Source: Candidatus Omnitrophota bacterium (lineage in GTDB: Bacteria > Omnitrophota > Gorgyraeia > Zapsychrales > JANLHA01). From it: a DNA stretch of 64,000 nucleotides. Below the pieces are notes generated by a model, which was given only the letters and a program-made list of their open reading frames with translations, searched no databases and was not told where the DNA came from. This document shows positions 1 to 64,000 of this stretch, piece after piece (the first letter of the stretch is position 1; each line of letters opens with the position of its first letter). Made by a program: the position numbers and the translations under genes. The stretch covers positions 47,551 to 111,550 of the forward strand of contig JBFMEN010000069.1 of the NCBI GenBank assembly GCA_040753435.1. The letters run 5' to 3'.

Positions 1-739
1 TATTTTTTCGACAACAGGAGGATATCAGGGAATCGGTTTTGCGATTCCGATAGACACGGTTAAACGTATCACATCAAAAATTATCCGGGGGGAAGAAGTT
101 GAATACGGATGGATCGGAGTTGCGATTCAAAACCTCGATCAAAATCTGGCGGAATACTTCGGGTTGAAGAATCCGGATGGTGTCCTGGTTCATGAAGTTC
201 TGGTTCAAGGCCCTGCATCAAAAGCAGGCATTCAAAAGGGCGACATTATTTTATCTGTTAACCAAAGAAGGGTAAGGAATGTTTCTGAATTGATTAATCT
301 CATTGGTGCAATTACACCGGGAAAAATAGTTTCTTTACGCGTGTTCAGGAATGGTTCAAGCCGGCAGGTTAAGGTTGAGGTTGAAAGGAATCCAGTGAGT
401 AATTATCAGCAGGAGCAACGCCGGGAAGAGGAAGAACCTGCCCAGTTTTCTATCCTTGAACAATGGCGGGGGCTAAGCATTCAGGATATTCCGAAATCAA
501 TGACAGCGGAAATGGGCCTTGAAAGTATTGAGGGTGTTTTAGTCGCTGATGTCCAGGTTGGCTCTCCGGCCGACGAGGCAGGAATCCAGCCGGGCAGTAT
601 CATCCTGAGTGTCGACAGCAAGGATATCAGCAATGCTAAAGAATTCGAGGATGCGGTGCGAAATAAAAAGGGTGATGTTCTTTTACGTACAAACCAGGCA
701 TTTGTCGTTGTGAAAAGCCCACAAAATAATAAAAAATAA
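1..739 (+). CDS. HtrA/DegP-family serine protease, C-terminal part (5' truncated at the window edge): end of the protease domain plus two PDZ domains
   Basis: Frame 2 is open from position 2 and reads ...GYQGIGFAIPIDTVKRI..., the typical end of an HtrA trypsin-like domain. It runs straight into listed ORF 164..739, which holds two PDZ-like segments (GVLVHEVLVQGPASKAGIQKGDIIL; GVLVADVQVGSPADEAGIQPGSIIL). The TTG 'start' at 164 is therefore internal. Confidence 0.8.
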   Translation, partial: IFSTTGGYQGIGFAIPIDTVKRITSKIIRGEEVEYGWIGVAIQNLDQNLAEYFGLKNPDGVLVHEVLVQGPASKAGIQKGDIILSVNQRRVRNVSELINLIGAITPGKIVSLRVFRNGSSRQVKVEVERNPVSNYQQEQRREEEEPAQFSILEQWRGLSIQDIPKSMTAEMGLESIEGVLVADVQVGSPADEAGIQPGSIILSVDSKDISNAKEFEDAVRNKKGDVLLRTNQAFVVVKSPQNNKK

Positions 740-773
740 TCATAATTTACCTGATAAGGAGCGGGAAAAGAAG

Positions 774-1343
774 ATGCAAGTTCCTTTGGAAATTACATTT
801 CGTGGCGGTGTTGAACATAACCCGGCCATTGAAGACTTAATTCGCAGGAAAACCCAAAAGATGGATCAATTCTGCGATCATGTCAGCAGTTGCCATGTCG
901 CTATTGAAACTACCCAGAGACATCAAGAACGCGGCAATACATATCGCGTCAGACTCGATATCTCGGTTCCACCCGGGCACAAAATTTTTGTTGAGCGTAC
1001 TCCGAGTAAAGGCCATATGCATGATCCATTGACAACAACCATTCGAGGAGCCTTTAAGGCTGCTTATCGTCAGGTCAGGGACTTGTCGGAAAAACAGAAC
1101 CGGGAAATCAAGAGTCACCCTGATCAGACAATGAATGCGGTCGTTTCAAAAATCAAGAAGAGCGCCGGATATGGTTTCTTGCGTTCATTTGAAGGGAGAG
1201 AGATTTATTTTCATCGCCATAGTGTTATTAATGTTGATTTTAATGATCTAATGGTGGGAGACGGGATTCATTACATTGAAGAGATCGGAAATAAAGGAGC
1301 CCAGGCTTCTTCGGTTCATTTAGTTAACAGAACAAATTTATAG
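774..1343 (+). CDS. Ribosome hibernation promoting factor (HPF/YfiA, S30AE family) N-terminal domain fused to a C-terminal cold-shock (CSD/OB) domain
   Basis: The N-terminus MQVPLEITFRG...NPAIEDLIRRKTQKMDQF..HV matches the HPF pattern (MQIxITGR...TPAlr.yvekKl.kLerf). The C-terminus GYGFLRSFEGREIYFHRHSVI...GDGIHYIEEIGNKGAQASSV matches the CspA-like pattern (GFGFI...G.DvFvH.Sai...G..V.F....G.KGP.A.nV). Confidence 0.65.
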   Translation: MQVPLEITFRGGVEHNPAIEDLIRRKTQKMDQFCDHVSSCHVAIETTQRHQERGNTYRVRLDISVPPGHKIFVERTPSKGHMHDPLTTTIRGAFKAAYRQVRDLSEKQNREIKSHPDQTMNAVVSKIKKSAGYGFLRSFEGREIYFHRHSVINVDFNDLMVGDGIHYIEEIGNKGAQASSVHLVNRTNL

Positions 1344-1346
1344 GAA

Positions 1347-2549
1347 ATGTTCGACGGGCTGATTTTAACAGAAAGTGGAGCGGCGATGCGTTTAATAACA
1401 CGGGATGAGCTGAAGGGATTGATTGATGCCAGAATGGAACCTTGTATATCGATTTACGCTCCTATGGGTGTCCATCCTTCCTTTGCCAGGGGGAATGCGA
1501 TTCGTTTTAAGAATCTGCTGTCTAGAGTGGTTGAAGAGCTTGGACTGGAATGGAACAAGAGAAGTACTGATGCAAAAGAACTTATTGAACCACTTCAACG
1601 GTTGTTAAAGGAAGATGCTTTTTGGCAAAATCAAAGCGGGGGCTTGTGCGCTTTTGCAGGTCCGGGTTTTTTTCGTTATTATCGAATCCCTCTGGAATTT
1701 GAAGAGATGGTGCATATTGATGATCATTTTTATACCGGGCCGCTGCTCCCGTTATTTACAGGAGACGGGCGTTTTTATCTTTTATCATTAAGCCAGCAAC
1801 AAGTCCGTTTGTTTGAAGGGACGCATTACAGGTTGAAAGAAATGGTTTTGGGTGACCTACCTGATAATCGGGAGGACGCGCTGCGATTTCATAATAAAGA
1901 GAAGCACTTGATATTTCATACACGAAGCGCCGGGAATGCACAGGAACGCGATGCCATGTTTCATGGGCACGGAAGCAGCTCGGAAGACTCTAAAAAAAAC
2001 ATAGCGCTTTTTTTTGAAAAGGTTGACCGGCATTTGATGGAAATCCTTGAGGGAGAGTCATCTCCGCTGATTCTGGCCGGAGTTGATTTTATGAGGGATT
2101 GTTATAAGGAAGTGAGTCATTACGCGCATATTTTGAACGAAGGTATCGCTGGAAACCATCAGCGCGAACGCATTGAGGGTCTTCATCGGCAGGCATGGGA
2201 CCTTGTTAAGAATGTATTCAAAGAAAGTATTCATCATGATGCTGCGCGTTTCAGGAATCTCCGTGCCATAAAAGAGTCATCAGATGACATTAAGGAAATT
2301 ATTGTCCGTGCCTTTGAGGGAAAGGTAAGCGTGCTTTTTGTGCCCGAAAAGGGGCATATTTGGGGTGAGTTTGACCGCGCATCTTTCCATGTCAATGTTT
2401 TCCCCGTCAAGATTAACGGCGATGATGATCTGCTTGAATTAACGTCCGAGCAAACAATCATTCATCGGGGAAGTGTTTATGCGGTCAAGCCTGATGAAAT
2501 TCCGGGAGAGTCCGGTGTCGCTGCAATTTTCAGGCAGGGGATAGTATAA
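1347..2549 (+). CDS. Conserved hypothetical protein, possibly a bacterial eRF1/Pelota-like (baeRF-type) release-factor-superfamily protein
   Basis: A 400-aa soluble ORF only 3 nt after the HPF-CSD gene. I recognise no enzymatic motif. The call comes from overall resemblance to long 'host-attachment/baeRF' proteins and the ribosome-associated neighbour, so the family assignment is tentative. Confidence 0.3.
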   Translation: MFDGLILTESGAAMRLITRDELKGLIDARMEPCISIYAPMGVHPSFARGNAIRFKNLLSRVVEELGLEWNKRSTDAKELIEPLQRLLKEDAFWQNQSGGLCAFAGPGFFRYYRIPLEFEEMVHIDDHFYTGPLLPLFTGDGRFYLLSLSQQQVRLFEGTHYRLKEMVLGDLPDNREDALRFHNKEKHLIFHTRSAGNAQERDAMFHGHGSSSEDSKKNIALFFEKVDRHLMEILEGESSPLILAGVDFMRDCYKEVSHYAHILNEGIAGNHQRERIEGLHRQAWDLVKNVFKESIHHDAARFRNLRAIKESSDDIKEIIVRAFEGKVSVLFVPEKGHIWGEFDRASFHVNVFPVKINGDDDLLELTSEQTIIHRGSVYAVKPDEIPGESGVAAIFRQGIV

Positions 2550-2554
2550 ATTTT

Positions 2555-2833
2555 ATGGAAAGTCGTCGGGTACATGTTTTGATCGCGGGAATCGTCCAGG
2601 GAGTATTTTTTCGTTCGTTCATGAAGGAGAAGGCCCAGGAACTTGGAGTTAAAGGCTGGGTAAAAAATCGGGTGGACGGAACGCTTGAATCGGTGATGGA
2701 AGGAAAAAAGGATGCAGTTGATGAATTAATTTCATGGTGCCGCAAGGGACCTCCCATGGCCGACGTTGATTATATTCATTTGGAGCGAGAAGACTTTAGA
2801 GATGAGTTCAAATCTTTTAATATTGAATATTAA
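2555..2833 (+). CDS. acyP: Acylphosphatase
   Basis: A 92-aa protein with the signature VHVLIAGIVQGVFFR (the V.G.VQGV.FR phosphate-binding loop). Confidence 0.85.
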   Translation: MESRRVHVLIAGIVQGVFFRSFMKEKAQELGVKGWVKNRVDGTLESVMEGKKDAVDELISWCRKGPPMADVDYIHLEREDFRDEFKSFNIEY

Positions 2834-2844
2834 AAATTTATGAA

Positions 2845-3522
2845 TTGATGAGAGAGGCAGCTATGGTTATTGGAAAAGATAAAATAAAGCAGGACGTCGA
2901 GGATCAGATATCAAATGACAATCGTGTCAGTGCCAGTGAAATTAATGTTGATGTGGACAAGGGTGAGGTTATATTGCGCGGCCGGGCGGGATCCTATTTG
3001 GCCAGGAGGGCAGCTGAGACGGATGCCTGGGTTGTTGAAGGAGTGATTAACGTAAAAAATGAAATCGATGTGAGCTATCCCATCGATAAAATGCTGACTG
3101 ATAATGAAATCCGAAAGAACATAGATGAGTTTTTACTATATAATCCGCAAATTGACGCATCCAAAGTCGACATCGGTGTCAGAAGCGGGATTGTGACTTT
3201 ATTTGGAAGTGTTGATCATTATTGGAAAAAAAATGCTGTTGAAGAAGCGGTGAACGATCTCACAGGAGTCAAAGGCGTTATTAACGAACTTGCCGTAGTG
3301 CCAACCAAGCAATTATCAGATGAAGTGATTGCTCAGGAAATTTTATCTACAGCCGAGCTGGATTTCCCGGTTGATATGAACAAGATTATCGTTGAGGTCG
3401 AAGAAGGCCGGGTGACGCTTAAGGGCATCGTTCCCGACTGGAAATCCGGCAAAATTATCTACGATAAGGCCTGCTATACAACCGGAGTTGTTGATGTCGA
3501 TAATCAAATGGAAATTCAATAA
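2845..3522 (+). CDS. BON-domain protein (OsmY-like, three BON repeats)
   Basis: Repeated ~60-aa units with V.V.V..G.VtL.G.V...W....A...A..v.GV..V.N.l.V motifs (e.g. INVDVDKGEVILRGRA, IGVRSGIVTLFGSV, IIVEVEEGRVTLKGIV). Confidence 0.75.
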   Translation: MMREAAMVIGKDKIKQDVEDQISNDNRVSASEINVDVDKGEVILRGRAGSYLARRAAETDAWVVEGVINVKNEIDVSYPIDKMLTDNEIRKNIDEFLLYNPQIDASKVDIGVRSGIVTLFGSVDHYWKKNAVEEAVNDLTGVKGVINELAVVPTKQLSDEVIAQEILSTAELDFPVDMNKIIVEVEEGRVTLKGIVPDWKSGKIIYDKACYTTGVVDVDNQMEIQ

Positions 3523-3711
3523 AAGGCTGTTGCTTTTTGATGTCCAATTTCCCTGGTTAGAATTCCCCTCCAATTTTGCTGTTCGCTGATTATTGTCTAT
3601 TTTAAGGAGAAAAAGGTCGGAATTTAGAGGAACACGGATGTTGAGGGAAATCCCCTTCTGTGTGATGATGGCGTTACAAATAAGGCTATTTAATCAAAAG
3701 GAGGCAAAAAG

Positions 3712-4155
3712 ATGGAAAGGGTAAAGGAAGAACTGGTGACAATGCTTAACCAGGCCCTTGAGTTGGAGCATGCGGCCCGTATACAGTACCTTGCTCATGC
3801 GGAGGCAATAAAAGGGCTTCAATCTGAGAAACTGATTGAGCGGATTAAAGAGATTGCTTCTGATGAAGAAAAACATGAAGAGATGTTTCGTGAGATGATT
3901 GGCGGTTATTTGGGAGGTATTCCGACTATGGGCATGTCGGAGACCCATTCAGCCTTCGAAATCCAGCAGATCCTTGATGTAAATATGAAACAGGAAAAGG
4001 ACGCAATTGATTTTTATAAAAAGATCTACAAAAAAGTTATCGATAACAAGGAAAATCTCCAATATCAATTTGAGGCGCTTGAGCACAGCATTCGTCACAT
4101 TATTATTGATGAGGAGGAACATGTGTCAGAGCTTTCTTTATTGATGGGGATTTAA
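3712..4155 (+). CDS. Ferritin-like four-helix-bundle protein (di-iron, Rbr/Dps-like superfamily)
   Basis: Paired E...EH / E..H motifs (LELEHAARIQY; EEKHEEMFREMI; LEHSIRHI..EEEH), as in ferritin-like di-iron carboxylate proteins. Confidence 0.5.
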   Translation: MERVKEELVTMLNQALELEHAARIQYLAHAEAIKGLQSEKLIERIKEIASDEEKHEEMFREMIGGYLGGIPTMGMSETHSAFEIQQILDVNMKQEKDAIDFYKKIYKKVIDNKENLQYQFEALEHSIRHIIIDEEEHVSELSLLMGI

Positions 4156-4175
4156 GGAACGGCAGAAGACGAGAG

Positions 4176-4418
4176 GTGGCCATGTCCAATGTGAAGGTTT
4201 ATAGTACGCCTGCGTGTCCGTATTGTCGAAAGGCGAAGGAATTTCTTCATGAAAACAACATTGAGTTCGAAGATATTAATATTGCGGCAGATCAACGGAC
4301 AGCCAGGGAAATTATTGAGAAAACAGGGAGAATGAGCGTTCCGGTGATTGACATCGATGGAAAATATATCATTGGATATGATGAGCCGGCATTAAAAGAA
4401 ACTCTCCATATTAAATAG
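4176..4418 (+). CDS. Glutaredoxin-like protein (NrdH/Grx family)
   Basis: 80 aa with a CPYC redox motif (STPACPYCRKAKEFL) and a ...VPVIDIDGKYIIGYDE... thioredoxin-fold tail. Confidence 0.8.
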   Translation: MAMSNVKVYSTPACPYCRKAKEFLHENNIEFEDINIAADQRTAREIIEKTGRMSVPVIDIDGKYIIGYDEPALKETLHIK

Positions 4419-4449
4419 TGAAAGGACGGGGGCAGGATCAGGAGGAAAC

Positions 4450-5361
4450 ATGCTTGATGTGGTGATTATCGGTGCAGGCATTGCCGGATGTACTGCTGCG
4501 GTTTATGCTGCCAGAAACCGAATGGATTATTTGCTGGTTTCGGATAATTTTGGGGGCCAGTTTCTGGAATCAGGCATGATCTTGAACTATCCCGGTGTTA
4601 TTCAGACCGATGGATTTAAATTTCGTTCTGCCTTTGAAAAACAGCTGGAATTTAACGGTGTTCAGCGCCTTATTGGCCCCCATATCAAAAAAATTGAATC
4701 CATTGAAAACGGTTTCAGACTTATCGGGGATCGGCAGGAGTTTGAGACCCAAACTGTTATTATTGCCACAGGCTCGCATCCCAGGAAATTGAATGTTCCC
4801 GGGGAGGATAGTTTTTTAAATCGAGGGGTGACTTATTGTTCGGTTTGTGATGGGCCTCTCTTTGCGGACAAAATAATTGCTATTATCGGTGGAGGAAATT
4901 CAGCCCTTGAAGGCATTCATTTCACACACAGAATCGCGAAAAAGATCTATCTGATTAATATCGAAGATCATTTTAGCGCCCATGCCTATTTGAGCGAAAC
5001 GATAGCCTCTTTTGAAAATGTTGAGGTTATTGATAAAGCAAGGACTTTCGAAATTTTCGGGGATGATTTTGTTCAGGGATTGCGATATGAAAGGGAAGGC
5101 AAACAATATCAACTGGATGTTCATGGGATCATTATAGAAATAGGCCGAACGCCTAATACTGATTTTTTAAAAGGTTTTGTTGAACTGGATGAGAAGAAAC
5201 ATGTTGTGATTGATTGCCAGTCGCGCACTTCCGTTGAAGGGGTTTTCGCCGCGGGTGATTGCGCTTCGGGGTTGGAATATCAATATGTGATTGCGGCCGG
5301 ACAAGGATGCATCGCTTTGTTAAAAGCGGCTAGATATTTGTCAAACCGAAGAGATTTTTAA
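4450..5361 (+). CDS. Thioredoxin-disulfide reductase-like FAD/NAD(P)-dependent pyridine nucleotide-disulfide oxidoreductase
   Basis: N-terminal FAD motif VVIIGAGIAGCTAAVYAA, redox-active CSVCDG (compare TrxB CATCDG), a second dinucleotide motif IAIIGGGNSALE, and C-terminal FAAGDC. Confidence 0.7.
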   Translation: MLDVVIIGAGIAGCTAAVYAARNRMDYLLVSDNFGGQFLESGMILNYPGVIQTDGFKFRSAFEKQLEFNGVQRLIGPHIKKIESIENGFRLIGDRQEFETQTVIIATGSHPRKLNVPGEDSFLNRGVTYCSVCDGPLFADKIIAIIGGGNSALEGIHFTHRIAKKIYLINIEDHFSAHAYLSETIASFENVEVIDKARTFEIFGDDFVQGLRYEREGKQYQLDVHGIIIEIGRTPNTDFLKGFVELDEKKHVVIDCQSRTSVEGVFAAGDCASGLEYQYVIAAGQGCIALLKAARYLSNRRDF

Positions 5362-5395
5362 AATCATCGACCTTGAAGAAGAGGGAGGGCTGTTC

Positions 5396-5971
5396 ATGAC
5401 CGGTATACCCAAAAACATACTGCCAGTAGGGTTGCTGATGAAAGAACACAGATTGATTGAAAAAATGGTTAGGGTAATCGACGGTAAAATTAAAGAGTAC
5501 AAGGGTTCGGGAAGACCGGATGGGTTTTTCATTAATGGCGTTGTTGATTTTTTTAAAGTCTATGCAGACAAAAATCATCATGGCAAAGAAGAAGAAATCC
5601 TGTTTGCCCGATTGGAGAACAGGGACATTACATTGCAGCACCGGGCCATTATGCAAAATCTTCTTCGGGATCATGTTCAAAGCCGGAAGATCGTAGGGAA
5701 GATCAGGGAGTTGAATGCGGGGATATTCAAAAATAGCCCCCAGGCGATTGATGAAGTGATTGCACATTTACAGACGTTAGCCAGTCTTTATACAAACCAT
5801 ATTGATGTTGAGGATAATCATTTTTTTCTTCCTGTCATGGGTTATTTCAGCAAAGTTGAACAGGAGAAGATGATTGAGGATTTTATCGATTTTGATCGAC
5901 AGTTTGTTCACAACCATTATAGGGATTTCGTTAGCGGTTTCTTGAAAGGCACGGAAGGTCATGCGATCTGA
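5396..5971 (+). CDS. Hemerythrin-like domain protein
   Basis: His/Glu spacing of the HHE cation-binding domain (MKEHRLIEKM; KNHHGKEEEILF; LRDHVQSRK; HIDVEDNHFF). Confidence 0.45.
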   Translation: MTGIPKNILPVGLLMKEHRLIEKMVRVIDGKIKEYKGSGRPDGFFINGVVDFFKVYADKNHHGKEEEILFARLENRDITLQHRAIMQNLLRDHVQSRKIVGKIRELNAGIFKNSPQAIDEVIAHLQTLASLYTNHIDVEDNHFFLPVMGYFSKVEQEKMIEDFIDFDRQFVHNHYRDFVSGFLKGTEGHAI

Positions 5972-7691
5972 ATTGATGATACGGGTAACTGGTGAGGCTG
6001 GGCAAGGTTTGAAGACCATCGGTAACCTTCTTTGCAAAATCTTCAGACGCTCAGGGTGGAATCTTTTTGCAAACCAGGATTATATGTCCCGCATACGCGG
6101 CGGGAATAATTTTTTTCAGATCCGGGTGTCAAATAAGCCTGTTTGTTGCACACGGGAAAAATGCGACTTGATTGTCGCGCTTGATAAGGACAGCGTCGGT
6201 ATCCACCGTAAAGATCTGAATGAAAGCGGCCGGATGATCGCTGATCTGCAGAAATTTGGTATCGAAAACGATCCCCAATATATTGACATCCCTCTTTTTG
6301 ACATTGCCCAAAAAATCGGGGGAAACGATATTTATATTAATTCTGTCGCTTGCGGAATGATTAGCGCTTTGGCCGGGGTTAATTTTGCTAGTGTAAAAAA
6401 GGAACTGGAAATGACATTTGCCAGGAAAGGCGCGGATATTATCGAAAAAAATATCCATGCGGCCTTTTCAGGTTATGAGAAGGTAAACAGTCAAGCCAAA
6501 GACTGCGGTTTTGTTTTAAAAGAAGATCCAGAGAAAACGGGTATGCTTATTGACGGCAATGACGCTATCGGAATTAGCGCCATTGTTTCCGGTTGTAAAT
6601 TCTATTCAGGTTATCCCATGACGCCGTCTACCGGTATTATGGAATTCATTGCGCGTTACGCCGATCGTTTCAATATTGTTGTTGAGCAGGCTGAGGATGA
6701 AATTGCCGCGGTGAACATGGTTATCGGGGCCTCTTATGCCGGTGTTCGATCTATGACCTCAACCTCAGGAGGAGGTTTTGCGCTGATGACCGAGGCCCTG
6801 AGTCTGGCGGGAATGACGGAGACTCCGATTGTTATTGTCGATGCTCAGCGTCCTGGACCGGCAACGGGTTTTCCAACACGTACGGAACAGGCGGATATTG
6901 ATTTCCTGATTAATGCCGGTCATGGGGAATTCGCCAGAGCAGTCCTTAGCCCAGGCACTATAGAAGAAGCATTTTATTTAACAAATAAAGCCTTTTATTT
7001 GGCCGATAAATACCAAATCCCGGTCTTGTTGATGACAGACCAGCATCTGGCAGACTCTTATCGGAATGTTGATCTCTTTGATATCAGCAGGATCAATAAT
7101 GAACACTTCATTATTTCTAAAGAGGCATCTGTTCATGTTAATAATTACAAGCGATATGCCTTAACACAAACTGGAATTTCTCCCCGGGCGATCCCTTCAT
7201 GGATTGCTGATGTTATTTATGCCGACAGTGACGAGCATACGGAAGAAGGTCATATAACCGAAGATGCCGATGTGCGTATTCAAATGGTTCAGAAGCGGTT
7301 TTATAAGAAGATGGAAGGTTTGCAACAGGAAGTTGAAGAGCCCGTAGCGTACAAGGTTGATGACGCGGACATGATCCTTATCGGTTATGGTTCAACATTT
7401 GGTGCGATTAATGAGGTCTGCCGGTCAGAAACGAATTTGGGATTTATTCATTTACCGCAGGTATGGCCTTTTCCAGCGTCCCGGTTTCAACAGTTGATAA
7501 AGAAAGGGAAAAAACTGTTAACGGTTGAAGGGAATGCCGGAGGAAAGCTGGCGAAATTAATCAAAATGGAAACCTGTATCGAAGTTAATGGATCAATTCT
7601 TCGTTATGATGGCCGCCCCATTAATCGTGATTATCTCTTATCTAAATTGGCAGAGGAGTTGAAGCATGGATCTTCAAACCTATCAAAGTAA
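5961..7691 (+). CDS. korA: 2-oxoacid:ferredoxin oxidoreductase alpha subunit with fused N-terminal gamma domain (KorA/VorA-like)
   Basis: An N-terminal gamma-type domain (IRVTGEAGQGLKTIGNLL) is followed by the alpha-subunit core (GYPMTPSTGIMEF, VEQAEDEIAAVNMVIGASYAGVRSMTSTSGGGFALM). It overlaps the beta-subunit gene. Confidence 0.85.
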   Translation: MRSELMIRVTGEAGQGLKTIGNLLCKIFRRSGWNLFANQDYMSRIRGGNNFFQIRVSNKPVCCTREKCDLIVALDKDSVGIHRKDLNESGRMIADLQKFGIENDPQYIDIPLFDIAQKIGGNDIYINSVACGMISALAGVNFASVKKELEMTFARKGADIIEKNIHAAFSGYEKVNSQAKDCGFVLKEDPEKTGMLIDGNDAIGISAIVSGCKFYSGYPMTPSTGIMEFIARYADRFNIVVEQAEDEIAAVNMVIGASYAGVRSMTSTSGGGFALMTEALSLAGMTETPIVIVDAQRPGPATGFPTRTEQADIDFLINAGHGEFARAVLSPGTIEEAFYLTNKAFYLADKYQIPVLLMTDQHLADSYRNVDLFDISRINNEHFIISKEASVHVNNYKRYALTQTGISPRAIPSWIADVIYADSDEHTEEGHITEDADVRIQMVQKRFYKKMEGLQQEVEEPVAYKVDDADMILIGYGSTFGAINEVCRSETNLGFIHLPQVWPFPASRFQQLIKKGKKLLTVEGNAGGKLAKLIKMETCIEVNGSILRYDGRPINRDYLLSKLAEELKHGSSNLSK

Positions 7692-8526
7692 TGATCCAAT
7701 TGCCTGGTGCCCCGGGTGCGGAAATTTCGGAATTTTAACGGCGCTTAAAAAAGCATTACTAAATCTGGATCTGCCGCCGAAAGACGTATTGCTGGTCTCC
7801 GGAATAGGTCAGGCCGCAAAGCTTCCTCATTATATAAAGAGCAATTGTTTTAACGGACTTCACGGAAGGGCATTACCGGCTGCGGCAGGGGCCAAGATTG
7901 CAAATCCCGCGCTAACGGTAATCGTTACAACTGGCGATGGAGATTGTTATGGAGAAGGCGGGAATCACTTTATTCATAATATTCGGCGGAACGTTGATAT
8001 CACTGTGATCGTTCATAACAATCAGATTTACGGGCTGACCAAGGGACAGGCTTCTCCGACGACGGATACTGGTTTTACGACAAACATGCAGCCAAACGGT
8101 GTTGTTTTGGAACCTTTTCACGGGGTGGCTGTGGCGATTGCATTGGGGGCAGGTTTTGTTGCACGGGGGTATTCCGGCCATTCTGATGCGTTATCCGATC
8201 TTATTGTAAAAGGGGTCAGGCACCGGGGATTTTCACTGATTGAGGTATTACAGCCCTGCGTCACTTTCAATCACCGGAACACTTATCGTTGGTACAGTGA
8301 GCGTCTTTACCGGCTTGAAGATGAAAAAGATTATGATCCGCGCAATAAGATGCGGGCTGTTGGGAAAGCGTTTGAATGGGGAGACAAAATTCCAGAAGGT
8401 GTCTTTTATGAAGAAATAAAAGATGATTATGCGCAAAAGACAGGTCTGGCAGATCGGCCTCATCTTGTGGATGAGACTGTGAATGCAGGAGAAATTTTTA
8501 AGGAACTGATTGATGTTTTTATTTAG
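7666..8526 (+). CDS. korB: 2-oxoacid:ferredoxin oxidoreductase beta subunit (TPP-binding)
   Basis: WCPGCGNFGIL at the N-terminus, TPP-binding GDGDCYGEGGNHF, and a 26-nt overlap with korA. Confidence 0.85.
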   Translation: MDLQTYQSNDPIAWCPGCGNFGILTALKKALLNLDLPPKDVLLVSGIGQAAKLPHYIKSNCFNGLHGRALPAAAGAKIANPALTVIVTTGDGDCYGEGGNHFIHNIRRNVDITVIVHNNQIYGLTKGQASPTTDTGFTTNMQPNGVVLEPFHGVAVAIALGAGFVARGYSGHSDALSDLIVKGVRHRGFSLIEVLQPCVTFNHRNTYRWYSERLYRLEDEKDYDPRNKMRAVGKAFEWGDKIPEGVFYEEIKDDYAQKTGLADRPHLVDETVNAGEIFKELIDVFI

Positions 8527-8541
8527 GCATGGAGGCGAGCT

Positions 8542-9399
8542 ATGAGACGAACTATAAAATTTAACGGTAAGGAGATAGCATTAAAAGGGATTCCCATTGA
8601 ATTGAATGAAATTGTTCCGGATTTTCGGGCCATTGATTCCAAATTGGATGAGGTGACCCTGTCGGACTTTAAAGGGAAGATCAAACTTTTTACGACATTT
8701 CCATCGTTGGACACTCCCGTTTGTGATAAACAAATCAACGAGTTTAATGGGCGGGCCCAACAGCTGTCGGAAAATGTCTGTGTAATTGGGCTGAGCATGG
8801 ATCTTCCTTTTGCCATTAACAGGTTTTGTGAAAAGAATAACATCAGAAAGGTAAAACTTTTATCGGACCATAGATACACCTCGTTCGGATTGAATTATGG
8901 ATTGCTTATCAAAGATCTTCACCTTTTGGCGAGATCTGTTCTGATTGTAGATGAAAACGACGTGCTCCGGTATTATGAAATTGTTGAAGAGCTGGATAAA
9001 TCTCCGGATTATGACAGGTGTTTGGCGGAGCTGGAAAATATTATTAATCAAGCCCGGCCTTTGACGCCTGAGCAAATTGCATCCAGGGAGTATATTTCTT
9101 GTTGTGAGGGAGCTTCTCCCCTGACGCCTCCCGAAATAAATGAATACCTTTCACAGCTCACTGGCTGGGAACTGGTTGATCATAAGAAGATCGTTAAAGA
9201 TTATCACAGACAGAATTACCAGGAATCAAAAGATTTGCTGGATGATATTTCCGTGATCGCGGATGAGCAGGGACATCATCCCACGACAGTTCTGGGTTAT
9301 GATCACCTGAAGGTGATTCTTACGACACACTCTGTCGGTGAACTCACAGAGAACGATTTTGTTATGGCGGGCCTGATTGACGATCTCGCCGAAACGTAA
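8542..9399 (+). CDS. Thiol peroxidase (Tpx, atypical 2-Cys peroxiredoxin) fused to pterin-4a-carbinolamine dehydratase (PCD/DCoH)
   Basis: The N-terminal ~165 aa follow the Tpx pattern (FKGKIKLFTTFPSLDTPVCDKQ...). The C-terminal ~100 aa follow the PCD pattern (LSQLTGWELV...IVKDYHRQNYQESKDLLDDISVIADEQGHHPTTVLGYDHLKVILTTHSVGELTENDFVMAGLIDDL) with the EQGHHP core. Confidence 0.75.
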   Translation: MRRTIKFNGKEIALKGIPIELNEIVPDFRAIDSKLDEVTLSDFKGKIKLFTTFPSLDTPVCDKQINEFNGRAQQLSENVCVIGLSMDLPFAINRFCEKNNIRKVKLLSDHRYTSFGLNYGLLIKDLHLLARSVLIVDENDVLRYYEIVEELDKSPDYDRCLAELENIINQARPLTPEQIASREYISCCEGASPLTPPEINEYLSQLTGWELVDHKKIVKDYHRQNYQESKDLLDDISVIADEQGHHPTTVLGYDHLKVILTTHSVGELTENDFVMAGLIDDLAET

Positions 9400-9445
9400 A
9401 CTTTTGTTTGGCGAACGGCTGAAATATGACGAACAGGAGATATCG

Positions 9446-9676
9446 ATGCAACCTCAAGACAAGTATGAAATGTATTTAGTGAAGGCAGTGTTTTCAGTTT
9501 TTTTAATAGTGTTAATCGTTTTTGCGGGCGGAATGGCTGAAAAGATGGCGAAAACAAGAGTTAATGAAGAGGCTGAATATTTAGGAGATGATTTGTTATT
9601 TTATGACAACGTGAATATGCTTGTGGTTGGAATGGAGGGAGAGAATGAAGCGGGGACGTGGCCTCTTGATCGTTGA
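9446..9676 (+). CDS. Small hypothetical membrane protein (77 aa, one TM helix)
   Basis: The ATG at 9446 follows AGGAGA (9435-9440). One hydrophobic helix (LVKAVFSVFLIVLIVFAGG). The 3' end overlaps the pncA start by ~30 nt. This replaces the longer listed ORF 9377..9676. Confidence 0.3.
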   Translation: MQPQDKYEMYLVKAVFSVFLIVLIVFAGGMAEKMAKTRVNEEAEYLGDDLLFYDNVNMLVVGMEGENEAGTWPLDR

Positions 9677-10253
9677 TATGCAAATCGATTTTTGTCCAGG
9701 CGGAGCATTGCCGGTTCCTCACGGTCATGAAATCGTTCCCTCCCTGAATAAATATATCGATCTTTTTTTCGATGAAAAATATCCAGTCTTGGCCTCAAGA
9801 GACTGGCATGCGTATAACTCAAAGCATTTCGATGTTCTGGGAGGACAATGGCCTGTTCATTGTGTCCAGGGAACCGAAGGCGCAAAATTTTATCCCATGC
9901 TGCATCTTCCGCCAAATGTGATTGTTCTTTCCAAAGGAATGGACCCGGATGAAGACGGTTATTCTGTCTTTGCTGCTGAGAGTGAAGATGGGGAACGGTT
10001 TGCGGATATTCTTGAGCGTTTAAATGTGAAGGATCTCTTTGTCGGCGGGTTGGCAACTGATTATTGTGTGAAACAAACCGTTCTGGATGCGTTGGCATTT
10101 GGATTCAAGACCTATCTGCTGATTGATGCAACAAAAGGGGTTAATGCTTCAGCGAACGATGTCGCCAACGCAATAAAAGAGATGAGAGATAGCGGTGTGG
10201 AAGAAATTAATTATGATCAACTTGAGAATATGACGCGGTACCGCAAGGCGTGA
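9645..10253 (+). CDS. pncA: Nicotinamidase/pyrazinamidase (isochorismatase family)
   Basis: GLLIVDMQIDFCPGGALPV... and catalytic-cysteine region VGGLATDYCVKQTV. The ATG at 9645 is preceded by GGAGGGA. Confidence 0.8.
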   Translation: MKRGRGLLIVDMQIDFCPGGALPVPHGHEIVPSLNKYIDLFFDEKYPVLASRDWHAYNSKHFDVLGGQWPVHCVQGTEGAKFYPMLHLPPNVIVLSKGMDPDEDGYSVFAAESEDGERFADILERLNVKDLFVGGLATDYCVKQTVLDALAFGFKTYLLIDATKGVNASANDVANAIKEMRDSGVEEINYDQLENMTRYRKA

Positions 10254-10380
10254 GCACGAAATGAAAGGCGAGGTGGAATGAATCGGCAGCGGTTTTTTTA
10301 CCCGACCCCGGGAGCGAATACCGGGGGTGGAAATCGGAGAGATTATCAATGCCCGGGCATTAAGGATATAATTTGCAGAA

Positions 10381-11565
10381 ATGAAAAGTGAAGTTAAAGA
10401 AAATATTATAGTTGCCGGAGGCGGTTTTGCCGGATTGGCAGCGCTGGAGCGGTTGTCAAAAAATGATCTAATCCGGCGCAAGCACCGTCTTGTTCTGATT
10501 GATCGCAAAGAAGAATCCGATTTTCTCCCAATGGCTCCCGATGTTATGGCAGGATGGCTTGAACCCCGGCATGCCTCAGTTAGTTTACGAAAGCATTGCC
10601 GGTCAAGAAACGTCGAGTTTATAAAGGGTGATATTGAAGGAGTGGATTTGGGGAAAAAACTGATTCGGCTTCCTCATGAAGAAATAAATTTCAGCTATCT
10701 TGTTTTGTCATGTGGTGGAGAACCTGGTTTCTTCGGCAACGACGTTTTTAAACAGCGCTGTTTAAAATTGAATTCCATTCAAGATGCAATTAAAGCCCGA
10801 GAAACTCTGCGTAAAGCAGTAAAAAGTCCGGAGCAATTTAACATCGTAATTATCGGAGGAGGATATACCGGGATTGAAGCGGCGATGGCTTGCCGATTCT
10901 TTCTTAAACGTCATGGTGGAGAGCATGCCGTTATTACCATTGTTGAAAAAGCGAGTGATGTTTTGCTGATGGTCCCTGACTGGTTGAGGATAAGGGTCAG
11001 GAATGTTTTGCGATGCAATCGGATTAATATCCGGACAGGCGACAGCCTTGTTAGTTTCGAGGGAGGAACAGCCTGTTTTAAAAAAAGCGGTCCGCTGGGT
11101 AATGCGTTTTGTATTTGGTCAGCAGGCGTTATTACGTCAGCGTTTATTCAAAATATCGCTTCTGAGAAAAACCGAACAAGGATTATTGTTGATGAATATC
11201 TCAGGATGCGAAACTCTCAGCATGATTCCGTTTTTCTGGCCGGAGATAATGCGGCTTTTCTTGATACAGATGGTAACCCTATTCGAATGGCGGTTAAATT
11301 TGCTATTGATCAGGGAAGTCTGGCAGCTGCAAATATTGTTCATATGATACGTAATGAAGAACTGGAAAAATATAGTCCGGTGGATGTCGGTTTTTTGATC
11401 CCGTTAATGGAGGGACGGGCGCCGGGAATCGTTCTCGGCAGGCGAGTCACGGGTAAAATGGGTTTTTTTCTTCATTACTTTATGTGTGTTTTTCGTTCTT
11501 ACGGTAGAAATAAATGGGGGATTCTTTGGGATTTCATGGTTTCCCGGAGAAAATCAGTGAGTTAA
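10381..11565 (+). CDS. FAD-dependent pyridine nucleotide-disulfide oxidoreductase (type II NADH dehydrogenase / sulfide:quinone reductase-like)
   Basis: Two Rossmann GxGxxG motifs ([13 protein letters not shown]; [14 protein letters not shown]) with NDH-2-like spacing. Confidence 0.6.
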
Positions 11566-11578
11566 GAAAGGAGAAAAG

Positions 11579-12004
11579 ATGGAGGAATCGGTATATAAAG
11601 TCATTGAAATTACGGGGTCATCAAAAACTGATATGGAAGCTGCCATTCAAAATGCCATAAGCCAAACGGCCAAAACCGTTAAAGAAATACGCTGGTTTGA
11701 AGTTCTGAATACTCGTGGTTATGTAGAAAACGATCATGTGGCTTATTGGCAGGTGACCATCAAGATCGGTTTCCATGTCGACCAGAAGATCCAGGAGGAA
11801 TCGCATATGAAGAGTAACGTTTCCGTTAATAAAGGAAAAGAGACATCTGGAAAATATCGTTGTCTTGTTTGCGGTTATATCTATGATCCTGAAAAAGGTG
11901 ATCCGACCGCCGGGATTGAACCGGGGACGCTTTTTGAGAAGCTGCCCGCTGACTGGAAGTGCCCTGAATGCGGCGTGGGCAAGGACCAGTTCGAACCAAT
12001 GTAA
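11579..12004 (+). CDS. Dodecin (flavin-binding) fused to a C-terminal rubredoxin domain
   Basis: The N-terminal ~68 aa ([60 protein letters not shown]) match dodecin. The C-terminus ([17 protein letters not shown]...[17 protein letters not shown]) is a rubredoxin with two CxxCG knuckles. Confidence 0.75.
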
Positions 12005-12020
12005 AATAAGGAGAATTGGT

Positions 12021-12422
12021 ATGAAAAATTATGATCTGGCGCTGCTGATACTGCGTCTGGCTCTTGGGATTATTTTTATTGCACATGGAATGCAGAAACT
12101 TTTTGGAACATTCGGAGGATCAGGGGTCGATGGCTTTTCAAAAATGCTGATGAGCCAGGGTTTTCCTTTTCCTGAGGTCCTGGCCTGGCTGGTTGCCCTG
12201 ACTGAATTTCTCGGCGGGATCGGCCTTGTTTTCGGGATTGTTCCGAGGATTTGCGCATTCGGAATCGGGATAGTCATCGCTGTGGCGATTTGGAAGGTTC
12301 ATTTCCAAAGCGGGCTTTTTAGTTCCTCAGGGGGCTATGAATATCAATTGCTTATTTTAGCGTCGTGCTTAGTAATTCTTCTTTGTGGTGCCGGGAAGTT
12401 TTCATTCTTTGATCGTTTTTAA
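12021..12422 (+). CDS. DoxX-family membrane protein
   Basis: MKNYDLALLILRLALGIIFIAHGMQKLFG... is the DoxX signature. The ATG at 12021 follows GGAGAA. The listed ORF 11865..12422 has a spurious N-terminal extension overlapping the rubredoxin gene. Confidence 0.75.
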   Translation: MKNYDLALLILRLALGIIFIAHGMQKLFGTFGGSGVDGFSKMLMSQGFPFPEVLAWLVALTEFLGGIGLVFGIVPRICAFGIGIVIAVAIWKVHFQSGLFSSSGGYEYQLLILASCLVILLCGAGKFSFFDRF

Positions 12423-12457
12423 CAATAAAAAAGGGCTGAAGACTGAAAGGATGGGCG

Positions 12458-13000
12458 ATGAAGTTTAAAACTATTTTTTTTATTTTAGCATTGATCAGTC
12501 TTTTGCTGAATTTTTCTTATTGCCAGGAGGTGTTAAAGGCAAAGGCTGATCTTTATAACCCGGAAGGAAATAAAATCGGAACAGTTTATTTTGAGGAGAA
12601 AGCCGATATTGTAAAGATAACTGTTAATGTCACTGATCTTCCTCCCGGGACCAGGGCTTTACATATTCATGAAGAAGGCCGATGCGATCCGCCGGATTTT
12701 AAAACTGCCGGCGGGCATTTTAATCCTTACGATAAGCAGCATGGTTTTTTAAATCCGGAAGGACCTCATGCCGGAGACCTTCCCAATTTTGAAGTCAATA
12801 ATACCGGGATGACAACATTTACCGTTTTTACAAAACGTGTGACACTGGAACAGGATCACGCCAATTCTATATCAAGCGAAGGCGGGCGGTCTGTAATTGT
12901 TCATGAAAACCCGGATGATTATATTACTGACCCTGCCGGCATGGCCGGAAATCGTATCGCCTGTGGCATTGTTGAATCCATGACAAACGGAACGGATTAA
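12458..13000 (+). CDS. sodC: Cu/Zn superoxide dismutase (periplasmic, signal peptide)
   Basis: Signal peptide, then metal ligands HIHEEGRC, GGHFNP, HAGDLPN and GNRIACGIV. Confidence 0.85.
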   Translation: MKFKTIFFILALISLLLNFSYCQEVLKAKADLYNPEGNKIGTVYFEEKADIVKITVNVTDLPPGTRALHIHEEGRCDPPDFKTAGGHFNPYDKQHGFLNPEGPHAGDLPNFEVNNTGMTTFTVFTKRVTLEQDHANSISSEGGRSVIVHENPDDYITDPAGMAGNRIACGIVESMTNGTD

Positions 13001-13013
13001 AGGAAGTTAATTA

Positions 13014-13829
13014 ATGGTATTGATACCAGAAGACAGGGAGAGGCAGGAGTTGCTATCGCTGGCCAAAAAGGCTGCGAAGGAAGGCGGAGAAATTCATCGC
13101 CGTTATTATCATCAGGACATTCCGGTTCAAACAAAAGGCGTATCTTTCGATCTTGTCTCCGTGGTTGATACCGAATCTGAAAAATGTATTCTTGATATCA
13201 TTCAAAAGCATTACCCTGCGCATAATCTCCTTTCCGAAGAACGTGGGATTATTCAGAAAGGATCGGAACTTACCTGGGTGATTGATCCTTTAGATGGAAC
13301 AACAAATTTTATTTTCGGCATACCTCTTTTTTGTTCTTCCGTTGCCCTTGTTTATGGTAACCAGACTGTTGTTGGCGCTGTTTATGATGCCGTTCATGAC
13401 GAGATGTTCTCTGCAGTAGCAGGACAAGGGGCTTGGTTAAACGATCAGCGGATATCGGTTTCATCAGTCGGATTACTCGAAGAATCCATGATGATTACCG
13501 GCTTCTTTTATGATCGAAGTGAAGCGATGATAAAAAATCTTGAGAGCATGAAACATTTTTTTGAAGCTTCTGTGCGCGGAATCAGACGTTTCGGTTCAGC
13601 AGCGCTGGATTTGTGTTATGTGGCATCAGGACGAGCAACAGGTTTCTGGGAATTTCGTTTAAATCCCTGGGATTTTGCCGCCGGAGCACTGATCGTGCAG
13701 GAAGCCGGCGGAACGGTTTCAAACCTGAGAGGTGAAAATATTGATCCAACGAAGCAATCATATATTGTCGCTTCTAACGGCCGGATTCATCCGGAAGTTT
13801 TAAGTATTCTGCAAATGGTAGAAAAATAG
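13014..13829 (+). CDS. Inositol monophosphatase family protein (SuhB-like)
   Basis: WVIDPLDGTTNFIFGIP and WDFAAGALIVQEAGG motifs. Confidence 0.8.
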   Translation: MVLIPEDRERQELLSLAKKAAKEGGEIHRRYYHQDIPVQTKGVSFDLVSVVDTESEKCILDIIQKHYPAHNLLSEERGIIQKGSELTWVIDPLDGTTNFIFGIPLFCSSVALVYGNQTVVGAVYDAVHDEMFSAVAGQGAWLNDQRISVSSVGLLEESMMITGFFYDRSEAMIKNLESMKHFFEASVRGIRRFGSAALDLCYVASGRATGFWEFRLNPWDFAAGALIVQEAGGTVSNLRGENIDPTKQSYIVASNGRIHPEVLSILQMVEK

Positions 13830-13869
13830 CGTTGAAGGTTTACGGTGATGAGAGTGAAAGTGAGATATC

Positions 13870-15810
13870 ATGGCGCCTGCGGAACTTCCTGAACTTGATG
13901 ATCGAAAAACGGCTGACAAGAATTTACGTGGCTCATTCTGGGGACTCCTGATCTGGTTTTTGTTGATGTGGTTCCTTGTTTCCTCAATCTTTGGCTATTT
14001 TCAAGAAAAAAGCCAAGTCGAAATCCCTTACTCCAGTTTTAAAGAAGAAATCAGAAATAACAATATCGACAGCGTCACGATTGCAGGCAGCAGGATCATT
14101 GGACGGTTTAAACGAAGTTATCTGCCTGAAAATATTTCTTCTCCCGAAGCAACTGGCCCTTCCCAAGGAACGCGATATCAAATGTTTTCAACAGTGAAAC
14201 CAGATGTTGAGGATCCGGAATTACTCCAATTGCTTGAAGAGTATGATGTAGTGGTTAATGTGGAACCAGAAGAGCAGCCATGGTTTTTTCAATTGCTGAT
14301 TTATCTTTTGCCATGGATCCTGATTATCGGTTTTTTTGTTTATACAGGTCGCAAGGCTGGAGAACAGATGAAAAATATGGGTGGAGGAGGAGCGGGAGGA
14401 ATCTTTGGTATCGGCCAATCCCGCGCCAAACGATATTACCGTTCAATTACCAATATTACTTTTAAGGATGTAGCTGGTCTTGAGAATGCAAAACAGGATC
14501 TTACTGAAATCATCGAATATTTAAAGAATCCGAAAAAATTTGCTCGTCTCGGGGCTACGGTGCCCAAAGGAATCCTGTTGCTGGGACCCCCTGGATGCGG
14601 AAAAACACTCCTGGCCAGGGCAACTGCCGGTGAAGCCAATATACCTTTCTTTAGCATCAGCGGATCTGAATTCGTTGAAATGTTTGTTGGGGTTGGCGCT
14701 TCCCGTGTCCGCGACATGTTTATGAATGCAAAACGCGAAGCCCCCTCGATTATATTTATTGACGAAATTGATTCTATCGGAAGAACGCGAGGCTCCGGAT
14801 ACGGCGGGGGTCATGATGAACGCGAACAAACTTTAAATCAGATTTTATCAGAGATGGATGGATTTGAACCGCAGCAGTCTGTAGTTGTCATGGCTGCTAC
14901 GAACCGTCCCGACGTCCTCGATCCTGCCTTAACGCGCCCGGGCAGATTTGACCGTCATATCACGATTGAACTGCCGAAGAAACAGGCCAGGATTCATATT
15001 CTTCAGATTCATGTCAGGGATGTTCCCTTAAAGGAGGACGTTGATCTTGAAAATCTTGCTGCGCGCGCGGTCGGTTTCTCAGGGGCGGATTTAAAGAATC
15101 TTGTCAATGAAGCCGCACTGTTAGCCGGAAGAAAAAACAAGGAGAAGGTTGACTCCTCGGATTTCGAAGAAGCACGGGACAAGGTCTTGTTGGGCGCGGA
15201 ACGTGAAGAACTTTTGGATGAGCGCGAAAAAAATTTAATTGCATTTCATGAGGCAGGACATGCTTTACTGGCAAAACTCTTGCCTGATGCCGATCCACTT
15301 CAAAAAGTGACCATAATTCCTCGGGGAGCAGCGCTTGGTTCAACTGAGCAAATCCCGGAAATCGACAGGCATAATTATAGTCGTTCCTATTTGCTTGATT
15401 TAATAACGGTAAGGCTTGGCGGCCGGTCAGCGGAAGGATTGGTATTCGGAGAAGTAAGTAACGGGGCAGCCGCGGATCTTAAACAGGTGACCCAGATTGC
15501 AAGGAAAATGATATGCCAATGGGGGATGAGCGATCGGATCGGACCCATTAGTTATCAAATGTTGGAAGACCATGTTTTTTTGGGACAAGAGCTGAGCGAA
15601 CAAAAAGATTTTAGTGAATATACAGCCCGGATTATCGATGAAGAGATCCACCGCATTATTTCTGAATCAGAGCAAAGGGCGATGGATGTGATTAAAAATA
15701 ACCGGGGGAAACTTGAAATCATTGCGCAAGCATTGGTTCGTAATGAAACCCTTTCTAACGATGAAATTGACAAACTGCTGAACTCGTCGGATTCTCACCA
15801 AACATCCTGA
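13870..15810 (+). CDS. ftsH: ATP-dependent zinc metalloprotease FtsH
   Basis: Two N-terminal TM helices, AAA+ Walker A GPPGCGKT, Walker B IIFIDEIDS, SRH, and zinc motif HEAGHAL. Confidence 0.9.
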   Translation: MAPAELPELDDRKTADKNLRGSFWGLLIWFLLMWFLVSSIFGYFQEKSQVEIPYSSFKEEIRNNNIDSVTIAGSRIIGRFKRSYLPENISSPEATGPSQGTRYQMFSTVKPDVEDPELLQLLEEYDVVVNVEPEEQPWFFQLLIYLLPWILIIGFFVYTGRKAGEQMKNMGGGGAGGIFGIGQSRAKRYYRSITNITFKDVAGLENAKQDLTEIIEYLKNPKKFARLGATVPKGILLLGPPGCGKTLLARATAGEANIPFFSISGSEFVEMFVGVGASRVRDMFMNAKREAPSIIFIDEIDSIGRTRGSGYGGGHDEREQTLNQILSEMDGFEPQQSVVVMAATNRPDVLDPALTRPGRFDRHITIELPKKQARIHILQIHVRDVPLKEDVDLENLAARAVGFSGADLKNLVNEAALLAGRKNKEKVDSSDFEEARDKVLLGAEREELLDEREKNLIAFHEAGHALLAKLLPDADPLQKVTIIPRGAALGSTEQIPEIDRHNYSRSYLLDLITVRLGGRSAEGLVFGEVSNGAAADLKQVTQIARKMICQWGMSDRIGPISYQMLEDHVFLGQELSEQKDFSEYTARIIDEEIHRIISESEQRAMDVIKNNRGKLEIIAQALVRNETLSNDEIDKLLNSSDSHQTS

Positions 15811-15936
15811 TATTCCATACATTTTTATCTGGGGGAAGAAAGTCTATTTTAAGTGGCGCAAGCTGATTTAGAAAACCATGGGTTTTCGTTAGAGTAGGAA
15901 GAGCTCATAATTTATACCTTTAAATCAGGAAACCAT

Positions 15937-16623
15937 ATGTTGCTGAGCTTAACTCATTTAAAAGGACGCCAGTTAAAGACAAAGAACGGTGAGGCCGGGC
16001 GCATCAGGGATTTTCATTTTGACGATAAGAAATGGCGGTTGATGCTTTTTGTGACCGATTCGGGTTCCAGGTTTAACGCGCAGAATGTTTACATATCATT
16101 TGTTGAATTTAATAGTAAATCACGATGGCCGGATAACGCCACGTCTATCAATAGTGTCAAAAAATCGCGCAATGAACTGCTGCCTGATACGGATATTTGC
16201 AGCAGTGAAATAAAAAGAGCCGAACAGTTCAGGCATTATTATTACTTGCCGGAGTGGGTCAAGGCCCATCCGGATAAACCATCAATTCTTGGATTGTTTT
16301 ATGAGAGTGATGATCCGGTTGAAAAAAATAAAGAGGTCGATCAGGATCGTTTTCACAGTCTGGAAGAAATGCTCGGGTATCAGGTCAGGGCATTGGACGG
16401 CGATATCGGTCATGTCTCCGATTTGATTGTTGATGATTACTCATGGAAGATTTTTTTTATTGTTTTCCAGATAAACAAACTCCTCGTTTCAAATGAGATG
16501 CTGATAGGGACGATGGATGTTATGCGGGTTCAGTGGCCGACACGTGAAGTTTTCATTGGCACGACAAAGGATCAGGCCTTCAGCTATTCGGGGCTATCAC
16601 ATTCACAAGACCGTTCTCAATAA
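15937..16623 (+). CDS. PRC-barrel domain protein (tandem PRC barrels), paralog 1
   Basis: LKGRQLKTKNGEAGRIRDFHFDDKKWRL and LGYQVRALDGDIGHVSDLIVDDYSWKI resemble PRC-barrel (PF05239) repeats. It is paralogous to 16646..17389 and 25128..25865. Confidence 0.55.
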   Translation: MLLSLTHLKGRQLKTKNGEAGRIRDFHFDDKKWRLMLFVTDSGSRFNAQNVYISFVEFNSKSRWPDNATSINSVKKSRNELLPDTDICSSEIKRAEQFRHYYYLPEWVKAHPDKPSILGLFYESDDPVEKNKEVDQDRFHSLEEMLGYQVRALDGDIGHVSDLIVDDYSWKIFFIVFQINKLLVSNEMLIGTMDVMRVQWPTREVFIGTTKDQAFSYSGLSHSQDRSQ

Positions 16624-16645
16624 CTCAGTTGATGAAGGGAACAGT

Positions 16646-17389
16646 ATGTTGAGAAGTTTGAAAAGCATATTAGGGTACGCGATTCAGGCGAAGGATGGCC
16701 AAATCGGAAGCGTAAAAGATGCCTTCTTCGATGACGAAAGCTGGGTGATTCGTTATCTGGTCATCGAAACTGGGACCTGGCTATCGGGCAGAAGTGTTTT
16801 GCTGTCGCCGATCGCGTTTACCCCCCCAAATACAAAACCGGATTGGAGTACGAAAACGATAGAAGTATCCTTGACAAAAGAACAGGTGAGGGTATCGCCA
16901 GATGTTGACGCAGATAAACCTGTTTCCCGTCAGAATGAGATAAAGATGAGCCAGCATTATAAGTGGTCGAAATATTGGGAGCATGATTTTTTTGCAGTTC
17001 CCAGAACCAAATACACGATCCCTGATATAGCCGTTGATGATGAGGGCAATGACCTGCATGTGAGGAGTGCAAGAGAAATTTTGGGTTATTTAGTCCACGG
17101 AATTGACGGTAATGCCGGGCGCGCAGAGGATTTCATTATTGATGATGAAACATGGCATCTGGTCTATTTTGTTGTCGGCATAAAGAAAATCTTTCCCGGG
17201 AAGAAAGTCTTGCTTGCCCTGGAATGGATTAAGTCGATCAGTTGGGAGAGATCCCGGGTTGACGTAGATTTGAGCTGCGACAGCGTTCGAAATGGACCCG
17301 AATTCCATCCTGATGAACCGGTTAATCGGGAAGTTGAAGAGGTATTATATGATTTTTATGGAAGGCCGAAATACTGGAGTCAAAGATGA
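16646..17389 (+). CDS. PRC-barrel domain protein (tandem PRC barrels), paralog 2
   Basis: ILGYAIQAKDGQIGSVKDAFFDDESWVIRYLVIETGTWLSGRSVLL and ILGYLVHGIDGNAGRAEDFIIDDETWHLVYF; ends ...YDFYGRPKYWSQR, matching the third copy. The ATG at 16646 is the first Met after the upstream gene's stop. Confidence 0.6.
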   Translation: MLRSLKSILGYAIQAKDGQIGSVKDAFFDDESWVIRYLVIETGTWLSGRSVLLSPIAFTPPNTKPDWSTKTIEVSLTKEQVRVSPDVDADKPVSRQNEIKMSQHYKWSKYWEHDFFAVPRTKYTIPDIAVDDEGNDLHVRSAREILGYLVHGIDGNAGRAEDFIIDDETWHLVYFVVGIKKIFPGKKVLLALEWIKSISWERSRVDVDLSCDSVRNGPEFHPDEPVNREVEEVLYDFYGRPKYWSQR

Positions 17390-17634
17390 TCAACGGAGAG
17401 GAGCAGATTAAGCGGGCTATTGTCGAGGCGTTATGTGAAGATCCGGATGTGGATGCGGCCGGGATAAGTGTCCGGGTGACGGGATCTTTAGTCGTTTTGA
17501 CCGGAACCGTACCAAATCAACGCGCCAGAGATGCTGCTTATCGTGACGCATTGTTATCAGATGATATTGAAGTAAAAAATTTTATTGTAGTTAATGACAA
17601 CCCGATTGACGACCCTAAAGCGCACATTGCTTGA
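17386..17634 (+). CDS. BON-domain protein (single BON)
   Basis: ISVRVTGSLVVLTGTVPNQRARDAAYRDAL... is a BON unit. A 4-nt overlap with the upstream PRC gene indicates coupling. Confidence 0.55.
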   Translation: MINGEEQIKRAIVEALCEDPDVDAAGISVRVTGSLVVLTGTVPNQRARDAAYRDALLSDDIEVKNFIVVNDNPIDDPKAHIA

Positions 17635-17664
17635 AAAGCCGGTTTGATAGAGAGATAACTTGAG

Positions 17665-18132
17665 ATGGAAACGATTAAGAGAAATATTGAAAACATTTTG
17701 TGCTGGGATAAACGGCTGGAAGGATCAAAGATCCGGGTCGAGGTTGCAAATGGCAGGGTTGTCTTAACCGGGATTGTATTGAATTATCAAGCCTGGGAAT
17801 CGGCGCGCAACGATGCCTTGATTATTCCTGATGTTGTTTCCGTTGAAAGCAGATTAAAGATCCGCAAGCGTGCGCATTTTAAATCACCTCCCGATCAAGT
17901 AATTCAAGAAAAGGTCAGGAAGTTATTTTCAATTAACACGGATGTTCGGAACAAGGATGTTACGATCCATGTTTCCAATGGTAACGTCACGTTAAGAGGG
18001 AATGTCGGCTCGTATTGGGAAAAAATGCTTGCATCGCGAATCGCTTACCAGGTAATAGGAGTGACACGTGTTTTTAATCAGCTTTCCGTCAGTATTACTG
18101 AAAAGAAGCAAAGTGAGTTGGTTTTTAATTAG
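17665..18132 (+). CDS. BON-domain protein (two BON repeats)
   Basis: IRVEVANGRVVLTGIVLNYQAWESARNDAL and VTIHVSNGNVTLRGNVGSYWEKMLASRIAYQVIGVTRVFNQLSV. Confidence 0.65.
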   Translation: METIKRNIENILCWDKRLEGSKIRVEVANGRVVLTGIVLNYQAWESARNDALIIPDVVSVESRLKIRKRAHFKSPPDQVIQEKVRKLFSINTDVRNKDVTIHVSNGNVTLRGNVGSYWEKMLASRIAYQVIGVTRVFNQLSVSITEKKQSELVFN

Positions 18133-18170
18133 GAAATGAGGGTTATTGGGCGAAGATATAGAAAGATCAG

Positions 18171-19562
18171 TTGATGCAGATCAGAGAATATTACGAAGAT
18201 TCGTATGTGCAGGCCAGGATGATTGAGTTTATGGGAGGAAAAAGAGCGGAGGAGAGCACTTGTGTTTATCTTTTGAAGTGTGACGTTGTCGAAGGTGATT
18301 GTATACGAAAGCTTCCGACCGAACTTGAGTTTTTCCTCTTGAATGAAATGGATGTTTGCCGCTCCCTTTGGGACAGAAAATATCTTCTCGTTCATCTCGA
18401 TATCGAATATGTGAATTTTGATTTCCCTGGGGAACCATACCTCGATTATGAGCGGTGTTTTCAACTTCAGCAGCCCCTTATGGATGTTGTCATGAGTATG
18501 TTTGTTAAATATGGTCTTAAACCGTTGCATTTGTTAAGCGGCAGAGGACATCATTTCACCTGGTGTGTAAAACAGAAATCGCCGATATTTCATCAGTTGG
18601 CCGGCATCGGGCGGCTGTCCGAGAACCTTCGAAAAAAATACAGGGAGCCCCATCCACCGACCGGAGAATCTATCGGCGTCCAACTTGGAAAAGCTTTTTC
18701 AGGATTGGGATTGGCTATTGAATATTTGTCGTTTGAGGCAAAAGCTAAAAGTGTTACCCGGATACCAGTTCAGATAACTGCCGTTCGCGTTGAGCCACAG
18801 GAGCGGGGACGCGAAGTCATTTCAATTGATATTTCCGAATACGCCGATCCGCTCGATACCAGGATGATCCGTATTCCGTTCAGCGTTTACCATAAGCATT
18901 TTACTAAGCGATGGCTCATTCCCGATAATCTGCGTGATACTCTTCCGCCAATTTTTTTAATTCCGCTCACTGATCATGATTATCGGAAAGCCATTCGGAT
19001 TATGCGAAATCCTGATGAGGTCCATTCCCTGGCGCGAACGACTTCCGCAACAATTCCCGAATGCCCCAAGGCAATGAAAAGATTGATTGATGATTATAAG
19101 GCCTCCAGATTGGCGCGCTTTCACGAATGGTTTTATTCACAAGAACATGAAGATCCGGAAAATTGGCTGACATCATATGATCAAGCGCCGCTGGATCGGA
19201 TACCCGCCTGCGCCAGAAATATTTTAGAGAATCCCAATGATCTTTTATTGCGACCCGAATGTATTCGTCATGTCGTTATTTGCTTTTTGGCTCTGGGCTG
19301 GCACCCAAGACAGATTGCAGGATTGATTCGCTCTAAATATGAGCGAAATTACGGCTGGGGGAGGCTGTGGTACATTTATGACGCTGCAGAGCGGGCCGAC
19401 TTTTATACACGTGTTTTTTCTGGACTGATTGAGCTTGGGTATGACCTGCTGGACGATTTTACATGTGAAGGGGTTAAAAAGAGCGGAGTTTGTTTCCATG
19501 AAGACGACAAGCACGACCTCGCTTCTTTAAGAAAGTCTGTTTTAAAAAGAAGGTGGTTATGA
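18171..19562 (+). CDS. Archaeo-eukaryotic-primase (AEP/PrimPol) superfamily-like protein, hypothetical
   Basis: Three AEP motifs in canonical order and spacing. Motif I is LLVHLDIEYVNF (acidic D-x-E). About 60 aa later, motif II is HLLSGRGHHFTW (sGxGxHh). Motif III is VISIDIS....RMIRIPFSVYHK (D ... R.P.S.H.K). The Cys-containing helical C-terminal half has no recognised motif. The start is uncertain (TTG 18171, ATG 18174, or later Met). Confidence 0.5.
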   Translation: MMQIREYYEDSYVQARMIEFMGGKRAEESTCVYLLKCDVVEGDCIRKLPTELEFFLLNEMDVCRSLWDRKYLLVHLDIEYVNFDFPGEPYLDYERCFQLQQPLMDVVMSMFVKYGLKPLHLLSGRGHHFTWCVKQKSPIFHQLAGIGRLSENLRKKYREPHPPTGESIGVQLGKAFSGLGLAIEYLSFEAKAKSVTRIPVQITAVRVEPQERGREVISIDISEYADPLDTRMIRIPFSVYHKHFTKRWLIPDNLRDTLPPIFLIPLTDHDYRKAIRIMRNPDEVHSLARTTSATIPECPKAMKRLIDDYKASRLARFHEWFYSQEHEDPENWLTSYDQAPLDRIPACARNILENPNDLLLRPECIRHVVICFLALGWHPRQIAGLIRSKYERNYGWGRLWYIYDAAERADFYTRVFSGLIELGYDLLDDFTCEGVKKSGVCFHEDDKHDLASLRKSVLKRRWL

Positions 19563-20422
19563 TCGACTGGCCGATCGGAATTTCGACAGGTTGTTTTTAT
19601 GAGAAGTCAATTTTTGACTGCCTTGAAGCAATAATGTCCAATGGCTTCTCGATCCTTGAAATCAGCTCGGCGCTGCAGCATTTAAATTATCACGATCGGG
19701 GAATGGTTCAGAGCGTTGCAAAAACTATCAAAGAATTGGGGATGGAGGCTTATTCCTTCCACGCCCCCTTTAGCGATGACATTGATATCGCCGCTCTTGA
19801 TGAGGCTCATTATGAGCGATCAGTCAATGAAATCATGCTTGCTATCGAGGCGGCTTCCATCTTAAATACTCGTTATTTTCTGCTTCATCCTGGCCCAAGC
19901 AGAGAATCTCGGCAGGCAGAAAACGAGTACTATCAACGAATGACACGGGTATCGGAAGCGATAAAAAAGATGGCCAGGCAATGCAAGAAACTGGGAATGC
20001 TGTTGATTTTGGAAAATATGCTCCCACATCTTTTATTTAGCAGCCCAAAGGACATTCTCTGGATCATCGGATCAGTTGAAGAAACGAATATCGGGATCTG
20101 CCTGGATACGGGACACGCGTTTCTGTCCGACGAGCTTTATGCGATCGCTCATAAGTTCGCAGGTCACACGCAGCTGATTCACGCTCATGATAATTACGGG
20201 AAACACGATGATCATCTCCCGCCCGGGAAAGGAAGGATAGATTGGAAATATTTTTTAAGAGAAGCGGCGGAATCAGGCTTTAACGGAGGGTTGATCATTG
20301 AATTGAACAAGGGAGATAAAAGTACTGAAAAAATTCTTGAAGAGGCCAGGCATTCTCGGGCTTTGATGAGAGAAATTCTCAGGGAGATTGAATTGACTTT
20401 GCCGCCAATTTCTGGGGAATAG
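19559..20422 (+). CDS. Xylose-isomerase-like TIM-barrel protein (AP endonuclease 2 / sugar-phosphate isomerase-epimerase superfamily)
   Basis: Metal-ligand motifs YFLLHPG, LLILEN, IGICLDTGHAF and LIHAHDNYG are in the order seen in Endo IV, UvdE and sugar isomerases. The ATG at 19559 overlaps the upstream stop (ATGA); the alternative GTG is at 19553. Confidence 0.7.
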   Translation: MIDWPIGISTGCFYEKSIFDCLEAIMSNGFSILEISSALQHLNYHDRGMVQSVAKTIKELGMEAYSFHAPFSDDIDIAALDEAHYERSVNEIMLAIEAASILNTRYFLLHPGPSRESRQAENEYYQRMTRVSEAIKKMARQCKKLGMLLILENMLPHLLFSSPKDILWIIGSVEETNIGICLDTGHAFLSDELYAIAHKFAGHTQLIHAHDNYGKHDDHLPPGKGRIDWKYFLREAAESGFNGGLIIELNKGDKSTEKILEEARHSRALMREILREIELTLPPISGE

Positions 20423-20434
20423 AGGGATTCAATC

Positions 20435-21115
20435 ATGGCGAAAAGGTGTTTGAGGGGAAATATCCGTTTATTGTTTTTGGTTGTCGTGATCTTTAATTAC
20501 TTAATCGTCTCAGATTCCATGGCATTCACCAGGAATGACGCGCAATTGTGGACGGCCGTCATGTTAAAAATGCATATGTCTTATGACAACTATCTTTACC
20601 TGGGGCGAGAGTTTCGCTTCGGGAATCATTGTAAGGAAGTGATTTATCGTTACACAGAAGGCGGGGTTTCGTTTGAGAAATATGAATGGGTTCATATAGC
20701 CATGCTTTATCGTTACGGGACACGTAAAAAAGACGGCGTCTGGGAAGAGGAAAGCACGCCGCATTTAAATGTCACATTTATTAAACGGACAGATTCGATC
20801 TTTTTAAGCACAAGAAATCGTATCGAATACGAAATGTTACGGAAGACAAAAGATATTTGGCGTTACAGGAACAAGATTATTATCGGGATCCCGATGAAAT
20901 GGAATAAAAAGGAATTAAGACCCTATGTCGCTGACGAATTCTTTATCGATTTTGATCAAGACTGCCATAACATCAATCAAATATCGGGAGGGATCAGGTT
21001 TGAGCTAGTTGAAAATTTTCTAGCAGATGTTTTCTGCTTATGGCAAAGCAGGGTGGATCGCAATTGGGAATCGCCAGATCATGTCGTCGGGATGAATTTG
21101 GAGCTGACGTTTTAA
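20435..21115 (+). CDS. Outer-membrane protein, DUF2490-like
   Basis: N-terminal hydrophobic signal, alternating amphipathic beta-strand pattern and C-terminal ...LELTF (terminal Phe). The DUF2490 assignment rests on overall resemblance only. Confidence 0.4.
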
Positions 21116-21128
21116 GCCGGAAATAGAT

Positions 21129-22676
21129 ATGGTTCAATCAGATTATCAGACAGCAGAAGGAATTTTATTTACTGACTTTTATCAGTTAACCATGGCCCAG
21201 CTATATTTTAAACTTGGCTGGCATGAAAAAGAGGTCCAGTTTGATTATTTTTTCAGGAACTATCCGGATTATGGGACTCATCAGGCCGGATATTGCATTA
21301 ATGCTGGGCTGGAGTGGCTCCTTGACTGGATGCGCCATATCAGGTTTGAGCAATCAGACTTGGAGTTACTCAAGATTCATTTGAACAAAGCGGGAAGGCA
21401 GATCTTTGATAATAATTTTATTGATTGGCTGGGAGTCCATGGCTCATTTGACCATATCACCCTTTGGGCTATCCCTGAGGGAAGAGTTGTCCACGCGAAT
21501 ACGCCTTTAGCCGTTGTTCGCGGACCATTTGTAATGACCCAGTTGCTTGAAACATCATTATTGAATCATTTGAACTATCAGACCCTCGTGGCGACTAAGG
21601 CGGCCAGAATCAAGTATGCCGGAAGGAACCGGCCTTTAATCGGATTCGGAATGCGGCGGGGACAAGGCGAGGGCGTAAATGCCGGGACCCGCGCGGAATT
21701 AATTGGCGGGGCGGATTTTTCATCCAATACCGGGATGTCATATATTTTGGGTTATCCCCCTGTGGGTACGCATGCCCATAGCATGATTCAGGCATTTATT
21801 GCCATGGGGGAGGGAGAGCTTGGGGCATTTGAGGCCTATGCCGATCTTTATCCGGATGACTGCGTTTTGCTGGTTGACACTGTCAATACCCTTGAAAGCG
21901 GTTTGCCCAATGCCATAAAAGTTTTTGAAAAATTAAAAAGGTATGGACATGAGCCGGCCGGAATACGTCTTGACTCTGGAGATTTGGCTTATTTGAGTAT
22001 TCAAGCTGCCAGGATGCTTGACCAGGCTGGTTTTCCAAGAACCTCGATTGTTTTGTCCAATCAGCTTGATGAGCTGATCCTGTGGCAGATCATCAATCAG
22101 ATCATAATTGAGGCGCCTCGTTACCAAATGGATCCAGACAGAATTATTGACCGGCTTATTTTTGGGGTTGGAACCAAGCTTATAGTCTCGGCAGGCGCCC
22201 CGGCCCTTGATGGTGTTTATAAATTATCTGCAATCAAAGAAAATGGCCAATGGGTGCCGTCACTTAAAATTTCCGAAAATACGTCGAAGACCCTGATCCC
22301 CGGTTTTAAACATCTGTTTCGCATTTATGATCAGAGGAAGAAAGCTGAGGCTGATGTCATGACCCTGAACGAAGAGGTAGTCTTTATAAATGGGCAACTC
22401 AGGATACATCATTCTATGGACATGAGTCTTTCAAGGATTATCGAAGAAAAGAATGTTCTAAAAACTGAGTCGCTTCTTTCTTTGATTTTAGAGAATGGGA
22501 AGATGGTATATCAGTGTCCTCCCATTGACCAGATTCGTCATCAGCGCGATAACGATTTGGCTTGTCTGGATGAAGGCGTGAAAAGGATTATCAATCCCCA
22601 TCGTTATCATGTTTCGCTGGATGATGGCCTCTGGGACCTAAAAAACAATCTGGTTAAACGATATTCAAACAGGTGA
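21129..22676 (+). CDS. pncB: Nicotinate phosphoribosyltransferase
   Basis: [16 protein letters not shown]..., [12 protein letters not shown] and HSMIQAF match the NAPRTase family. Confidence 0.85.
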
Positions 22677-22711
22677 ACGCGTTATTTTTTAAATCGACAA
22701 GGAGGAAAATC

Positions 22712-22999
22712 ATGGCAAGAAGAAAAGAATCACCGGAGGCTTTTGAAGAAAAAAAGACCACAAAAAAGAAAATCCCAACGGCGACGACAGCTGCTCGTGT
22801 GAACAAAAAAACCACAGAGGGTAAAACAATTCCTTCGGAGGATATTTGTGAACCCGGGTTTGATAAGTATGCCAGGGTCAAGGATGTGGCTTATTATCTT
22901 TATGTCAATCGTGGGCGAGTTCCTGGCCATGAATTGTCTGACTGGCTCGAAGCCGAAAAGATTGTCAAAGAAGAGATAGGGGACAGGTGCCGGGTGTGA
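22712..22999 (+). CDS. DUF2934-domain protein (lysine-rich N-terminus)
   Basis: The C-terminus IAYYLYVNRGRVPGHELSDWLEAEKIV matches the DUF2934 motif (A..W...G.P.G.d.edWl.AE). The ATG at 22712 follows GGAGG. The listed ORF start at 22673 has no RBS. Confidence 0.55.
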   Translation: MARRKESPEAFEEKKTTKKKIPTATTAARVNKKTTEGKTIPSEDICEPGFDKYARVKDVAYYLYVNRGRVPGHELSDWLEAEKIVKEEIGDRCRV

Positions 23000-23000
23000 G

Positions 23001-23732
23001 ATGACGAGTAATATTTACGTTGGGACATCGGGGTGGCATTATCGTCATTGGGTGGGAATATTTTATCCGGAAGGAATGCCGGGAAGCGATTTTCTCGACT
23101 ATTACAAGACTTATTTCAAGACAGTCGAGATCAACAATACGTTTTACCGGATGCCTAAAGAATCGACCGTTGATTACTGGAGAGTGTCAGCGCCGGAGGA
23201 CTTTATTTTTTCAGTTAAGGCGAGCCGGTATCTCACCCATATTAAAAAACTAAAAGGTCCGAGCGAAGGGTTTAATGAATTCTTACAGATTATCTCCCGC
23301 CTTGGAGATCATTTGGGGCCGGTTCTCTTTCAGCTCCCGCCGAAGTGGGGATGTGACATCGTGCGGCTGAAATCATTCGTGTCGAAACTCACGAAGGAAT
23401 ACCGTTACGCTTTTGAGTTCAGAAATGCTGATTGGTTTAATCATGATGTTTATCAAATTCTCATAGATCATAATATAGCCTTTTGCATTTATGATTTCAA
23501 TCGCCAAAGATCGCCGATGGAGCTCACGGCGGATTTCGTGTATGTCCGGCTTCATGGGCCGGAAGGAGCCTACCAAGGCTCCTATGATCGTACAAGTTTG
23601 TCCCAATGGGCGGTGGAAATAAAGACATGGAGAGATTCGGGGAAATCTGTGTATTGCTATTTTGATAATGATCAGAAAGGTTTTGCGGTCAGGAACGCGA
23701 TGACCCTTATTAAAATGCTTGAAGAGAGTTAA
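23001..23732 (+). CDS. DUF72 (UPF0759) family protein
   Basis: IYVGTSGWHYRHWVGIFYPEG...YFKTVEINNTFYRMP is the DUF72 N-terminal signature. Confidence 0.8.
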   Translation: MTSNIYVGTSGWHYRHWVGIFYPEGMPGSDFLDYYKTYFKTVEINNTFYRMPKESTVDYWRVSAPEDFIFSVKASRYLTHIKKLKGPSEGFNEFLQIISRLGDHLGPVLFQLPPKWGCDIVRLKSFVSKLTKEYRYAFEFRNADWFNHDVYQILIDHNIAFCIYDFNRQRSPMELTADFVYVRLHGPEGAYQGSYDRTSLSQWAVEIKTWRDSGKSVYCYFDNDQKGFAVRNAMTLIKMLEES

Positions 23733-23869
23733 TTTTTACAGGTTTTCTTTGCCTTCGGAAAAGGTTAAATTGCAGGGAATGTATTCTTATGCGATTTATT
23801 TCAATTTAAAAAACAAGTGCAGGGAGTTTTGTTAAAAGATTTTAAAAGGTTAAATGAGGGCTGTTAAAG

Positions 23870-24604
23870 ATGATGGGTCGCGTGAAAGAATTAATTTTAA
23901 TCGGCATTATCTTACTGATAGACTTGCCTTCAGTTTATGCGGCCCCGGTGGGTAACCGAATTCATCAACCATTGACCGGAGATACTAAAGGCGGTCTTTT
24001 GATGGAAGGTTCAGGTAAATCAATAACAGCAGGGTATATTTTTGATTGTGTCTTTGACCGCTCTCTTGATAACAATAGCGGAGAACTTAAAGATTTCAGG
24101 GGAAACTTCGTCACAATTTCTTATCCGGTTACAACCAATATGGATTTCTACGGATTGCTGGGGCTGATTGAATTCAGGATGAAGGAGAAACAGCCTGTTG
24201 TTAAAGAGTTTGAGACGAATCAAAATCTCGCACTTGGATTAGGTGCCTGGATTCATTTATTTAAGACTGCACGAAATATGTCGATTGATCTGGATGCAAA
24301 GTTCCGTCGTTCAAAGGGCGATGTTGATTTTATTGTCGGTCCTGAAGGGGACGTTGTTTATAAGGACTGGCAGGCCGCATTCGTGATTTCACGACCATAT
24401 GAACTGTTTACGCCCTATTTTGCAATCAGATACGGAAATATCGAGATAGGCAGCGTGGGTGATTTTGGAACCCAGCACAGTAATTATCTTTGGGGAACAT
24501 TGGTTGGGTTACGGCTTAACCGGATGGAAGAAATTTTTATGTCAATAGAGGCAAGGTTTGTTGATGAATTGGCGATGACCGCTCAATTCAATTATCAATT
24601 CTAA
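23870..24604 (+). CDS. Outer-membrane beta-barrel protein (hypothetical)
   Basis: Signal peptide (LILIGIILLIDLPSVYAAP), alternating hydrophobic beta-strand pattern and C-terminal ...FNYQF. Confidence 0.45.
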   Translation: MMGRVKELILIGIILLIDLPSVYAAPVGNRIHQPLTGDTKGGLLMEGSGKSITAGYIFDCVFDRSLDNNSGELKDFRGNFVTISYPVTTNMDFYGLLGLIEFRMKEKQPVVKEFETNQNLALGLGAWIHLFKTARNMSIDLDAKFRRSKGDVDFIVGPEGDVVYKDWQAAFVISRPYELFTPYFAIRYGNIEIGSVGDFGTQHSNYLWGTLVGLRLNRMEEIFMSIEARFVDELAMTAQFNYQF

Positions 24605-24641
24605 TTATTTTTTAACATTGAGCCGTCGGAAGGAGATTTTC

Positions 24642-25097
24642 ATGAAAATAAACGAAATTATGACAAAGGGCGTAGAAGTTATTAGTTCGGATGCCACAAT
24701 TAAACAGGCCGCCGACCGGATGCGTGTTCTTAATGTTGGTGCCCTGCCGGTTAGAAGCAATGGCACGTTAATTGGAATTTTAACGGATCGTGATATTACA
24801 GTCCGGGCTATTGCCGAGGGGCGGAACCCCGAGTCCACTCCCGTAAATGAGATCATGAGCAGAGAAATCCAATGGTGTTACGATGATCAGGATGTTCAAG
24901 AGGCATCTCGTTTGATGAAAGAAAAACAGATACGACGTCTTTTGATAAAAGATCGTAATGAGCAGATTTCCGGAATCGTTTCACTTGGCGATATCAGCAC
25001 CCATGCCCCGTCAGAGTTAACGGGAGAAACGACAAAGGAAATCTCAGAACCGTCACATCCTGAACGCGAGACCGGGTTTGGAGAAACACGATTATGA
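24642..25097 (+). CDS. CBS-domain pair protein
   Basis: Two CBS units (IMTKGVEVISSDATIKQAADRMRVLNVGALPV...GILTDRDI; IMSREIQWCYDDQDVQEASRLMKEKQIRRLLI...GIVSLGDI). The ATG at 24642 follows AGGAG. Confidence 0.8.
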   Translation: MKINEIMTKGVEVISSDATIKQAADRMRVLNVGALPVRSNGTLIGILTDRDITVRAIAEGRNPESTPVNEIMSREIQWCYDDQDVQEASRLMKEKQIRRLLIKDRNEQISGIVSLGDISTHAPSELTGETTKEISEPSHPERETGFGETRL

Positions 25098-25127
25098 ATT
25101 CGGGTATAAGAAAAAGGAGGTTGATTG

Positions 25128-25865
25128 ATGCTTAGAAGCGTCATGGGAATAAAAGACTACCGGCTGCAGGCGCGTGACGGACTCTTGGGCAGGGTCGATG
25201 ATTTCTTCTTTGATGATGAAAAATGGGGAGTGCGTTACCTGGTTGTGGACACGAATATCTGGCTTCCTGGAAAGACAGTTCTTATTGCGCCCGCCAGTTT
25301 TGCAGGCCGTCCCGACTGGGAATCTAAAAGTTTCCCGGTCGCATTAACCAGGGAGGAAGTCCGCAATTCTCCTGATGTCGACGTTCATCAACCTGTTTCA
25401 CGCCAAAAGGAAATTGAAGTGAATTATTACTATGGCTGGCCAAGTTATTGGTATGCACCCGGCCAGGGGGAAGTTATCCCGACCATTCCATTACCGGATG
25501 GCATGACCTCTCATGTTCAAATGAAGGAAACAGACTCCCATTTAAGAAGTCTTAATGAGGTGGCAGGTTATCATATTATGGCAGTTGACGGTGAAATAGG
25601 GCATCTTGATGACGTTATTGTGAGTGATGAAGACTGGTCGATTCGGTATGCGGTTGCGGACACAAGGAATTGGTTGCCGGGTAAAAGGGTGTTGATCGCG
25701 ATTTCATGGATCAAAAAGTTCGACTGGGGTATGCGAAAGGTGCATATCGATTTGACAAAGGAGCGAATAAAGCACAGTCCTCCGTATGATCCTTCCGCTC
25801 CAATTAATAGAGAGTTGGAGGAGGCGCTTTTTGACTATTATGGGAGGCCGAGACACTGGCTTTAA
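25128..25865 (+). CDS. PRC-barrel domain protein (tandem PRC barrels), paralog 3
   Basis: MGIKDYRLQARDGLLGRVDDFFFDDEKWGVRYLVVDTNIWLPGKTVLIAP and VAGYHIMAVDGEIGHLDDVIVSDEDWSIRY; ends ...YDYYGRPRHWL, as in paralog 2. The ATG at 25128 follows AAGGAGG. Confidence 0.6.
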   Translation: MLRSVMGIKDYRLQARDGLLGRVDDFFFDDEKWGVRYLVVDTNIWLPGKTVLIAPASFAGRPDWESKSFPVALTREEVRNSPDVDVHQPVSRQKEIEVNYYYGWPSYWYAPGQGEVIPTIPLPDGMTSHVQMKETDSHLRSLNEVAGYHIMAVDGEIGHLDDVIVSDEDWSIRYAVADTRNWLPGKRVLIAISWIKKFDWGMRKVHIDLTKERIKHSPPYDPSAPINRELEEALFDYYGRPRHWL

Positions 25866-25895
25866 CAATGGAATTTTTTAAGTTGGGATTTTGAT

Positions 25896-26540
25896 ATGTT
25901 CTTAGACCGGAAAGATGCCGGCGAAAAACTGGCAGAAAATTTAAATAAGTTCGAAAATGCCAGCAACACTGTTGTCATGGCAATCCCATATGGAGGAATT
26001 ATCATCGGTTCGATCGTAGCTGATCGTCTCAATATTCCTTTCGAAATGTTAATCGTACGGAAACTTCCTTTGCCGTACAATTCAGAATCAGGGTTCGGCG
26101 CTGTTTCTGAAGACGGAAGTGTTTATATTATAGATGAAGCAGCTTATATGTTGCCCGAAAATGATATTCGCCGTATTCAGGCAGAACAAATTGAGGAAGT
26201 TAAAAAGAGAAAAAAAATGCTGCGAAACAACCGGGAGCTTCCGGAACTGAGAGGAAAGACCGTTATTCTCATTGATGATGGTTTGGCGATGGGATCGACA
26301 ATGCGAGTCGCTGTTTGTTGTTGCCGCTTTAAAAGAGCTGATCGTATTGTTGTTGCTGTTCCGGTTGCAGGCGAGGAGGTTGCCGGCGAGTTCGAGAGGC
26401 TCGTGGATGAAGTAGTTGTTCTTGAAAAACCTAAAAATTTCAGGGCGGTTGCCCAGGTTTATCAAAACTGGCATGATGTTTCGGAAGAAGAGGCGCGGGC
26501 GACTCTTAGGCACTATTATTTTTTAAATAAATCGCCTTAA
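25896..26540 (+). CDS. Predicted phosphoribosyltransferase (type I PRT fold, stress-associated 'putative PRTase' family)
   Basis: The PRPP-binding loop VILIDDGLAMGSTM is preceded by the N-terminal hood region FLDRKDAGEKLAENL... Confidence 0.7.
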   Translation: MFLDRKDAGEKLAENLNKFENASNTVVMAIPYGGIIIGSIVADRLNIPFEMLIVRKLPLPYNSESGFGAVSEDGSVYIIDEAAYMLPENDIRRIQAEQIEEVKKRKKMLRNNRELPELRGKTVILIDDGLAMGSTMRVAVCCCRFKRADRIVVAVPVAGEEVAGEFERLVDEVVVLEKPKNFRAVAQVYQNWHDVSEEEARATLRHYYFLNKSP

Positions 26541-26808
26541 ACGATTCACTGAAGATGCTGCCTGCTGAAGCACTTCCGAACGCTTTCTCAAAAAGCCATA
26601 TCGACTGATTGTCATAAGAAGATTGGGAGATTGATGAAAAGTTATTCATGCTCCAGGAGTTCGAGCGGTTTGACAGTAATATCATTCATGAAGAACGCAA
26701 AAGAATTATCCGGGATCTGTAAGATCAAAGTGAATAATTTTCTTTTCATGGCGACATTCATCCTTTATCATAATATAAAAACGTATTGATTAAAGGAAAG
26801 GAAGGCCT

Positions 26809-27342
26809 ATGTCAACGCTTGGGCAAAAAACTGAGGCGAACTTGAAGGCTGCCTTTGCAGGTGAATCACAGGCAAGGAACAAGTACACGTATTTTGCGAA
26901 AGTCGCTCGAAATGAGGGTTTTCACTATATTGCAAAGATATTCGAGGAAACTGCTGAAAATGAATGTCAGCATGCCAAGGACGAATTCAAAATGCTGAAT
27001 GGGATCGGCAATACTGAAGCAAATCTGATCGAAGCGATTAGCGGAGAGTGTTACGAAACCCAGCAGATGTATCCGTCTTTTGTTAAAGATGCCGAGGCGG
27101 AAGGCAATGATGCTGCGGCATCGCTTTTCCGACAGATTGCCAAGGTAGAGGCGCACCATGAATTACGATACCGTAAACTGCTGGAGATGGTTAAGGCTGG
27201 TACGGTTTTTAAACGTGAAAACCCAATTCAGTGGAAATGTTCAAAATGCGGCTACGTTATCGAAGGCAAGGAGCCGCCGTCAAAATGTCCTTCATGCAAA
27301 CATCCTTTAGAATATTTTGAGCCCGCGAACTTGGAGTTTTGA
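26809..27342 (+). CDS. rbr: Rubrerythrin (di-iron ferritin-like domain + C-terminal rubredoxin-like domain)
   Basis: EANLKAAFAGESQARNKYTYFA...E..H...E, then the C-terminal CxxC...CxxC pair (WKCSKCGYV...KCPSCKHP). Confidence 0.85.
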   Translation: MSTLGQKTEANLKAAFAGESQARNKYTYFAKVARNEGFHYIAKIFEETAENECQHAKDEFKMLNGIGNTEANLIEAISGECYETQQMYPSFVKDAEAEGNDAAASLFRQIAKVEAHHELRYRKLLEMVKAGTVFKRENPIQWKCSKCGYVIEGKEPPSKCPSCKHPLEYFEPANLEF

Positions 27343-27346
27343 CAGC

Positions 27347-27565
27347 ATGGCTGGAATCAAGGATTTGATTGAATGGGACTATTGCGGCGCGCATTACAGT
27401 GCTTATATAAAGCATTATGTGGATGACGACGGGCGTAAAGGGATGATTCTGATCTTTGAAGATACAACTCATCAAAAAGTCACCGAGATCGTCATCCCTT
27501 CAAGAAAATTTCCCGAGTTTTTGAGGGCCATTAATGATGGTATGTGGCAGGGCCCGAGAATCTAA
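27347..27565 (+). CDS. Small hypothetical protein (72 aa)
   Basis: Begins MAGIKDLIEWDY... immediately after the rbr stop. No recognised motif. The listed ORF start at 27317 overlaps rbr. Confidence 0.3.
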   Translation: MAGIKDLIEWDYCGAHYSAYIKHYVDDDGRKGMILIFEDTTHQKVTEIVIPSRKFPEFLRAINDGMWQGPRI

Positions 27566-27574
27566 AAAGATTTC

Positions 27575-27913
27575 ATGGGGTTTGCAATGCTTACGATCAT
27601 GCTGCTGCTTTTATCAAATATTTTTATGACCTTTGCCTGGTATGGTCATCTAAAATATAAGAGCTCGCCATTATTTGTGGCGATCTTTGCCAGCTGGCTG
27701 ATTGCCTTTATCGAATATTGTTTTCAAGTCCCCGCAAACCGTATCGGCCATGGCGTTTTCAGCGCCCCTCAGCTAAAAGCGATCCAGGAGATTATCACGC
27801 TTTCCGTTTTTGTTGTTTTTTCGATCGTTTATTTAAAAGAAGGATTGAGATGGAACGATCTCGCCGGCTTTATTTTGATTGTTTTTGCCGCTTTTCTTAT
27901 CTTTCAAAAATAA
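27575..27913 (+). CDS. DMT-superfamily small membrane protein (DUF486-like)
   Basis: Four predicted TM helices and a LSNIFMTFAWYGHLKY start typical of DUF486. Confidence 0.5.
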   Translation: MGFAMLTIMLLLLSNIFMTFAWYGHLKYKSSPLFVAIFASWLIAFIEYCFQVPANRIGHGVFSAPQLKAIQEIITLSVFVVFSIVYLKEGLRWNDLAGFILIVFAAFLIFQK

Positions 27914-27973
27914 ATTTATTAATTGAATATGAGTATTATTTTTTTCTCCTCATGATAAAATATTATAAAAATT

Positions 27974-28822
27974 ATGAGCAATGCCGCGCTTTTTACCAAG
28001 AGTTATAAAAAACGAAGAAAACCCATATGGCTGGGGTTATTGCAAGGCTTTCTTTTTATTCTTTTTGCCGCCGTTTTTGCTTCAACAGTCTATCACGCCT
28101 TTCAGGTTCAGCTGTTCAACTTGATTTCTGATACGCTCCTTCTGGATGCCAAATTTTTATTTTTTCTCATCCTAAATGTTTTTATTGTCGGCGGGGCAAG
28201 TCTCGTCCTGATTTATCAGTGGGCGGAAAGGGACAACATCCGTTTTCGCGCTCAACAGCTGGCTTATCGCAGTTTGTTAGTTTCACCGGATTACTATCGA
28301 AGTATCAGACGGGTGAGAATCGATCAGGTCATTACTGATATTACAAAAGACGGGCGGAAATTGGCCATTGATAACAATTTGAAAGATTCCGACTTTATTG
28401 CCATAGATGACACTTTAATTGTAAAAAAAGCCAGGCAAACCAACATTTCTTTTAAAGACGGCAAGCTCGATGGCAATTTTAAAACTTATTTTAATAATGG
28501 AAATCTCCTCGCCGATATAAATTATAAGGATGGTAAATTGGAGGGCTCTTGTTGCGTTTATTATCCAAATGGAATTCATCACAATGAGAAGCAGTTTAAA
28601 CGGGGCCAGCTCCATGGTGTTTTCAGGGCATGGGATGAAGAAGGCGCCCTGTTTTTTGAGATTGAATATCAGAACGATGTGCAGCATGGATGCGACAAGA
28701 TTTATCGTAAAAACGGTATTATGGAATATGAGGACACTTATGAGTATGGAAAACTTATTATGCGAAAGATTTTTGATGAAAGCGGGCGTTTTAAATATTA
28801 CCAGAAATACAATGCCGGTTAG
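27974..28822 (+). CDS. MORN-repeat (MORN_2/YwqK-like) protein with N-terminal membrane anchor
   Basis: Two N-terminal TM helices, then repeated G.....YY.NG.L.....YK.GK.EG units (TYFNNGNLLADINYKDGKLEGSCCVYYPNGIHHNEKQFKRGQLHGVFRAWDEEG...). Confidence 0.6.
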   Translation: MSNAALFTKSYKKRRKPIWLGLLQGFLFILFAAVFASTVYHAFQVQLFNLISDTLLLDAKFLFFLILNVFIVGGASLVLIYQWAERDNIRFRAQQLAYRSLLVSPDYYRSIRRVRIDQVITDITKDGRKLAIDNNLKDSDFIAIDDTLIVKKARQTNISFKDGKLDGNFKTYFNNGNLLADINYKDGKLEGSCCVYYPNGIHHNEKQFKRGQLHGVFRAWDEEGALFFEIEYQNDVQHGCDKIYRKNGIMEYEDTYEYGKLIMRKIFDESGRFKYYQKYNAG

Positions 28823-28925
28823 TTTTTCTTTCCTCGAGACAAGTTGAAAAAAATAAAATAACGTTTATAATTTTTTATGCGCAGTTGACGACTAATATGA
28901 CAGGAGCGGCGAAAGAAAGGGTTCT

Positions 28926-29969
28926 ATGGATAGAAAAATTTTATTTTATGATACTAAACCTTATGATCGAAGATTTTTCGATGAGGCCAATAAGAAGTAC
29001 GGACTTGAAATTCAGTACTTGAGCGAGCATTTGAACGAAACGACATCCGCATTTTCGGTTGGTTATGATGCAATCTGTGCTTTTGTCAATGACAATCTAA
29101 ACGCCAGGATTATTAATGATCTTGTGAAAAATCAGGTTTCACTTGTTGCCATGCGTTCTGCAGGTTATAACAATGTCGATCTTAAAGCCGCGTTTGGCAA
29201 GATCCATATCGTTCGGGTTCCTGGATATTCTCCCTATGCCGTTGCTGAACATGCCATGGCTTTGATTTTGTGTTTGAATCGCAAGATTCACAAGGCTTAC
29301 TCCCGTACGCGGGATGGGAACTTTTCAATCACAGGTCTGCTTGGCTTTGATCTTTATGGAAAGACGGCCGGAGTTATCGGGACGGGACAAATCGGAAATT
29401 GCATGATCAATATTTTAAAGGGCTTTGGAATGAATGTCCTTGCTTTCGACAAGGTCAAAAATAAAGAATTCGCCGGGACAGCAGGATTTAAATATGTCAG
29501 TCTCGATGAGCTTTATAAAAAGTCCCATATAATCACTCTCCACTGCCCTTTAACGCCTGAAACAAAGTATTTAATCAATAAGGATAGTATCCTGAAAATG
29601 CGACAGGGCGTGATGATTATCAATACCGGACGCGGAGGACTGATTAACACCAGGGATTTGATTGCAGGGCTCAAGTCGGGCCATATTGGTTCGGCCGGAC
29701 TTGATGTGTACGAAGAGGAAGGGGAGTATTTTTTTGAGGACTTTTCCGGCATTGTTATCAGTGATGACGTCCTGGCCAGGCTGTTGACGTTTCCCAACGT
29801 TCTCATTACTTCCCATCAGGGGTTTTTCACACAAGAAGCATTAACTAATATTGCAGAGATAACTTTAGCTAATGTAAAAGAATTTTATGATGGCGGTTAT
29901 CTGAAGAATGAAATTTGCTATCGTTGTGATGGAAAATGTAAAAAGAATTTAAAGCAGAGATGTTTTTAA
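28926..29969 (+). CDS. D-isomer-specific 2-hydroxyacid dehydrogenase (D-lactate dehydrogenase-like)
   Basis: NAD motif GVIGTGQIGNCMI, catalytic R/E/H region (LHCPLT..T..LIN; INTGRGGLI; ITSHQG). Confidence 0.8.
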   Translation: MDRKILFYDTKPYDRRFFDEANKKYGLEIQYLSEHLNETTSAFSVGYDAICAFVNDNLNARIINDLVKNQVSLVAMRSAGYNNVDLKAAFGKIHIVRVPGYSPYAVAEHAMALILCLNRKIHKAYSRTRDGNFSITGLLGFDLYGKTAGVIGTGQIGNCMINILKGFGMNVLAFDKVKNKEFAGTAGFKYVSLDELYKKSHIITLHCPLTPETKYLINKDSILKMRQGVMIINTGRGGLINTRDLIAGLKSGHIGSAGLDVYEEEGEYFFEDFSGIVISDDVLARLLTFPNVLITSHQGFFTQEALTNIAEITLANVKEFYDGGYLKNEICYRCDGKCKKNLKQRCF

Positions 29970-29982
29970 ATAAAATTGATTC

Positions 29983-31758
29983 ATGCTCGATCCCAAGTTT
30001 TTCACTACCCTCTCTGAGTTTGTCTTTCTTGATACGGCCAGCCTGGGTCCTGATGATGCGACCTCATATTTATTTTTAAATCCCAGGAAACACATTATCG
30101 CTCAAAGTTATGAGGAGGTTCCTCAATGTCTGGACAGGATGGAAGAGGAATCCAGGCGGTTTTGGCTGGCTGGTTATATGCGCTACGAAGCCGCCTTTGG
30201 TCTGGACGTAAAATTTAATCCTCCGGCGGAAAACCACCTTCCGCTGATCTGGTTCGGCGTTTATGAAAAGCCCGCGGTAATTGATAAAGTGAATGACTGT
30301 CAATGCGATGCGCCGTTGGTCCGATTGAACCCCCAAATGAAGTTCGCAGATTATGCGCGCGTGATCCGATCGATCAAAAAACAAATTTTTTTGGGCAACA
30401 CGTATCAAGTGAACTATACGTTTGATTTTTTGATTCAGGCGTTCGCTTCACCCGAGTTTCTGTATTTCTTCCTCCGCAGGCATCAGGCCACGCCCTATAC
30501 AGCTTTTATCCGGAATTCTTTGGAGGAGGTCCTGTCCTTTTCGCCTGAACTTTTTTTTCGCCATGAAGGTGAAAGGATATGCACTCGTCCGATGAAGGGA
30601 ACTGCCTCCCGCCGCATTGAATCAGACAGTGATTCTGCCCAACAGGAACGGCTGCGTCATGACCAGAAGAACCGGGCTGAAAATCTTATGATTGTGGACT
30701 TGCTCCGCAACGATCTCGGGCGCATCTGTAAAGCGGGTTCAGTGCAGGTTCCTTCATTGTATGATATTGAAACTCATCCGACCGTTCACCAGATGACATC
30801 GACAATTGAAGGCATTTTGCGCGAAGACGTTGGTTGCGGAGACATTTTCAAAGCATTATTTCCATGTGGATCGGTGACAGGCGCACCAAAAGTTAAGACC
30901 ATGGACATCATTAGTGAAATTGAGGAAGGACGCCGGGGGATTTATTGCGGAGCTCTCGGTTATATTTCGCCGGCAAGAAAAGCTGTTTTCAGCGTTCCAA
31001 TCCGTATTCTTCAGAAAGAACGTTCTGCCAGTCAATGGCAATATCGTGCAGGGAGCGGGATTGTCTGGGATTCAAAGATTCGAAGCGAATGGGAAGAGGT
31101 CATGTTGAAGACATCTTTTCTAACATGCGAATCACCGTCAGATTTTGAGTTGGTCGAAACAATGAGGTGGGATGGGGCTAAAATATTATTCGAGAAAGAG
31201 CATTTGTCCCGATTACTATCATCATCGAAGTTTTTTTCATTTGGATTAAAAATTAATTGTTTAAAAGCATACCTTTTAATGTTGAAAAAAAGTTTATCGC
31301 CCGGACAGGAGACAGTCATCCGTCTGTTATTGAATCAGGCGGGGAAATTGCGGCACGAATGCCGGGATATGGAGCCCGCGTTGGAAAAAGCTTGTGTTCG
31401 TTTTTCCGAAATAATCCTTGATTCGAAAAATGAATTTCTCAAGCATAAAACATCGTATCGCCCCTGGTATGCGAAGGCAATGGAGCGTATTAAAAATAAA
31501 GAGATATGGGATGAGATTTTTTTCAATCAGCACGGGCAGGTTTGCGAAGGGGCACGAAGTAACATTTTTATAAAAAAGGGTGGCCGGCTATGGACTCCTC
31601 CGGCAAACTGCGGACTCCTGGACGGCCTTTATCGACAAAAACTTTTAAATGAAGGCGGTTGTCGTGAGAAGGCGCTTTATCAAGAGGATATTCTAGAAGC
31701 AGACAGCGTTTATTGCGGAAATTCAGTCAGGGGCCTTCAGGAAGTTGTTCTTGTTTAA
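29983..31758 (+). CDS. pabBC: Aminodeoxychorismate synthase component I (PabB, chorismate-binding) fused to aminodeoxychorismate lyase (PabC, class IV aminotransferase fold)
   Basis: Chorismate-enzyme motifs LMIVDLLRNDLGRI, FPCGSVTGAPKVKTMDIISEIEEGRRGIYCGALGYI. C-terminal fold-type IV PLP domain (ELVETMRWDG..., IFFNQHGQVCEGARSNIFIKKGGRLWTPP). Confidence 0.8.
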   Translation: MLDPKFFTTLSEFVFLDTASLGPDDATSYLFLNPRKHIIAQSYEEVPQCLDRMEEESRRFWLAGYMRYEAAFGLDVKFNPPAENHLPLIWFGVYEKPAVIDKVNDCQCDAPLVRLNPQMKFADYARVIRSIKKQIFLGNTYQVNYTFDFLIQAFASPEFLYFFLRRHQATPYTAFIRNSLEEVLSFSPELFFRHEGERICTRPMKGTASRRIESDSDSAQQERLRHDQKNRAENLMIVDLLRNDLGRICKAGSVQVPSLYDIETHPTVHQMTSTIEGILREDVGCGDIFKALFPCGSVTGAPKVKTMDIISEIEEGRRGIYCGALGYISPARKAVFSVPIRILQKERSASQWQYRAGSGIVWDSKIRSEWEEVMLKTSFLTCESPSDFELVETMRWDGAKILFEKEHLSRLLSSSKFFSFGLKINCLKAYLLMLKKSLSPGQETVIRLLLNQAGKLRHECRDMEPALEKACVRFSEIILDSKNEFLKHKTSYRPWYAKAMERIKNKEIWDEIFFNQHGQVCEGARSNIFIKKGGRLWTPPANCGLLDGLYRQKLLNEGGCREKALYQEDILEADSVYCGNSVRGLQEVVLV

Positions 31759-31798
31759 TCCCGCATGTTGTTCTTGCCATTCGGCCAAAACGTATTTC

Positions 31799-31827
31799 TT
31801 TACAAAAACAAACCGCTTTAGTACAAT
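31799..31827 (+). promoter_or_regulatory. Putative sigma70-type promoter upstream of the TonB-dependent receptor gene
   Basis: TTTACA (31799-31804), a 17-nt spacer, then TACAAT (31822-31827), about 95 nt upstream of the ATG at 31921. Confidence 0.35.
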
Positions 31828-31920
31828 CTTCGAATTCAACTGCAATAAGTTTCGTGACTGATAGAATGCCGTTTCAAAATTTCCATCGATATATATCTAA
31901 AGTGGGGTGACGGTGGCGAC

Positions 31921-33621
31921 ATGAAATGGTTTACGCTTTATATCCTGCATCTGTTTTTGGTTTCAGCGGCCTTTGCGCAGACGGTTGATTTGGAACCAAT
32001 CCGGGTTGTTGGCGAAGGTGGTTATCAAGAAGTCCTCTCTTCCTATGAACCAGTTTCTCTTGCCGGTGATTTCTCAGGCATTGATATACAAGAGTTTACC
32101 GGCTATGGTTTTCTTCAGGATGTTTCAATTCGCGGAGGAATTTTTGAGGATACAAATACGCGATTAAATGGCATTTCTTTAAATAATCCCCAGACTGGGC
32201 ATTATCATCTTTCCCTTCCGGTCGTTTCAACAGATATCGAAGGTCTTAATGCCGATCTCAATCGTCAAACACTGAATTATAATTTGTTACTGCCTGTCCG
32301 TGAATCATCTTTTATCAGAATGGCGGGAGGGAACGGAGGTTTCGCCGAAAGCGTTTTATCCATGACACGCAAGGCCCAAGATTCTTTCCATCGTTTTTCA
32401 ATAGAAGGAACACGCGCTGACGGCCTCCTCGACGAAACTGACGGTTTTCGTTCGGCTGCGTCTTATACCCTTAATCATCAGGGGTCTTACAATGACTTTT
32501 TCCTTTACACGGCCGTTTCAGAAAAAAAGTTCGGAGTTGGAGGCGCATACTCAGCCCCTTGGTATATGAAAGAAGAGGAGCATTTGAAACAAGAGCTGTT
32601 CATGGCAAAGTGGACATCCCATAAGGAAATCGATTTTTCCATCGCTCCTTATGTCCATCGTACGCAAGACCTTTTTTTACTTGATCGGGATAATCCTTCC
32701 TTTTACAGAAATGATCATACGACATTTGTCAGCGGAAACATTATTGAATTATACGACACTCAAACAGGTCGTTACGGGACTTTTGAGTTTCAGCGGGAAG
32801 ATATTCGTTCGACGAATTTAGATGAACATCAACGGTTTTCATATGCGTTTGACGCCGGAATCAAGGAAGGGGAATATGGTGGGTGGCTTTACGAAGGAGG
32901 GCTCAGAGCCCGGTATTTCGATCGGTTTCCTTTTAAATTAATGCCTCATTTGGGCGTTGGATATCGTGTTACCAATTTTTGGAAAGTTCAAATCAAGGCC
33001 AATCGAAGCTTCCGCCAGCCATCGTTCACGGAATTGTATTATGATTCTCCAACAAATATCGGGAATGCCAATCTTGAGTTGCAGCAGAGCGACAACATCG
33101 AACTGGGAACTTCCTATGAAACGAATGAATTCAGATTTTATTTCGACGGCTTCTATAGGCGTCAACAAAATACGATTGACTGGGTGAGGGACAGCGGTGC
33201 GGTTCAATATCAGGCGATTAATACCGGGAAGGTCAATGTCAGAGGTTTTGACATCGGCATTGGAACAGCTATTAATTTGATTATTTTTGACCGGATGGAT
33301 CTTGCATACACCAGGCTCAATGTGAATAAGGAAAAACTTTATGACGTTTCCAAATATGTTTTTGATTACCTCCGTGACAGGGCCGTCCTTAAACTGTCAA
33401 GCGGGAAGGGCAAGTGGGGGTGGTCAGTCAATTCCGTTTATGAATATCATATTAGCCTTGGTGACAGAATAATCTTTTCAGCAGAAGGGGATTATCGCGT
33501 CAGTAATGATTCGCGTGTTTTTATTGCCGCCGACAATATCCTTGATGAGGATTATGAAGAGTTCTCCTTTATCCAGGGCAGTCCTTTTTTTATCAAAGCC
33601 GGACTTGAGATGTATTTTTAA
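31921..33621 (+). CDS. TonB-dependent outer-membrane receptor (short form)
   Basis: Signal peptide ending AFAQT, a plug-like N-terminal region (LEPIRVVGEGG...FLQDVSIRGG...LNGISLN), a long beta-barrel region and C-terminal ...GLEMYF. Confidence 0.65.
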   Translation: MKWFTLYILHLFLVSAAFAQTVDLEPIRVVGEGGYQEVLSSYEPVSLAGDFSGIDIQEFTGYGFLQDVSIRGGIFEDTNTRLNGISLNNPQTGHYHLSLPVVSTDIEGLNADLNRQTLNYNLLLPVRESSFIRMAGGNGGFAESVLSMTRKAQDSFHRFSIEGTRADGLLDETDGFRSAASYTLNHQGSYNDFFLYTAVSEKKFGVGGAYSAPWYMKEEEHLKQELFMAKWTSHKEIDFSIAPYVHRTQDLFLLDRDNPSFYRNDHTTFVSGNIIELYDTQTGRYGTFEFQREDIRSTNLDEHQRFSYAFDAGIKEGEYGGWLYEGGLRARYFDRFPFKLMPHLGVGYRVTNFWKVQIKANRSFRQPSFTELYYDSPTNIGNANLELQQSDNIELGTSYETNEFRFYFDGFYRRQQNTIDWVRDSGAVQYQAINTGKVNVRGFDIGIGTAINLIIFDRMDLAYTRLNVNKEKLYDVSKYVFDYLRDRAVLKLSSGKGKWGWSVNSVYEYHISLGDRIIFSAEGDYRVSNDSRVFIAADNILDEDYEEFSFIQGSPFFIKAGLEMYF

Positions 33622-33639
33622 GTGCGTTAAGATGAATTT

Positions 33640-34641
33640 ATGCGAATGCTTCTGAAAACTCTGCTGGTTATCACTGGAGGCTTCTTCCTGGGAATTGTTT
33701 TGCTGGTTCTATGGCCAATTCCTTCAAATCCTTTCTTCGTGTCAGACCGCCGCCTAACTTATAACGAAAGTCTTGAGCGTTTTCAGGAAATTGCCCGGCA
33801 GCGAGAGATTGAGTATATTGATGATTGTAGGCCGCGGTTATATACACATGGACACAGGGTTGATCGGGCAGTTGTTTTCTATCATGGATATACGAATTGC
33901 CCGCGACAATTTGAAAGCTTGGCGCGTTTGTTTTATGAATCAGGATACAATGTTTATGTGCCTCGAATTCCTTATCATGGCTCACCTGACCGTTTGACCA
34001 GTAATATTGCCAAATTGACCATGAGTGATTTGATTGATGTTTGCAATAGTTCAGTAGAGATTGCAAGTGGTTTGGGAGACCGGGTTTTTGTCATTGGATT
34101 ATCAATGGGTGGAGTTATGTCTGCATGGAATGCCCAGTTTTCAGAACAAATAGACACTGGGGTTGTTCTGGTCCCGAGCTTTGGCTGGTATTTTTTACCG
34201 GGTATGATTGATCCGTTGATTAACGCAGCCAGAGCTATGCCCAATATTTTCTTCTGGTGGGATCCGGTCAAAAGAGAGCAAAGGCCAAGTCCATATTCCA
34301 TGTATCATCATTTTTCCAGCAGAGGAAGCGGAAATATACTTCGCCTCGGCCTTGAGGTATTTCGATCCGCCCAAAAAACACCCCCCAAGGCCCAACGCCT
34401 TGTTGTTATGGAAACTGAGCTTGATATGGCTGTTGATGCAGTCAGCACCAGACGGATTATCGAATACTGGCGCAATCAGGGTGCAGATGTTAATTATTAT
34501 CTTTTTCCTTCTGAATTAAAGATAGAGCATGATATTATCGATCCATTGCAACCTTATGAGCAAGCTGACACTGTTTATAAAAAAATTATTGAGATGGCAG
34601 AGCCTGATGGAAGAATAACTCAAGGATTGACTTCCAGGTAG
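33640..34641 (+). CDS. Alpha/beta-hydrolase fold protein with N-terminal membrane anchor
   Basis: Nucleophile elbow GLSMGG, an upstream HG(Y) oxyanion region (VVFYHGYTNCP) and an N-terminal TM helix. Confidence 0.6.
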   Translation: MRMLLKTLLVITGGFFLGIVLLVLWPIPSNPFFVSDRRLTYNESLERFQEIARQREIEYIDDCRPRLYTHGHRVDRAVVFYHGYTNCPRQFESLARLFYESGYNVYVPRIPYHGSPDRLTSNIAKLTMSDLIDVCNSSVEIASGLGDRVFVIGLSMGGVMSAWNAQFSEQIDTGVVLVPSFGWYFLPGMIDPLINAARAMPNIFFWWDPVKREQRPSPYSMYHHFSSRGSGNILRLGLEVFRSAQKTPPKAQRLVVMETELDMAVDAVSTRRIIEYWRNQGADVNYYLFPSELKIEHDIIDPLQPYEQADTVYKKIIEMAEPDGRITQGLTSR

Positions 34642-34681
34642 AATTCCTTCAAAATATTTCAAAATTTCAATAGGAGAATAT

Positions 34682-35140
34682 ATGTTTCAAATTGATAAAG
34701 CAAAAATGGAGGATGTTGAATCTATCCACGGCCTTATTAATGCCGCTGCAGTCAGGCAGCAAATGCTGGCCCGTTCTTTGCAGTCGATTTATGAAAACCT
34801 TCGCGCCTTTGTTGTTTGCCGCAATGAAAAAGGTCAGGTAATCGGTTGCTGTGCTATGGAAATCGTATGGAGGGATATGGGTGAGATTCGTTCGCTTGTC
34901 GTGAGTTCGCGTTATCGGGGGAAAGGCATCGGCGCATTACTGGTCAGTTCCTGCCTTGACGAGGCCAAGTCTCTGGGAATCCGGAAGATTTTTACGTTGA
35001 CCTATGTGGAAGATTTTTTTAAAAAGCTGGGGTTCCGTAAGCTTGATAAGAAAAAATTGCCGCATAAGATCTGGAACGATTGCATTAATTGCCCTCATTT
35101 TCCCGATTGTGATGAGGTTGCTTTAATCACAAACCTTTAA
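34682..35140 (+). CDS. GNAT N-acetyltransferase (amino-acid N-acetyltransferase-like)
   Basis: Acetyl-CoA motif LVVSSRYRGKGIGALLV. The overall ArgA-like short-form pattern is ...FVVCRNEKGQVIGCCAMEI... Confidence 0.75.
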   Translation: MFQIDKAKMEDVESIHGLINAAAVRQQMLARSLQSIYENLRAFVVCRNEKGQVIGCCAMEIVWRDMGEIRSLVVSSRYRGKGIGALLVSSCLDEAKSLGIRKIFTLTYVEDFFKKLGFRKLDKKKLPHKIWNDCINCPHFPDCDEVALITNL

Positions 35141-35159
35141 TTAAAATAAAAGGATTCGC

Positions 35160-35549
35160 ATGGCTGAATTATTTATGATCGCTTTAGGTGGATCGATCGG
35201 CGCCTTGAGTCGGTACGCAATGGCAGGATGGGTTCAAAATATATCTCAAAGCGGTGAGTTTCCATATGGGACATTGAGTGTTAATTTATTGGGAGCCTTT
35301 GTGATCGGAGTCCTCTGGGCTCTTTCCGAGCGTTTTATGATTCCACTTCATATCCGTGAATTTCTTTTCGCCGGGTTACTGGGCGGGTTTACGACTTTTT
35401 CGACATTCTGTCTTGAGAATCTCAATTTAATCAGAATTAATGACTGGAAACTTGTTGTGGTTAATATCGGCATCAGTAATATTGGTGGAATTTTTTTTGC
35501 TGCGTTTGGTTTTATCATAGCTGGATATCTCCTGAATATTAAGGGGTAG
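35160..35549 (+). CDS. crcB: Fluoride ion channel CrcB/FluC
   Basis: MIALGGSIGALSRY...FPYGTLSVNLLGAF...GLLGGFTTFSTF is the CrcB signature. Confidence 0.85.
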   Translation: MAELFMIALGGSIGALSRYAMAGWVQNISQSGEFPYGTLSVNLLGAFVIGVLWALSERFMIPLHIREFLFAGLLGGFTTFSTFCLENLNLIRINDWKLVVVNIGISNIGGIFFAAFGFIIAGYLLNIKG

Positions 35550-35557
35550 TTGTAAAA

Positions 35558-36313
35558 ATGGTAGACGCACACATACACTTACAGTCTATTCCGAAAGAAC
35601 GACGCACAGAGCTTTTGTCTCACTTGTGTGACCTGAAGTTTTCCGCTCTTTTTTGCAATGCGACTTCGCCCGATGACTGGTCAACCGTGATGTCGATAGC
35701 CGATTTTGTTGAAAGCGTAAAGCCGTTTATCGGCGTCCATCCATGGTTTGTTGATCATCTTCCTCAGGATTGGGAAGCGTTGCTGGTTCATAATTTTCGG
35801 CATAGCCATTGCGGTATTGGTGAAATCGGTCTTGACCGGACTCCCAAAGGCGGTGATTTTGACCGTCAGAAGAGTGTTTTTGTCAGGCAACTGGATTTGG
35901 CGTTAATGTTTAAAAAACCTTTTTCGATTCATTGCGTTGAAGCCTGGGGGGCCATGATGACGATTCTAAGATCATATAATTTTAATTTTCCATTTATTGT
36001 TCATTCATTTATCGGCTCCGGGGAGATTCTTCATGAACTCATTAACATGGGGGCCATGATTTCTGTGGGGCAGCGCAGTCTCAAACAGCATGACGCGGTT
36101 TCCCGCATCAAAGATATTCCTGATGACCGGTTGCTGATTGAAACGGATTTTCCTTATTTGCCTAAAAAAAATAAGGATGAGGCGGGGATTGAAGATTATC
36201 GTATGGCGATTATGGAAGCATATAAGAGCGTGGGTGAAATTCGTAGTTTGCCCGTCGAACAGCTCATTGAGCAGGTTAAATCAAACGCCCGAATGATATT
36301 AAAATTTATTTAA
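35558..36313 (+). CDS. TatD-family metal-dependent hydrolase
   Basis: MVDAHIHLQ N-terminal His pair and GEIGLD motif, with TIM-barrel amidohydrolase spacing. Confidence 0.75.
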   Translation: MVDAHIHLQSIPKERRTELLSHLCDLKFSALFCNATSPDDWSTVMSIADFVESVKPFIGVHPWFVDHLPQDWEALLVHNFRHSHCGIGEIGLDRTPKGGDFDRQKSVFVRQLDLALMFKKPFSIHCVEAWGAMMTILRSYNFNFPFIVHSFIGSGEILHELINMGAMISVGQRSLKQHDAVSRIKDIPDDRLLIETDFPYLPKKNKDEAGIEDYRMAIMEAYKSVGEIRSLPVEQLIEQVKSNARMILKFI

Positions 36314-36318
36314 AAGCC

Positions 36319-37080
36319 ATGATGAAACAATTTCTACGAACTGAATTGTTGCTGGGAAAAGATCGGGTGAGGACATTGCATCATCGAAAGGTTGCGGTGA
36401 TCGGTTTAGGTGCTGTCGGAAGTTATGCAGTGGAGGCCCTGGCACGGGCAGGTGTTGGCAATTTCTTTTTAGTTGATTGCGATGTAATTGAAGAAAGCAA
36501 TATAAATCGCCAGCTTTATGCGCTGCATTCAACTGTCGGGCAGGACAAGGTTCAGGTCGCCCGTGAGCGGGTTCTGGACATAAATCCGAAATGCCGGGTA
36601 AAAGTTGAACGAATATTCATGCATCATTATTCAATCGGTGCAGTCTTTGCCTTTGAGCCGGATTTGATTGTTGATGCTGTTGATTCTTTAAATGCAAAAG
36701 TAAGTATTCTGGCCGAGATTCACCGCCGGGGAGTTCCGGTAATATCATCAATGGGGGCAGCCCTGAGAAAAGACCCGTCAAAAATCAAATTTGGCGATAT
36801 CAGCCACACCTGGGGATGCCCGCTTGCCAAATCTGTCCGAAAGCGTTTGAGAAGGCTTGGTATTCGTGAAGGAATTTCTTGTGTTTACTCAACAGAGGAA
36901 GTTCCTGCGCTGGCGGAAGCAGAAGGCGGGGAGGAGACGATTGAATCTGTTGAAAAACCAGGCGAAAATTTTCAAGGTCGACCAAGGCGTCCTTTGGGAA
37001 GTCTTCCAACAGTATGCGGGATATTCGGTTTAACGGTTGCCCATTATGCTGTTGAACTGCTGATCAAGGAAAAAATATAG
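36319..37080 (+). CDS. tcdA: tRNA threonylcarbamoyladenosine dehydratase (ThiF/MoeB E1-like, TcdA/CsdL)
   Basis: LRTELLLGKDRVRTLHHRKVAVIGLGAVGSYAVEALARAGVGNFFLVDCDVIEESNINRQ matches the TcdA N-terminus and Rossmann motif. Confidence 0.8.
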   Translation: MMKQFLRTELLLGKDRVRTLHHRKVAVIGLGAVGSYAVEALARAGVGNFFLVDCDVIEESNINRQLYALHSTVGQDKVQVARERVLDINPKCRVKVERIFMHHYSIGAVFAFEPDLIVDAVDSLNAKVSILAEIHRRGVPVISSMGAALRKDPSKIKFGDISHTWGCPLAKSVRKRLRRLGIREGISCVYSTEEVPALAEAEGGEETIESVEKPGENFQGRPRRPLGSLPTVCGIFGLTVAHYAVELLIKEKI

Positions 37081-37370
37081 ATTTTTTTGCCGTAAAAGTA
37101 GAAAAATGTCATTAAAAGTTCCCTCAAACTATGTTTTTTTATTTTTTTTGGAGTATAGTTATTGACCGAGTAAGGCCATACTCTGATCACACAGATCGCC
37201 CTTGGACTTAAAACGTTCAGGGGCTTTTTTATTTTAATGAGCTGGCTTGGTGCAGGAACGGCTTTTTTTATTGAAATGAGTACGGATAGGCTTTAAGACA
37301 CGATCAACAGTGGCGGGTGAGATTGTTTGCAAGGGTAACAAGAAATATGAGTCAATTAGTTTTTGTGCGT

Positions 37371-37398
37371 TTGCCTTGTTTTTTTCATAGTTTATAAT
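37371..37398 (+). promoter_or_regulatory. Putative sigma70-type promoter for the giant-protein genes
   Basis: TTGCCT (37371-37376), a 16-nt spacer, then TATAAT (37393-37398). It lies inside a 374-bp AT-rich non-coding region about 55 nt upstream of the ATG at 37455. Confidence 0.35.
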
Positions 37399-37454
37399 AT
37401 ATACTTTAATAAAATTTTTATCCGCCAGGCAGAATAATCGGAAACAGGCTCCGA

Positions 37455-40313
37455 ATGAATTTCCAAAAGCAAAAATTTCATACTTTTTTCAGAGTACTCG
37501 CCATGAGCATTCTTGTGCCTTTCGTGTTTTCGGTCGTTTGCCCAGCTGCGTTTACGCCGGCTTTTGCTCAAACAGTCCTTAATCTGCCTGCCCCCGGGAC
37601 AATGATCTCACCAAGTCCCGGATACAATCCGGCAACGATTGTCGGGATGACGGTCCATCCGGATGACCCGTTTTTGTTTGATTTCATTGTTCATCCGGGT
37701 GACGACAAACTTGAGGGAGAGAATCTGCAAAGAGAATCGCTGAAGATGGTCCGGTATTTTATGGCTGCATTGACAGTTCCTGAAGATGAGATGTGGGTCA
37801 ACCTCTCGCCTTATGAAAAAGACCGCATTGTTCCTGTAGGTTTTGGCGATACGGAGATGGGAAGGGATCTACTGGCCCAGGATTATATCCTGAAACAAAT
37901 GACGGCATCTTTAATGCATCCTGGGGAAAAATCGGGAAGCGAATTCTGGACGCGTATACGGGAAAAGGTAAGGGAAAAATTCGGGACAAATGAAATTCCC
38001 GTGAACACATTTAACAAAGTCTGGATCGTTCCGGACAAGGCCACGGTGTATGCCAGCGGAAGCCGTGTTTTTGTCGTGGATAGTCACTACAAGGTCATGC
38101 TGGAGCAAGATTATTTTGCCATGAAAAGCCATTCCGGATCTTCAGAAAATGGGAAAAACCTGGCAGTCCATGGGGAGTCCGGGAATGAAAGGGCAGATGA
38201 ACTGTCAAAAAAAATCACCCGGGAAATCATTCTTCCCGCGATCGAGCGGGAGATCAATGAAGGCCGGACTTTTGCCAATCTCCGCCAGATATCAAATGCG
38301 GTGATCCTTGCGACATGGTACAAACGTCATGTCGTTGGCGGAGCTCTTGAATTATTTTACGCTGACAAAAATAAAACCGCCGGGATCAGCAACGGGGATA
38401 AGGAGATCACCGAAAAAATTTATAATCAGTATGTCGAATCGTTCAGGAAGGGTGTCTATCATTTCATCAGGGAAGAGTACGATGAGACAACCCGGGAAGT
38501 CATCCCGCGGGAGTATTTTTCAGGAGGAGTTGTGCAGAAAATCGCGGATATGGATACGGCCGGTGACATGGGCGAGCTGGAAGAGACCATTCGCGGGAGT
38601 TCGGAATTCCAGATCCGGTTTGATCCGGTTAGAGTAAAGGAAGACGGGCAGGACGCGGCGATGTTAACGTCTGAGGAGGTCGCGCGGATGCTGGAAGAGT
38701 CGAACCAAGATTACTATTCGCGGTTAGGGGTTGATAAATCGGCCGATAAAGCGGCGATAAAGGCAGCTTACCGGAAGTTGATTATGAAATGGCATCCGGA
38801 CAAGAATGGCGATACATCCGGAGATCTTAAAGATTCGTTTACAGAAATAGCCCAGAATCTTTCCGAGGCCTGGGAAATATTACAGGATGAAGAGCGACGA
38901 AAAATTTATGACGAGGGAGGTCTGGGAAGGGGTGCAGCCGGTTTTGGGCAAGAAGAAGATTTTAATTTCGATGAATTTTTCAGCCAGTACCGGTGGAAGG
39001 CGCCCCGAACCCTGGATGAGATTTTGCGTGATCTTGATTCGGATAATAAAAAGGTATCTTTTCAATCTCTCGGAGAAATTGAAAAGATGATCCGCGAGGA
39101 GAGATGGCATGAATTTTCACCAGAGTCTGTTGAAGAGGTAAAGAATCTTATTGCATCAATAAAGCGGATTAAGGATGGGCATGTCCGGATGAGAGCGGTT
39201 GAGGCGCTGGGACGAGTGGCCAGAAAAGAATTTGTGACCCTTTCCGGGGGGCTCGGACGTTGGAACAATTATGAAGGGGATCAGGAAGAGACGCCCCAAA
39301 CTCTTGCGACAAACGGTTTGATTGAAATCCTTCAAACCGATGATGACCCTTCTGTTTCATATTCTTCAGTCAATACTTTAGCAGAGATCGGAGGGGTGAC
39401 TGCGACGGAAGCTCTGGTCCGGAATGTCAATCATCCTCATTCGGCAACTCAAAAATTGATCAGGTGGGTTTTAATTGCCTTGGGGAACAACACGGCTTAT
39501 CCCGGGAAAGAGACATCGCGTTTGACAGTCCGTTTGCTGAATAAAAGTCTTTTATTCGGCAAACGGCAGATACAGGCCGCCGTTAAAAATATTCTGGATG
39601 AGATTAGGGAAGAATTCAAACAACCGGTTGATATGACTCCCCGCAAAATGGCGATCACTCGCGTCCTGGGGGATTTGTCGAACGGATGGAATGACGGGCG
39701 CGAGGGGCGCGGGACTTTTAAACTGCACAGCCCGGAGTATGATGACTATAATTACATGGAGTCGCTGGAATTTAATATCATTTTATACGCAGAGCCTTTT
39801 TATCAAGGAGAGGTGGAGGAAGTTTTCAAGATCCTTGATGAGCTTAAAGAGCGTTTTCCGGCGCTGATTGTGAAGTTTGTTGAAGATGAAGAGATCACAG
39901 CCTTCGGGCTGCATCTCCTGGGGAATGACGAGGCGCTTGCGCACATGAACTTCCGGGGTAAAGTTGAGCAATGGCTCCGGGACAGGCTTGAGGAGGTTCT
40001 TACCGAGGAAGGGATGGATGGAGGAACTGGAGATCAGGATTCGGCCATGCTGGGAGACGGGGGAAGAGCAGACAATTTTTTTCAAAGTGGTGAGGATACA
40101 AAAGGCGGTATTGATTTAAACCCGGCTCATATTGATATTGAGACGAAACAGGCGGACAGTAAAGAAATTATTTTTTCTCTCGGAAGCGGTGTTCCGTTTA
40201 TGGATTCGATTGAAGGTTTTCAGCCGGTCATTATTCACGTTGCGCCGGTGACAAATATTCCAGGACTTCTTGGCCGTAAGGAAGATCCGGAGGAATTTTC
40301 GACGAAGTCCTGA
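37455..40313 (+). CDS. Large exported/membrane-anchored hypothetical protein (952 aa): conserved N-terminal domain shared with the next gene, internal DnaJ (J) domain, HEAT-like helical repeats, acidic linker and conserved C-terminal 'GGIDL' tail
   Basis: N-terminal hydrophobic signal ending AFAQT. Residues ~60-400 are paralogous to the next ORF (WVNLSPYEKDRIVP; LLAQDYILKQMT; FNKVWIVPDKA; VMLEQDY; NEGRTFANLRQISNAVILATWYKR; IPREYFSGG). A canonical J-domain lies at 38709..38920 (DYYSRLGV...KWHPDKNGD...WEILQDEERRKIYDEGG). It ends with GGIDLN...FQPVIIHVAPVTNIPG. Confidence 0.6.
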   Translation: MNFQKQKFHTFFRVLAMSILVPFVFSVVCPAAFTPAFAQTVLNLPAPGTMISPSPGYNPATIVGMTVHPDDPFLFDFIVHPGDDKLEGENLQRESLKMVRYFMAALTVPEDEMWVNLSPYEKDRIVPVGFGDTEMGRDLLAQDYILKQMTASLMHPGEKSGSEFWTRIREKVREKFGTNEIPVNTFNKVWIVPDKATVYASGSRVFVVDSHYKVMLEQDYFAMKSHSGSSENGKNLAVHGESGNERADELSKKITREIILPAIEREINEGRTFANLRQISNAVILATWYKRHVVGGALELFYADKNKTAGISNGDKEITEKIYNQYVESFRKGVYHFIREEYDETTREVIPREYFSGGVVQKIADMDTAGDMGELEETIRGSSEFQIRFDPVRVKEDGQDAAMLTSEEVARMLEESNQDYYSRLGVDKSADKAAIKAAYRKLIMKWHPDKNGDTSGDLKDSFTEIAQNLSEAWEILQDEERRKIYDEGGLGRGAAGFGQEEDFNFDEFFSQYRWKAPRTLDEILRDLDSDNKKVSFQSLGEIEKMIREERWHEFSPESVEEVKNLIASIKRIKDGHVRMRAVEALGRVARKEFVTLSGGLGRWNNYEGDQEETPQTLATNGLIEILQTDDDPSVSYSSVNTLAEIGGVTATEALVRNVNHPHSATQKLIRWVLIALGNNTAYPGKETSRLTVRLLNKSLLFGKRQIQAAVKNILDEIREEFKQPVDMTPRKMAITRVLGDLSNGWNDGREGRGTFKLHSPEYDDYNYMESLEFNIILYAEPFYQGEVEEVFKILDELKERFPALIVKFVEDEEITAFGLHLLGNDEALAHMNFRGKVEQWLRDRLEEVLTEEGMDGGTGDQDSAMLGDGGRADNFFQSGEDTKGGIDLNPAHIDIETKQADSKEIIFSLGSGVPFMDSIEGFQPVIIHVAPVTNIPGLLGRKEDPEEFSTKS

Positions 40314-40366
40314 CGAAATAATTTTACGTCCGGCCAACCGCCGTAGCAGGCTTTCTGTTAAAGACG

Positions 40367-43300
40367 TTGTCTAAAAAAGGGGAGGAAATTAACTTGTGTA
40401 ATAAAAACATGAACAGGCAAAAATTACCATTGCTGCACCGGTTATTTTCCGCGGGGCTAAGCTTTGTCATAACACTGACTTTTTCTATTCCTGTCCATGC
40501 CCAGGAGGGGCTTGCCCTGAATGGAGTTGCGGCGTCTCCAATGCCGGTTTCCGTGGCGGTAACTGCTGCCCCTGTTGAAAATCCGGCGTTCATTCTTTCA
40601 AAAAAACCGGCGAATGGGGATGCTCCCTTTGTCCCCGTGATGATCAAAGGGATTAAACTCTTTCCGGATGACCCTCTGCGCGTTGATTTTTTCATTGATA
40701 CCGGCACCTCCAAATTACCCGACGTTGTTTTGGAAAAAGAGTTCTCCAGATTGATCTCCTATTTTCTGGCGGCATTAACCGTCCCGGATGACGACCTGTG
40801 GGTTAATTTATCGCCGTATGAAGAAGACCGCGTCATCCCGGAGGAATTCAGCCGTACCGGGATGGGCGCAGATTTGCTCGCCCAGGATTATCTTTTGAAA
40901 CAAGTGACATCCGCGTTTCTTTCACCTGAGGGGGAATCCGGCAAAAAATTCTGGGACCGTATTCGTGAAAAAACAGCGGAGCTTTACGGTGAAAAAGATA
41001 TTCCTGTCGAAGTTTTCAATAAAGTCTGGATCGTCCCGGAAAAGGCCGTTGTGCATGAAAGTGCGGACGGAGCCTTTGTCACGGAAAGCACGCTGCAAGT
41101 CATGCTGGAGGAAGATTATTTAAGTACCACAGAGCCCGGGAATCCCAGTACCCCAAAAAAATCTTTGGCTGGGGATCAGGGGAGCAGGGGAACCGGGGCA
41201 CTTACAAAAGAAATCATGCGAGCCATAATCATCCCGGAAATCGAAAAAGAGGTCAATGAAGGAGAAATCTTCGCCCCGTTACGGCAAGTCTATAATGCGG
41301 TTATTCTGGCGGCATGGTTTAAACGGAATTTTAAAGAGACGTTCTTGGGGAAAGCTTATATCGATCAAAATAAAGTCGGCGGCATCGATACCGCCGACGC
41401 GTTGATCAAAGATAAAATTTATCAGCAATATGTCGATGCCTTTAAAGCCGGGGCGTATGATTTTATTAAAGAAGACTATGATCCGGTTTCGAACGAGATC
41501 ATTCCGAGGCAATACTTTTCCGGGGGGCTTAAACTTGATCCGGATGGGGCCTATACGGAAGAGCCCTCTGCGAACGAGCCCGTCAAAGTGACCGTAGACG
41601 GCGCCATGCTTTCCGCGTCAGTCAAGCTTTCCCCCGAGAAGAAACCGCCGGATGATCAAGGCCGCTCCTCTTCAGAAAGTTCAGAAACGGATGAGTATTT
41701 GCAATCAGTTAAAGAAAAAGCAATTGCGGCGGTTCTTGCGATGAGTACCGGAGAAAAGACGACCAGGAGCTCATGGACCGAGAAACTTCTGTCCCTCGCA
41801 GCTCCTTATGTGATCGATGATTTTCCCACGCTCTATTATGATCAAATCCAGGAAGCAGAACAGGTGAAAAGGGTTTTATTATTGATGATTCGTGTAGATC
41901 TTGTTGGTGCTGTCTATTTTTCAATACCTGTTGATGCTGAAGAAATGGATAAGTGGGAAGGAGAATTGCGAAGAATAAAACCATTCATTTTGGGAAGGGA
42001 AGACAGGAAAGAGATCGATGATTTGTTAGAACTGGTCGGATTTGTCCGTAAATGGCTTGGTTTTTTTGGATCTGAGGCCGACGCAACGTTTCATATCGAT
42101 CATTTGATAAAACATGGATTTTTAAGGGACACGTTCACTACAACCGCTGAAAAAGCGCTGAATTCTTTTTTTGACATTTTGCTGCGAGGCAGCATACCCC
42201 CGGATTTTGATGAGACTCCTTATAACGAATTGCTATGGTTTCTTAATGAATCGGCATCAAATGAGAAGCAAACTGAATTTTTTCAAATCCGTTCGGAGTT
42301 TATTCGAAGTTTTATCGCTGTTAAAGATGCCGTAATTTCCAGCAAAAATTTCAGCGCGTCTTTACAGCATTTGCGAAGAAATTCATTTTTTAACTTTTTT
42401 GTGTTTTGGAGCGATGATTTAAAAGAAAGAACAGAAAAATTTGATAAAAAATTATTAAAAGAAAAAGTGATTGCCATTAATTCTGATGGAATGACAGAGG
42501 GCGAACTTGATGAGATCGATCCGAATATCCGGGAAATCAAAGAGGGGATACAAAATATCCGGAAGGCCATACCCCATACGGTCGACAAGGCCTCCGTTCT
42601 GGACATTCTGCTGGGGGAAGGAAATGAGAAGGTGTCTGAAGAGTTTTTCAAGCTGGCGTCGTTGTTGCGGTTGAGTTTTTCCTATGAAGGCACATTTACT
42701 GACTCACGCCCGCCTCTTAAATACGCGCTGGAGGAAGGGATCTATTTTTCAATCGGACCTGATTTGTATATCACTCCGGTCACGGAGGCTTTTCGCCGGC
42801 CGATGATTTTTTCCAAAAATGCCGACGGCTCGATCAAGTTTGCATTTGAGATTGTCATCAGCGGCGAGCAGTTCAGTAAATTATATACCGGGGCCCGCAA
42901 CCGGTATGATGTTTCGCTTGAATTGAAGAAAACTTATCCGGACAAAGAATATGGCGTGCAACCGATTTATTTCAGAAAATTTCCGAAATATGCCTTCACA
43001 TTTTATGGCCGGAGACGGCTTCCTTTTCTTGTCAAACCGCTGGAAGTGATCGCTTTCGATTATCAATATGACGGCAAACGCCTGAACAATGTTTCTTCAG
43101 AAATGATAGCGGTGTGGGCGAATGAGTTAGGGATCAGTCAGAAAGACGTGGAGTTAATGATTGCCGAACAGGTTGTTGAGGAAGTGGTGGCCATGCATGC
43201 CATGGGCTATGTCGGCAACGGGGAGAATCGTTATTTTAAGGGTGTCCTGTCCTATGACCAGCATATTGAGAATTTCCGTTGTATCTTTGACCCAGCAGAC

Positions 43301-43951
43301 AGACTGAAGCCTGTAAAGATTCTGTATGTCGGTGACTTTGTGTATTTCGAGAAAGTGGATTCACCGGAACGAAGAAAAAATGATGTGCTCAGCATTGCCG
43401 GCGGAATTTGCCATAATATCCATGGGTTAAGAGATCTGTTTAAGATTCTCACTGTTGAAGACATTTACGCGCTGTTCAAAGAAAAATACGCTGAATTCGG
43501 GATCGCGGAGAAATATCCGGAAGGTCTTGCGGCATCATCAACAGTGAACGACAATGAAGTATTGACGGAGCCGGACTCTGATGCCGATGAAAATTCGGAC
43601 AATCCGGATGCTGAAGGCGATCAGAAGGGGGCGGCAAATTTTGACGAGCAAGATGGCGTTGAAATTTTAACTGAGCAAACTGACGCCGACATCCCGCATG
43701 CCAATAAAAATGATGCAGTTCCCGACGGGGTGCTAAACGGCGGCACTGCCGATTCCGCCGAAAAAGGCGGTATTGACCTTACTGCGGGCAGGCTTGGCCT
43801 TGAAGTCAAAGGAAACAAGGGACAACCTGCGCAGCCCTTTTGCCGGAAGGGTTCATGTGTGGATATGGAAAGTATGGATATCTCCGGATTTGTTCCTGTT
43901 ATTCTTCGCGTGTCGGTGGCTGATTTGCAAGGAATTCCTGGCAGTCACTAA
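40367..43951 (+). CDS. Large exported hypothetical protein (1194 aa): paralog of the previous gene (shared N-terminal domain and C-terminal 'GGIDL' tail), long unique helical middle region
   Basis: Signal peptide (..FSIPVHAQEG). The N-terminal ~400 aa align with the upstream protein (WVNLSPYEEDRVIP; LLAQDYLLKQVT; FNKVWIVPEKA; VMLEEDY; NEGEIFAPLRQVYNAVILAAWFKR; IPRQYFSGG). An acidic linker precedes a C-terminal GGIDLT...FVPVILRVSVADLQGIPG. The likely true start is TTG 40394 (after AGGGGAGG) or ATG 40409. Confidence 0.6.
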   Translation: MSKKGEEINLCNKNMNRQKLPLLHRLFSAGLSFVITLTFSIPVHAQEGLALNGVAASPMPVSVAVTAAPVENPAFILSKKPANGDAPFVPVMIKGIKLFPDDPLRVDFFIDTGTSKLPDVVLEKEFSRLISYFLAALTVPDDDLWVNLSPYEEDRVIPEEFSRTGMGADLLAQDYLLKQVTSAFLSPEGESGKKFWDRIREKTAELYGEKDIPVEVFNKVWIVPEKAVVHESADGAFVTESTLQVMLEEDYLSTTEPGNPSTPKKSLAGDQGSRGTGALTKEIMRAIIIPEIEKEVNEGEIFAPLRQVYNAVILAAWFKRNFKETFLGKAYIDQNKVGGIDTADALIKDKIYQQYVDAFKAGAYDFIKEDYDPVSNEIIPRQYFSGGLKLDPDGAYTEEPSANEPVKVTVDGAMLSASVKLSPEKKPPDDQGRSSSESSETDEYLQSVKEKAIAAVLAMSTGEKTTRSSWTEKLLSLAAPYVIDDFPTLYYDQIQEAEQVKRVLLLMIRVDLVGAVYFSIPVDAEEMDKWEGELRRIKPFILGREDRKEIDDLLELVGFVRKWLGFFGSEADATFHIDHLIKHGFLRDTFTTTAEKALNSFFDILLRGSIPPDFDETPYNELLWFLNESASNEKQTEFFQIRSEFIRSFIAVKDAVISSKNFSASLQHLRRNSFFNFFVFWSDDLKERTEKFDKKLLKEKVIAINSDGMTEGELDEIDPNIREIKEGIQNIRKAIPHTVDKASVLDILLGEGNEKVSEEFFKLASLLRLSFSYEGTFTDSRPPLKYALEEGIYFSIGPDLYITPVTEAFRRPMIFSKNADGSIKFAFEIVISGEQFSKLYTGARNRYDVSLELKKTYPDKEYGVQPIYFRKFPKYAFTFYGRRRLPFLVKPLEVIAFDYQYDGKRLNNVSSEMIAVWANELGISQKDVELMIAEQVVEEVVAMHAMGYVGNGENRYFKGVLSYDQHIENFRCIFDPADRLKPVKILYVGDFVYFEKVDSPERRKNDVLSIAGGICHNIHGLRDLFKILTVEDIYALFKEKYAEFGIAEKYPEGLAASSTVNDNEVLTEPDSDADENSDNPDAEGDQKGAANFDEQDGVEILTEQTDADIPHANKNDAVPDGVLNGGTADSAEKGGIDLTAGRLGLEVKGNKGQPAQPFCRKGSCVDMESMDISGFVPVILRVSVADLQGIPGSH

Positions 43952-44084
43952 GCCGGGACGAGTTGAGGCGTCTTCTCAAAGTGCACAAATCGAACTCCCG
44001 ATCTTCTCCTGAATAAGCAGTGGCTTTTAATTGGCTGAAACAGAAAAAATTTTTAAAAATCGGCTTGATTTTTTTAAATGATAT

Positions 44085-44120
44085 GTTACTATTTATAGTA
44101 ACGTTACTACGAATAGAAAC
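44085..44120 (+). promoter_or_regulatory. Tandem 18-bp operator-like element upstream of trpE: a perfect palindrome plus a degenerate copy
   Basis: GTTACTATTTATAGTAAC (44085-44102) is a perfect 8-bp inverted repeat with a 2-nt spacer. It is followed directly by GTTACTACGAATAGAAAC (44103-44120). The pair lies 25-60 nt upstream of the probable trpE start. Half-sites ACTAT/ATAGT resemble the E. coli TrpR half-site ACTAGT. Confidence 0.4.
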
Positions 44121-44125
44121 ATTTA

Positions 44126-45544
44126 ATGCGTAACAGGAGCCAAATGTCTTTACCTGTTTATATCGAAACAATCCCGGCCGACCGATTTACTCCCGTTGTT
44201 GTTTTTAAGAAACTGAACGGAAAGGCGCTGCTGGAATCCGCAGTTCTTGAAATCGGCAAGAGCCGTTATTCGATTATCCTGGTTGAAGAGGCTTTTCGAT
44301 TGGTCCTTAATAACCGAGGCGTTTTAAAATACGAAGGATTGAAGGAAGAAATCCTTTCTCCGGATCCGCATAATTTTCTTTCTATTCTGGAGGGCCAGGG
44401 AAAAAACGTCGCATCATCGAAAGATTTTGGCATGCCGATTCCCGCTTCCGGAATAGGGTACCTCGGGTATGAAACAGCGGCGTTGTTTGACAAAATCCAT
44501 TTGTCAAAACAGGATGACGAACTTCAACTGCCCGATGCCATCTTTTTATTCGGATCACTGTTTATTGTCTTTGATCATTACAAGGATGAGCTTTACATCA
44601 TCGCTATTGATTATGACGGGCAGGGAAAAGAGAAAATTAAAACCGTTAAGGAACGGCTGATGGATTTTGATTTCAGGGCGTATCAAACCGATGAAAATTT
44701 TTATCATTGCACCGGACAGATTGAAGCCGGTAAAGAGGCGTATATCAGCGGAGTCAAAAAATTGAAAGAACACATCCGCGCCGGAGATATTGTTCAGGGC
44801 GTTCTTTCCCGGAGAATCACGATAAAAACTTTCCTGGATCCCCTTGATGCCTACTGCCGTTTAAGACGTATTAACCCCTCGCCGTATTTGTTTTATTTTG
44901 ACTTCACTGATTTTAAATTATTTGGCTCTTCACCCGAACTCATGGTTTCCTATAATGACGGGACAGCTACGATCAAACCGATTGCGGGGACCCGTTCCCG
45001 GGGGAAAACGCGCCAGGAAGACATTGCTTTGGAAAAAGATTTGCTGGCTGACGAAAAGGAGCGCGCTGAACATTTGATGCTCGTTGATCTTGCGCGGAAT
45101 GATTTGGGACGAACGGCAAAACCCGGGACGGTGAGTCCCAGATCGTTATATTCGGTGGAGCGGTATTCCCACGTCATGCATATTGTGTCGGAGATTGGAT
45201 CACAGGTGGCCAGAGACTATAACGCGTATGACCTCATAAGAACGACCTTTCCGGCTGGAACAGTGACCGGCGCTCCTAAAATCAAGGCGATGGAGCTGGT
45301 ATCTGATTATGAAAACGTCAAGCGGGGACCTTATGCCGGGCTGGTCGGCCATTTTGACATGAACGGAAATTTTGATTCATGCATAACGATCAGATCCATG
45401 ATCCATAAGGAAGGAACATATTATATTCAAGTCGGGGCCGGGATTGTTTATGATTCCGTACCGGAGCGGGAGTTTGACGAAACAATGAAGAAAGCAGGGG
45501 CGATGATCAGGTCTTTGGGAATAAATCTGGAGAGTGGTCTCTAG
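44126..45544 (+). CDS. trpE: Anthranilate synthase component I
   Basis: LMLVDLARNDLGR, FPAGTVTGAPKIKAMELVS and GPYAGLVGHFDMNGNFDSCITIRS. The start is probably the second Met at 44144 (RBS AGGAG at 44135). Confidence 0.85.
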   Translation: MRNRSQMSLPVYIETIPADRFTPVVVFKKLNGKALLESAVLEIGKSRYSIILVEEAFRLVLNNRGVLKYEGLKEEILSPDPHNFLSILEGQGKNVASSKDFGMPIPASGIGYLGYETAALFDKIHLSKQDDELQLPDAIFLFGSLFIVFDHYKDELYIIAIDYDGQGKEKIKTVKERLMDFDFRAYQTDENFYHCTGQIEAGKEAYISGVKKLKEHIRAGDIVQGVLSRRITIKTFLDPLDAYCRLRRINPSPYLFYFDFTDFKLFGSSPELMVSYNDGTATIKPIAGTRSRGKTRQEDIALEKDLLADEKERAEHLMLVDLARNDLGRTAKPGTVSPRSLYSVERYSHVMHIVSEIGSQVARDYNAYDLIRTTFPAGTVTGAPKIKAMELVSDYENVKRGPYAGLVGHFDMNGNFDSCITIRSMIHKEGTYYIQVGAGIVYDSVPEREFDETMKKAGAMIRSLGINLESGL

Positions 45545-45563
45545 GCCGATAAAAGCGAGGTTA

Positions 45564-47186
45564 ATGATGATTCTTATGATTGATAATTATGATTCATTTA
45601 CGTACAACATTGTTCAACTTGTTGAGACTCTGGGCTATAAAGTCAAATCGGTGCGTAATGATGAAATCACCTTGGATGAAATCGGCCGGATGAAGCCTTC
45701 ACACATCATTATTTCACCTGGGCCGGGAGATCCATCAGATGCCGGTATTTCGCTTAAAGTTATCCGTCGCTTTGGCTCAAAGATTCCAATCCTTGGCGTT
45801 TGTCTTGGTCATCAATGCATCATCCAGGCTTACGGCGGAAAAATTATCGGCGCGCAAAAAATTGTTCATGGAAAAACTTCGCAAATTGTGCATGACAACA
45901 AAGGACTTTTCCGTAATATTCCTCAAAATGCCGCAGTTGTCCGGTACCATTCATTGTGTGGCGATCCGGTTTCATTGCCGGAATGCCTTGAAGTGACCGC
46001 TGAGACGATTGACGATAAGACGATTATGGGCGTTCGTCACCGTAACTATCAGGTGGCGGGAGTGCAATTTCATCCCGAATCGATCGGTACGGAAATAGGC
46101 AGAAAACTAGTTCAGAATTTTTTTAATTATAAAATTGAGGAGCCGCAGAAGTTCGCGTTATTAAGCAAACTGATGCAAAAGACAAACTTAACGTTGATGG
46201 AAAGTTATGCTTTGATGGATGAGGTTACCGATGGCGAATTAACGGAAAGTCAACTGGGGGCTTTTCTGGGAGCGTTAAATGTCAAAGGCGTTACGCCGAC
46301 TGAATTAACTGGTTTTGTCCGTGTGCTTCGGGAGAAGACAGGAGTTCAATCCCAATTGAAAGGGTTGATCGATACGTGCGGAACCGGCGGTGACGGCAAG
46401 CATACCTTCAATATTTCAACGGCAGCTTCTCTTATTTGCGGGGCTGCCAATCTGAAAGTGGCCAAGCATGGTAATCGGGCGATGAGTTCAAAATCGGGAA
46501 GTTTTGACTTTTTAGACGCGCTGGGAATTGAAACCCAGGGGGATTTGAAAACCAATTTGTCTTCCATTCGAGAAAATAACTTCGCTTTCTTTTTTGCCCA
46601 AAAATTTCATGCCGCAATGCGCCATGTGGCAAAAACGCGCCAGGAGCTTAAGACCCGGACCGTCTTTAATATGATAGGTCCGCTCGCCAATCCGATGCCG
46701 CTGACCTATCAAATAACCGGTGTTTTTTCTTCCGGGATTCTGGATTTGTTTATTGAGACCATGAAAAAACTTGGAAGAAAACACGCGATGGTAGTTCATT
46801 CATGTGACGGGCTTGATGAAATAAGCGTGTGTGAAAAGACTATGGTCAGGGAATTGAAAAATGGTAAAATTCTGGCGTATGAGATCGACCCAAAAGATTA
46901 CGGAATCCCGGGTTTCAGCCTGAAAGATCTGGAAGGGAAATCCGCTTTGGACAACGCGGAAGTTTTTAGGCGTATCATCGGAAAGAAGAAACTGCCCAGA
47001 CGATTTTCGGCGATTAAATCTGCGATTTGTTTGAATGCAGGCGCTGCTATTTATGTCGGGAATAAGGCTAAGACGATCAGGGAAGGATATGAAGCCGCGT
47101 TGAGGATTATTGAAAGTAAAAATTTTGAAAATTATATACAAAGGCTTGCCAGGCGGCAGACTGGCGCCGGGACTGGTCGTAAGTGA
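45564..47186 (+). CDS. trpGD: Anthranilate synthase component II (glutamine amidotransferase) fused to anthranilate phosphoribosyltransferase (TrpG-TrpD)
   Basis: Class I GATase (ILMIDNYDSFTYNIVQ; GVCLGHQ; catalytic H...E region), then TrpD motifs (CGTGGDGKHTFNISTAAS; GNRAMSSKSGSFD). The ATG at 45564 follows AGCGAGG. Confidence 0.85.
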   Translation: MMILMIDNYDSFTYNIVQLVETLGYKVKSVRNDEITLDEIGRMKPSHIIISPGPGDPSDAGISLKVIRRFGSKIPILGVCLGHQCIIQAYGGKIIGAQKIVHGKTSQIVHDNKGLFRNIPQNAAVVRYHSLCGDPVSLPECLEVTAETIDDKTIMGVRHRNYQVAGVQFHPESIGTEIGRKLVQNFFNYKIEEPQKFALLSKLMQKTNLTLMESYALMDEVTDGELTESQLGAFLGALNVKGVTPTELTGFVRVLREKTGVQSQLKGLIDTCGTGGDGKHTFNISTAASLICGAANLKVAKHGNRAMSSKSGSFDFLDALGIETQGDLKTNLSSIRENNFAFFFAQKFHAAMRHVAKTRQELKTRTVFNMIGPLANPMPLTYQITGVFSSGILDLFIETMKKLGRKHAMVVHSCDGLDEISVCEKTMVRELKNGKILAYEIDPKDYGIPGFSLKDLEGKSALDNAEVFRRIIGKKKLPRRFSAIKSAICLNAGAAIYVGNKAKTIREGYEAALRIIESKNFENYIQRLARRQTGAGTGRK

Positions 47187-47211
47187 ACAGTCCTTCGATA
47201 ACACGACGTCT

Positions 47212-48420
47212 ATGAGTAAATATTTTGGACAATTCGGCGGACAGTATGTGGGCGAGGTTTTAAAACCCGCGCTGATCGAACTTGAGAAAGCGGTGCGGGA
47301 TATTTTACCCTCAGCAGATTTTCAAAATAATCTTGGCGAAATGCTGAAGAATTATGCCGGCCGTCCGACACCGTTATATTTCGCAGAGAATGCTACGCGT
47401 GATCTGAATGGAGCAAAAGTTTATATTAAACTTGAAGGTTTAGCGAACACCGGCGCGCATAAAATTAACAATGCCCTTGGACAGGTGCTGCTTGCGAAAA
47501 AAATGGGGAAACGGAGGGTGATCGCTGAAACCGGCGCTGGGCAACATGGGGTGGCAACCGCGGCAGCCGCCGCCAAGCTCGGACTGGAATGTGAAGTTTT
47601 TATGGGCGCGGTTGATGTTCGGAGACAACAGCCGAATGTTTTTTTGATGAAACAATATGGAGCAACGGTGACTGAAGTAAACGAAGGGACGCGGACGTTA
47701 AAAGATGCCGTGAACCGCGCCTTGAAAGAATGGGCTGTTCGCTCTAATGACACTTTCTATGTGCTCGGCTCGGCCCTGGGTCCGTATCCTTATCCTGATA
47801 TGGTTCGTGAATTCCAGTCTGTTATCGGGAGGGAGATCCGTGATGAAATCCTTAAACGAGAAGGCCGCCTGCCGGATATTTTGATCGCCTGCTGCGGCGG
47901 AGGATCCAACGCGATAGGGACATTTACATCATTTATGAATGATGCGCTGGTCAAAATGATCGCGGTTGAAGCCGGCGGCACTGGTGATAAACCGGGTGAG
48001 CATGCAACACGGATGAAGGGGGCCGGACGGCTCGGGATCATTGAAGGGTATAAATCATTTTTCCTCCAGGATGAAGATGGTCAGGTCCTTCCGACCCACT
48101 CCATATCTGCCGGGCTTGATTATGCAGGGATCGGACCGCAGGTGGCCTTGATGGGAGTTGAGGGGCGTATTCAATTTGAAAAGGCTTGTGATCAGGAGGT
48201 CCTGAAGGCGTATCAGTATTTCGCCAGAAAAGAAGGTTTGCTATTCGCCCTTGAATCTGCACATGCAGCCGCACACGCGTTAAAAATCATTCCCGGGTTA
48301 TCAAAGAATCAAATTGTAGTGATTACAATGTCGGGCCGCGGAGACAAGGATATTTTTATTACTGCCAAAGAACTGTACACGGAAGAGTGGAAGAAGTTTT
48401 TAAAAAATGAAAGCAATTAG
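47212..48420 (+). CDS. trpB: Tryptophan synthase beta subunit
   Basis: FGQFGGQYV at the N-terminus, PLP-lysine region GLANTGAHKINNALGQ and GGGSNAIG. The true start is the ATG at 47212; the listed ORF at 47110 overlaps trpD. Confidence 0.9.
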   Translation: MSKYFGQFGGQYVGEVLKPALIELEKAVRDILPSADFQNNLGEMLKNYAGRPTPLYFAENATRDLNGAKVYIKLEGLANTGAHKINNALGQVLLAKKMGKRRVIAETGAGQHGVATAAAAAKLGLECEVFMGAVDVRRQQPNVFLMKQYGATVTEVNEGTRTLKDAVNRALKEWAVRSNDTFYVLGSALGPYPYPDMVREFQSVIGREIRDEILKREGRLPDILIACCGGGSNAIGTFTSFMNDALVKMIAVEAGGTGDKPGEHATRMKGAGRLGIIEGYKSFFLQDEDGQVLPTHSISAGLDYAGIGPQVALMGVEGRIQFEKACDQEVLKAYQYFARKEGLLFALESAHAAAHALKIIPGLSKNQIVVITMSGRGDKDIFITAKELYTEEWKKFLKNESN

Positions 48421-48446
48421 CAGCCAGCCGCAGGGCAGGAGTTATT

Positions 48447-49181
48447 ATGTCTATCAAAATCATGACCCATCTTGTCGCGGGATTTCCTGATCCTGATGGT
48501 TTCAGAAAGGCCCTGAAGGGACTCAAAGAAGGAGGTTCGGATATCCTGGAGCTTCAGATCCCATTTTCTGATCCAACGGCTGATGGACCAGTCATCACTA
48601 ATGCCTGTGAGCAAGCTATTGCGCGTGGTTTTAAAGTCCACCAGACTTTTGATTATATTCAACAGGCCAGACAGGAAGGGTTTGAGCGAATTATAGTTAT
48701 GACCTACGCCAATATAGCCTTTAATTACGGGATAAAGAAATATGTCGTTGATTTAAAAAGTGCGGGTGTTGAGGCGGCCCTTGTCCCTGATCTGCCGCTG
48801 GAAGATGAAGAAGGATTTTATCAATGTGCTTTTGAAAACGGTTTGGAACCCATGCCGGTTGCCGTGGTTGGAATGCCGGCCGGGCGACTGGAGCTGTTGA
48901 ATGGGAAACCGTTTAAAAAGATCTACATTTCTCTTCGCGCCGGGACGACTGGAAAAACAACCGATATTTCTCAAGAAACCCAGGAGTTTCTAGATACCTT
49001 ATCGAAGTATGAACGTTTCGCCGGATTCGGCATCAGGTCACGCGAACAGGTTCAGTTGCTGCAAGGCCATGCTGAGGCGGCGGTTATCGGATCTTATTTT
49101 ACGTCATTGATTCAAGATGCCTGCTTGAGCAAAAAGGATATTGGCAGGGAATTAAAATCAGCAATGAGCATCTTGAAATAA
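48447..49181 (+). CDS. trpA: Tryptophan synthase alpha subunit
   Basis: LVAGFPDPDGF...LELQIPFSDPTADGPVI matches the TrpA N-terminus. Confidence 0.8.
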   Translation: MSIKIMTHLVAGFPDPDGFRKALKGLKEGGSDILELQIPFSDPTADGPVITNACEQAIARGFKVHQTFDYIQQARQEGFERIIVMTYANIAFNYGIKKYVVDLKSAGVEAALVPDLPLEDEEGFYQCAFENGLEPMPVAVVGMPAGRLELLNGKPFKKIYISLRAGTTGKTTDISQETQEFLDTLSKYERFAGFGIRSREQVQLLQGHAEAAVIGSYFTSLIQDACLSKKDIGRELKSAMSILK

Positions 49182-49230
49182 TTTCAACCCTTCAATTGAT
49201 ATTTAAATTTCCTTCTGTTACCATTTCCGT

Positions 49231-51165
49231 ATGCGGTCTCTTCAAAATTTTTCTTATTATCTATCCCGATTTGTTTTCTGGCTTTTTCCAGCCATTGTGC
49301 TGGAGCCTGTTTTCTTTATGCAGTTTTTGCCGACTCCTACCGGGGTCGTTATTATTTATCTTGAGGTTCTGGTCTGGGGTATTTTATTATTTTTAACAAT
49401 CTTCTTTTTTTCCGGTTTCTACGCAAGCAGTGTTGATTTGATCACGGAACGTTCTCCCGTCATTTATCTCTCCCAAATCAAATCGAACTTTAAACGATTC
49501 TGGTTTCCGTATACAATTTTTCTTGCTACCCCTTATATTATTCACCTTGTTTTTTACTTTTTTTCCTATATTCAAGATTCGGAATCGTTGAATATCCGGC
49601 TTATTCGGGGCGCATTGGATGGTATTTTGCTGCTTGTTTTCATAAGCGTAATCATGAAGCGAAAGGAAAAAGAATTTAATTGTTTCGAGTTTTTCAGGTA
49701 TGTACTTTTAACTCCCCGATTTTTTGTATTTTTGATCTTTGCCGCGCTTATTTTTCTTTGTGAATTTTTCTATATCCAGATCCCTTTGAATTACAGATCC
49801 TGGTTAGCGCTGTTATTGATTACAATGAATCAGTTCCTTCATTTCAGTCTCTTAAGCGTTTTGTTAAACGCGGTTTATTTATCGAATAAAACGATCTTTA
49901 CGCGTAATGACGCCCCCGAGATTTATTTTGTTGATCCGTCCAGCCCCGGTATTTATCGATCCGTGATTGCGGGCTTGATGTCGGAAGGATCCGGTATCTT
50001 TTCATTAATTAAAGCGCTGACTCCCCCGAAATATAAATTAAAAGAGTTTCGATGGGTTATGTGGCGAAATGAGATGTTCTGCGATGGAAAACTTGTCGCC
50101 ATTACATGTTTTACATCAAATTGCGCGGAAGCTTATTGGGTTGCCAAACGGTTTAAAGAAAGAGGATCCAAAGTGGTCATGGGAGGGCCTCATGTCATGT
50201 TTATGACGGAGGAAGCTCTGACATTTTGCGATTCAGTCGTTATGGGTGAGTTGGAGACCGTTTGGGAAGAAATTATAAAAGATTTTGAAAACGGGGCGAT
50301 GAAACCAGTCTATGATCGCAGGTGTGAAGATGTTCCAGAGCGGATTTGGGAAAAAGTCCGGGATTTGTCCGGAAAAGAATTGGAACCCATTCTTCAAATC
50401 GGGAGGGGCTGTAAATACAACTGTGATTTTTGTTCGATTTCAGCGATGACGAACAGAAAAATCCGTTATTTCAACCTTGATCATGTGGTTGATATGGTAA
50501 AGAAGGTGACAAATTTCCGTCCCGGAAAGTGGCTTCTTTTTTTTGACAGCAATATTTATTTGAATCCTCAACGGTTCCGGGAATTCGCTGAAAGGATGAT
50601 TCCTTTTAAGATCAAATGGAATTCGTCGTGCAGTATCGACATTGCCGGGAATGAAGAGGACCTGGCTCTGGCGAGAAAATCCGGTTGCGAAGCATTACTG
50701 ATTGGTTATGAAGTTTCTGACGAATCACCGGAGGCAGCGAAAGGCGGCAAGTTTTCTTATGCGAAAAAATATGTCGAGATGACTAAAAAAATTCACAAGG
50801 CCGGGATAGGCGTTAAGGCTCACTTTATGTGTGGATTTGAGAAGGAAGATACTAAAGTTTTATTTCGTTTATGGTGGCTGTCCTTCAGATTATTCCCAAT
50901 GACGGCGGCTGTTCTTGTGTTGACGCCTTTCCCCGGCACTGCTGTTACAAACAAACTTTTTAATGAGGAGCGGATTAATAATTTAAATTGGGCCAATTAT
51001 GATTGTATAAATCTTGTTTTTGAACACCCGTCATTTAACCCTGTTCTTTTTAAGTTGTTTTTCCCGGTCTTTCTCACCTTTTTCTTTTTGACGACCAGCC
51101 GATTAGGAATATTTCTCATGGGTTTACTAATATGGCAAAGCTTTTTGTCTGGTTTTTTGCATTAA
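49231..51165 (+). CDS. Membrane-anchored B12-binding-domain radical SAM protein
   Basis: About 250 aa of polytopic hydrophobic N-terminus. Then a cobalamin-binding-like Rossmann region (KLVAITCFTSNCAEAYWVAKRFKERGSKVVMGGPHV) and the radical-SAM cluster motif GRGCKYNCDFCS (CxxxCxxC). Additional C-terminal hydrophobic helices. The start codon is uncertain. Confidence 0.6.
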   Translation: MRSLQNFSYYLSRFVFWLFPAIVLEPVFFMQFLPTPTGVVIIYLEVLVWGILLFLTIFFFSGFYASSVDLITERSPVIYLSQIKSNFKRFWFPYTIFLATPYIIHLVFYFFSYIQDSESLNIRLIRGALDGILLLVFISVIMKRKEKEFNCFEFFRYVLLTPRFFVFLIFAALIFLCEFFYIQIPLNYRSWLALLLITMNQFLHFSLLSVLLNAVYLSNKTIFTRNDAPEIYFVDPSSPGIYRSVIAGLMSEGSGIFSLIKALTPPKYKLKEFRWVMWRNEMFCDGKLVAITCFTSNCAEAYWVAKRFKERGSKVVMGGPHVMFMTEEALTFCDSVVMGELETVWEEIIKDFENGAMKPVYDRRCEDVPERIWEKVRDLSGKELEPILQIGRGCKYNCDFCSISAMTNRKIRYFNLDHVVDMVKKVTNFRPGKWLLFFDSNIYLNPQRFREFAERMIPFKIKWNSSCSIDIAGNEEDLALARKSGCEALLIGYEVSDESPEAAKGGKFSYAKKYVEMTKKIHKAGIGVKAHFMCGFEKEDTKVLFRLWWLSFRLFPMTAAVLVLTPFPGTAVTNKLFNEERINNLNWANYDCINLVFEHPSFNPVLFKLFFPVFLTFFFLTTSRLGIFLMGLLIWQSFLSGFLH

Positions 51166-51768
51166 CGCTATTTCAAGTGACAGAATCTGGAAGGCGTAAA
51201 CGCTGATGATGGCCCAAATGATGAAGTTGTGAAAAGGGATTTTAAAAGCAAGGATCACATCAATGAAAATAAAAATGATGAGACCTGTGCGCCCGTACTG
51301 GTTCATCCTGACAATTAAATCAACCATAGAAAAGGCATGAAGCTCGCTGGAAAGTTTTTCGGAAAGTTCGAAAAGAGACATTCTTTCTAAAGATTCTTTT
51401 GGATAGCGCCGTTCAATGATAGGAAGGATTGTGTTTTTGATGAAATGCCGTTCCTTACTTTCGAAAATCAGCATGATGATAAAAATTAATGTGGCTGCGG
51501 CAAGTATGGCGGGGTGAAAAAGATTTCTGGCGGTGATGGCAACAATGAGTGCAGACAGAACCATTTTTAAGGACAGCCCGGCTGTATGGATTATCGAGAT
51601 TGTTTGTTTCCCTGAGACGGGGCTTTTTTTGATGATTTGAAGCGACCAGTAACGTGCAGCCAAATCGTTGAAGATAGTCGCAGCGATCATTCTTGAAGAA
51701 GAGAGTTTAGCCGCTGTTTTTGGAACAGGAATTATTAATTGCCCGGTTGATTGTTGAGGATTTTCCAT
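51127..51768 (-). CDS. Hypothetical polytopic membrane protein
   Basis: A 213-aa ORF with at least four hydrophobic helices and no recognised motif. Convergent with the rSAM gene, with a ~39-nt 3' overlap. Confidence 0.4.
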   Translation of the reverse strand: MENPQQSTGQLIIPVPKTAAKLSSSRMIAATIFNDLAARYWSLQIIKKSPVSGKQTISIIHTAGLSLKMVLSALIVAITARNLFHPAILAAATLIFIIMLIFESKERHFIKNTILPIIERRYPKESLERMSLFELSEKLSSELHAFSMVDLIVRMNQYGRTGLIIFIFIDVILAFKIPFHNFIIWAIISVYAFQILSLEIALMQKTRQKALPY

Positions 51769-52724
51769 AATTCTTTCGGCTCCTGGCCAACTCGCCAGAA
51801 CGCGACTTTTTTGACCTTTTGTTGATTATACGCGTCGATTTTCGATGTCAAGGATTGGAGGTCTTCAAAGTGTACCGAGATATTGACTGTGTCCTGATAC
51901 TCAAAATACGGGCTGCCGCTTTCGGTCAGTTTGATAGAGCACCTTTTTTCCTGGCACAACTGAAGGGTCTCTGGATGTTTAAGTGCTTTAGCCAGCGTTT
52001 CGATTTGCCATGACCGTCCGTAAAGGGGAAGACCCATTACAAGCTTTTCTTCCGGAATATGTATTCGTGAAAAATCCAGGACCTTTTTGCACCAATCAAG
52101 TGATGCAATCGGGCCGGGAGGGCCTGTTCGCCAATGCTCATCATAAGCCATAACAATGACGCGGTCAGCAATCCCTGCAATTACAGCATAATCAAAAGGA
52201 TTTTCCGTGCTCCACCATCTGGCGGGAACGGCAACGGAAAATATTTTAGTTTTTGGAAGCTTGTCTCTAATCTCCTGCAGAAAAGACAAGTAAGAATCCT
52301 TATCTTCCCAGTTAAGCGATTCAAAATCGATCTGAATCCCGTCGAAATTTGCCGAAAGTTCGATGATATCGGCAATCAGCTGGTTTCGCAATGGAAAGTC
52401 CGGCCGTAAACAGAAATTTAGTATTGTTTTGTTCCAGGGCGCTGAAATGACCAGATGGATCCGCACAGGCTTATCGAATTCGCCTTTCAAATCCGGTCGT
52501 TGGATATCTTTCTTCAGAGCGCCTTGTTCATTAATGGCTGCACTGAAGTAACCGATGTCCGTAAATGGCATTGAATTGCTCAAATATGTTTCTTCACCTT
52601 TCATTACGTATCCCCACACTTCAGGAAAGACATAATTTTTCTGAGAAGTCTGATCAGCTGTCCTGACTGGAAATGTTAATACCAGCAAGGCGGCAAGAGA
52701 GAAAAGAAAAATTTTGATTTTCAT
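51735..52724 (-). CDS. Glycoside hydrolase family 18-like protein (secreted)
   Basis: Signal peptide, then the GH18 catalytic-type motif FDGIQIDFES (compare DGIDIDWE) and upstream strand motifs. Confidence 0.6.
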   Translation of the reverse strand: MKIKIFLFSLAALLVLTFPVRTADQTSQKNYVFPEVWGYVMKGEETYLSNSMPFTDIGYFSAAINEQGALKKDIQRPDLKGEFDKPVRIHLVISAPWNKTILNFCLRPDFPLRNQLIADIIELSANFDGIQIDFESLNWEDKDSYLSFLQEIRDKLPKTKIFSVAVPARWWSTENPFDYAVIAGIADRVIVMAYDEHWRTGPPGPIASLDWCKKVLDFSRIHIPEEKLVMGLPLYGRSWQIETLAKALKHPETLQLCQEKRCSIKLTESGSPYFEYQDTVNISVHFEDLQSLTSKIDAYNQQKVKKVAFWRVGQEPKELWKILNNQPGN

Positions 52725-53284
52725 AAATAAAAGCCTGCAATTTTTTCTTTGATTGAATCCGAGGTTTCTTTGTTTAAGAGTTTTGCGATTATGGCCAGGG
52801 CAAACTGAATCGCAGTTCCTGCACCCCGGCTGGTGATGACGTTGCTGTCGATTACGACAGCTTCCTCGACGAATACCGTAGATTCATTAAAAGAATCTTC
52901 CATGCCGGGAAAACATGTTGCTTTTTTTCGATCCAAGATACCGGCCGGAGCAAGCACCAGGGCCGGCGCTGCGCAAATAGCGGCAATGAGTTTCTTTTCA
53001 CGGTTCATTATTGTTAAAAAGGAACTAACCAAATCGGATTTCGCGAGATTGGGTGAGCCCGGAGTTCCGCCGGGTAAAATACAGGCATCAAAGTCTGAGC
53101 CGGCACTCTCCAAAGCGATATCTGTCTTGATGGCAATGCCGTGGGAACCCGTTACAAAATTTTCTTTGTTATTCAATCCTGCAATCATCACGTCAATGCC
53201 GGCCCGGCGAAGGATATCAATGGGAGTAACTGCTTCAATTTCTTCAAAACCGTCCGCCAAAATAATCAACGCGCTTTTTTTCAT
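52721..53284 (-). CDS. DJ-1/PfpI (ThiJ/YajL) family protein
   Basis: ALIILADGFEEIEAVTPIDILRRAGIDV..., nucleophile elbow AAICAAP and ...ITSRG. Start taken at MKKSAL; AAAGG lies 9 nt upstream on the minus strand. Confidence 0.8.
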   Translation of the reverse strand: MKKSALIILADGFEEIEAVTPIDILRRAGIDVMIAGLNNKENFVTGSHGIAIKTDIALESAGSDFDACILPGGTPGSPNLAKSDLVSSFLTIMNREKKLIAAICAAPALVLAPAGILDRKKATCFPGMEDSFNESTVFVEEAVVIDSNVITSRGAGTAIQFALAIIAKLLNKETSDSIKEKIAGFYL

Positions 53285-53485
53285 AACAACCGACCTTTTG
53301 TTAATACATTCATTTTCCGAATTCATATGTCAAATAATTCGTATGTGATGAATAATTTTAGATGAAAAAAAGTTTTTTTACAACCCATTTCACGTCCAAG
53401 GATTTTTCTTGAAAATTTTTTTAAAATGACATAAAGTAGTGGCAATCCGGCAATCGGGCTGGTTTGAAATTGAAAGGGGGATGGT

Positions 53486-54115
53486 ATGAAGAAGATTTGG
53501 TTTATGTTTGCATGTTTGACGATGTGTGCGGGTTTGGTGATGTCATCAGCGGCGATTGCGCAAGAAGAAGAAATATATCCCGTTCAGATTTCACTATTCA
53601 ATCCTGCGCAGATTTTCCCACAAGACACATCAATCTCCGGGTTGCGCATTAACTTTATTTATGGTTTAAACGAAAATGTCACAGGTCTTGATCTTGGTAT
53701 CGCCAATATGACCAACGGGAATTTTAAAGGTTTGGGTTATGGTTTGATTAATTATACCAAGGGGAATGTGACCGGGGAGCAAGGCGGCCTGGTGACTTTT
53801 GTTGAAGGTGATGTTATCGGCGCGATCTCGGGTCTGGTGGCGATCGGCCAGGGGGATGTCAGCGGCGGTTCTGCCGGTTTTGTTAATTATGTAAACGGGA
53901 ATGTCTCAGGCGCCATGTTCGGCGGTTTGAACTATTCATCTAATATGGAAGGGCTTCAGCTTGGTGTTGTGAACTATACTGAAGAAATGGACGGATTCCA
54001 GTTTGGGTTAGTAAACTGGACCGCCAGACTCCAGGGACTTCAAATTGGTTTATTAAACATCGCATCGGAAAAAGAAATGCTTCCGATCCTTCCATTTGTC
54101 AATGCCGCTTGGTAA
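53486..54115 (+). CDS. Secreted Gly/Asn-rich repeat protein (probable outer-membrane/surface protein)
   Basis: Signal peptide (MFACLTMCAGLVMSSAAIAQE), then ~17-aa quasi-repeats G(L/F)xNYxxGNVxG... (GLINYTKGNVTGEQGG; GFVNYVNGNVSGAMFGG; GVVNYTEEMDGFQFG; GLVNWTARLQGLQIG). Ends ...NAAW. Confidence 0.5.
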   Translation: MKKIWFMFACLTMCAGLVMSSAAIAQEEEIYPVQISLFNPAQIFPQDTSISGLRINFIYGLNENVTGLDLGIANMTNGNFKGLGYGLINYTKGNVTGEQGGLVTFVEGDVIGAISGLVAIGQGDVSGGSAGFVNYVNGNVSGAMFGGLNYSSNMEGLQLGVVNYTEEMDGFQFGLVNWTARLQGLQIGLLNIASEKEMLPILPFVNAAW

Positions 54116-54162
54116 GATAACTGTTAAATCGGTGTTTTTGAAGAAGCCGAGTGTGTTTCAAA

Positions 54163-54197
54163 GGGGGGTGGCTTGTTAGACAAGCCGCCCCTTTTTT
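54163..54197 (+). terminator. Rho-independent terminator after the repeat-protein gene
   Basis: GGGGGGTGGCTTG - TTAGA - CAAGCCGCCCC followed by TTTTTT: an 11-bp GC-rich stem, 5-nt loop and T-run. A second weaker element, CCCGCGGGG+T7, lies at ~54211-54226. Confidence 0.6.
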
Positions 54198-54298
54198 GAT
54201 CCTGAATGTTCCCGCGGGGTTTTTTTGTTTTATATTGCTTGCCTATAGGATTTCGCTATAATATTTTGAATTCAAATAATAAATAAAAGGGGCGACGT

Positions 54299-55069
54299 AT
54301 GAAGGTTGTGATTCTGGCAGGAGGTTACGGCTCCCGGTTGGGGACAATAACCGAAGTTGTGCCAAAACCGATGGTCAAGATCGGGAACAAGCCCATTCTA
54401 TGGCATATCATGAAGTATTTTTCGTCTTTCGGTCATAAAGATTTTGTGTTAAGTCTGGGCTATAAAGCGGAAGTTATCAAAGACTTCTTTTATCATTATC
54501 ATATCCAGGTTAATAATTTTACAATTCAATTAGGCAGCAAAAAGATAGACTTTCATGATGCCCACGATGAAGCCGATTGGAGCGTCACGCTGGTTGATAC
54601 CGGCATAGATACCCTTAAAGGGGCCCGTATAAAAAGACTTGAACGATTTTTGGATGATGTGAATTTGTTGACGTATGGGGACGGGCTTGCGGACGTCGAT
54701 ATTAATAAACTGGTCGCCTTTCATCGGTCGCATGGAAAGATTTTGACTGTCACCGGAGTTTATCCTCCCGCACGTTTTGGCGAGATTATTGCCAAAAAAG
54801 GTGAGGTAACTGCGTTTCAGGAGAAAAAACAAACATCATCTGGAAGGATTAATGGCGGTTTTATGATTTTTGATAAACGCCTTCTGGAATATTTATCCGA
54901 TGAGGAATTTTGCGATTTGGAGTTTGAAATTTTTCCACGCCTGGTCGCCAAAGGCGAGATGATGGTTTATGACCATGACGGAAGTTGGGAATGCATTGAT
55001 ACGGAACGGGATCTCCTGCATTTGAACAAATTATGGCGCGATGGATTGGCATTTTGGAAAAAGTGGTGA
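54299..55069 (+). CDS. rfbF: Glucose-1-phosphate cytidylyltransferase
   Basis: MKVVILAGGYGSRLGTITEVVPKPMVKIGNKPILWHIM matches the RfbF/DdhA N-terminus almost residue for residue. Confidence 0.85.
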   Translation: MKVVILAGGYGSRLGTITEVVPKPMVKIGNKPILWHIMKYFSSFGHKDFVLSLGYKAEVIKDFFYHYHIQVNNFTIQLGSKKIDFHDAHDEADWSVTLVDTGIDTLKGARIKRLERFLDDVNLLTYGDGLADVDINKLVAFHRSHGKILTVTGVYPPARFGEIIAKKGEVTAFQEKKQTSSGRINGGFMIFDKRLLEYLSDEEFCDLEFEIFPRLVAKGEMMVYDHDGSWECIDTERDLLHLNKLWRDGLAFWKKW

Positions 55070-55176
55070 CGCGAATATCGAAATCCGAAGTAAATTAAAA
55101 TATCAAACAAAACAATATTTATAAATTTTGATTTAAAAATTATTTTCCGGATCCGGATTTTCGGCATTCGAATTTC

Positions 55177-56271
55177 ATGAACAAACTTTTCAAAAATATA
55201 TATCACAACCGCAGAGTTTTTATCACCGGCCATACCGGCTTCAAAGGATCATGGCTCGCGTTCTGGCTGAGAAAGATGGGGGCTGAAGTCTTTGGTTATT
55301 CTCTCGAGCCTCCGTCAGACCCGAATCACGCCAGTCTTTTGGATTTGGATATTCAGAGCATGATCGCCGACATCAGAGATCGAGATGTTCTTTATGGCGC
55401 CATTAAAGATTTCCAACCCGAGATTGTTTTTCACCTTGCCGCCCAACCGTTAGTCCGGTATTCGTATCAATATCCTGTTGATACGTTTGAAACAAATGTC
55501 ATGGGTTGTGTTTTTTTGTTTGACGTCTGCCGTCAGGTCAACTCTGTTCGAGCCATCATTAACGTCACCAGTGATAAATGTTATGAAAATAAAGAACGGA
55601 TGGAAGGGTACCGAGAGGACGATCCGATGGGAGGGCATGATCCTTACAGTTGTTCAAAAGGTTGTGCGGAGTTGGTCACTACAGCTTACCGGCGGTCATT
55701 TTTTCCGATTGAAGAGTTTGGTCATAGCCATCATGTCCTTGTCGCCAGTTGTAGGGCCGGCAATGTTATCGGTGGAGGAGATTGGGCCCAGGATCGTTTA
55801 ATTCCCGATATTATCAGAGCAGTTGCCTGCCGGGAATGTGTTAGAATCCGGCACCCGCAAGCAATTCGTCCATGGCAGCATGTGCTTGAACCGTTAAGCG
55901 GCTATCTTCTTCTGGGACAGAGATTGCTGGAGGGGAAAAAAGAGTTTTCGCAGGCATGGAATTTTGGCCCGGGCAAGGGTGATGTTCGATGTGTCGAAGA
56001 CGTTGTCAAGGGAATGTCATTTCAGTGGGACAGAGTTTCTTATCATTTTGATGAAGGCGAACATCTTCATGAAGCGAAGGTGCTGCAGTTAAATTGTGAT
56101 AAAGTCAACACGATTATGAACTGGAGTGAGGTTTGGGACGTTGATGAAGCTATTCGCCGGACAGCTATCTGGTATAAAAAATTTTATGAAGAAAAAGCGG
56201 TTGTAACTGAAAATGACATTTCGGATTATGTCAATCACGCACGTAATAAAGGAATCGTATGGGCGGTTTAA
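55177..56271 (+). CDS. rfbG: CDP-glucose 4,6-dehydratase
   Basis: VFITGHTGFKGSWLAFWL (NAD Rossmann), the YSCSK catalytic YxxxK region and the overall SDR-extended pattern of RfbG/DdhB. Confidence 0.85.
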   Translation: MNKLFKNIYHNRRVFITGHTGFKGSWLAFWLRKMGAEVFGYSLEPPSDPNHASLLDLDIQSMIADIRDRDVLYGAIKDFQPEIVFHLAAQPLVRYSYQYPVDTFETNVMGCVFLFDVCRQVNSVRAIINVTSDKCYENKERMEGYREDDPMGGHDPYSCSKGCAELVTTAYRRSFFPIEEFGHSHHVLVASCRAGNVIGGGDWAQDRLIPDIIRAVACRECVRIRHPQAIRPWQHVLEPLSGYLLLGQRLLEGKKEFSQAWNFGPGKGDVRCVEDVVKGMSFQWDRVSYHFDEGEHLHEAKVLQLNCDKVNTIMNWSEVWDVDEAIRRTAIWYKKFYEEKAVVTENDISDYVNHARNKGIVWAV

Positions 56272-57596
56272 ATCCTGAACAAATAAAAGCTGATATTTTA
56301 TGCCGGGTCAAAGAGTATTATCACGCGACATTCGGCCAGCCGGAGGATTTTAAACCAGGCAAAAGCCCGGTGGCATATGCCGGCCGTGTCTTTAATGAAA
56401 ATGAAATGACTAATCTCGTTGATTCCGCCCTTGAATTCTGGTTGACTTATGGACGTTATTCAAAAGAGTTTGAGTATCGTTTGGCTGAATATTTGGGATT
56501 AAGGTGGTCTCTTGTCGTGAATTCCGGCTCATCGGCAAATTTATTAGCCTTCATGGCCTTGACGTCGCCACTTTTGAAGGAACGACGTGTCCGGAGGGGT
56601 GATGAGGTTGTTACTGTTGCCGCGGGATTTCCGACAACAGTGGCGCCGATGATTCAGTATGGCGCAGTTCCTGTCTTTGTGGATGTTGACCTCGAAACCT
56701 TTAACATCGATATCACTCAATTGCAAAGGGCGTTGACCGATAAAACAAAGGCTGTGATGCTGGCGCACACCCTTGGGAATCCATTTAATATTGACGCGGT
56801 TCAGGCATTTTGCAGCGCCCATGGGCTTTGGTTAATTGAGGATAACTGCGATGCGCTTGGCTCAACATATAACGGGAAACTGACCGGGACATTCGGCGAT
56901 ATCGGGACGAGCAGTTTTTACCCTCCCCATCATATCACCATGGGAGAAGGCGGGGCGGTTTATACGAGCGATCCTCTGTTAAGGAAGATTATGCTTTCAA
57001 TCCGGGACTGGGGTCGCGACTGCTGGTGTGACAGCGGGCGGGATGATACCTGTGGACAGCGTTTTAACGGCCAGTTTGGATCCCTGCCTTTCGGGTATGA
57101 TCATAAATATGTGTACAGTCATTTCGGATATAATTTGAAAGCGACCGACCTTCAGGCCGCGGTGGGCTGCGCGCAGTTAGAAAAACTTGATGAGTTCACG
57201 CGGAAACGCAAAGAGAATTTTCGCGCCTTTTATGAAGGGCTTAAAGGTCTGGATGAGTATTTTATTTTACCCAAATCTACAGAGAAAAGTGATCCGTCCT
57301 GGTTCGGGTTTCTTCTGACATTACGGGATGGCGTTGCGTTTAAACGTAATGATCTTGTCGAATATTTAGAAGGCAAAAATATTCAAACTAGAAATCTTTT
57401 TGCCGGTAATCTCACCCGGCATCCGTGCTTTGAATCTTTAAACGAGGGCGTCGATTATCGCATCGCAGGAAATTTGTCGAATACGGACAAGATCATGAAC
57501 GACAGCTTCTGGTTCGGGGTGTATCCGGGGATGGATAAAAACTTAGTTGACTATATTATTAGAACAATAAAGGAGTTTATTCTTGAAAATAGATGA
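56259..57596 (+). CDS. rfbH: CDP-6-deoxy-D-xylo-4-hexulose-3-dehydrase (RfbH/DdhC, PMP-dependent, DegT family)
   Basis: SLVVNSGSSANLLAF, FGDIGTSSFYPPHHITMGEGGAV and an N-terminus typical of RfbH. Confidence 0.8.
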   Translation: MGGLNPEQIKADILCRVKEYYHATFGQPEDFKPGKSPVAYAGRVFNENEMTNLVDSALEFWLTYGRYSKEFEYRLAEYLGLRWSLVVNSGSSANLLAFMALTSPLLKERRVRRGDEVVTVAAGFPTTVAPMIQYGAVPVFVDVDLETFNIDITQLQRALTDKTKAVMLAHTLGNPFNIDAVQAFCSAHGLWLIEDNCDALGSTYNGKLTGTFGDIGTSSFYPPHHITMGEGGAVYTSDPLLRKIMLSIRDWGRDCWCDSGRDDTCGQRFNGQFGSLPFGYDHKYVYSHFGYNLKATDLQAAVGCAQLEKLDEFTRKRKENFRAFYEGLKGLDEYFILPKSTEKSDPSWFGFLLTLRDGVAFKRNDLVEYLEGKNIQTRNLFAGNLTRHPCFESLNEGVDYRIAGNLSNTDKIMNDSFWFGVYPGMDKNLVDYIIRTIKEFILENR

Positions 57597-59364
57597 TCCT
57601 CGAGCACTGTTTAGGGAAACGATCAAAAAAGAATTTTCTTTTTTAAAAAGCGACGCCTCATTTATTGATGCCATTTCAAAATCCATTTCTTTGCCTCGGA
57701 ATCAAGGAGCTCTTTTGCCGATTCATTATGGACTAGTCAATGACGATGAGCTTATTAAAACTTTAGCCATTTGGAGGGAAGAAAACTCGTTTGCATATTG
57801 CGTCAAGTTTAAAGTGACCTTTGATGGTACCAGAAACTGGCTTAAAAATCAGGTTTTAGACAATGATGCAAGAATTTTATTTTTGGTCATTGATCGTTTT
57901 GGACGACGAATCGGTCATGTGGGTCTAGGGGATTGTATGAATGATCAATGTAAGATTATGGTAGATAACATACTGCGAGGAGACAAAACGCATGAGAAGG
58001 GAATTATGGCTGAAGCGGTGCTGGAACTTTGCGAATGGGCCAGAAAGACGTTTTTACCTAACGAAATCTATTTAAAAGTACTTGATGATAACCATCATGC
58101 CGTTGAGTTTTATAAAAAACTTGGTTTTATTGAGACCGGTAAACTTCCTTTAGTTAGGGAGGACCGCGGCGCAGGTTATTTTGCTTATCTTGATGCCAAG
58201 GAAAGCCAGAAACCCGACCGGTATTTTGTGAATATGGTTATCCCCGAAAGAAAAGGGTTTAAGCCAGAGAAAACTATTTTGACTGCCGGCCCTTTAATTG
58301 GAGGTCGTGAAGTTTTTTACGTTAATGATGCGGCGCGTAATGGATGGAATGAGCAATGGAGCGGGTATTTGACCAGGTTCGAGAAAAAATTCGCCGAATA
58401 TATCGGAGTGAAATATGCCCTGGCAACATCCAGCGGAACAGGTGCGCTCCATATTGCGCTTTTGGCTTTAGACATCGGGCCTGGCGACGAGGTTATTATC
58501 CCCGATCTTACCTGGGTTGCAACTGGACAAGCAGTTAATTATGTAGGTGCTGTTCCAGTTTTCGCCGATGTCCAGAAATTGACCTGGTGTCTTGATCCGG
58601 ATTCATTTAAAAAACAAATCACGAACAAAACAAAAGCTGTCATGCCGGTTCATTTATATGGCCACCCCTCCCGAATGGATGAGATTTTGCCGATTGCAAA
58701 AAAATATGGAATAAAAGTTGTTGAGGATGCAGCTCCGTCGATAGGAGCTGAAGTTAATGGCAAGCGAACAGGAAGTTTCGGTGATTTTGCTATGTTTAGT
58801 TTTCAGGGTGCTAAACTGACAGTCACTGGGGAAGGCGGGATTCTTTTAACTAATGATGACAAGCTTTATGAGAAGGCACGAAAAATCTGGGACCAGGGCC
58901 GCCGTCCAGGGACATTCTGGATTGATGAGGTTGGATGGAAATATAAAATGTCAAATGTTCAAGCCGCTCTTGGGTTGGGCCAGCTTGAACATGTTGAGCA
59001 ACTGGTGGCGGCAAAGCGTCAAATTTTTTCATGGTATGAGGAGTTTTTATCGGACTGTCCTTATATTGAATTAAACAGGGAGGCTGCATGGGCAAGAAGC
59101 ATTTACTGGATGAGCAGTATTTTATTGAACGCTGATGCTCCATTAAATCGGGAAGAATTAATCCGGTCATTGAAAGACAACAAGATTGACAGCCGGCCTG
59201 TTTTCCCTTCAATGAGTTTGTTTGACTTCTGGCCGAAGAAACAGAGATCCCAGGAAAATGCTTTCTATATCGGAAATCATGGAATTAATCTTCCCAGCGG
59301 CGTTTGTTTAAAAAGGGAAGAGGTTAAATATGTCTGCGACACAATAAAACGGTTGCTATCATGA
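57583..59364 (+). CDS. Bifunctional GNAT-like N-acyltransferase (N-terminal ~230 aa) fused to a DegT/DnrJ/EryC1/StrS sugar aminotransferase
   Basis: N-terminal GNAT core (ILFLVIDRFGRRIGHVGLG...GKGIMAEAVLELCEWA...EFYKKLGF). C-terminal fold-type I aminotransferase (ALATSSGTGALHIALLAL...DEVIIPDLTW; FSFQGAKLTVTGEGGIL). A 14-nt overlap with rfbH. Confidence 0.7.
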   Translation: MKIDDPRALFRETIKKEFSFLKSDASFIDAISKSISLPRNQGALLPIHYGLVNDDELIKTLAIWREENSFAYCVKFKVTFDGTRNWLKNQVLDNDARILFLVIDRFGRRIGHVGLGDCMNDQCKIMVDNILRGDKTHEKGIMAEAVLELCEWARKTFLPNEIYLKVLDDNHHAVEFYKKLGFIETGKLPLVREDRGAGYFAYLDAKESQKPDRYFVNMVIPERKGFKPEKTILTAGPLIGGREVFYVNDAARNGWNEQWSGYLTRFEKKFAEYIGVKYALATSSGTGALHIALLALDIGPGDEVIIPDLTWVATGQAVNYVGAVPVFADVQKLTWCLDPDSFKKQITNKTKAVMPVHLYGHPSRMDEILPIAKKYGIKVVEDAAPSIGAEVNGKRTGSFGDFAMFSFQGAKLTVTGEGGILLTNDDKLYEKARKIWDQGRRPGTFWIDEVGWKYKMSNVQAALGLGQLEHVEQLVAAKRQIFSWYEEFLSDCPYIELNREAAWARSIYWMSSILLNADAPLNREELIRSLKDNKIDSRPVFPSMSLFDFWPKKQRSQENAFYIGNHGINLPSGVCLKREEVKYVCDTIKRLLS

Positions 59365-60176
59365 CTGATTTTGAAAAATTAAAGGATCATGCCAAATCGA
59401 TCCGGATTAATGCACTAAAAATTATCAGCCGCAGCAGGGCGAGCCATATCGGCAGCGGGTATTCTTGTGTGGAACTTTTAACCTTTTTATATGGGAATTG
59501 GCTAAATGTTTCCCCACAAGGCATCAATCACCCCGATCGCGACAGGTTTATTTTGAGCAAAGGACATGCTGCTGCAGTTTATTATTCTGTTCTTGCAGAA
59601 TTTGGTTTCATATCAATGAAAGATCTCGATTCCTATTGTCAGTTTGGTTCTTTATTAGGTGGCCATGTGCATCATGCAGTAGCAGGGGTTGAAATTTCAA
59701 CAGGATCATTAGGTCACGGGCTGCCAATCGCTGTTGGGATGGCCTTGGCGGCAAAAAGAAATCGAAAGAGATATCGTGTTGTGGCTCTGCTTTCTGATGG
59801 AGAAATGGAGGAGGGATCTAATTGGGAAGCGCTGAATATGGCCTCAGCACAAAGACTTGATAATCTGACAGTTGTCGTCGATAAAAACGGATTGCAGGCA
59901 ATGGGATTTGTAAAAGACATTTTGCCTATGGACAATCTTGGAGACAGGATTAATAGTTTTGGTTGTGCTGCGCAAATTATTGATGGACATAATGTTAATC
60001 AAATTGATTTGGCGTTCCAGGGTATTCCATTTATAAAAAATAAACCTTCTGTACTAATCGCGAATACTATTAAAGGCAAGGGCGTCAGTTTTATGGAAAA
60101 TAAACTTGAATGGCATTACCGTTCTCCCAATGAAGAGCAATATCAGAAGGCATTAAAGGAATTGGAGTCGGTATGA
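59361..60176 (+). CDS. Transketolase, N-terminal (TPP-binding) subunit
   Basis: HIGSGYSCVELLTFLY, GHAAAVYYSVL and GSLGHGLPIAVGMA match the transketolase PP domain. 4-nt overlaps on both sides. Confidence 0.8.
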   Translation: MTDFEKLKDHAKSIRINALKIISRSRASHIGSGYSCVELLTFLYGNWLNVSPQGINHPDRDRFILSKGHAAAVYYSVLAEFGFISMKDLDSYCQFGSLLGGHVHHAVAGVEISTGSLGHGLPIAVGMALAAKRNRKRYRVVALLSDGEMEEGSNWEALNMASAQRLDNLTVVVDKNGLQAMGFVKDILPMDNLGDRINSFGCAAQIIDGHNVNQIDLAFQGIPFIKNKPSVLIANTIKGKGVSFMENKLEWHYRSPNEEQYQKALKELESV

Positions 60177-61084
60177 GGACGGCTTTTATGGAAACACTGT
60201 GTGAGGCTGCGGAAATAGATGATCGAATCTGTTTAATTGTAGGAGATCTTGGGTTTTCTGTTGTTGAGTCTTTTGTAGAAAGATTTCCCGATCGTTTTCT
60301 GAATGCGGGGGTTGCCGAGCAATCAATGACCGGGATCGCGACAGGGTGGGCTTTGGCAGAGAAAAAGATTGTCTTTACGTATAGTATTGCTAATTTTCCT
60401 ACGATGCGATGTGTTGAACAAGTTCGTAATGACGTATGTGCTCACAAGGCAGATGTTAAAATTATTTCACTGGGCAGCGGAATTACTTATGGCCCGTCGG
60501 GATATTCACACTTCGCCGTTGAAGACCTCGCTGTTATGAATGCCATGCCGCACATGATCATCTTTACGCCAGCTGACCCCCAAGAGGCTAAACATTGTTT
60601 GGATCTGGCTGTCCGCACGCCCGGCCCTGCATATATACGTTTAGCAAAAAGCGGCGAGCCGAATCTAAGACAATCATTCGTTCCTTTCGAAATAGGTGAT
60701 TTTGTTGAATACAAGTCGGGGAATGACCTGTGCGTGTTGGGGATTGGCTCGATTTTGTCTGAGTGCTTGTCTGCTGCAAAGATGTTGGAACCTTCATTGT
60801 CGGCTTCGGTACTTGGTTTGCCAGTACTAAAGCCGTTGAATGAAAAGAAACTGGTCGAATATTTAAGGCCTTTTCCATTATTGATTACTGTTGAAGAACA
60901 TTCCGAACATGGGGGGATGGCCGGTATCATTTCAGAATTGGTGGTAAGGAATGGATTGTCGCCCAGGCTAATAAAAATATCATTGCCGGAAGGGTTTGAC
61001 AGGGTCGGTCCACAGGAAGATTTGCGCAAATCATCAGGACTTGATGCGAAGTCAATTGCAGAAAAAATTCTAGGGAGCATTTAA
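60173..61084 (+). CDS. Transketolase, C-terminal (Pyr + C-terminal domain) subunit
   Basis: GVAEQSMTGIATGWAL, HFAVEDLAVMNAMPHMIIFTPAD and the C-terminal domain. Confidence 0.8.
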   Translation: MRTAFMETLCEAAEIDDRICLIVGDLGFSVVESFVERFPDRFLNAGVAEQSMTGIATGWALAEKKIVFTYSIANFPTMRCVEQVRNDVCAHKADVKIISLGSGITYGPSGYSHFAVEDLAVMNAMPHMIIFTPADPQEAKHCLDLAVRTPGPAYIRLAKSGEPNLRQSFVPFEIGDFVEYKSGNDLCVLGIGSILSECLSAAKMLEPSLSASVLGLPVLKPLNEKKLVEYLRPFPLLITVEEHSEHGGMAGIISELVVRNGLSPRLIKISLPEGFDRVGPQEDLRKSSGLDAKSIAEKILGSI

Positions 61085-61909
61085 ATGCGGGAAACGATCT
61101 GTTTGATTGCTGGGGGAAAGAACGAGGGGAAATCCCTGCCGGCATTTTTTAAATATCATGAATGGGTCGATGAGATTTTACTGATGGATTCTTTCAGTAC
61201 GGATAACACAGAAGAAATTTGTCGCGAATATAACCGACAATGCTTTAAAGCAGAAATGGGAGGGGACGCTAACAAACGCCATAATCTTGCTTTGAAGACA
61301 GCAAAAAGTGATTGGGTTTTTTTGATCGATCCTGACGAGTTCATTTCTGATGAGCTTAAGAATGAAATTTTTGAGATCCTGGATAAGGGGACGGACTGTG
61401 CGGCGTTTGAAAATAAAAGAGTGAATTTTTTTCTGGATAAGCCCCTTCGCTACGGCGGCTGGAGCGGTTATTCAATGAAGTTTTTTCGCAAGAATTCAGT
61501 TTCCTTTAACGGCGATTCTTTTCATGAAAAACCGATTATCGATGGAAAAATAGGCAGGTTGAAAGGTGAAGTGCGCCATTACCCCAGCCCCAATATTCAC
61601 TGGATTCTGCAAAAGTTTAACTATATTAGCGAGTTCGATTTGAAGGAATATGCGAATAAACATGGCGAACTTGCAGAAAAGCAGTTTAAATGGCTTCTTA
61701 TTTCAAAACCTTTCAAGAATTTTTGGAAATGTTATATCAGGAAAAAAGGGTATAAAGACGGACTGCACGGCTTTATTTACGCTATGCTGATGTGGGCGTT
61801 TGATGTGATCCGTATATGCAAATATGGGGAGCGGTATCTGATTAAAAATCCAAATATACCCGCGTTAAATGAATTGCCCGACCCATGGGAGTGCAGGAAA
61901 AAGGCATGA
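61085..61909 (+). CDS. Glycosyltransferase family 2
   Basis: ICLIAGGKNEGKSL...ILLMDSFSTDNT (GT-A DxD-type region) and FLIDPDEF. Confidence 0.7.
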   Translation: MRETICLIAGGKNEGKSLPAFFKYHEWVDEILLMDSFSTDNTEEICREYNRQCFKAEMGGDANKRHNLALKTAKSDWVFLIDPDEFISDELKNEIFEILDKGTDCAAFENKRVNFFLDKPLRYGGWSGYSMKFFRKNSVSFNGDSFHEKPIIDGKIGRLKGEVRHYPSPNIHWILQKFNYISEFDLKEYANKHGELAEKQFKWLLISKPFKNFWKCYIRKKGYKDGLHGFIYAMLMWAFDVIRICKYGERYLIKNPNIPALNELPDPWECRKKA

Positions 61910-62952
61910 CCCAGCCAATACCAAAAACGATTGCGGTGTTCCGGACGGACAGGATTGGTGAAGTCCTTTTATCTACAGTCGCTGTAGATATTCTCAGGAA
62001 AGCTTATCCCGCATCATCGATCATTTTTTTTACGTCAAAATATTCAGCCGCGCTTTTGCATAATCGAAAAGACATCAATGAGGTTATCCCGCTTGATATT
62101 TTTCAACGCCGTCATTGGGTTGGCGACGCTTTGAGACTTGCCCGGATGTTAAAGTCCCGTCGGTGCGGCATGTCGATCGTTCTTAATCCATCTAAAACAG
62201 TTCATCTGGCCTGTTTTTTTGCAAGGGTTCGAAGACGCTGCGGCTTTGATCGGAAATGGGGTTCTTTGCTGACGGACAGAGTTAATGACTGCCGGAATGA
62301 CGGGAAGCAGCATGAAGTTGAGTACACCAAAGAATTTTTTCGGGCGTTGGGGATTCCTGCCGCGGACGAAGTTCGGCCTTCCCTGGTTGTTGCGAATAAA
62401 ATGAAGGAGCTTGTCAGGCTTCGTTTGCAGGAACGTGGGGTGGACTTAAGAAAACAACTGGTGATAGTCCATCCTTGCGCCAGTAATCCCTTAAAATGCT
62501 GGCCCCGGCAAAAGTATATAGAATTGTCGCGCCAATTAGGATCGCTTTCCGTTCAACTCGTTTTGATTGGTGAGCAAAAGGAATATGATGAGCTTGCGGA
62601 TATGGTGTGTGAATGCGGGTGTCATGTATTGAATGGCGCAGGTTTGTTTGATCTTGAAGAATTAGCCGCGGTGATTAATATTTCTGATTTGTTTATCGGC
62701 AATGATTCCGGTCCGATGCACATGGCTGCGGCGCTCGGAGTCCCGGTTATCGCGATTTTTTCCAAAAAGGCAACAGGGTCAAATCCATTACGGTGGCGGC
62801 CCTGGGGAGAAGGACATGCGATTTTTCATGAACTTTATGGAGAAAAGCCTTGCCAATTAAAACATTTCAGTGGATATTATATTGCCAAAGATGAAATTGA
62901 ACCTTCCGACGTTTTAAAATTGTCCTGTGTTTATTTAAATGAAAGGCTTTAG
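61906..62952 (+). CDS. Glycosyltransferase family 9 (heptosyltransferase-like)
   Basis: IAVFRTDRIGEVLLSTVAVDILRKAYP... and C-terminal LFIGNDSGPMHMAAALGVPVIAIF match the GT9 signature. The ATG at 61906 overlaps the GT2 stop (ATGA); the alternative start is 61885. Confidence 0.8.
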   Translation: MTQPIPKTIAVFRTDRIGEVLLSTVAVDILRKAYPASSIIFFTSKYSAALLHNRKDINEVIPLDIFQRRHWVGDALRLARMLKSRRCGMSIVLNPSKTVHLACFFARVRRRCGFDRKWGSLLTDRVNDCRNDGKQHEVEYTKEFFRALGIPAADEVRPSLVVANKMKELVRLRLQERGVDLRKQLVIVHPCASNPLKCWPRQKYIELSRQLGSLSVQLVLIGEQKEYDELADMVCECGCHVLNGAGLFDLEELAAVINISDLFIGNDSGPMHMAAALGVPVIAIFSKKATGSNPLRWRPWGEGHAIFHELYGEKPCQLKHFSGYYIAKDEIEPSDVLKLSCVYLNERL

Positions 62953-63658
62953 GCCCATGATGGATAATTACTTTTTAAATAATCCTGTTTTTTTAAAATA
63001 CAAGCGTCGTTTCGACTGGAAAAAATTGCGCCGAACGCCCCAATTGGTCAAGGCGATAATCAACGAACGGATTGTTGAGATCCCGTTTGCGCTTAACGCT
63101 TTGTCCGTTATTCCCCGTGATGGAAAAGTGCTGGACGTCGGATGCATGGAAAGCCTGTTTCCATTGTTTGCTTCGGCGCTCGGATACCAGGTGACGGGAT
63201 TTGATTTCAGGGAGTTCCCTTACCAGGCGCCCAATTTCACTTTTGTTCAGGGCGATATTCTGGATCTCCCTTTTAAAGAAAATGAATTCGATGCGGTGAG
63301 CTGTGTATCGACTATTGAACACGTCGGGATTGGTTACTATAGTGATCCGGCGGACGATGTCTCCGCGGACGTGAAGGGGATTAAAGAAATCCGGCGGATC
63401 CTCAAACCATCCGGATTATTGATTCTCAGCGTCCCGTTTGGGAAAGCCCATATTGATCATCAACAGCGTGTTTATGATACCGAAATGATAAATAATCTCC
63501 TTAAAGATTTTAATGTAACGTCGGTTCAGTTTTTCAAAAATACCCGGCCTGTCCTTGGCAATAATTATTGGGAAAAGGTCGATCAGAATATAGCTGAGAA
63601 AATTGATTATCAAACCGGGACTGAATGCGTCTGTTGTGCGACTGCGGTTAAACACTGA
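62939..63658 (+). CDS. Class I SAM-dependent methyltransferase-like protein (atypical motif I)
   Basis: VLDVGCMESLF (degenerate GxGxG), acidic D at the end of beta2 (GFDFRE), and motif post-II IRRILKPSGLLILSVP. Confidence 0.5.
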   Translation: MKGFRPMMDNYFLNNPVFLKYKRRFDWKKLRRTPQLVKAIINERIVEIPFALNALSVIPRDGKVLDVGCMESLFPLFASALGYQVTGFDFREFPYQAPNFTFVQGDILDLPFKENEFDAVSCVSTIEHVGIGYYSDPADDVSADVKGIKEIRRILKPSGLLILSVPFGKAHIDHQQRVYDTEMINNLLKDFNVTSVQFFKNTRPVLGNNYWEKVDQNIAEKIDYQTGTECVCCATAVKH

Positions 63659-63677
63659 TAATAATCGGCAGGTCATA

Positions 63678-64000
63678 ATGTTTAAAAAAATAATTTTTTC
63701 ATTAATCCTGGCGTTTATTTCGCTGACACTGATCATTATCGGAGCTGAGATCGTCCTTCGTGTTTTGAAAGGCGTTCCGGAAAGCCCGCTTGCCCAGATT
63801 ACCCAGGATCAAAATAATACGCGTTTTCTTTTCAAGCCCGGCGAGGTGCTTGAGAGTAATTCATCTGTCGAAGGCGAATTTAATTACACCGCCCGCATAA
63901 ATTCTCATGGCTATCGGGGGAAAGAGTTCCCGCCTGAAAAGCAGTCGGGAAAACTCCGTATTATGATGGTTGGTGATTCATTTACATTTGGAGTCGGATC
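63678..64000 (+). CDS. SGNH/GDSL-like hydrolase with N-terminal membrane anchor (3' truncated at the window edge)
   Basis: An N-terminal TM helix. Block I IMMVGDSFTFGVGS (GDS(L)) lies near the end of the window. Confidence 0.5.
   Translation, partial: MFKKIIFSLILAFISLTLIIIGAEIVLRVLKGVPESPLAQITQDQNNTRFLFKPGEVLESNSSVEGEFNYTARINSHGYRGKEFPPEKQSGKLRIMMVGDSFTFGVG

Follow-up and report, generated by a model that had tools for sequence, protein, structure and literature searches.

Short, lineage-restricted C-terminal modules are carried by large and functionally mixed sets of Sec-exported proteins in the LPXTG, PEP-CTERM and GlyGly-CTERM systems. The C-terminal domain (CTD) of the type IX secretion system (T9SS), a Bacteroidota-type system, is a folded β-rich domain of 70–100 aa found on proteins that have a signal peptide, very different functional parts and no common N-terminal domain. 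In polymorphic toxins and effectors of the Rhs/YD, CDI and MARTX types, conserved trafficking modules (reviewed in PMC3482391) accompany a swappable variable part in many paralogues, with possible proteolytic release, and in the MASP multigene surface family of Trypanosoma cruzi conserved N- and C-terminal signals enclose a hypervariable core (PMC4897614). From the phylum Omnitrophota itself, giant proteins named ‘Archaeovorins’ have been described that bear many transmembrane (TM) helices and SecA-like domains (bioRxiv 10.1101/2023.11.21.568195), and a 2026 preprint (10.64898/2026.06.07.730766) has argued for membrane anchoring and a cytoplasmic enzyme content of many long proteins in Omnitrophota.

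The window analysed here, a 64,000-nucleotide stretch of DNA from a Candidatus Omnitrophota bacterium, encodes two adjacent paralogues, protein A (ORF 37455–40313, 952 aa) and protein B (ORF 40367–43951, 1194 aa counted from TTG), for which a first-pass annotation had reported a common C-terminal tail behind acidic linkers. Translation of 40104–40313 and 43766–43951 gave GGIDLNPAHIDIETKQADSKEIIFSLGSGVPFMDSIEGFQPVIIHVAPVTNIPGLLGRKEDPEEFSTKS and GGIDLTAGRLGLEVKGNKGQPAQPFCRKGSCVDMESMDISGFVPVILRVSVADLQGIPGSH, each followed by a stop, and these are the ends of A and B as reported. The two tails aligned by pairwise BLASTP with E=7e-4. For an independent profile HMM we took 31 tails from other organisms, leaving out A, B and the closest relative of A; among the 342 ORFs of the window it matched the tail of A (E=7e-20) and that of B (E=4e-6; bit scores in Table 1) and no other ORF, a likeness that by these measures exceeds chance. 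The match in B covered positions 2–50 of the profile only, its first two thirds, and ended just past the PVILRV strand; by this alignment the tail of B is truncated or degenerate. Both acidic linkers were found in the translations. Across 211 members of the family described below, however, Asp and Glu made up 15.7% of the 40 aa preceding the tail versus 14.9% of cargo interiors, so the acidic linker is a local trait of A and B and not one of the family. The two proteins had also been called giant and otherwise divergent; their lengths make them large rather than giant, and they share a signal peptide and an N-terminal domain of ~350 aa, in a region that aligns over 377 aa (Table 1). The mechanical ORF of B opens at TTG 40367, and ATG 40409 is the likely real start, because starting there restores the N-terminal consensus of the family and a VHA↓Q cleavage site. 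Behind the signal peptide, B has an additional Ala/Pro-rich insert.

Table 1 Features of proteins A and B, in positions of the window
Protein	Feature	Coordinates	Strand	Basis
A	Predicted signal peptide, aa 1–38, MNFQKQKFHTFFRVLAMSILVPFVFSVVCPAAFTPAFA↓Q	37455–37568	+	Basic n-region, hydrophobic core, AFA↓Q; AF2 helix at 2–28
A	Conserved N-terminal carrier domain, aa 39–359, ending ...EYFSGG	37569–38531	+	43% identity to B over 377 aa, E=7e-97
A	Post-domain strand and first cargo-flanking motif, EFQIRFDPVRVKEDGQ-DAAML, aa 384–404 (DAAML at 38652–38666)	38604–38666	+	Motif search; equivalent strand of P0112 at pLDDT 94
A	Cargo: DnaJ J-domain aa 419–486, HEAT repeats aa 620–682, alpha/beta C-terminal part	38667–40037	+	Pfam (DnaJ E=7.5e-20, HEAT_2 E=2.6e-7)
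A	Second cargo-flanking motif DSAML, aa 862–866, within acidic Gly/Asp linker	40038–40052	+	Motif search
A	Tail, GGIDLNP ... FQPVIIHVAPVTNIPGLLG, then short acidic extension and stop	40104–40313	+	65.3 bits, independent tail HMM
B	Predicted signal peptide from likely true start ATG 40409, MNRQKLPLLHRLFSAGLSFVITLTFSIPVHA↓Q	40409–40501	+	In frame; family N-terminal consensus
B	N-terminal carrier domain, to ...QYFSGG	40502–41530	+	N-domain HMM positions 47–351 at ORF aa 86–388
B	First cargo-flanking motif DGAML, strand PVKVTV just before	41597–41611	+	Motif search
B	Cargo of ~700 aa and acidic linker	41612–43765	+	No Pfam or NCBIfam family matched
B	Tail, GGIDLTAGRLGLEV ... FVPVILRVSVADLQGIPGSH, then stop; short of family consensus	43766–43951	+	21.5 bits, HMM positions 2–50

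The annotation had allowed that the tail might occur in these two proteins only, as a product of simple duplication, and had proposed a genome-wide search for a wider protein set. We took the search to a library of 1.84 billion proteins, in which the tail profile matched 5,646 representative clusters (50% identity, E<=1e-3) and thus defined such a set, contrary to the duplication case. Trivial paralogy, in which A and B would share a tail without function of its own merely as tandem duplicates, has the adjacency of the two genes in its favour, but those clusters keep the tail with its invariant Gly-Gly-Ile and Pro while the sequence between is unalignable, and we consider this reading very improbable indeed. 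The tail consensus spans ~60 aa and reads GGID(L/F)NP, ~35 aa, then G-x-x-PVIINITPVTN-x-P-x-LLG. On sequence comparison A and B belong to an Omnitrophota-restricted modular family that is built from an AxA↓Q signal peptide, an N-terminal domain (N-domain) with WVNLSPYE, LAQDYxLKQ and a terminal ..YFSGG, a variable cargo and a C-terminal GGIDxNP...PVIINxxP tail. Protein A has all of these elements, as does B, with its extended N-terminal linker and truncated tail, and the architecture of A is identical in its orthologue P0002. The N-domain, common to 3,746 proteins at E<=1e-3, had no match in Pfam, NCBIfam or PDB. Many paralogues occur per genome.

Within full-length proteins the tail is, as judged from the gene models, essentially always paired with the ~320-aa N-domain. 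Among the 120 top-ranking homologues of A, approximately 97 had one N-terminal N-domain and one tail no more than 74 aa from the C-terminus, the remainder being mostly cut by contig ends. In the 150 best tail-profile matches of the library the tail was C-terminal without exception. When 79 genomic loci and the window (1.39 Mb) were scanned without bias, 67 closed ORFs had exactly one N-domain and one tail, and six closed ORFs had a tail only; five of these lie directly downstream of an N-domain-only ORF and are therefore read as frameshifts. The tail-only ORFs of loci L004 and L030 have no N-domain-only neighbour upstream. As for ORFs with an N-domain only, one has a diverged tail (L011), one an in-frame stop before it runs off its contig, and one is short and near a contig end. 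Outside the set of A homologues, the 150 best tail matches included 58 proteins of at least 700 aa, 49 of which carry the N-domain; the other nine (753–1289 aa), like all shorter proteins of this group, have no signal peptide, which is what 5′-truncated gene calls would give.

Export by the Sec route is predicted for the family. Among 65 aligned members, Ala occupies position −1 in 54, Ala, Val or Ser position −3 in 53, Gln position +1 in 61 and Pro position −6 in 38, which is the pattern of a conserved signal-peptidase I site in a canonical Sec signal peptide, predicted to be cleavable. Positive charges lie N-terminal to the signal helix. Together with the conserved A/V/S-x-A↓Q site and its Pro at −6, this charge placement predicts an N-in, C-out topology with cleavage.

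AlphaFold2 (AF2) models were obtained for a 619-aa member, P0112, and for A. The model of P0112 (mean pLDDT 75.7, pTM 0.69) has an N-domain at pLDDT >90, a post-domain strand (380–391) at 94, tail strands (551–553, 560–565 and 584–597) at 91–94, and necks (395–434 and 537–547) below 50. The model of A agrees at lower confidence, with pLDDT 80–94 over the N-domain, which contributes 50–60 invariant columns to the family alignment, and ~80 over aa 881–900 of the tail. The N-domain is predicted to be alpha/beta with long helices, and hydrophobic and polar residues take turns along the PVIINITPV strand, the pattern of a sheet and not of a membrane helix. The equal confidence of the pre-cargo strand and the tail suggests that the two pair. 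From the confidence values and pTM alone we infer that the tail docks onto the N-domain; the signal of a mean-field DCA over 211 sequences was too noisy to resolve contacts.

Between the conserved ends the cargo is hypervariable and unalignable, with lengths of ~150 to >5,000 aa across the family, and is often an enzyme of cytoplasmic type. Elsewhere in the family it includes PGK, TIM, aldolase, PPDK, radical SAM enzymes, methyltransferases, kinases and hydrolases, and also thymidylate kinase, TetR and nucleotide and sugar-nucleotide enzymes. Both of its borders carry the same short, lineage-specific motif, either DxAM(L/I) or (A/S)SSP(V/I), enriched 4–12 times over cargo interiors; in 52 proteins the two borders had the same motif type and in one they differed, and about one third of members had neither motif by strict patterns. 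These motifs may be processing or recognition sites. PGK, PPDK, thymidylate kinase, radical SAM, TetR and J-domain proteins require cytoplasmic cofactors or partners, so a periplasmic or extracellular site of action would be awkward unless they act inside another cell.

The first-pass annotation had noted that the tail resembles no familiar sorting signal, and this was borne out: neither Pfam nor NCBIfam, LPXTG anchor and other curated models included, matched the proteins at full length (E<=1) or six tails taken alone (E<=10), and the Pfam/TIGRFAM Por secretion tail models of the T9SS CTD matched neither. Like the LPXTG, PEP-CTERM and GlyGly-CTERM modules, the tail is short, C-terminal and found on a large and mixed set of exported proteins, but it is predicted to be β, lacks a TM helix, is followed by acidic residues and is tied to one N-terminal domain. 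In 211 tails the longest stretch without charged residues or N, Q, P or H measured 9 residues, a basic C-terminal cluster occurred in 19 of them, and the residues beyond the tail strand were acidic (16.9% D/E versus 9.4% K/R). A sortase-type signal is not supported, as the tails lack its anatomy of motif, TM helix and basic cluster. No sortase-, exosortase- or rhombosortase-like gene was present among ~30 annotated ORFs of the window (18171 to 56271), within about 20 kb of the two genes, and no sortase- or exosortase-like gene recurred near family genes in the 79 other loci. The annotated window regions also held no T9SS core genes (SprA, PorV, PorU and others). A T9SS CTD is not supported either, because no CTD model matched and in full-length proteins the tail is all but confined to one N-domain, unlike the CTD, which is longer but resembles it in the β-rich fold and the diversity of the attached parts. 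A type V autotransporter was discarded on size, ~60 aa and 3–4 strands versus a β-barrel translocator of ~250 aa or more, and for want of a Pfam autotransporter match, and a type I (RTX-type) signal because a signal peptide is present and the GGID motif is single, with no nonapeptide repeats.

The polymorphic toxins share with this family the combination of conserved trafficking parts and a variable part, and show no sequence or fold kinship to it; here, in contrast, the conserved parts stand at both ends with the variable part internal, the cargo consists mostly of ordinary metabolic and regulatory enzymes, and no immunity genes are evident. MASP proteins also have conserved ends, a hypervariable middle and many paralogues, but there the ends consist of short signals (one a signal peptide, the other for GPI addition), whereas the bacterial family has a 320-aa folded domain and a folded tail. 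Overall, neither tail nor carrier matched a sorting signal or protein family already described, or a structure already solved, and literature and structure searches found no precedent for the carrier.

We give about an even chance to the proposal that the tail, instead of being a sorting tag to be cleaved off, forms the C-terminal half of a carrier in two pieces, which is exported by Sec and shuts around the cargo inserted in it. Members would consist of a cleavable Sec signal peptide, the ~320-aa alpha/beta N-domain ending at YFSGG, a short basic β-strand, the cargo and the ~60-aa tail. The folded β-element of the tail would close the base of the cargo loop together with the strand behind the N-domain and, probably, the N-domain itself, such that the N- and C-terminal pieces would make a single carrier into which the cargo is inserted. 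The DxAM(L/I) or (A/S)SSP(V/I) motifs in the disordered necks could allow release or handling of the cargo after export, and the carrier could serve as a common handle on diverse cargo for a post-Sec step such as secretion, surface attachment or delivery. Cleavage at the flanking motifs and the post-Sec destination are what we infer from this arrangement. Counting against the two-piece carrier, the final third of the tail is missing from B, whose second flanking motif (PDGVLNGG) is degenerate; either these parts are therefore dispensable or B is decaying. The members with neither motif and the cargo in need of cytoplasmic cofactors or partners also count against it.

The first-pass annotation had instead suggested a lineage-specific sorting or anchoring tag. 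That the tail is conserved, lineage-specific and C-terminal on proteins with Sec signal peptides stands; its portability does not, given the near-constant company of one N-terminal domain. A post-Sec sorting role is possible for the tail as half of a folded carrier. An autonomous domain, read and possibly removed by a dedicated post-Sec machine of T9SS CTD or sortase type while the N-domain has a separate job, seems unlikely to us. It would explain why the tail is strictly C-terminal on thousands of exported proteins and absent elsewhere, its β-rich ~60 aa approach the size of a small CTD, and an additional (L/V)(S/T)x(L/I)(N) motif, present at the very end of ~31% of members, could be a recognition element. 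Yet no full-length tail protein without the N-domain was found, the tails lack the TM helix, the CTD match and, for the most part, the basic cluster, no gene for a candidate processing enzyme was found close by in the window or repeatedly at the 79 loci, and the confidence of the pre-cargo strand suggests pairing with the tail.

The tail might also act in trans, as a donor strand in the N-domain of another member, to build an extracellular lattice or fibre displaying varied cargo, in the manner of donor-strand exchange in chaperone–usher pili. Dozens of paralogues per genome, same-strand tandem arrays of up to four genes at 29 of 80 loci and the high conservation of N-domain and tail across paralogues with unrelated cargo would fit, and an AF2 monomer model would place a trans strand in cis; the truncated tail of B and the diverged tail at L011, on the other hand, indicate an element tolerant of change, and we regard such assembly as distinctly unlikely. 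We hold it quite improbable that the signal helix is an uncleaved anchor and that N-domain and tail organise cargo enzymes at the membrane inside the cell. The dominance of enzymes requiring cytoplasmic substrates and cofactors speaks for such a scaffold, as does the 2026 preprint on membrane-anchored long proteins, but the positive charges precede the helix, and an anchor would by no means need A/V/S-x-A↓Q and the Pro at −6 to be so strongly conserved.

Returning to the exported carrier, a bolder and rather doubtful extension is that ultra-small predatory or host-dependent Omnitrophota export enzymes and regulators of cytoplasmic type, hundreds to thousands of them, by this one carrier, either as a metabolic effector arsenal sent into prey or host, with cargo freed at the paired DxAML/SSPV motifs, or as an extracellular enzyme-displaying coat assembled by tail-to-domain strand exchange. 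If true, effector delivery or enzyme coat would be a protein-sorting or assembly system without a described counterpart. No protein of the 1.84-billion-protein library holds more than one full tail, so the giant proteins of the phylum are not concatenations of the carrier module. The ‘Archaeovorins’ and the present family overlap in HEAT_2, HATPase, radical SAM, NUDIX, HAD and PPDK_N domains.

Adjacent window ORFs A and B had been described in the first-pass annotation as otherwise divergent giant proteins that share a C-terminal tail behind an acidic linker. Translation agreed with the described tail segments, both of which form the C-terminal ends of their ORFs. The two tails aligned pairwise with E=7e-4, and a tail HMM built only from the tails of 31 other organisms gave 65.3 bits for A, 21.5 bits for B and no score for any other ORF of the window; the shared tail is therefore real. 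The match of B did not extend beyond the first two thirds of the profile, ending directly past the PVILRV strand, so that its tail is truncated. The two proteins proved not to be otherwise divergent, as their first ~380 residues, containing a signal peptide and a conserved domain, are common to both at 43% identity (E=7e-97). The acidic linker is present in A and B but is no trait of the wider family, in which Asp+Glu amounts to 15.7% ahead of the tail versus 14.9% within the variable insert, here called the cargo. The mechanical TTG start of B (40367-40411) is probably wrong and the in-frame ATG at 40409 the true start, since the N-terminus MNRQKLPLLHRLFS... matches the family consensus and signal peptide. 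An NCBI protein of a Candidatus Omnitrophota MAG matches ORF A with 100% identity.

Coordinates of the features discussed (window positions unless a protein or locus is named)
Feature	Position	Details
ORF A	37455-40313	952 aa; same strand as B, adjacent
ORF B	40367-43951	1194 aa; same strand as A, adjacent
Border motif DAAML, A	38652-38666	
Border motif DSAML, A	40038-40052	
Border motif DGAML, B	41597-41611	second copy degenerate
Palindromes in A cargo coding region	39530-39566; 39056-39088	two near-perfect hairpins; arms 18 and 16 nt, 94% complementary, 1-nt loop
Housekeeping neighbours		ThiF-like gene upstream; trpE, trpGD, trpB, trpA downstream; others
trpE, trpG-trpD fusion, trpB, trpA	44126-49181	directly downstream; trpC/trpF absent between
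B12-binding radical SAM protein	49231-51165	free-standing, 644 aa; few genes downstream of A/B
N-domain, homologue P0112	most of 40-330	AF2 pLDDT above 90
β-strand after N-domain, P0112	380-391	AF2 pLDDT 94
Tail strands, P0112	551-553, 560-565, 584-597	AF2 pLDDT 91-94
Linkers at cargo borders, P0112	395-434, 537-547	AF2 pLDDT below 50
Member with diverged tail, locus L011	9977-19666	3,230 aa
Fragment of the same tail variant, L011	20333-20623	~700 nt downstream
In-frame stop in family gene, locus L063	2906-2908	single; same frame continues at least 539 aa to contig end

A search with A returned at least 3,746 proteins with E<=1e-3, nearly all aligning via the N-terminal ~350 aa alone, that is, over the signal peptide and the N-domain. 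About 97 of the 120 best homologues began with one N-domain and had one tail no more than 74 aa from the end; the others were mostly cut by contig ends, and one stops at '...KGGID'. Searched against 1.84 billion representative proteins, the tail profile matched 5,646 clusters (50% identity) at E<=1e-3 and 2,323 at E<=1e-10, and thus defines a protein set rather than a two-protein motif. The tail was C-terminal in all 150 best library matches, in proteins of up to 5,808 aa, and no protein of this library contained a second full tail. Among the 58 proteins of these top 150 that are at least 700 aa long and lie outside the set of A homologues, 49 had the N-domain. The nine that lacked it (753-1289 aa), like every shorter protein, were also devoid of a signal peptide, and therefore resemble 5'-truncated gene calls.

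The pairing was also examined at the level of loci; the tail alignment was too variable to serve as the basis for a genome scan. Scanning of species-representative genomes gave at least 594 matching stretches, 581 of them confirmed, and the 80 best matches all fell in Omnitrophota MAGs, some labelled 'uncultured Planctomycetales'. Across 79 loci and the window, 67 closed ORFs had exactly one N-domain and one tail. Six closed ORFs were tail-only, of which five lie directly downstream of an N-only ORF and are thus frameshifted genes; the tail-only ORFs of loci L004 and L030 have no N-only partner upstream. The remaining N-only ORFs comprise one with a diverged tail (EGGINLN...GLIPKLRSLTPF), one with an in-frame stop, past which it stays open until the contig ends, and a short ORF close to a contig end. 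The stop in L063 may stem from a sequencing error, mark a pseudogene or be recoded. Locus L011 encodes a member with a strongly diverged tail (EGGINLNMAAAQF...GLIPKLRSLTPFIIPPGLPALIG), a subfamily that falls below the HMM threshold, so that the family counts are lower bounds.

Long Omnitrophota proteins have been reported to contain about one TM helix per 1,000 aa (preprint 10.64898/2026.06.07.730766), which prompted the idea that the giants are tandem fusions of the carrier module (N-domain plus tail). This was rejected: more than one N-domain or tail was found in none of the ORFs of 80 loci, and tail scores in the 1.84-billion library peaked at 108.7 bits, equal to one full tail and a fragment. 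The homologues P0170, P0196 and P0212 (4,000-5,800 aa) carry multi-enzyme cargo, yet have one N-domain and one tail each; their domain content overlaps that reported for the giant 'Archaeovorin' proteins of Omnitrophota. The possibility that the tail is a copy of the segment directly after the N-domain, both of which start with GG, was also discarded, the similarity not being above that of shuffled controls.

The cargo of the A homologues is highly varied. Pfam domains detected there include DnaJ, HEAT, TetR_N, radical SAM with B12-binding, ROK, CheR and other methyltransferases, phosphoglycerate mutase-type, Macro, HATPase, peptidases M20/M28 and trypsin-like, thymidylate kinase, PGK, TIM with aldolase, UDPGP, glycosyltransferases, NUDIX, aldo-keto reductase and GH130. 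Two very large members contain a complete pyruvate phosphate dikinase with a methyltransferase, and a UDP-glucose dehydrogenase with a GHMP kinase. Public annotations follow the cargo ('DnaJ domain-containing protein', 'phosphoglycerate kinase', 'UTP-monosaccharide uridylyltransferase', 'HEAT repeat domain-containing protein') or read 'hypothetical'; such names may mislead metabolic reconstructions, with signal-peptide carrier fusions being counted as ordinary cytoplasmic enzymes. Each MAG holds several copies, in some cases a dozen or more, and same-strand tandem arrays of up to four genes, of which the A-B pair is one, were found in 29 of 80 loci. The Pfam pair of the free-standing radical SAM protein of the window (PF02310 and PF04055) is also found as cargo in homologues P0018 and P0092, which suggests that ordinary genes may be a source of captured cargo.

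The signal peptide consists of a basic n-region and a hydrophobic core. Of 65 aligned members, 38 have Pro at -6, 53 have A/V/S at -3, 54 have Ala at -1 and 61 have Gln at +1. Since these positions make a textbook signal peptidase I site, family members are expected, from established knowledge of signal peptides, to be exported through Sec. The N-domain has 50-60 invariant positions, including WVNLSPYE, TxxGxxLxQDYxLKQ, FxKxWxxP, ExExNxGxxFxxLRQ and YFSGG, with no His and no Cys among them. The tail consensus reads GGID(L/F)NPxxLxLxxxG, ~15 aa, IxGxxPVIINITPVTNxPxLLG and then an acidic stretch, with a final (L/V)(S/T)x(L/I)(N) motif ending ~31% of members.

AF2 modelling of P0112 (619 aa, 66-sequence alignment) gave a mean pLDDT of 75.7 and a pTM of 0.69, and the model of A (46 sequences) repeated its pattern with less confidence (80-94 in the N-domain, ~80 at the tail start). 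Confident placement of a lone strand requires a pairing partner; on this basis, we infer that the strand ahead of the cargo would join those of the tail, and probably also the N-domain sheet, in a single unit into which the cargo is inserted. In mean-field DCA (211 sequences, Meff 188), the covariation signal linking tail and N-domain was dominated by hub columns. The carrier appears to be a fold without a solved relative.

One of two short motifs, depending on the protein, marks the disordered necks on either side of the cargo. DxAM(L/I/M) occurred 3.7 times per 1,000 aa after the N-domain and 5.5 times before the tail, against 0.9 in cargo interiors, and (A/S)SSP(V/I/L) 3.8, 6.3 and 0.5 times, respectively (4-12 times enriched). 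Where both ends carried a motif, its type was the same in 52 proteins and different in 1. As these motifs are accessible, paired, lineage-specific, linear and located at the base of the insertion, they may be cleavage or docking sites, and as candidate processing sites they are open to test. Cassette exchange via DNA repeats at the cargo borders was considered and rejected, such repeats being short and at chance level; the sole exact 15-mer (AAAAGGCGGTATTGA, 40100 and 43762) merely encodes KGGID.

The best-supported reading is that the tail is the C-terminal piece of a Sec-exported two-piece carrier. The first-pass annotation had suggested a lineage-specific sorting or anchoring tag, and an autonomous sorting domain that is cleaved is the rival closest to it. 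The tag idea is partly right in spirit, and the tail indeed matched no known CTD or sorting model: neither full proteins, nor 46 members, nor isolated tails at E<=10 gave a Pfam or NCBIfam match to N-domain or tail. It is wrong in anatomy, however. The tail fails the anatomy that defines LPXTG, PEP-CTERM and GlyGly-CTERM signals, because nothing in it resembles a TM segment (in 211 tails the longest run measures 9 residues) and few tails, 19 of the 211, have a basic end, and unlike the T9SS CTD it is not portable among unrelated proteins. No protease, sortase or secretion gene recurs beside family genes in 80 loci, the only recurring neighbours being a response-regulator/EAL family (12 of 80) and trp genes. 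Members are not autotransporters, as they have no β-barrel, nor type I secretion substrates, as they have a signal peptide and no RTX repeats. Assembly by strand exchange in trans and a scaffold at the cytoplasmic face are further rivals. That the cargo is cytoplasm-type favours a site of action within another cell; alternatively, the predicted topology may be wrong. A J-domain, as in A, requires an Hsp70 partner. Action inside another cell would agree with reports of a predatory or host-dependent way of life in Omnitrophota (PMC10066038; bioRxiv 10.1101/2023.11.21.568195).

The two-piece carrier belongs to the general kind in which conserved trafficking modules surround swappable cargo, and we consider it unlikely to represent a new export or assembly system. 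It is a very large, uncurated, phylum-specific architecture without sequence or structural precedent, and neither full-text motif searches nor Omnitrophota papers yielded a description of it. If the reading is true, one uncurated scaffold would organise a sizeable part of the exported proteome of an uncultivated phylum, which would explain the signal peptides on typical cytoplasmic enzymes of Omnitrophota genomes, and two HMMs would provide a sequence handle with which to list what any such genome secretes or displays. As for the genomic setting, trpC-, trpF- and trpGD-like ORFs adjoin family genes in several loci other than the window, which suggests that the synteny of the insertion site is conserved.

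Follow-up and report, generated by a model that had tools for sequence, protein, structure and literature searches.

The window analysed here, a stretch of 64,000 nucleotides from a Candidatus Omnitrophota contig (JBFMEN010000069.1), encodes a radical SAM (rSAM) protein with a class B fold, whose catalytic core is enclosed between two sets of transmembrane (TM) helices and whose gene converges on that of a small four-TM protein, hereafter termed the partner. The rSAM protein is a genuine integral-membrane protein; quite possibly, it works together with this partner on a membrane-resident substrate.

Table 1. Positions of the rSAM and partner genes and of their features within the window.
Feature	Position	Strand	Description
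rSAM gene	49231..51165	+	644 aa, ATG start, stop codon included; basis: ORF list, ~90 full-length homologues, AF2 model
N-terminal six-helix TM module (N-TM module)	49231..49884	+	aa 1-218, N-terminus cytoplasmic; basis: hydropathy, AF2, positive-inside counts, conservation in 169 members
Rossmann-type B12-binding-like domain	49918..50310	+	aa 230-360; strands 230-235, 269-274, 288-292, 314-318, 335-339; GGPH 318-321 invariant
Radical SAM partial TIM-barrel core	50383..50925	+	aa ~385-565
CxxxCxxC [4Fe-4S]/SAM cluster motif	50410..50433	+	C394, C398, C401; invariant in 36-homologue alignment; translation verified
C-terminal two-helix TM hairpin	51040..51162	+	aa 604-644; turn motif TTS--G (T621, T622, S623, G626) conserved
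Partner gene	51127..51768	-	213 aa, four TM, N- and C-termini cytoplasmic; MEW5895953.1, annotated as hypothetical protein only
Partner N-terminal cytoplasmic motif TI--D----RWF	51637..51678	-	here TIFNDLAARYWSLQ; D35, W41 invariant; translation verified
Partner cytoplasmic loop motif TLYQ--E--S-KY-IPSLVD	51313..51381	-	here MSLFELSEKLSSELHAFSMVDLI; E137, S147 nearly invariant; translation verified
Overlap of convergent rSAM and partner 3' ends	51127..51165	.	39 bp

The CxxxCxxC motif, located in a partial TIM barrel, identifies the protein as a member of the radical SAM superfamily. This cluster, spanned by RGCKYNCDFCSI (nt 50404-50439), had been recognised in the initial annotation, and its three cysteines proved to be invariant in the family. 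The Pfam Radical_SAM domain was found at aa 389-539 (E 4e-10), and a five-strand Rossmann fold is visible in the AF2 model of the 644 aa protein (pLDDT 88.4, pTM 0.86). The B12-binding family PF02310 matches aa 288-348 of the window protein with an E value of 4.5e-7 and a score of 30.1 bits versus the gathering score of 32.1, and a precomputed PF02310 match is present in most homologues. The protein carries the hallmark of class B rSAM enzymes, an N-terminal Rossmann domain of the B12 type ahead of the rSAM core, and the use of cobalamin itself is putative. We know of no diagnostic sequence motif for cobalamin binding; in MiaB and RimO, the equivalent domain serves an Fe-S cluster. C293, C333 and C486, considered as ligands of an auxiliary Fe-S cluster, appear from the sequence to be ordinary family motifs. 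The NCBI protein collection holds no entry identical to the exact 644 aa sequence.

By Kyte-Doolittle profiling, aa 11-212 contain about six hydrophobic stretches and aa 602-643 a further two, and the AF2 model contains helices at aa 7-30, 39-71, 80-111, 122-145, 163-183, 191-218, 604-622 and 624-643, the last two corresponding to the further C-terminal hydrophobic helices proposed in the initial annotation. Hydropathy, the AF2 model and the Pfam domains agree with its description of a B12-like/rSAM core embedded between polytopic membrane segments, namely the six N-terminal helices and the C-terminal hairpin; the hydrophobic N-terminus, given there as about 250 aa, is indeed a multi-helix TM module, but its length is only ~218 aa. 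Residues conserved in the N-TM module among 169 members include an acidic residue in TM1 (E25), N86, W91 and K145, while the cytoplasmic loop motif SG-YG--VE--SGEE (aa 61-75) is conserved in the family and degenerate in the window copy. N584, N586, W587 and H599 are conserved just ahead of the C-terminal hairpin, which is also kept in short-form Omnitrophota paralogues without the N-TM module. The positive-inside rule holds across the whole rSAM family, and the topology places all conserved motifs of both the rSAM protein and the partner on the cytoplasmic side, with minimal periplasmic loops.

A mis-called start, raised in the initial annotation as a possible source of the hydrophobic N-terminus, was ruled out, since the N-terminal TM module is conserved. 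The N-termini of 36 aligned homologues (608-677 aa) share the start position of the window protein, and some 45 independent genomic ORFs match the family HMM from position ~1-9 onwards. The whole architecture, comprising the six-TM N-module, the B12-like domain, the rSAM core and the C-terminal hairpin, is retained by about 90 homologues of ~620-660 aa, which likewise argues for a correctly called start.

Neither the N-TM module nor the hairpin at the C-terminus nor the partner gave a Pfam or NCBIfam match even at E<=10, and no known fold matched the TM parts of the rSAM protein or the partner. A search of 1.84e9 representatives for the N-TM module returned 96 matches, essentially all of them the same rSAM fusion or its fragments; the one candidate for an exception is a complete 277 aa gene on a 1.35 kb contig. 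The N-TM module and the partner evolve equally fast, with a median identity of 20% and 21%, respectively, versus 45% for the catalytic part. Whatever the substrate, the N-TM module and the partner define two protein families that are new to Pfam and NCBIfam.

Members of the rSAM family are found almost exclusively in Candidatus Omnitrophota, where a MAG has 2-4 copies, frequently arranged in tandem. The window protein matches the family HMM with 750 bits over positions 7-635. None of the curated NCBIfam cut-offs was reached by the family, the scores being 5-10 fold lower, which speaks against membership in a characterised soluble rSAM family, a possibility that had also been considered initially. 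For the window protein, scores of 59 bits were obtained with the HpnJ model (cut-off 577.6), 24.9 bits with the HpnR model (cut-off 650), 65.4 bits with the BchE model TIGR02026 (cut-off 481) and 56 bits with the ladderane-type B12-rSAM model TIGR04072 (cut-off 360). No specific affinity to the HpnP, HpnR, HpnJ, BchE or ladderane-type families was found. Family-wide, HpnJ is the best NCBIfam match among the 36 members tested (E 2.5e-30, far below the cut-off). The NCBIfam AprD4 model was weakly matched by 22 of these 36 members (best E 3.2e-13), and the window protein was absent among the matches to the AprD4 family NF033070 at E<=0.01. Neither hopanoid genes nor aminoglycoside genes were seen in the examined contexts of the rSAM loci. 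Within the literature library searched, there was no paper on a polytopic B12-rSAM protein or on the present family.

The partner ORF of the window is identical to the NCBI entry MEW5895953.1 and matches the partner HMM with an E value of 2.9e-35. Overlapping the 3' end of the rSAM gene in convergent orientation, it is the most informative feature of the locus and was absent from the initial annotation. Family-wide, the 3' ends of the two genes overlap in 15 of 34 pairs and are <=50 bp apart in 31 of the 34. The AF2 model of the partner, built from an 8-member alignment, has a pLDDT of 69.5, and its best Foldseek match in the PDB has an E value of 3.5. Kinship between the partner and the rSAM TM module was ruled out (hhalign probability 0.3%).

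The partner is located immediately 3' of the rSAM gene, or of the last gene in a tandem array, in 38 of 46 non-redundant loci, and its orientation is convergent in all but one of these 38; the same arrangement was found in three further independent contexts. All 41 matches of the partner HMM adjoin full-length rSAM genes. No matches were found elsewhere in ~1 Mb of loci, nor beside short-form paralogues, and the partner occurs only with proteins bearing the N-TM module. Two diverged paralogues of one lineage, P0178 and P0185 (845 and 865 aa), carry the partner as an N-terminal extension of the rSAM protein; the partner part of these natural fusions was recognised with E values of 2e-35 and 2e-27, and the fusion locus has no separate partner. 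The natural fusion ORF in locus L046 was the reason why the first unconstrained iteration of the partner HMM recruited rSAM ORFs. The distances among rSAM proteins and among partners co-vary (Mantel r 0.77, p~5e-4). It may well be that the rSAM enzyme and the convergent four-TM protein work as one unit, presumably assembled jointly. In the tandem arrays, two to three rSAM enzymes share one partner.

The rSAM gene is located 49 bp past trpA, in accordance with its initially described placement after the trp operon, whose trpE, trpG-D, trpB and trpA genes were confirmed by Pfam. However, this linkage is found in the window only and is absent from every other locus examined; the position is incidental. 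Clustering of flanking ORFs revealed no universal neighbour family, and the contexts are heterogeneous. No lipid-biosynthesis gene is conserved beside the rSAM-partner pair in the loci examined. No structured RNA was detected around the pair by Rfam, and promoter and terminator signals did not exceed those of shuffled sequences.

The succession of a Rossmann domain of the B12 type and a CxxxCxxC TIM barrel is common to the class B rSAM enzymes of the COG1032 group (BchE, HpnJ, PhpK, TIGR04013 and ladderane TIGR04072), and all 36 tested members weakly match models of this group. Beyond these families, the present one has the six-TM N-module, the C-terminal hairpin and the four-TM partner; to our knowledge, none of the COG1032-group families are polytopic membrane proteins. 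The closest solved fold is that of AprD4 (PDB 6fd2), with an identity of 14-16%. AprD4 is a soluble radical SAM 1,2-diol dehydratase, which acts on an aminoglycoside in apramycin biosynthesis. Its B12-like domain reportedly does not bind cobalamin. Other fold matches of the rSAM model include MgmA, the second-best, TsrM, CysS, TokK and OxsB. The cobalamin-dependent rSAM methylases MgmA (9ccb), TsrM (6wte), CysS (9n1b) and TokK (7kdx) are 12-17% identical to the window protein and have neither TM segments nor a partner. Cobalamin binding is a property of these four methylases, whereas it is putative in the present family.

MprF combines a cytoplasmic domain that modifies lipids with a large polytopic TM body that handles the lipid substrate. 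Its resemblance to the present family is one of analogy alone; the chemistry differs, and no sequence or fold kinship is expected. Lipid-modifying rSAM enzymes (the hopanoid methylases HpnP/HpnR, the GDGT ring synthase GrsA/B, GDGT/GMGT methylases, Ted, Tes and bacterial Mss), many of which are B12-rSAM proteins, act on membrane-embedded hydrocarbon chains. They are the functional analogy on which the leading hypothesis draws. Tes, GrsA and Mss were compared by architecture, as described in the literature, and NCBIfam models for them were absent among the matches. Tes homologues, of unclear membrane status, are predicted to contain 0-1 TM helices (PMC8941075).

The lipid- or membrane-cofactor-modifying function put forward in the initial annotation is plausible and is the leading reading. 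The domain architecture and topology, the family, the link to the partner and its fusion are observed, whereas the following model is inferred as regards the assembly of a complex in the membrane, the side on which it acts, the class of substrate and the reaction. The six N-terminal helices, the C-terminal hairpin and the four helices of the partner would form a 12-TM membrane body, with the Rossmann and rSAM catalytic domains on its cytoplasmic face. A [4Fe-4S] cluster bound by C394, C398 and C401 would split SAM to generate a 5'-deoxyadenosyl radical, which could attack an unactivated C-H bond of a membrane substrate with lateral access to the active site from within the bilayer. Lipids would be the likeliest substrate class, either an acyl, alkyl or isoprenoid chain or a polyprenyl-linked intermediate, and the reaction could be either a methylation mediated by cobalamin or, independently of cobalamin, a rearrangement or an elimination.

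The conserved intramembrane and interfacial residues of the N-TM module are more than plain anchoring would require, and the uniqueness of this module to the rSAM family points to a substrate in the membrane. The same is suggested by the precedent of B12-rSAM proteins with membrane substrates, such as the hopanoid and GDGT modifiers, HpnJ being the best NCBIfam match. Homologues of ether-lipid genes are frequent in Omnitrophota MAGs (PMC11868695), in line with a substrate in the membrane. On the other hand, the pair has heterogeneous contexts and no conserved lipid-biosynthesis neighbour, the enzyme has no specific sequence affinity to characterised lipid rSAM proteins, and its nearest solved fold, AprD4, has a soluble sugar substrate. 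The presence of 2-4 fast-diverging copies per genome and of tandem arrays is unusual for housekeeping lipid enzymes, and cobalamin biosynthesis is not universal in Omnitrophota (PMC10066038), which also counts against the leading explanation. Finally, Tad/Flp-pilus neighbours recur in a minority of loci and point to a protein substrate.

Such a substrate could be the hydrophobic helix of a Flp-type Tad pilin residing in the inner membrane or the partner itself, at its conserved cytoplasmic residues (D35, W41, E137, S147), modified, for example, by C-methylation, although we consider modification of a membrane protein or peptide rather unlikely. Tad components adjoin the pair or short-form paralogues in various independent arrangements. 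TadZ-CpaF ATPases are encoded in L005/L008, L011 and L017, and in L091 a tadB-tadC-like (T2SSF) operon ends with the partner gene. The short forms in L053/L061/L066/L069 are followed by a PPIase-RcpC-secretin-ATPase set, which in L064 occupies the strand opposite to the neighbouring short form. In L056/L064, the short forms are directly adjoined by a convergent ATPase gene, and Flp pilin gene arrays are present in L011 and L064. Moreover, many diverging paralogues per genome and two to three enzymes per partner resemble the situation in protein- or peptide-modifying systems, and protein-modifying class B rSAM enzymes exist, with MgmA as the second-best structural match. However, more than 80% of the loci, including the window, lack Tad and pilin genes over a distance of 6-8 kb, and since Tad loci are common in the phylum (PMC10066038), some Tad adjacency is expected. 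The partner tracks the N-TM module rather than the catalytic domain, short forms having no partner, and in one lineage it forms a single polypeptide with the enzyme; it therefore fits a subunit better than a turnover substrate. It is also improbable that the TM segments and the partner merely tether or regulate an ordinary enzyme with a soluble substrate, such as a nucleotide-sugar or a glycan intermediate; in that case, the anchoring of cytoplasmic enzymes to the membrane would be a general habit of Omnitrophota. The best structural neighbour, AprD4, is a sugar diol-dehydratase, and sugar-related genes are found at several loci: in the window, a GH18 gene in the operon of the partner and nucleotide-sugar genes at 54299-59364; GT-C and GT2 genes in L089; and epimerase, DegT or GT9 genes in L003 and L007. 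The TM parts evolve fast, with ~20% identity, and membrane-anchored cytoplasmic domains are common in the giant proteins of the phylum (2026 preprint). Nevertheless, these sugar-gene contexts are not conserved across loci, the N-TM module is unique to the rSAM family, and eight TM helices, a four-TM partner and conserved intramembrane or interfacial residues far exceed the needs of anchoring.

It is very unlikely that the pair serves in signalling or sensing, or as a two-gene module of the mobile or defence type, instead of being a biosynthetic enzyme. Directly adjacent response regulator genes in some sub-clades would suit signalling, namely that of a 125 aa receiver located upstream in L007/L031/L034/L044 and those of regulators of 261-268 aa, which are upstream or next to the partner in L001/L025/L005/L008; but such genes are abundant, and most loci, the window among them, have none; in addition, we know of no rSAM-based sensor. 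Like a signalling or mobile element, the module is self-contained, is present in multiple copies, evolves fast and occurs in varied contexts; however, no mobility genes recur around the pair, and the GC content of the window is not atypical. A weak PADLOC match to PDC-M51A reflects a generic similarity of rSAM/B12 proteins, no match being obtained for the partner.

The rSAM enzymes acting on membrane lipids, including hopanoid and GDGT modifiers and tetraether synthases, are important to membrane biology as well as to the field of lipid biomarkers. Their route to bilayer-buried substrates is unclear, since no more than one TM helix is predicted in the Tes homologues examined. The present family offers a natural and structurally tractable case, with a catalytic domain within a proposed 12-TM body and a dedicated partner. 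A lipid substrate would predict undiscovered modified lipids in the widespread and uncultured Omnitrophota and would affect the interpretation of environmental lipid records. If the substrate is a pilin or another membrane protein, a new post-translational modification would be tied to the Tad machinery, which is thought to underlie the predatory or parasitic lifestyle of the phylum. One could also hypothesise, although this is doubtful, a 12-TM "intramembrane radical SAM" machine with a bilayer-fed active site, which would functionalise C-H bonds of lipid tails or of protein TM helices, such as those of Flp pilins, with the partner as a substrate-gating subunit and several specificities per Omnitrophota genome. 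Such a machine would be the radical-chemistry counterpart of intramembrane proteases.

The rSAM gene of the window, which comes from an Omnitrophota MAG, starts with ATG in the ORF list and encodes a membrane B12-like radical SAM (rSAM) protein of 644 aa. Kyte–Doolittle profiling revealed hydrophobic segments at aa 11–212 and aa 602–643, and Pfam searches placed a B12-binding domain at aa 288–348 (E 4.5e-7, just short of the gathering score) and a Radical_SAM domain at aa 389–539 (E 4e-10); the translated cluster motif RGCKYNCDFCSI contains the cysteines C394, C398, and C401. The initial annotation thus described the ORF, its hydrophobic segments, domains, and motif accurately and read the architecture correctly, with the qualification that the N-terminal region of hydrophobic helices (the N-TM module) comprises about 218 aa, not 250. 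The exact 644 aa sequence (49231–51162) was not found in a collection of 15 billion proteins, yet the adjoining protein is present there as MEW5895953.1; in the public record, the rSAM gene may have been given another start or left uncalled.

A database search retrieved about 90 homologues of 608–677 aa with 33–44% identity, many spanning 90–98% of the query and, where the source gives a name, recorded as radical SAM proteins of Candidatus Omnitrophota. In an alignment of 36 sequences, the N-termini coincide and the hydrophobic pattern is kept, and about 45 further genomic ORFs match the family HMM starting at position ~1–9, which argues against a mis-called start as the source of the hydrophobic N-terminus, a possibility raised at the outset. 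The AF2 model built from this alignment is confident (mean pLDDT 88.4, pTM 0.86): it begins with six long helices, continues with a Rossmann domain of five strands and the rSAM barrel, and closes with a helical hairpin at the C-terminus. The positive-inside rule is obeyed family-wide: the mean number of Lys and Arg residues is 2.3 for the N-terminus; 0.2, 3.9, 0.9, 5.4, and 0.6 for loops 1–2, 2–3, 3–4, 4–5, and 5–6, respectively; 2.7 after TM6; and 0.3 in the hairpin turn. These counts place the N-terminus inside and the catalytic domain in the cytoplasm, with minimal periplasmic exposure. The end of TM6 is followed after 12 residues by the first Rossmann strand, and a conserved N584/N586/W587/H599 stretch runs directly into the hairpin; the catalytic domain faces the cytoplasm and is clamped to the membrane at both ends.

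Conservation outside the catalytic domain, scored over 169 distinct full-length members, was found for an acidic residue in TM1 (E25 in the window copy, with 75% of members acidic at this position), the SG-YG--VE--SGEE loop that follows TM2 on the cytoplasmic side, N86, W91, K145, aromatic residues of TM6, H599, and the hairpin turn TTS--G (G626 in 92%). The window copy, part of a divergent sub-clade with a best identity of 44%, differs from the consensus in several places within the loops.

A feature overlooked in the initial annotation is an opposite-strand ORF of about 186–213 aa located 3' of the rSAM gene in the window, as in all of the homologue contexts inspected first; these ORFs lack Pfam annotation and are mutually homologous. 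An HMM of this partner protein, iterated to convergence on ORFs of 120–300 aa, yielded 41 matches (E between 1e-35 and 1e-77), each directly 3' of a full-length rSAM gene or, in a tandem array, of its last member, and 40 of them convergent. The sole non-convergent case is L040, where a co-directional partner shares 34 bp with the 3' end of the rSAM gene. No match was found elsewhere in the loci searched or beside the short-form paralogues, which lack the N-TM module, and the same arrangement was seen in three additional contexts. Among 46 non-redundant loci, the partner is separate in 38, fused in one, and cut off by the contig end in two to three; four have no adjacent partner, and the same genomes hold other copies with partners. 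The 3' ends of 34 pairs overlap by 4–46 bp in 15 cases, lie 0–50 bp apart in 16, and are farther apart in three; the overlap in the window is 39 bp.

The window partner is identical to NCBI MEW5895953.1 (locus tag AB1650_09415). Its family has four TM helices with both termini inside, as judged from mean Lys plus Arg counts of 7.9, 0.0, 6.5, 0.4, and 2.3 along the chain. Conserved motifs occur near the N-terminus (TI--D----RWF) and in the central loop (TLYQ--E--S-KY-IPSLVD), and every conserved element of the partner and of the rSAM protein faces the cytoplasm. Neither Pfam, NCBIfam, nor PADLOC gave a match to the partner, and no structural match was found; homology to the rSAM protein was ruled out (hhalign probability 0.3%).

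In two homologous proteins of 845 and 865 aa (P0178 and P0185), a complete partner homologue forms the N-terminus (E 2.2e-35, covering HMM positions 6–201 of 202, and E 2.1e-27, respectively), followed by the N-TM module, the B12 domain, and the rSAM domain. Their genes share one locus without a separate partner gene, and P0185 occurs on five contigs. The sequences of the two partner parts are different, which marks the fusion as an old one that has been maintained and not as an assembly artefact; it is genuine. It is also topologically compatible, since both termini of the four-TM protein and the N-terminus of the module are inside. Distances between pairs of partners correlate with those between the adjacent rSAM proteins (Mantel r 0.77, permutation p about 5e-4), which supports but does not prove a link, because part of the correlation comes from the common descent of linked genes. 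The partner and the N-TM module evolve equally fast, with median identities of 21% and 20%, against 45% for the catalytic part, and the partner is found only with proteins having this module. The two proteins very probably constitute a functional unit. Taken together, fusion, topology, co-divergence, and specificity are most economically read as a membrane complex of 6+2+4 = 12 TM helices, in which the rSAM protein and the partner would physically interact.

No curated NCBIfam family claims the window protein, which gave only weak partial matches to BchE (65 bits, cut-off 481), PhpK (63, cut-off 600), HpnJ (59, cut-off 578), TIGR04013 (58, cut-off 251), and the ladderane family TIGR04072 (56, cut-off 360). 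Among the 36 aligned members the best match, to HpnJ (E 2.5e-30), was still far under its cut-off, and the firm clustering with a characterised soluble rSAM family considered in the initial annotation was not seen at any curated NCBIfam cut-off. The catalytic core shows the radical SAM superfamily features tested, and the protein has the class-B domain architecture; it is a class-B-type rSAM by architecture. Membership in curated class-B families was ruled out for every one tested. Among solved structures, AprD4 is the best match in sequence (E 5e-12, core only); its B12-type domain reportedly lacks the cofactor, while the equivalent domain of the methylthiotransferases MiaB and RimO holds an Fe–S cluster. 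Unlike the polytopic protein described here, Tes homologues have 0–1 predicted TM helices and an uncertain membrane status (PMC8941075). No description of a polytopic B12-rSAM, of this rSAM family, or of the partner was found in the searchable literature, and in public records these appear as 'radical SAM protein', 'YgiQ family', or 'hypothetical protein'. Although the catalytic fold is a known one, the membrane-integral two-component, sometimes fused, architecture is unprecedented among what was checked and is confined to one uncultured phylum.

A scan of one genome per species revealed more than 500 relatives. Among the best 80, the full-length form is almost limited to MAGs labelled Candidatus Omnitrophota, apart from a few bins with the label 'uncultured Planctomycetales' and one with the label Elusimicrobia. 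Three tiers are seen: the full-length form (630–665 aa, N-TM module and hairpin, family HMM >570 bits), the Omnitrophota short form (~440–470 aa, hairpin only, 370–490 bits), and relatives from other phyla (~430–510 aa, no TM, 220–300 bits), often in 4–5-gene arrays. Full-length copies number two to four in several MAGs (e.g., JAKQKX, JAIORP, MHHG01, PEAF01, CAZFON, and JAZDPD) and at least two on the complete chromosome OY759724; 37 of the 46 loci have a single copy, eight have two in tandem, and one has three. The N-TM module profile matches only 96 proteins among 1.84 billion representatives, almost all of them this ~640 aa module–rSAM fusion or N-terminal fragments of it; the module is therefore specific to the rSAM family. 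P0145, on an ENA contig of 1350 nt, is a complete gene of 277 aa that encodes the N-TM module only; 111 bp beyond it begins another gene, which extends to the end of the contig. Either a split enzyme or a frameshift may account for P0145.

Features of the window and of the loci of homologues (L numbers)
Feature	Locus	Position	Strand
DnaJ/HEAT-repeat protein, 952 aa	window	37455–40313	+
ORF, 1194 aa	window	40367–43951	+
trpG-trpD fusion, 550 aa	window	45534–47186	
Listed trpB ORF (TTG start at 47110)	window	47110–48420	
rSAM gene	window	49231–51165	+
Cluster motif	window	50404–50439	
rSAM–partner 3' overlap	window	51127–51165	
Minus-strand block	window	51127–53326	-
Partner (last gene of small inverted operon abutting rSAM gene)	window	51127–51768	-
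GH18	window	51735–52724	-
DJ-1/PfpI	window	52721–53326	-
Gly/Asn-rich repeat ORF, 209 aa	window	53486–54115	+
125 aa receivers	L007	9547–9924	
	L031	5434–5814	
	L034	5496–5873	
	L044	4996–5361	
261–268 aa regulators	L001	12578–13363	
	L025	7986–8771	
	L005	8285–9091	
	L008	4199–5005	
Tad/Flp regions	L005	12981–17366	
	L008	8765–13141	
	L011	39–2114; 9468–11976	
	L017	11579–13678	
	L091	10518–12349	
Glycosylation neighbours	L089	1638–3203; 6601–13182	
NTP_transf_3-DAGK_cat-YegS_C gene, 572 aa	L087	2855–4573	
Co-directional pair	L040	58–2123	
Soluble B12-rSAM array	L076	5932–11629	

Almost all ORFs of at least 180 aa in the 64 kb window are on the plus strand, and GC skew stays positive along its whole length. 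Three overlapping genes form the one real minus-strand block, which places the pair at the junction of two convergent transcription units. Clustering of flanking ORFs revealed no family in more than about a quarter of loci and nothing conserved besides the partner; response regulators, Tad/Flp, glycosylation, and lipid-kinase neighbours are minority themes. A stand-alone receiver lies directly upstream of and co-directional with the rSAM gene in four loci of one sub-clade, while in a second sub-clade larger receiver proteins occur beside the partner or upstream, transcribed either together with the partner or divergently from the rSAM gene. In L089, a GT-C PMT_2/TMEM260-like (TMEM260_N) glycosyltransferase gene directly precedes the pair, and a GT2 gene, a PMT_2-TPR protein gene, and three tandem B12-rSAM genes of 534–540 aa follow; this locus looks like a polyprenyl-phosphate glycosylation cluster rich in rSAMs. 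Nucleotide-sugar genes lie downstream of the pair in the window. In L087 (also L046 and L088), a lipid-kinase-like gene is located between two fused genes, and the 865 aa fused gene is immediately preceded by an ORF of 73 aa.

Tad/Flp pilus genes recur in a minority of loci. TadZ-CpaF-type (fusion) ATPases are found 3' of the pair in L005/L008 and within 3–4 kb of it in L011 and L017, and in L091 the partner is the last gene of a T2SSF-T2SSF (tadB/tadC-like) operon. A PPIase-RcpC-secretin-ATPase set lies 3' of the short form in L053/L061/L066/L069, and in L064 it is found next to the short form on the opposite strand; convergent ATPases abut short forms in L056/L064, and arrays of 4–5 Flp-type pilin genes (G/xxxEY motif) occur in L011 and L064. 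Part of this adjacency is expected because Tad systems are common in Omnitrophota (PMC10066038), yet its recurrence in several distinct arrangements merits further attention.

In the explanation we favour, the 12-TM body would present a membrane-resident substrate to the active site, where the 5'-deoxyadenosyl radical would abstract a hydrogen from it; the outcome could be cobalamin-dependent methyl transfer or a cobalamin-independent rearrangement or elimination. A lipidic substrate, either a lipid chain or a polyprenyl-linked intermediate, would rank first, because B12-rSAMs modifying hopanoids and GDGTs are an established precedent for radical chemistry on membrane hydrocarbons, and because ether-lipid gene homologues are frequent in Omnitrophota MAGs, with membrane-spanning-lipid homologues in some (PMC11868695). 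A membrane-protein substrate, namely a pilin or the partner itself, is a serious rival, in keeping with the multi-copy, fast-evolving nature of the family and with the Tad links, or the TM parts may merely tether an enzyme with a soluble substrate. The full explanation, lipidic membrane substrate included, is a tentative one. The membrane-substrate idea of the initial annotation remains a plausible proposal, and the association with the trp operon noted there proved incidental. This operon (trpE, the trpG-trpD fusion, trpB, and trpA, confirmed by Pfam), ending 49 bp before the rSAM gene, is found upstream of it in the window only.

Distant soluble B12-rSAM relatives (L075–L086, e.g., L076, L082, L084, and L086) form tandem arrays of four to five ~430–510 aa paralogues in Planctomycetota, Anaerolineales, Saganbacteria, Clostridia, and a gammaproteobacterial MAG, and may represent a separate biosynthetic system. 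The 209 aa window ORF has a signal-peptide-like N-terminus and many short repeats of the G-VNY--G-V-G type, with no Pfam match at E<=0.01. Just upstream of the trp operon, an ORF without Pfam domains at E<=1e-5 is preceded by a protein that carries HEAT repeats and, internally, a DnaJ domain. Neither trpC nor trpF was seen in the window between trpD and trpB. The fused trpG-trpD product combines GATase and Glycos_transf_3 domains, and the first 77 bp of the listed trpB ORF lie within the end of the fused gene; trpB therefore probably begins farther downstream than listed.

What the first reader, a model, noticed from the sequence alone, without database searches (positions are those of the whole stretch)
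54299..63658. CDP-hexose (3,6-dideoxy / amino-sugar) pathway and glycosyltransferase cluster with unusual accessory enzymes
rfbF-rfbG-rfbH (CDP-glucose, then CDP-4-keto-6-deoxyglucose, then CDP-4-keto-3,6-dideoxyglucose) are followed, with overlapping stops and starts, by a GNAT-aminotransferase fusion, a split transketolase, GT2, a GT9 heptosyltransferase-like enzyme and a methyltransferase. This predicts a CDP-activated 3,6-dideoxy sugar that is aminated, N-acylated and possibly C2-branched before transfer. That sugar is unusual and probably lineage-specific in the LPS or glycan. The usual final reductase or epimerase (RfbI/RfbJ-type) is not present.
Basis: partly seen in the sequence, partly recalled or inferred. 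Interest (0 to 1): 0.5.

Follow-up and report, generated by a model that had tools for sequence, protein, structure and literature searches.

The report
Branched amino-sugar pathway using split transketolase
This is a real operon in an uncultured Omnitrophota bacterium that makes an activated 3,6-dideoxy sugar and then probably adds a two-carbon branch with a transketolase-like enzyme, aminates and acetylates it; the same uncharacterised gene cassette occurs in at least four other bacterial lineages (five if a Planctomycetes source label is counted).

Summary
Nine co-oriented ORFs (54299-63658), six of the eight junctions overlapping or abutting, encode RfbF, RfbG, RfbH, a GNAT-aminotransferase fusion, a split transketolase (TK), GT2, GT9 and a methyltransferase.

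RfbH is a true E1-type 3-dehydrase. It keeps the active-site His and all four Fe-S cysteines. No E3 reductase and no RfbJ/RfbS/RfbE-type enzyme was found in the window, though only a motif scan covered the whole 64 kb.

The sugar is not lineage-specific. RfbF - 4,6-dehydratase - RfbH - GNAT/AT - TK-N - TK-C was present in all eight fusion loci sampled, usually followed by a GT2. These loci come from Omnitrophota, Chloroflexota, Acidobacteriota, a Thermoguttaceae MAG and a 1.28-Mb complete genome.

The TK belongs to a distinct subfamily confined to glycan loci. It keeps the ThDP-binding and catalytic residues but has lost the sugar-phosphate-binding residues of canonical TKs. It sits beside an aminotransferase or an SDR, with or without RfbH.

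Best reading (confidence about 0.45): this is a yersiniose-like pathway. The split TK replaces YerE and branches C4 of CDP-4-keto-3,6-dideoxyglucose. AT/GNAT replace YerF, giving an N-acetylated amino branch.

Main rival: amination directly at C4.

No paper found assigns a function to this cassette. I rate it a new variant of a known kind, of moderate interest.

The parts
54299..55069 (+). RfbF/DdhA-type glucose-1-phosphate cytidylyltransferase (256 aa)
   Evidence: TIGR02623 at 290.9 bits, full length 1-256/255, just under the 300.25 cutoff. PF00483 E 1.4e-18. Orthologues in L001 and L020 score 414.8 and 330.8 bits, above the cutoff.
55177..56271 (+). RfbG/DdhB-type CDP-glucose 4,6-dehydratase (364 aa)
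   Evidence: TIGR02622 at 474.7 bits, above the 278.45 cutoff. In some related loci a shorter SDR of about 327 aa takes its place; its best hit is the same model at about 220 bits.
56259..57596 (+). RfbH/DdhC/E1: PMP- and [2Fe-2S]-dependent CDP-4-keto-6-deoxyglucose 3-dehydrase (445 aa)
   Evidence: NF011936 at 722.7 bits. 534 bits to PDB 3BCX, the Y. pseudotuberculosis E1. 'FYPPHHITMGEGG' keeps the active-site His. 'EDNCDALG' and 'DCWCDSGRDDTCG' keep the Cys ligands. These features are conserved in 11 cassette orthologues, except that L051 and L061 read AHQ instead of HH in the His motif.
57583..58257 (+). GNAT N-acyltransferase domain of the fusion protein (residues about 1-225; TTG start overlaps the rfbH stop)
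   Evidence: PF13302 and PF00583 at residues 63-182. AlphaFold model has pLDDT 93.7, and Foldseek matches SpeG-type and other GNAT N-acetyltransferases at E 4e-9. The domain family has 654 representatives at E<1e-10, mostly stand-alone proteins of about 220 aa. It occurs unfused in L101.
58276..59364 (+). DegT/PerS-type PLP sugar aminotransferase domain of the fusion (residues about 232-593)
   Evidence: PF01041 E 1.3e-107. 281 bits to GDP-perosamine synthase 3BN1, with the catalytic Lys kept in 'FSFQGAKLTVTGEGG'.
59361..60176 (+). N-terminal (ThDP pyrophosphate-binding) subunit of the split transketolase-like enzyme (271 aa)
   Evidence: PF00456 E 8.7e-41. 210 bits to the split TK of C. hydrogenoformans, 6YAK. 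The catalytic His residues equivalent to human TK H37, H77, H110 and H258 are kept. Subfamily signatures are SDGE (instead of GDGE) and GSLGHG.
60173..61084 (+). C-terminal (pyrimidine-binding plus C domain) subunit of the split transketolase-like enzyme (303 aa)
   Evidence: PF02779 and PF02780. 177 bits to 6YAJ. Arg (yeast R359) and Glu418 are kept. Yeast His469 is Gly, Glu476/Asp477 are lost ('YGPSGYSH' versus 'VGEDGASH'), and Arg528 is Lys.
61085..61909 (+). Small GT2-family glycosyltransferase (274 aa), candidate transferase for the modified sugar
   Evidence: PF00535 E 1.4e-9 and PF13704. 64% identical orthologue at the same position in L001. A GT2 follows the cassette directly in six of the eight fusion loci sampled; in L020 a 493-aa ORF without a Pfam hit intervenes, and L103 has a GT2/GT1 fusion.
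61885..62952 (+). GT9 (heptosyltransferase-like) glycosyltransferase (355 aa)
   Evidence: PF01075 E 8e-31. The best NCBIfam heptosyltransferase II and III hits are about 104 bits, below their cutoffs of 134-170. A GT9 also lies in L001 and L076.
62939..63658 (+). Class I SAM-dependent methyltransferase (239 aa)
   Evidence: PF08241 E 1.4e-13 and related models. Methyltransferases also follow the cassette in L001, L020 and L103.
63678..64000 (+). Next ORF of the operon, cut by the window end. It has an N-terminal hydrophobic segment and a 'VGDSFTFG' motif.
   Evidence: Read from the sequence. No Pfam or NCBIfam hit for the 107 residues available. The SGNH/GDSL-like reading is by eye only.

Best explanation
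The operon encodes a yersiniose-like pathway to a C4-branched 3,6-dideoxyhexose, with different enzymes for the branching and tailoring steps.

Steps 1-3 (well supported by homology):
- RfbF makes CDP-D-glucose.
- RfbG makes CDP-4-keto-6-deoxyglucose.
- RfbH (E1; PMP plus [2Fe-2S]) removes the 3-OH to give CDP-4-keto-3,6-dideoxyglucose. It draws electrons from a reductase encoded elsewhere, because no E3 is in the cassette.

Step 4 (inferred):
- The heterodimeric split transketolase-like ThDP enzyme loads a C2 unit. The retained TK histidines suggest a 1,2-dihydroxyethyl (glycolaldehyde) unit from hydroxypyruvate or a ketose. A pyruvate-derived hydroxyethyl unit is the alternative.
- It adds this unit to the C4 ketone, as YerE does. 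The product is a tertiary alcohol carrying a new acyl ketone, 4-C-hydroxyacetyl or 4-C-acetyl.

Step 5 (inferred):
- The aminotransferase domain of the fusion converts the side-chain ketone to an amine.
- The fused GNAT domain N-acetylates it.
- The product would be CDP-3,6-dideoxy-4-C-(1-acetamido-2-hydroxyethyl)hexose, or the 1-acetamidoethyl analogue. This is an eight-carbon sugar.

Step 6 (inferred):
- GT2 and/or GT9 transfer the sugar to an LPS-core-like or polysaccharide acceptor.
- The methyltransferase methylates the sugar or the glycan.
For: 1. The early steps rest on equivalog-level HMM scores and conserved catalytic residues.

2. The six genes are translationally coupled. They were found together in all eight fusion-encoding loci sampled: the window, L001, L002, L019, L020, L102, L103 and L104. 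They also occur in metagenome loci L045, L028, L069 and L089. In L101 GNAT and AT are separate genes in the same order. In L104 the order is RfbH-TKN-TKC-fusion-GT2, which matches the proposed reaction order.

3. All 16 aligned members of the TK subfamily keep the ThDP motif, the cofactor-activating Glu and the catalytic His residues. All lack the His469 and Glu476/Asp477 (yeast numbering) that hold sugar phosphates and the aldose C2-OH. This fits a bulky, non-phosphosugar acceptor.

4. Context variants follow YerE/YerF logic.
- L051 has RfbF-RfbG-RfbH-SDR-TKN-TKC, with an SDR in place of AT/GNAT.
- L024 has RfbF-RfbG-SDR-TKN-TKC with no RfbH.
- Many loci have PglC-like transferase + TKN + TKC + DegT aminotransferase with no CDP genes.
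- So the TK is tied to a keto-sugar pathway plus a ketone-processing enzyme, not to RfbH and not to a GNAT.

5. Precedents in the literature:
- YerE and ErwE branch exactly CDP-4-keto-3,6-dideoxyglucose, and acyl branches are then reduced or transaminated (PMC9306805).
- Split-gene TKs are proposed to transfer hydroxyacetyl to a keto sugar in miharamycin and amipurimycin (PMC12247030, section 2.3).
- In anisomycin biosynthesis a TK-type condensation is followed by a transamination (PMC11387542).
Against:
- The AT domain's closest stand-alone relatives (about 43% identity; Bosea, Methylocapsa, Pseudolabrys) sit with RfbF, RfbG, a C-methyltransferase and a 3,5-epimerase, with no TK. There they must aminate C4 itself.
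- The best PDB match is a C4 aminotransferase, perosamine synthase. By homology alone, C4 amination is the default reading.
- No TK has been shown in vitro to accept a ketone (PMC12247030).
- The C2 donor is unknown.
- 8 of 29 well-flanked TK loci show neither an AT nor an SDR within 5 kb by my detection.
- No reviewed natural glycan is known to carry such an amino-branched sugar (PMC9912281, as far as its text shows).
Confidence: 0.45

Rival explanations
1. Direct C4 amination. The fusion acts like PseC plus PseH, or like perosamine synthase plus an acetyltransferase, on CDP-4-keto-3,6-dideoxyglucose. The product is CDP-4-acetamido-3,4,6-trideoxyhexose. The split TK has some other role that is not understood.
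For: The AT domain is most like C4 aminotransferases: 3BN1 at 281 bits, with LegC, PseC and DesI models next. Stand-alone relatives at about 43% identity work without any TK beside RfbF/RfbG. There is weak PseH similarity in the GNAT domain.
Against: This leaves a strictly co-conserved, translationally coupled ThDP enzyme with no carbonyl substrate. The same TK subfamily recurs with an AT or an SDR in unrelated sugar contexts. 4-amino-3,4,6-trideoxyhexoses are not, to my knowledge, known in bacterial glycans (from memory).
Confidence: 0.2
2. The TK pair replaces the missing E3 reductase. Oxidation of a dihydroxyethyl-ThDP intermediate feeds two electrons to the [2Fe-2S] cluster of RfbH.
For: No Fer2/FNR-type E3 gene was found in the 64-kb window or in any cassette locus examined. 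RfbH keeps its Fe-S ligands and so needs a reductant.
Against: Most members of the TK subfamily sit in loci with no RfbH at all, for example L024, L021, L076 and the PglC-type loci. The TK has no flavin or Fe-S domain. From memory, E1 homologues such as SpnQ can use general cellular ferredoxin or flavodoxin reductases.
Confidence: 0.04
3. The TK generates an unusual acyl donor, such as a glycolyl unit as in the QncN/L-type systems, which the GNAT domain puts on a 4-amino group. The product would be an N-glycolyl or similar amino sugar.
For: The GNAT and TK are always together in the CDP cassette. From memory, split TK-like E1 enzymes deliver glycolyl units in naphthyridinomycin and quinocarcin biosynthesis.
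Against: No lipoyl/E2, ACP or CoA-ligase partner is in the cassette. The TK also occurs with an SDR and no detectable GNAT, as in L051 and L024.
Confidence: 0.06
4. The split TK is simply the organism's housekeeping pentose-phosphate transketolase and happens to lie in this operon.
For: The best PDB match is a bona fide split transketolase, 6YAK/6YAJ. The NCBIfam 'transketolase' models are the top hits, though far below their cutoffs.
Against: His469, Asp477 and (in this protein) Arg528 of canonical TKs are replaced. The scores are 260 and 150 bits against a cutoff of 488. The gene pair has the same position in glycan loci across several phyla.
Confidence: 0.03

Closest known systems
Yersiniose A pathway of Yersinia pseudotuberculosis (DdhA-D, then YerE, then YerF) and its relatives for erwiniose, caryophyllose and gastriose
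   Same: It uses the same CDP-glucose to CDP-4-keto-3,6-dideoxyglucose trunk, with RfbH at 534 bits to the Yersinia E1. A ThDP-dependent enzyme is encoded right next to the trunk genes, followed by an enzyme able to process a ketone, and the product goes into a cell-surface glycan (PMC9306805).
   Different: The ThDP enzyme is a two-subunit transketolase-family protein. It is not the acetolactate-synthase-like (decarboxylase superfamily) YerE. The follow-up enzyme is an aminotransferase-GNAT fusion, not the YerF reductase. No E3 (DdhD) gene is present. The donor is probably a ketol or hydroxypyruvate rather than pyruvate.
Split-gene transketolases of the miharamycin and amipurimycin clusters (Streptomyces)
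   Same: They have the two-gene N/C architecture. Their proposed job is to transfer a hydroxyacetyl unit to a keto sugar to form a tertiary alcohol (PMC12247030, section 2.3).
   Different: Those enzymes act in nucleoside-antibiotic pathways. They are reported only from Streptomycetes (13 sequences) and have never been assayed. Here the context is a CDP-sugar and LPS/polysaccharide locus in Omnitrophota and other phyla. Sequence relatedness to them was not tested.
Canonical transketolase, including the split TK of Carboxydothermus hydrogenoformans (PDB 6YAK/6YAJ)
   Same: Fold and domain order match. So do the ThDP/Mg motif, the activating Glu and the catalytic His residues.
   Different: The substrate pocket differs: His469 is Gly, Glu476/Asp477 are lost, Arg528 is Lys (in the window), GDG is SDG and GQG is GHG. 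The enzyme is embedded in glycan operons rather than in central metabolism.
Abequose, paratose and tyvelose (rfb) clusters of Salmonella
   Same: RfbF, RfbG and RfbH are present in the same order.
   Different: There is no RfbI (E3), no RfbJ/RfbS reductase and no RfbE epimerase. Three extra enzymes (TK-N, TK-C and the GNAT/AT fusion) are present, so the product is not an ordinary 3,6-dideoxyhexose.
wps-2 exopolysaccharide cluster of Actinoplanes missouriensis (AMIS_56700-56760)
   Same: It has methyltransferase - TK-N - TK-C - DegT aminotransferase, plus a GNAT domain, in a Wzx/Wzy polysaccharide locus (PMC13390465). This is the same set of accessory enzymes as in the PglC-type loci found here.
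   Different: It has no CDP or RfbH genes. The GNAT is fused to the phosphoglycosyl transferase. The paper reports domains only and assigns no function to the TK.

Membership tests
CDP-3,6-dideoxyhexose (ddh/asc/rfb) pathway | Glucose-1-phosphate cytidylyltransferase (RfbF/DdhA) | tested here: inconclusive
   TIGR02623 at 290.9 bits against a cutoff of 300.25, full-length match, with the next family at 90 bits. Orthologues in L001 and L020 pass the cutoff.
CDP-3,6-dideoxyhexose (ddh/asc/rfb) pathway | CDP-glucose 4,6-dehydratase (RfbG/DdhB) | tested here: met
   TIGR02622 at 474.7 bits against a cutoff of 278.45.
CDP-3,6-dideoxyhexose (ddh/asc/rfb) pathway | E1 3-dehydrase with His in place of the PLP lysine, plus [2Fe-2S] cysteines | tested here: met
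   NF011936 at 722.7 bits. Alignment to 3BCX shows HH and C...CxC-x7-C conserved.
CDP-3,6-dideoxyhexose (ddh/asc/rfb) pathway | E3 reductase (RfbI/DdhD/AscD: 2Fe-2S ferredoxin plus FNR-like domains) encoded with E1 | tested here: not met
   A motif scan of all ORFs of at least 90 aa in the 64-kb window found no Fer2 or FNR pattern (this is a crude regex). No such Pfam family appears among the cluster proteins or in L019, L020, L102, L103 or L104.
CDP-3,6-dideoxyhexose (ddh/asc/rfb) pathway | Terminal C4 reductase and/or epimerase (RfbJ, RfbS, RfbE) | tested here: not met
   RfbG is the only SDR in 54299-63658. The part of the cluster beyond 64000 could not be read.
Yersiniose-type C4 branching (YerE/YerF) | Supply of the acceptor CDP-4-keto-3,6-dideoxyglucose | tested here: met
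   RfbF, RfbG and RfbH are present.
Yersiniose-type C4 branching (YerE/YerF) | ThDP carboligase of the YerE (acetolactate-synthase-like, decarboxylase superfamily) type | tested here: not met
   The only ThDP enzyme is of the transketolase family: PF00456, PF02779 and PF02780. It may work like YerE, but it is not a family member.
Yersiniose-type C4 branching (YerE/YerF) | NAD(P)H side-chain ketoreductase (YerF) | tested here: not met
   The window has none; an AT/GNAT fusion occupies that place. An SDR does occupy it in the variant loci L051 and L024, but it matches no curated family.
Canonical transketolase (EC 2.2.1.1) | ThDP/Mg2+ motif, cofactor-activating Glu and catalytic His residues | tested here: met
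   SDG...N motif. His residues equivalent to human TK H37, H77, H110 and H258, plus Glu366 (human), are all present.
Canonical transketolase (EC 2.2.1.1) | Sugar-phosphate and aldose-binding residues (yeast Arg359, Ser386, His469, Asp477, Arg528) | tested here: not met
   Arg359 is kept. His469 is Gly and Asp477 is Ser. Arg528 is Lys in the window. The Ser386 position varies among orthologues. NCBIfam transketolase models score 260 and 150 bits against a cutoff of 488.
Split-gene TKs proposed for keto-sugar branching (miharamycin/amipurimycin type) | Two-gene N/C architecture inside a keto-sugar pathway | tested here: met
   The genes overlap by 4 nt at 60173-60176 and lie between the RfbH/AT genes and a GT2.
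Split-gene TKs proposed for keto-sugar branching (miharamycin/amipurimycin type) | Sequence relatedness to, or shared pocket signature with, the Streptomyces enzymes | not tested
Split-gene TKs proposed for keto-sugar branching (miharamycin/amipurimycin type) | Demonstrated ketone-acceptor carboligation | not testable with these tools
   This needs an enzyme assay. It is also unproven for the reference enzymes (PMC12247030).
DegT/PerS-type NDP-sugar aminotransferase plus GNAT N-acetyltransferase | PLP-binding Lys and fold-type I sugar aminotransferase domain | tested here: met
   PF01041 E 1e-107. The Lys aligns with the Lys in the corresponding motif of 3BN1.
DegT/PerS-type NDP-sugar aminotransferase plus GNAT N-acetyltransferase | GNAT fold | tested here: met
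   Model pLDDT 93.7. Foldseek probability 1.00 to SpeG-type and other GNAT acetyltransferases.
DegT/PerS-type NDP-sugar aminotransferase plus GNAT N-acetyltransferase | Position aminated (ring C4 versus side-chain C1') | not testable with these tools
   Homology favours C4. Gene context favours the side chain. Only product analysis can decide.

The most novel reading that the evidence does not exclude
A widespread family of heterodimeric transketolase-like carboligases, previously unrecognised, builds C-branched sugars in the surface glycans of many bacterial phyla. Its signature is SDGE and GSLGHG in the N subunit and GGG..YGxxG(S/T)H in the C subunit. In this cassette it would use CDP-4-keto-3,6-dideoxyglucose as a ketone acceptor. 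Together with the AT-GNAT fusion it would yield a new eight-carbon amino-branched sugar, 3,6-dideoxy-4-C-(1-acetamido-2-hydroxyethyl)hexose. This would be the first natural role shown for a TK forming a tertiary alcohol.
Probability: 0.4. Interest if true: 0.7.

Novelty: new variant of a known kind. Interest (0 to 1): 0.55.

Why it matters
If the model holds, it gives a concrete and testable natural substrate pair for a transketolase that accepts a ketone. A 2025 review (PMC12247030) lists that reaction as proposed but never demonstrated, and as known only from 13 Streptomyces clusters.

It would extend ThDP-dependent sugar branching from the YerE and alpha-ketoacid-dehydrogenase families to a third family, one that is common in LPS and EPS loci of uncultured phyla.

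It also predicts a new amino-branched octose as a surface antigen. It supplies enzymes (TK plus transaminase plus acetyltransferase) of biocatalytic interest for making chiral tertiary amino-alcohols.

If instead the sugar is simply aminated at C4, the finding shrinks to a new trideoxy amino sugar plus an unexplained TK.

Tried and rejected
- Exact-protein look-ups of the fusion (window translation and P0001) and of TK-N found no contig on record. The part of the cluster beyond position 64000 therefore could not be recovered.
- Literature searches linking transketolase with rfbH, CDP-glucose 4,6-dehydratase or O-antigen clusters returned nothing relevant. Krug et al. 2024 (doi 10.1002/anie.202403535) is not held.
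- The idea that the TK substitutes for E3 was considered. I rejected it as the main model because most TK-subfamily loci lack RfbH.
- The idea that the TK feeds an acyl group to the GNAT was down-weighted. Loci L051 and L024 have the TK with an SDR and no detectable GNAT.
- NCBIfam typing of the TK-adjacent SDRs was meant to distinguish a C4 reductase from a YerF-like enzyme. It gave only generic extended-SDR hits.
- Foldseek on the GNAT model gave only generic amine acetyltransferases and no sugar-specific relative.
- The promoter and terminator scan of 53300-55300 gave nothing usable.
- The regex screen for E3 is crude. A divergent reductase could escape it.

Full report
**Observation.** The region 54299-63658 holds nine consecutive + strand ORFs. 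Stops and starts overlap at six junctions and abut at one. Only the RfbF/RfbG junction has a gap, of 107 nt. This indicates one translationally coupled operon.

HMM assignments are unambiguous:
- RfbF-like cytidylyltransferase: TIGR02623, 290.9 bits, marginally under the cutoff.
- CDP-glucose 4,6-dehydratase: 474.7 bits.
- RfbH: 722.7 bits.
- A 593-aa protein with an N-terminal GNAT domain and a C-terminal DegT-type aminotransferase.
- Transketolase_N, then Transket_pyr plus Transketolase_C, on two overlapping genes.
- A small GT2.
- A GT9 scoring below all heptosyltransferase cutoffs.
- A class I methyltransferase.

Upstream lie a trp operon, a B12-radical SAM gene and minus-strand GH18 and DJ-1 genes, so the cluster begins at 54299. 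It continues past the window end, with an ORF starting at 63678. The fusion protein is 100% identical to a protein of a 'Candidatus Omnitrophota bacterium' MAG.

**The trunk pathway.** RfbH aligns over its whole length with the crystallised Yersinia pseudotuberculosis E1 (3BCX, 534 bits). It keeps the His that replaces the usual PLP lysine. It also keeps the Cys of 'EDxCDALG' and the C-x-C-x7-C motif. The cysteines are conserved in all eleven cassette orthologues and the His pair in nine; two read AHQ. It is therefore a genuine PMP/[2Fe-2S] 3-dehydrase and needs an electron donor.

No ferredoxin/FNR-type E3 (RfbI/DdhD/AscD) was found. A motif scan of the whole 64-kb window and nine cassette loci found none (crude). 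Pfam annotations of five other cassette loci show none. No RfbJ/RfbS/RfbE-type enzyme is in the region either. It is in fact E1's reductase partner, and its absence is a separate feature of the cassette.

**Distribution.** The fusion is not lineage-specific. At least 120 database clusters are full length at 52-73% identity. Their source names point to Omnitrophota, Planctomycetes/Thermoguttaceae, Dehalococcoidales and Terracidiphilus.

Every fusion locus I could read keeps the core RfbF - 4,6-dehydratase - RfbH - GNAT/AT - TK-N - TK-C, usually followed by a GT2. The loci are:
- the window;
- L001, Omnitrophica UBA6249;
- L002, Anaerolineales;
- L019, complete genome CP040966.1;
- L020, Terracidiphilus;
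- L102, Dehalococcoidales;
- L103, Thermoguttaceae;
- L104.

In some loci the dehydratase is a shorter SDR whose best match is still the CDP-glucose dehydratase model. In L101 the GNAT and AT are separate genes in the same order. In L104 the TK genes precede the fusion.

**The transketolase.** The closest solved structure is the split TK of Carboxydothermus hydrogenoformans. Alignments show what is kept and what is lost.
- Kept: the ThDP/Mg motif (as SDG...N), the cofactor-activating Glu, the Arg equivalent to yeast R359, and the catalytic histidines.
- Lost in all 16 members examined: His469 becomes Gly, and the Glu476/Asp477 pair is gone.
- Arg528 is Lys in the CDP-cassette members.

The lost residues are the ones that bind the phosphate and the C2-hydroxyl of sugar-phosphate substrates in canonical TKs. 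This role is established knowledge, cited for example in PMC11387542, ref 42. So this is not a housekeeping TK. The pocket looks opened up for a different and larger substrate.

**Comparative context of the TK subfamily.** A metagenome scan with the TK-C alignment returned 80 loci at 39-48% identity. Their neighbourhoods fall into four classes:
- (a) the full CDP cassette;
- (b) RfbF-RfbG-RfbH-SDR-TKN-TKC (L051);
- (c) RfbF-RfbG-SDR-TKN-TKC without RfbH (L024);
- (d) a PglC-like phosphoglycosyl transferase plus TKN, TKC and a DegT aminotransferase, with no CDP genes. This was the most frequent class among the 29 well-flanked loci.

Of the 29 loci with at least 1.3 kb on both sides, 14 have an aminotransferase and 7 more have only an SDR within 5 kb. 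The TK is thus tied neither to RfbH nor to a GNAT. The first point argues against a role as an E3 substitute. The second argues against a role as an acyl-donor generator. It is tied instead to a keto-sugar pathway plus an enzyme that processes a ketone.

That is the YerE/YerF logic of yersiniose biosynthesis. There, a ThDP enzyme adds an acyl unit to C4 of CDP-4-keto-3,6-dideoxyglucose and a reductase processes the new ketone (PMC9306805). The same paper notes that such acyl branches are also modified by transaminases.

**Literature.**
- A 2025 review states that split-gene TKs are only proposed to transfer a hydroxyacetyl group to a keto sugar, in miharamycin and amipurimycin. It says the 13 predicted examples are all from Streptomycetes and that none has been characterised (PMC12247030, section 2.3).
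- A 2026 paper lists MT - TK-N - TK-C - DegT, plus a GNAT fused to a sugar transferase, in the Actinoplanes wps-2 EPS cluster. It assigns no function (PMC13390465).
- Anisomycin biosynthesis offers a precedent for a TK-type condensation followed by a transamination (PMC11387542).
- I found no paper that treats the RfbFGH-GNAT/AT-TK cassette.

**Mechanism proposed.**
- Shown by homology: RfbF, RfbG and RfbH give CDP-4-keto-3,6-dideoxyglucose, with electrons from a reductase encoded elsewhere.
- Inferred: the TK heterodimer adds a C2 unit to the C4 ketone. The unit is probably dihydroxyethyl from hydroxypyruvate or a ketose, given the retained TK histidines. A pyruvate-derived unit is not excluded.
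- Inferred: the AT domain aminates the new side-chain ketone, and the GNAT domain acetylates the amine. The GNAT fold is supported by a model with pLDDT 93.7 and GNAT-fold matches.
- Inferred: GT2 and/or GT9 install the sugar and the methyltransferase decorates it.

The predicted product is a 3,6-dideoxy-4-C-(1-acetamido-2-hydroxyethyl)hexose or its 1-acetamidoethyl analogue. It is not among the branched sugars listed in a 2023 review, as far as its text shows (PMC9912281).

**Main caveat.** By sequence, the AT domain is a C4 aminotransferase. Its best PDB hit is perosamine synthase. Its nearest stand-alone relatives, at about 43% identity, sit with RfbF, RfbG, a C-methyltransferase and a 3,5-epimerase and have no TK. 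There they must aminate C4.

So a rival reading is that the fusion makes CDP-4-acetamido-3,4,6-trideoxyhexose and the TK does something unknown. I weigh this at about 0.2, against about 0.45 for the branching model. The reason is that the rival leaves a strictly co-conserved ThDP enzyme without any carbonyl substrate.

**Verdict.** The gene content and the set of chemistries are right. 'Lineage-specific' is wrong. The role of RfbI was misread. The likely order is branch first, then aminate.

The cassette works like the yersiniose pathway but fails the membership tests for YerE and YerF. Its TK fails the substrate-pocket test for canonical transketolases. I rate it a new variant of a known kind. 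Interest is moderate at 0.55: the cassette is uncharacterised and widespread, and it makes an open biocatalysis question directly testable. Every post-RfbH step remains an inference.

Noticed in passing
window 63678-64000 (+): The ORF after the methyltransferase starts with a hydrophobic segment and contains 'MMVGDSFTFGVG', which looks like an SGNH/GDSL block I motif. It could be a membrane-anchored glycan O-acyl esterase or transferase. It is cut by the window end and has no Pfam hit on the 107 residues available.
   Followed up: partly
window 53486-54115 (+): A 209-aa protein with a signal-peptide-like N-terminus. It is built of degenerate Gly/Asn-rich repeats (…GNVxG…, GLQxGLxN…) and has no Pfam or NCBIfam family. 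It lies directly upstream of the sugar operon.
   Followed up: partly
window 49231-51165 (+): A 644-aa B12-binding radical SAM protein sits between the trp operon and the cluster. A B12-radical SAM/DUF4070 gene also lies near the cassette in L102, at 17209-17794. A link to the glycan locus is possible but was not examined.
   Followed up: no
window 40367-43951 (+): A 1194-aa ORF with a TTG start and no Pfam hit at E<=1e-3.
   Followed up: no
window 44126-49181 (+): The trp operon has TrpE, a TrpG-TrpD fusion (GATase plus Glycos_transf_3), TrpB and TrpA. No trpC or trpF lies between trpD and trpB.
   Followed up: no
window 1-64000: GC skew is positive in every 2-kb bin. Cumulative skew rises monotonically to 4.73, and all but three of the ORFs of at least 150 aa listed for 30000-54300 are on the + strand (that half only was listed). 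The whole window appears to lie on one leading-strand replichore.
   Followed up: no
L001 7911-8651: In the closest related locus (Omnitrophica UBA6249), a metallo-beta-lactamase-fold protein (246 aa) is inserted between the dehydratase and RfbH. It is absent from the window.
   Followed up: no
L019 13496-14832: In CP040966.1 the cassette is followed by a GT2 (316 aa) and a GtrA-like small membrane protein. This suggests a GtrA/GtrB-type route there: the sugar is first put on undecaprenyl phosphate and then added to the glycan in the periplasm.
   Followed up: no
L012 and L015 (Methylocapsa, Pseudolabrys): Stand-alone relatives of the AT domain sit with RfbF, RfbG, a TylC3-type C-methyltransferase and a 3,5-epimerase. 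These loci look like pathways to a CDP-4-amino-4,6-dideoxy-3-C-methylhexose (kansosamine-like). They also appear uncharacterised.
   Followed up: partly
L021, L025, L070, L076, L096 and others: The most frequent TK context among the well-flanked loci is a small PglC-like phosphoglycosyl transferase plus TK-N, TK-C and a DegT aminotransferase, with no CDP genes. This may be an analogous branching of a UDP-4-keto-6-deoxy-HexNAc. The Actinoplanes wps-2 cluster (PMC13390465) matches it.
   Followed up: partly
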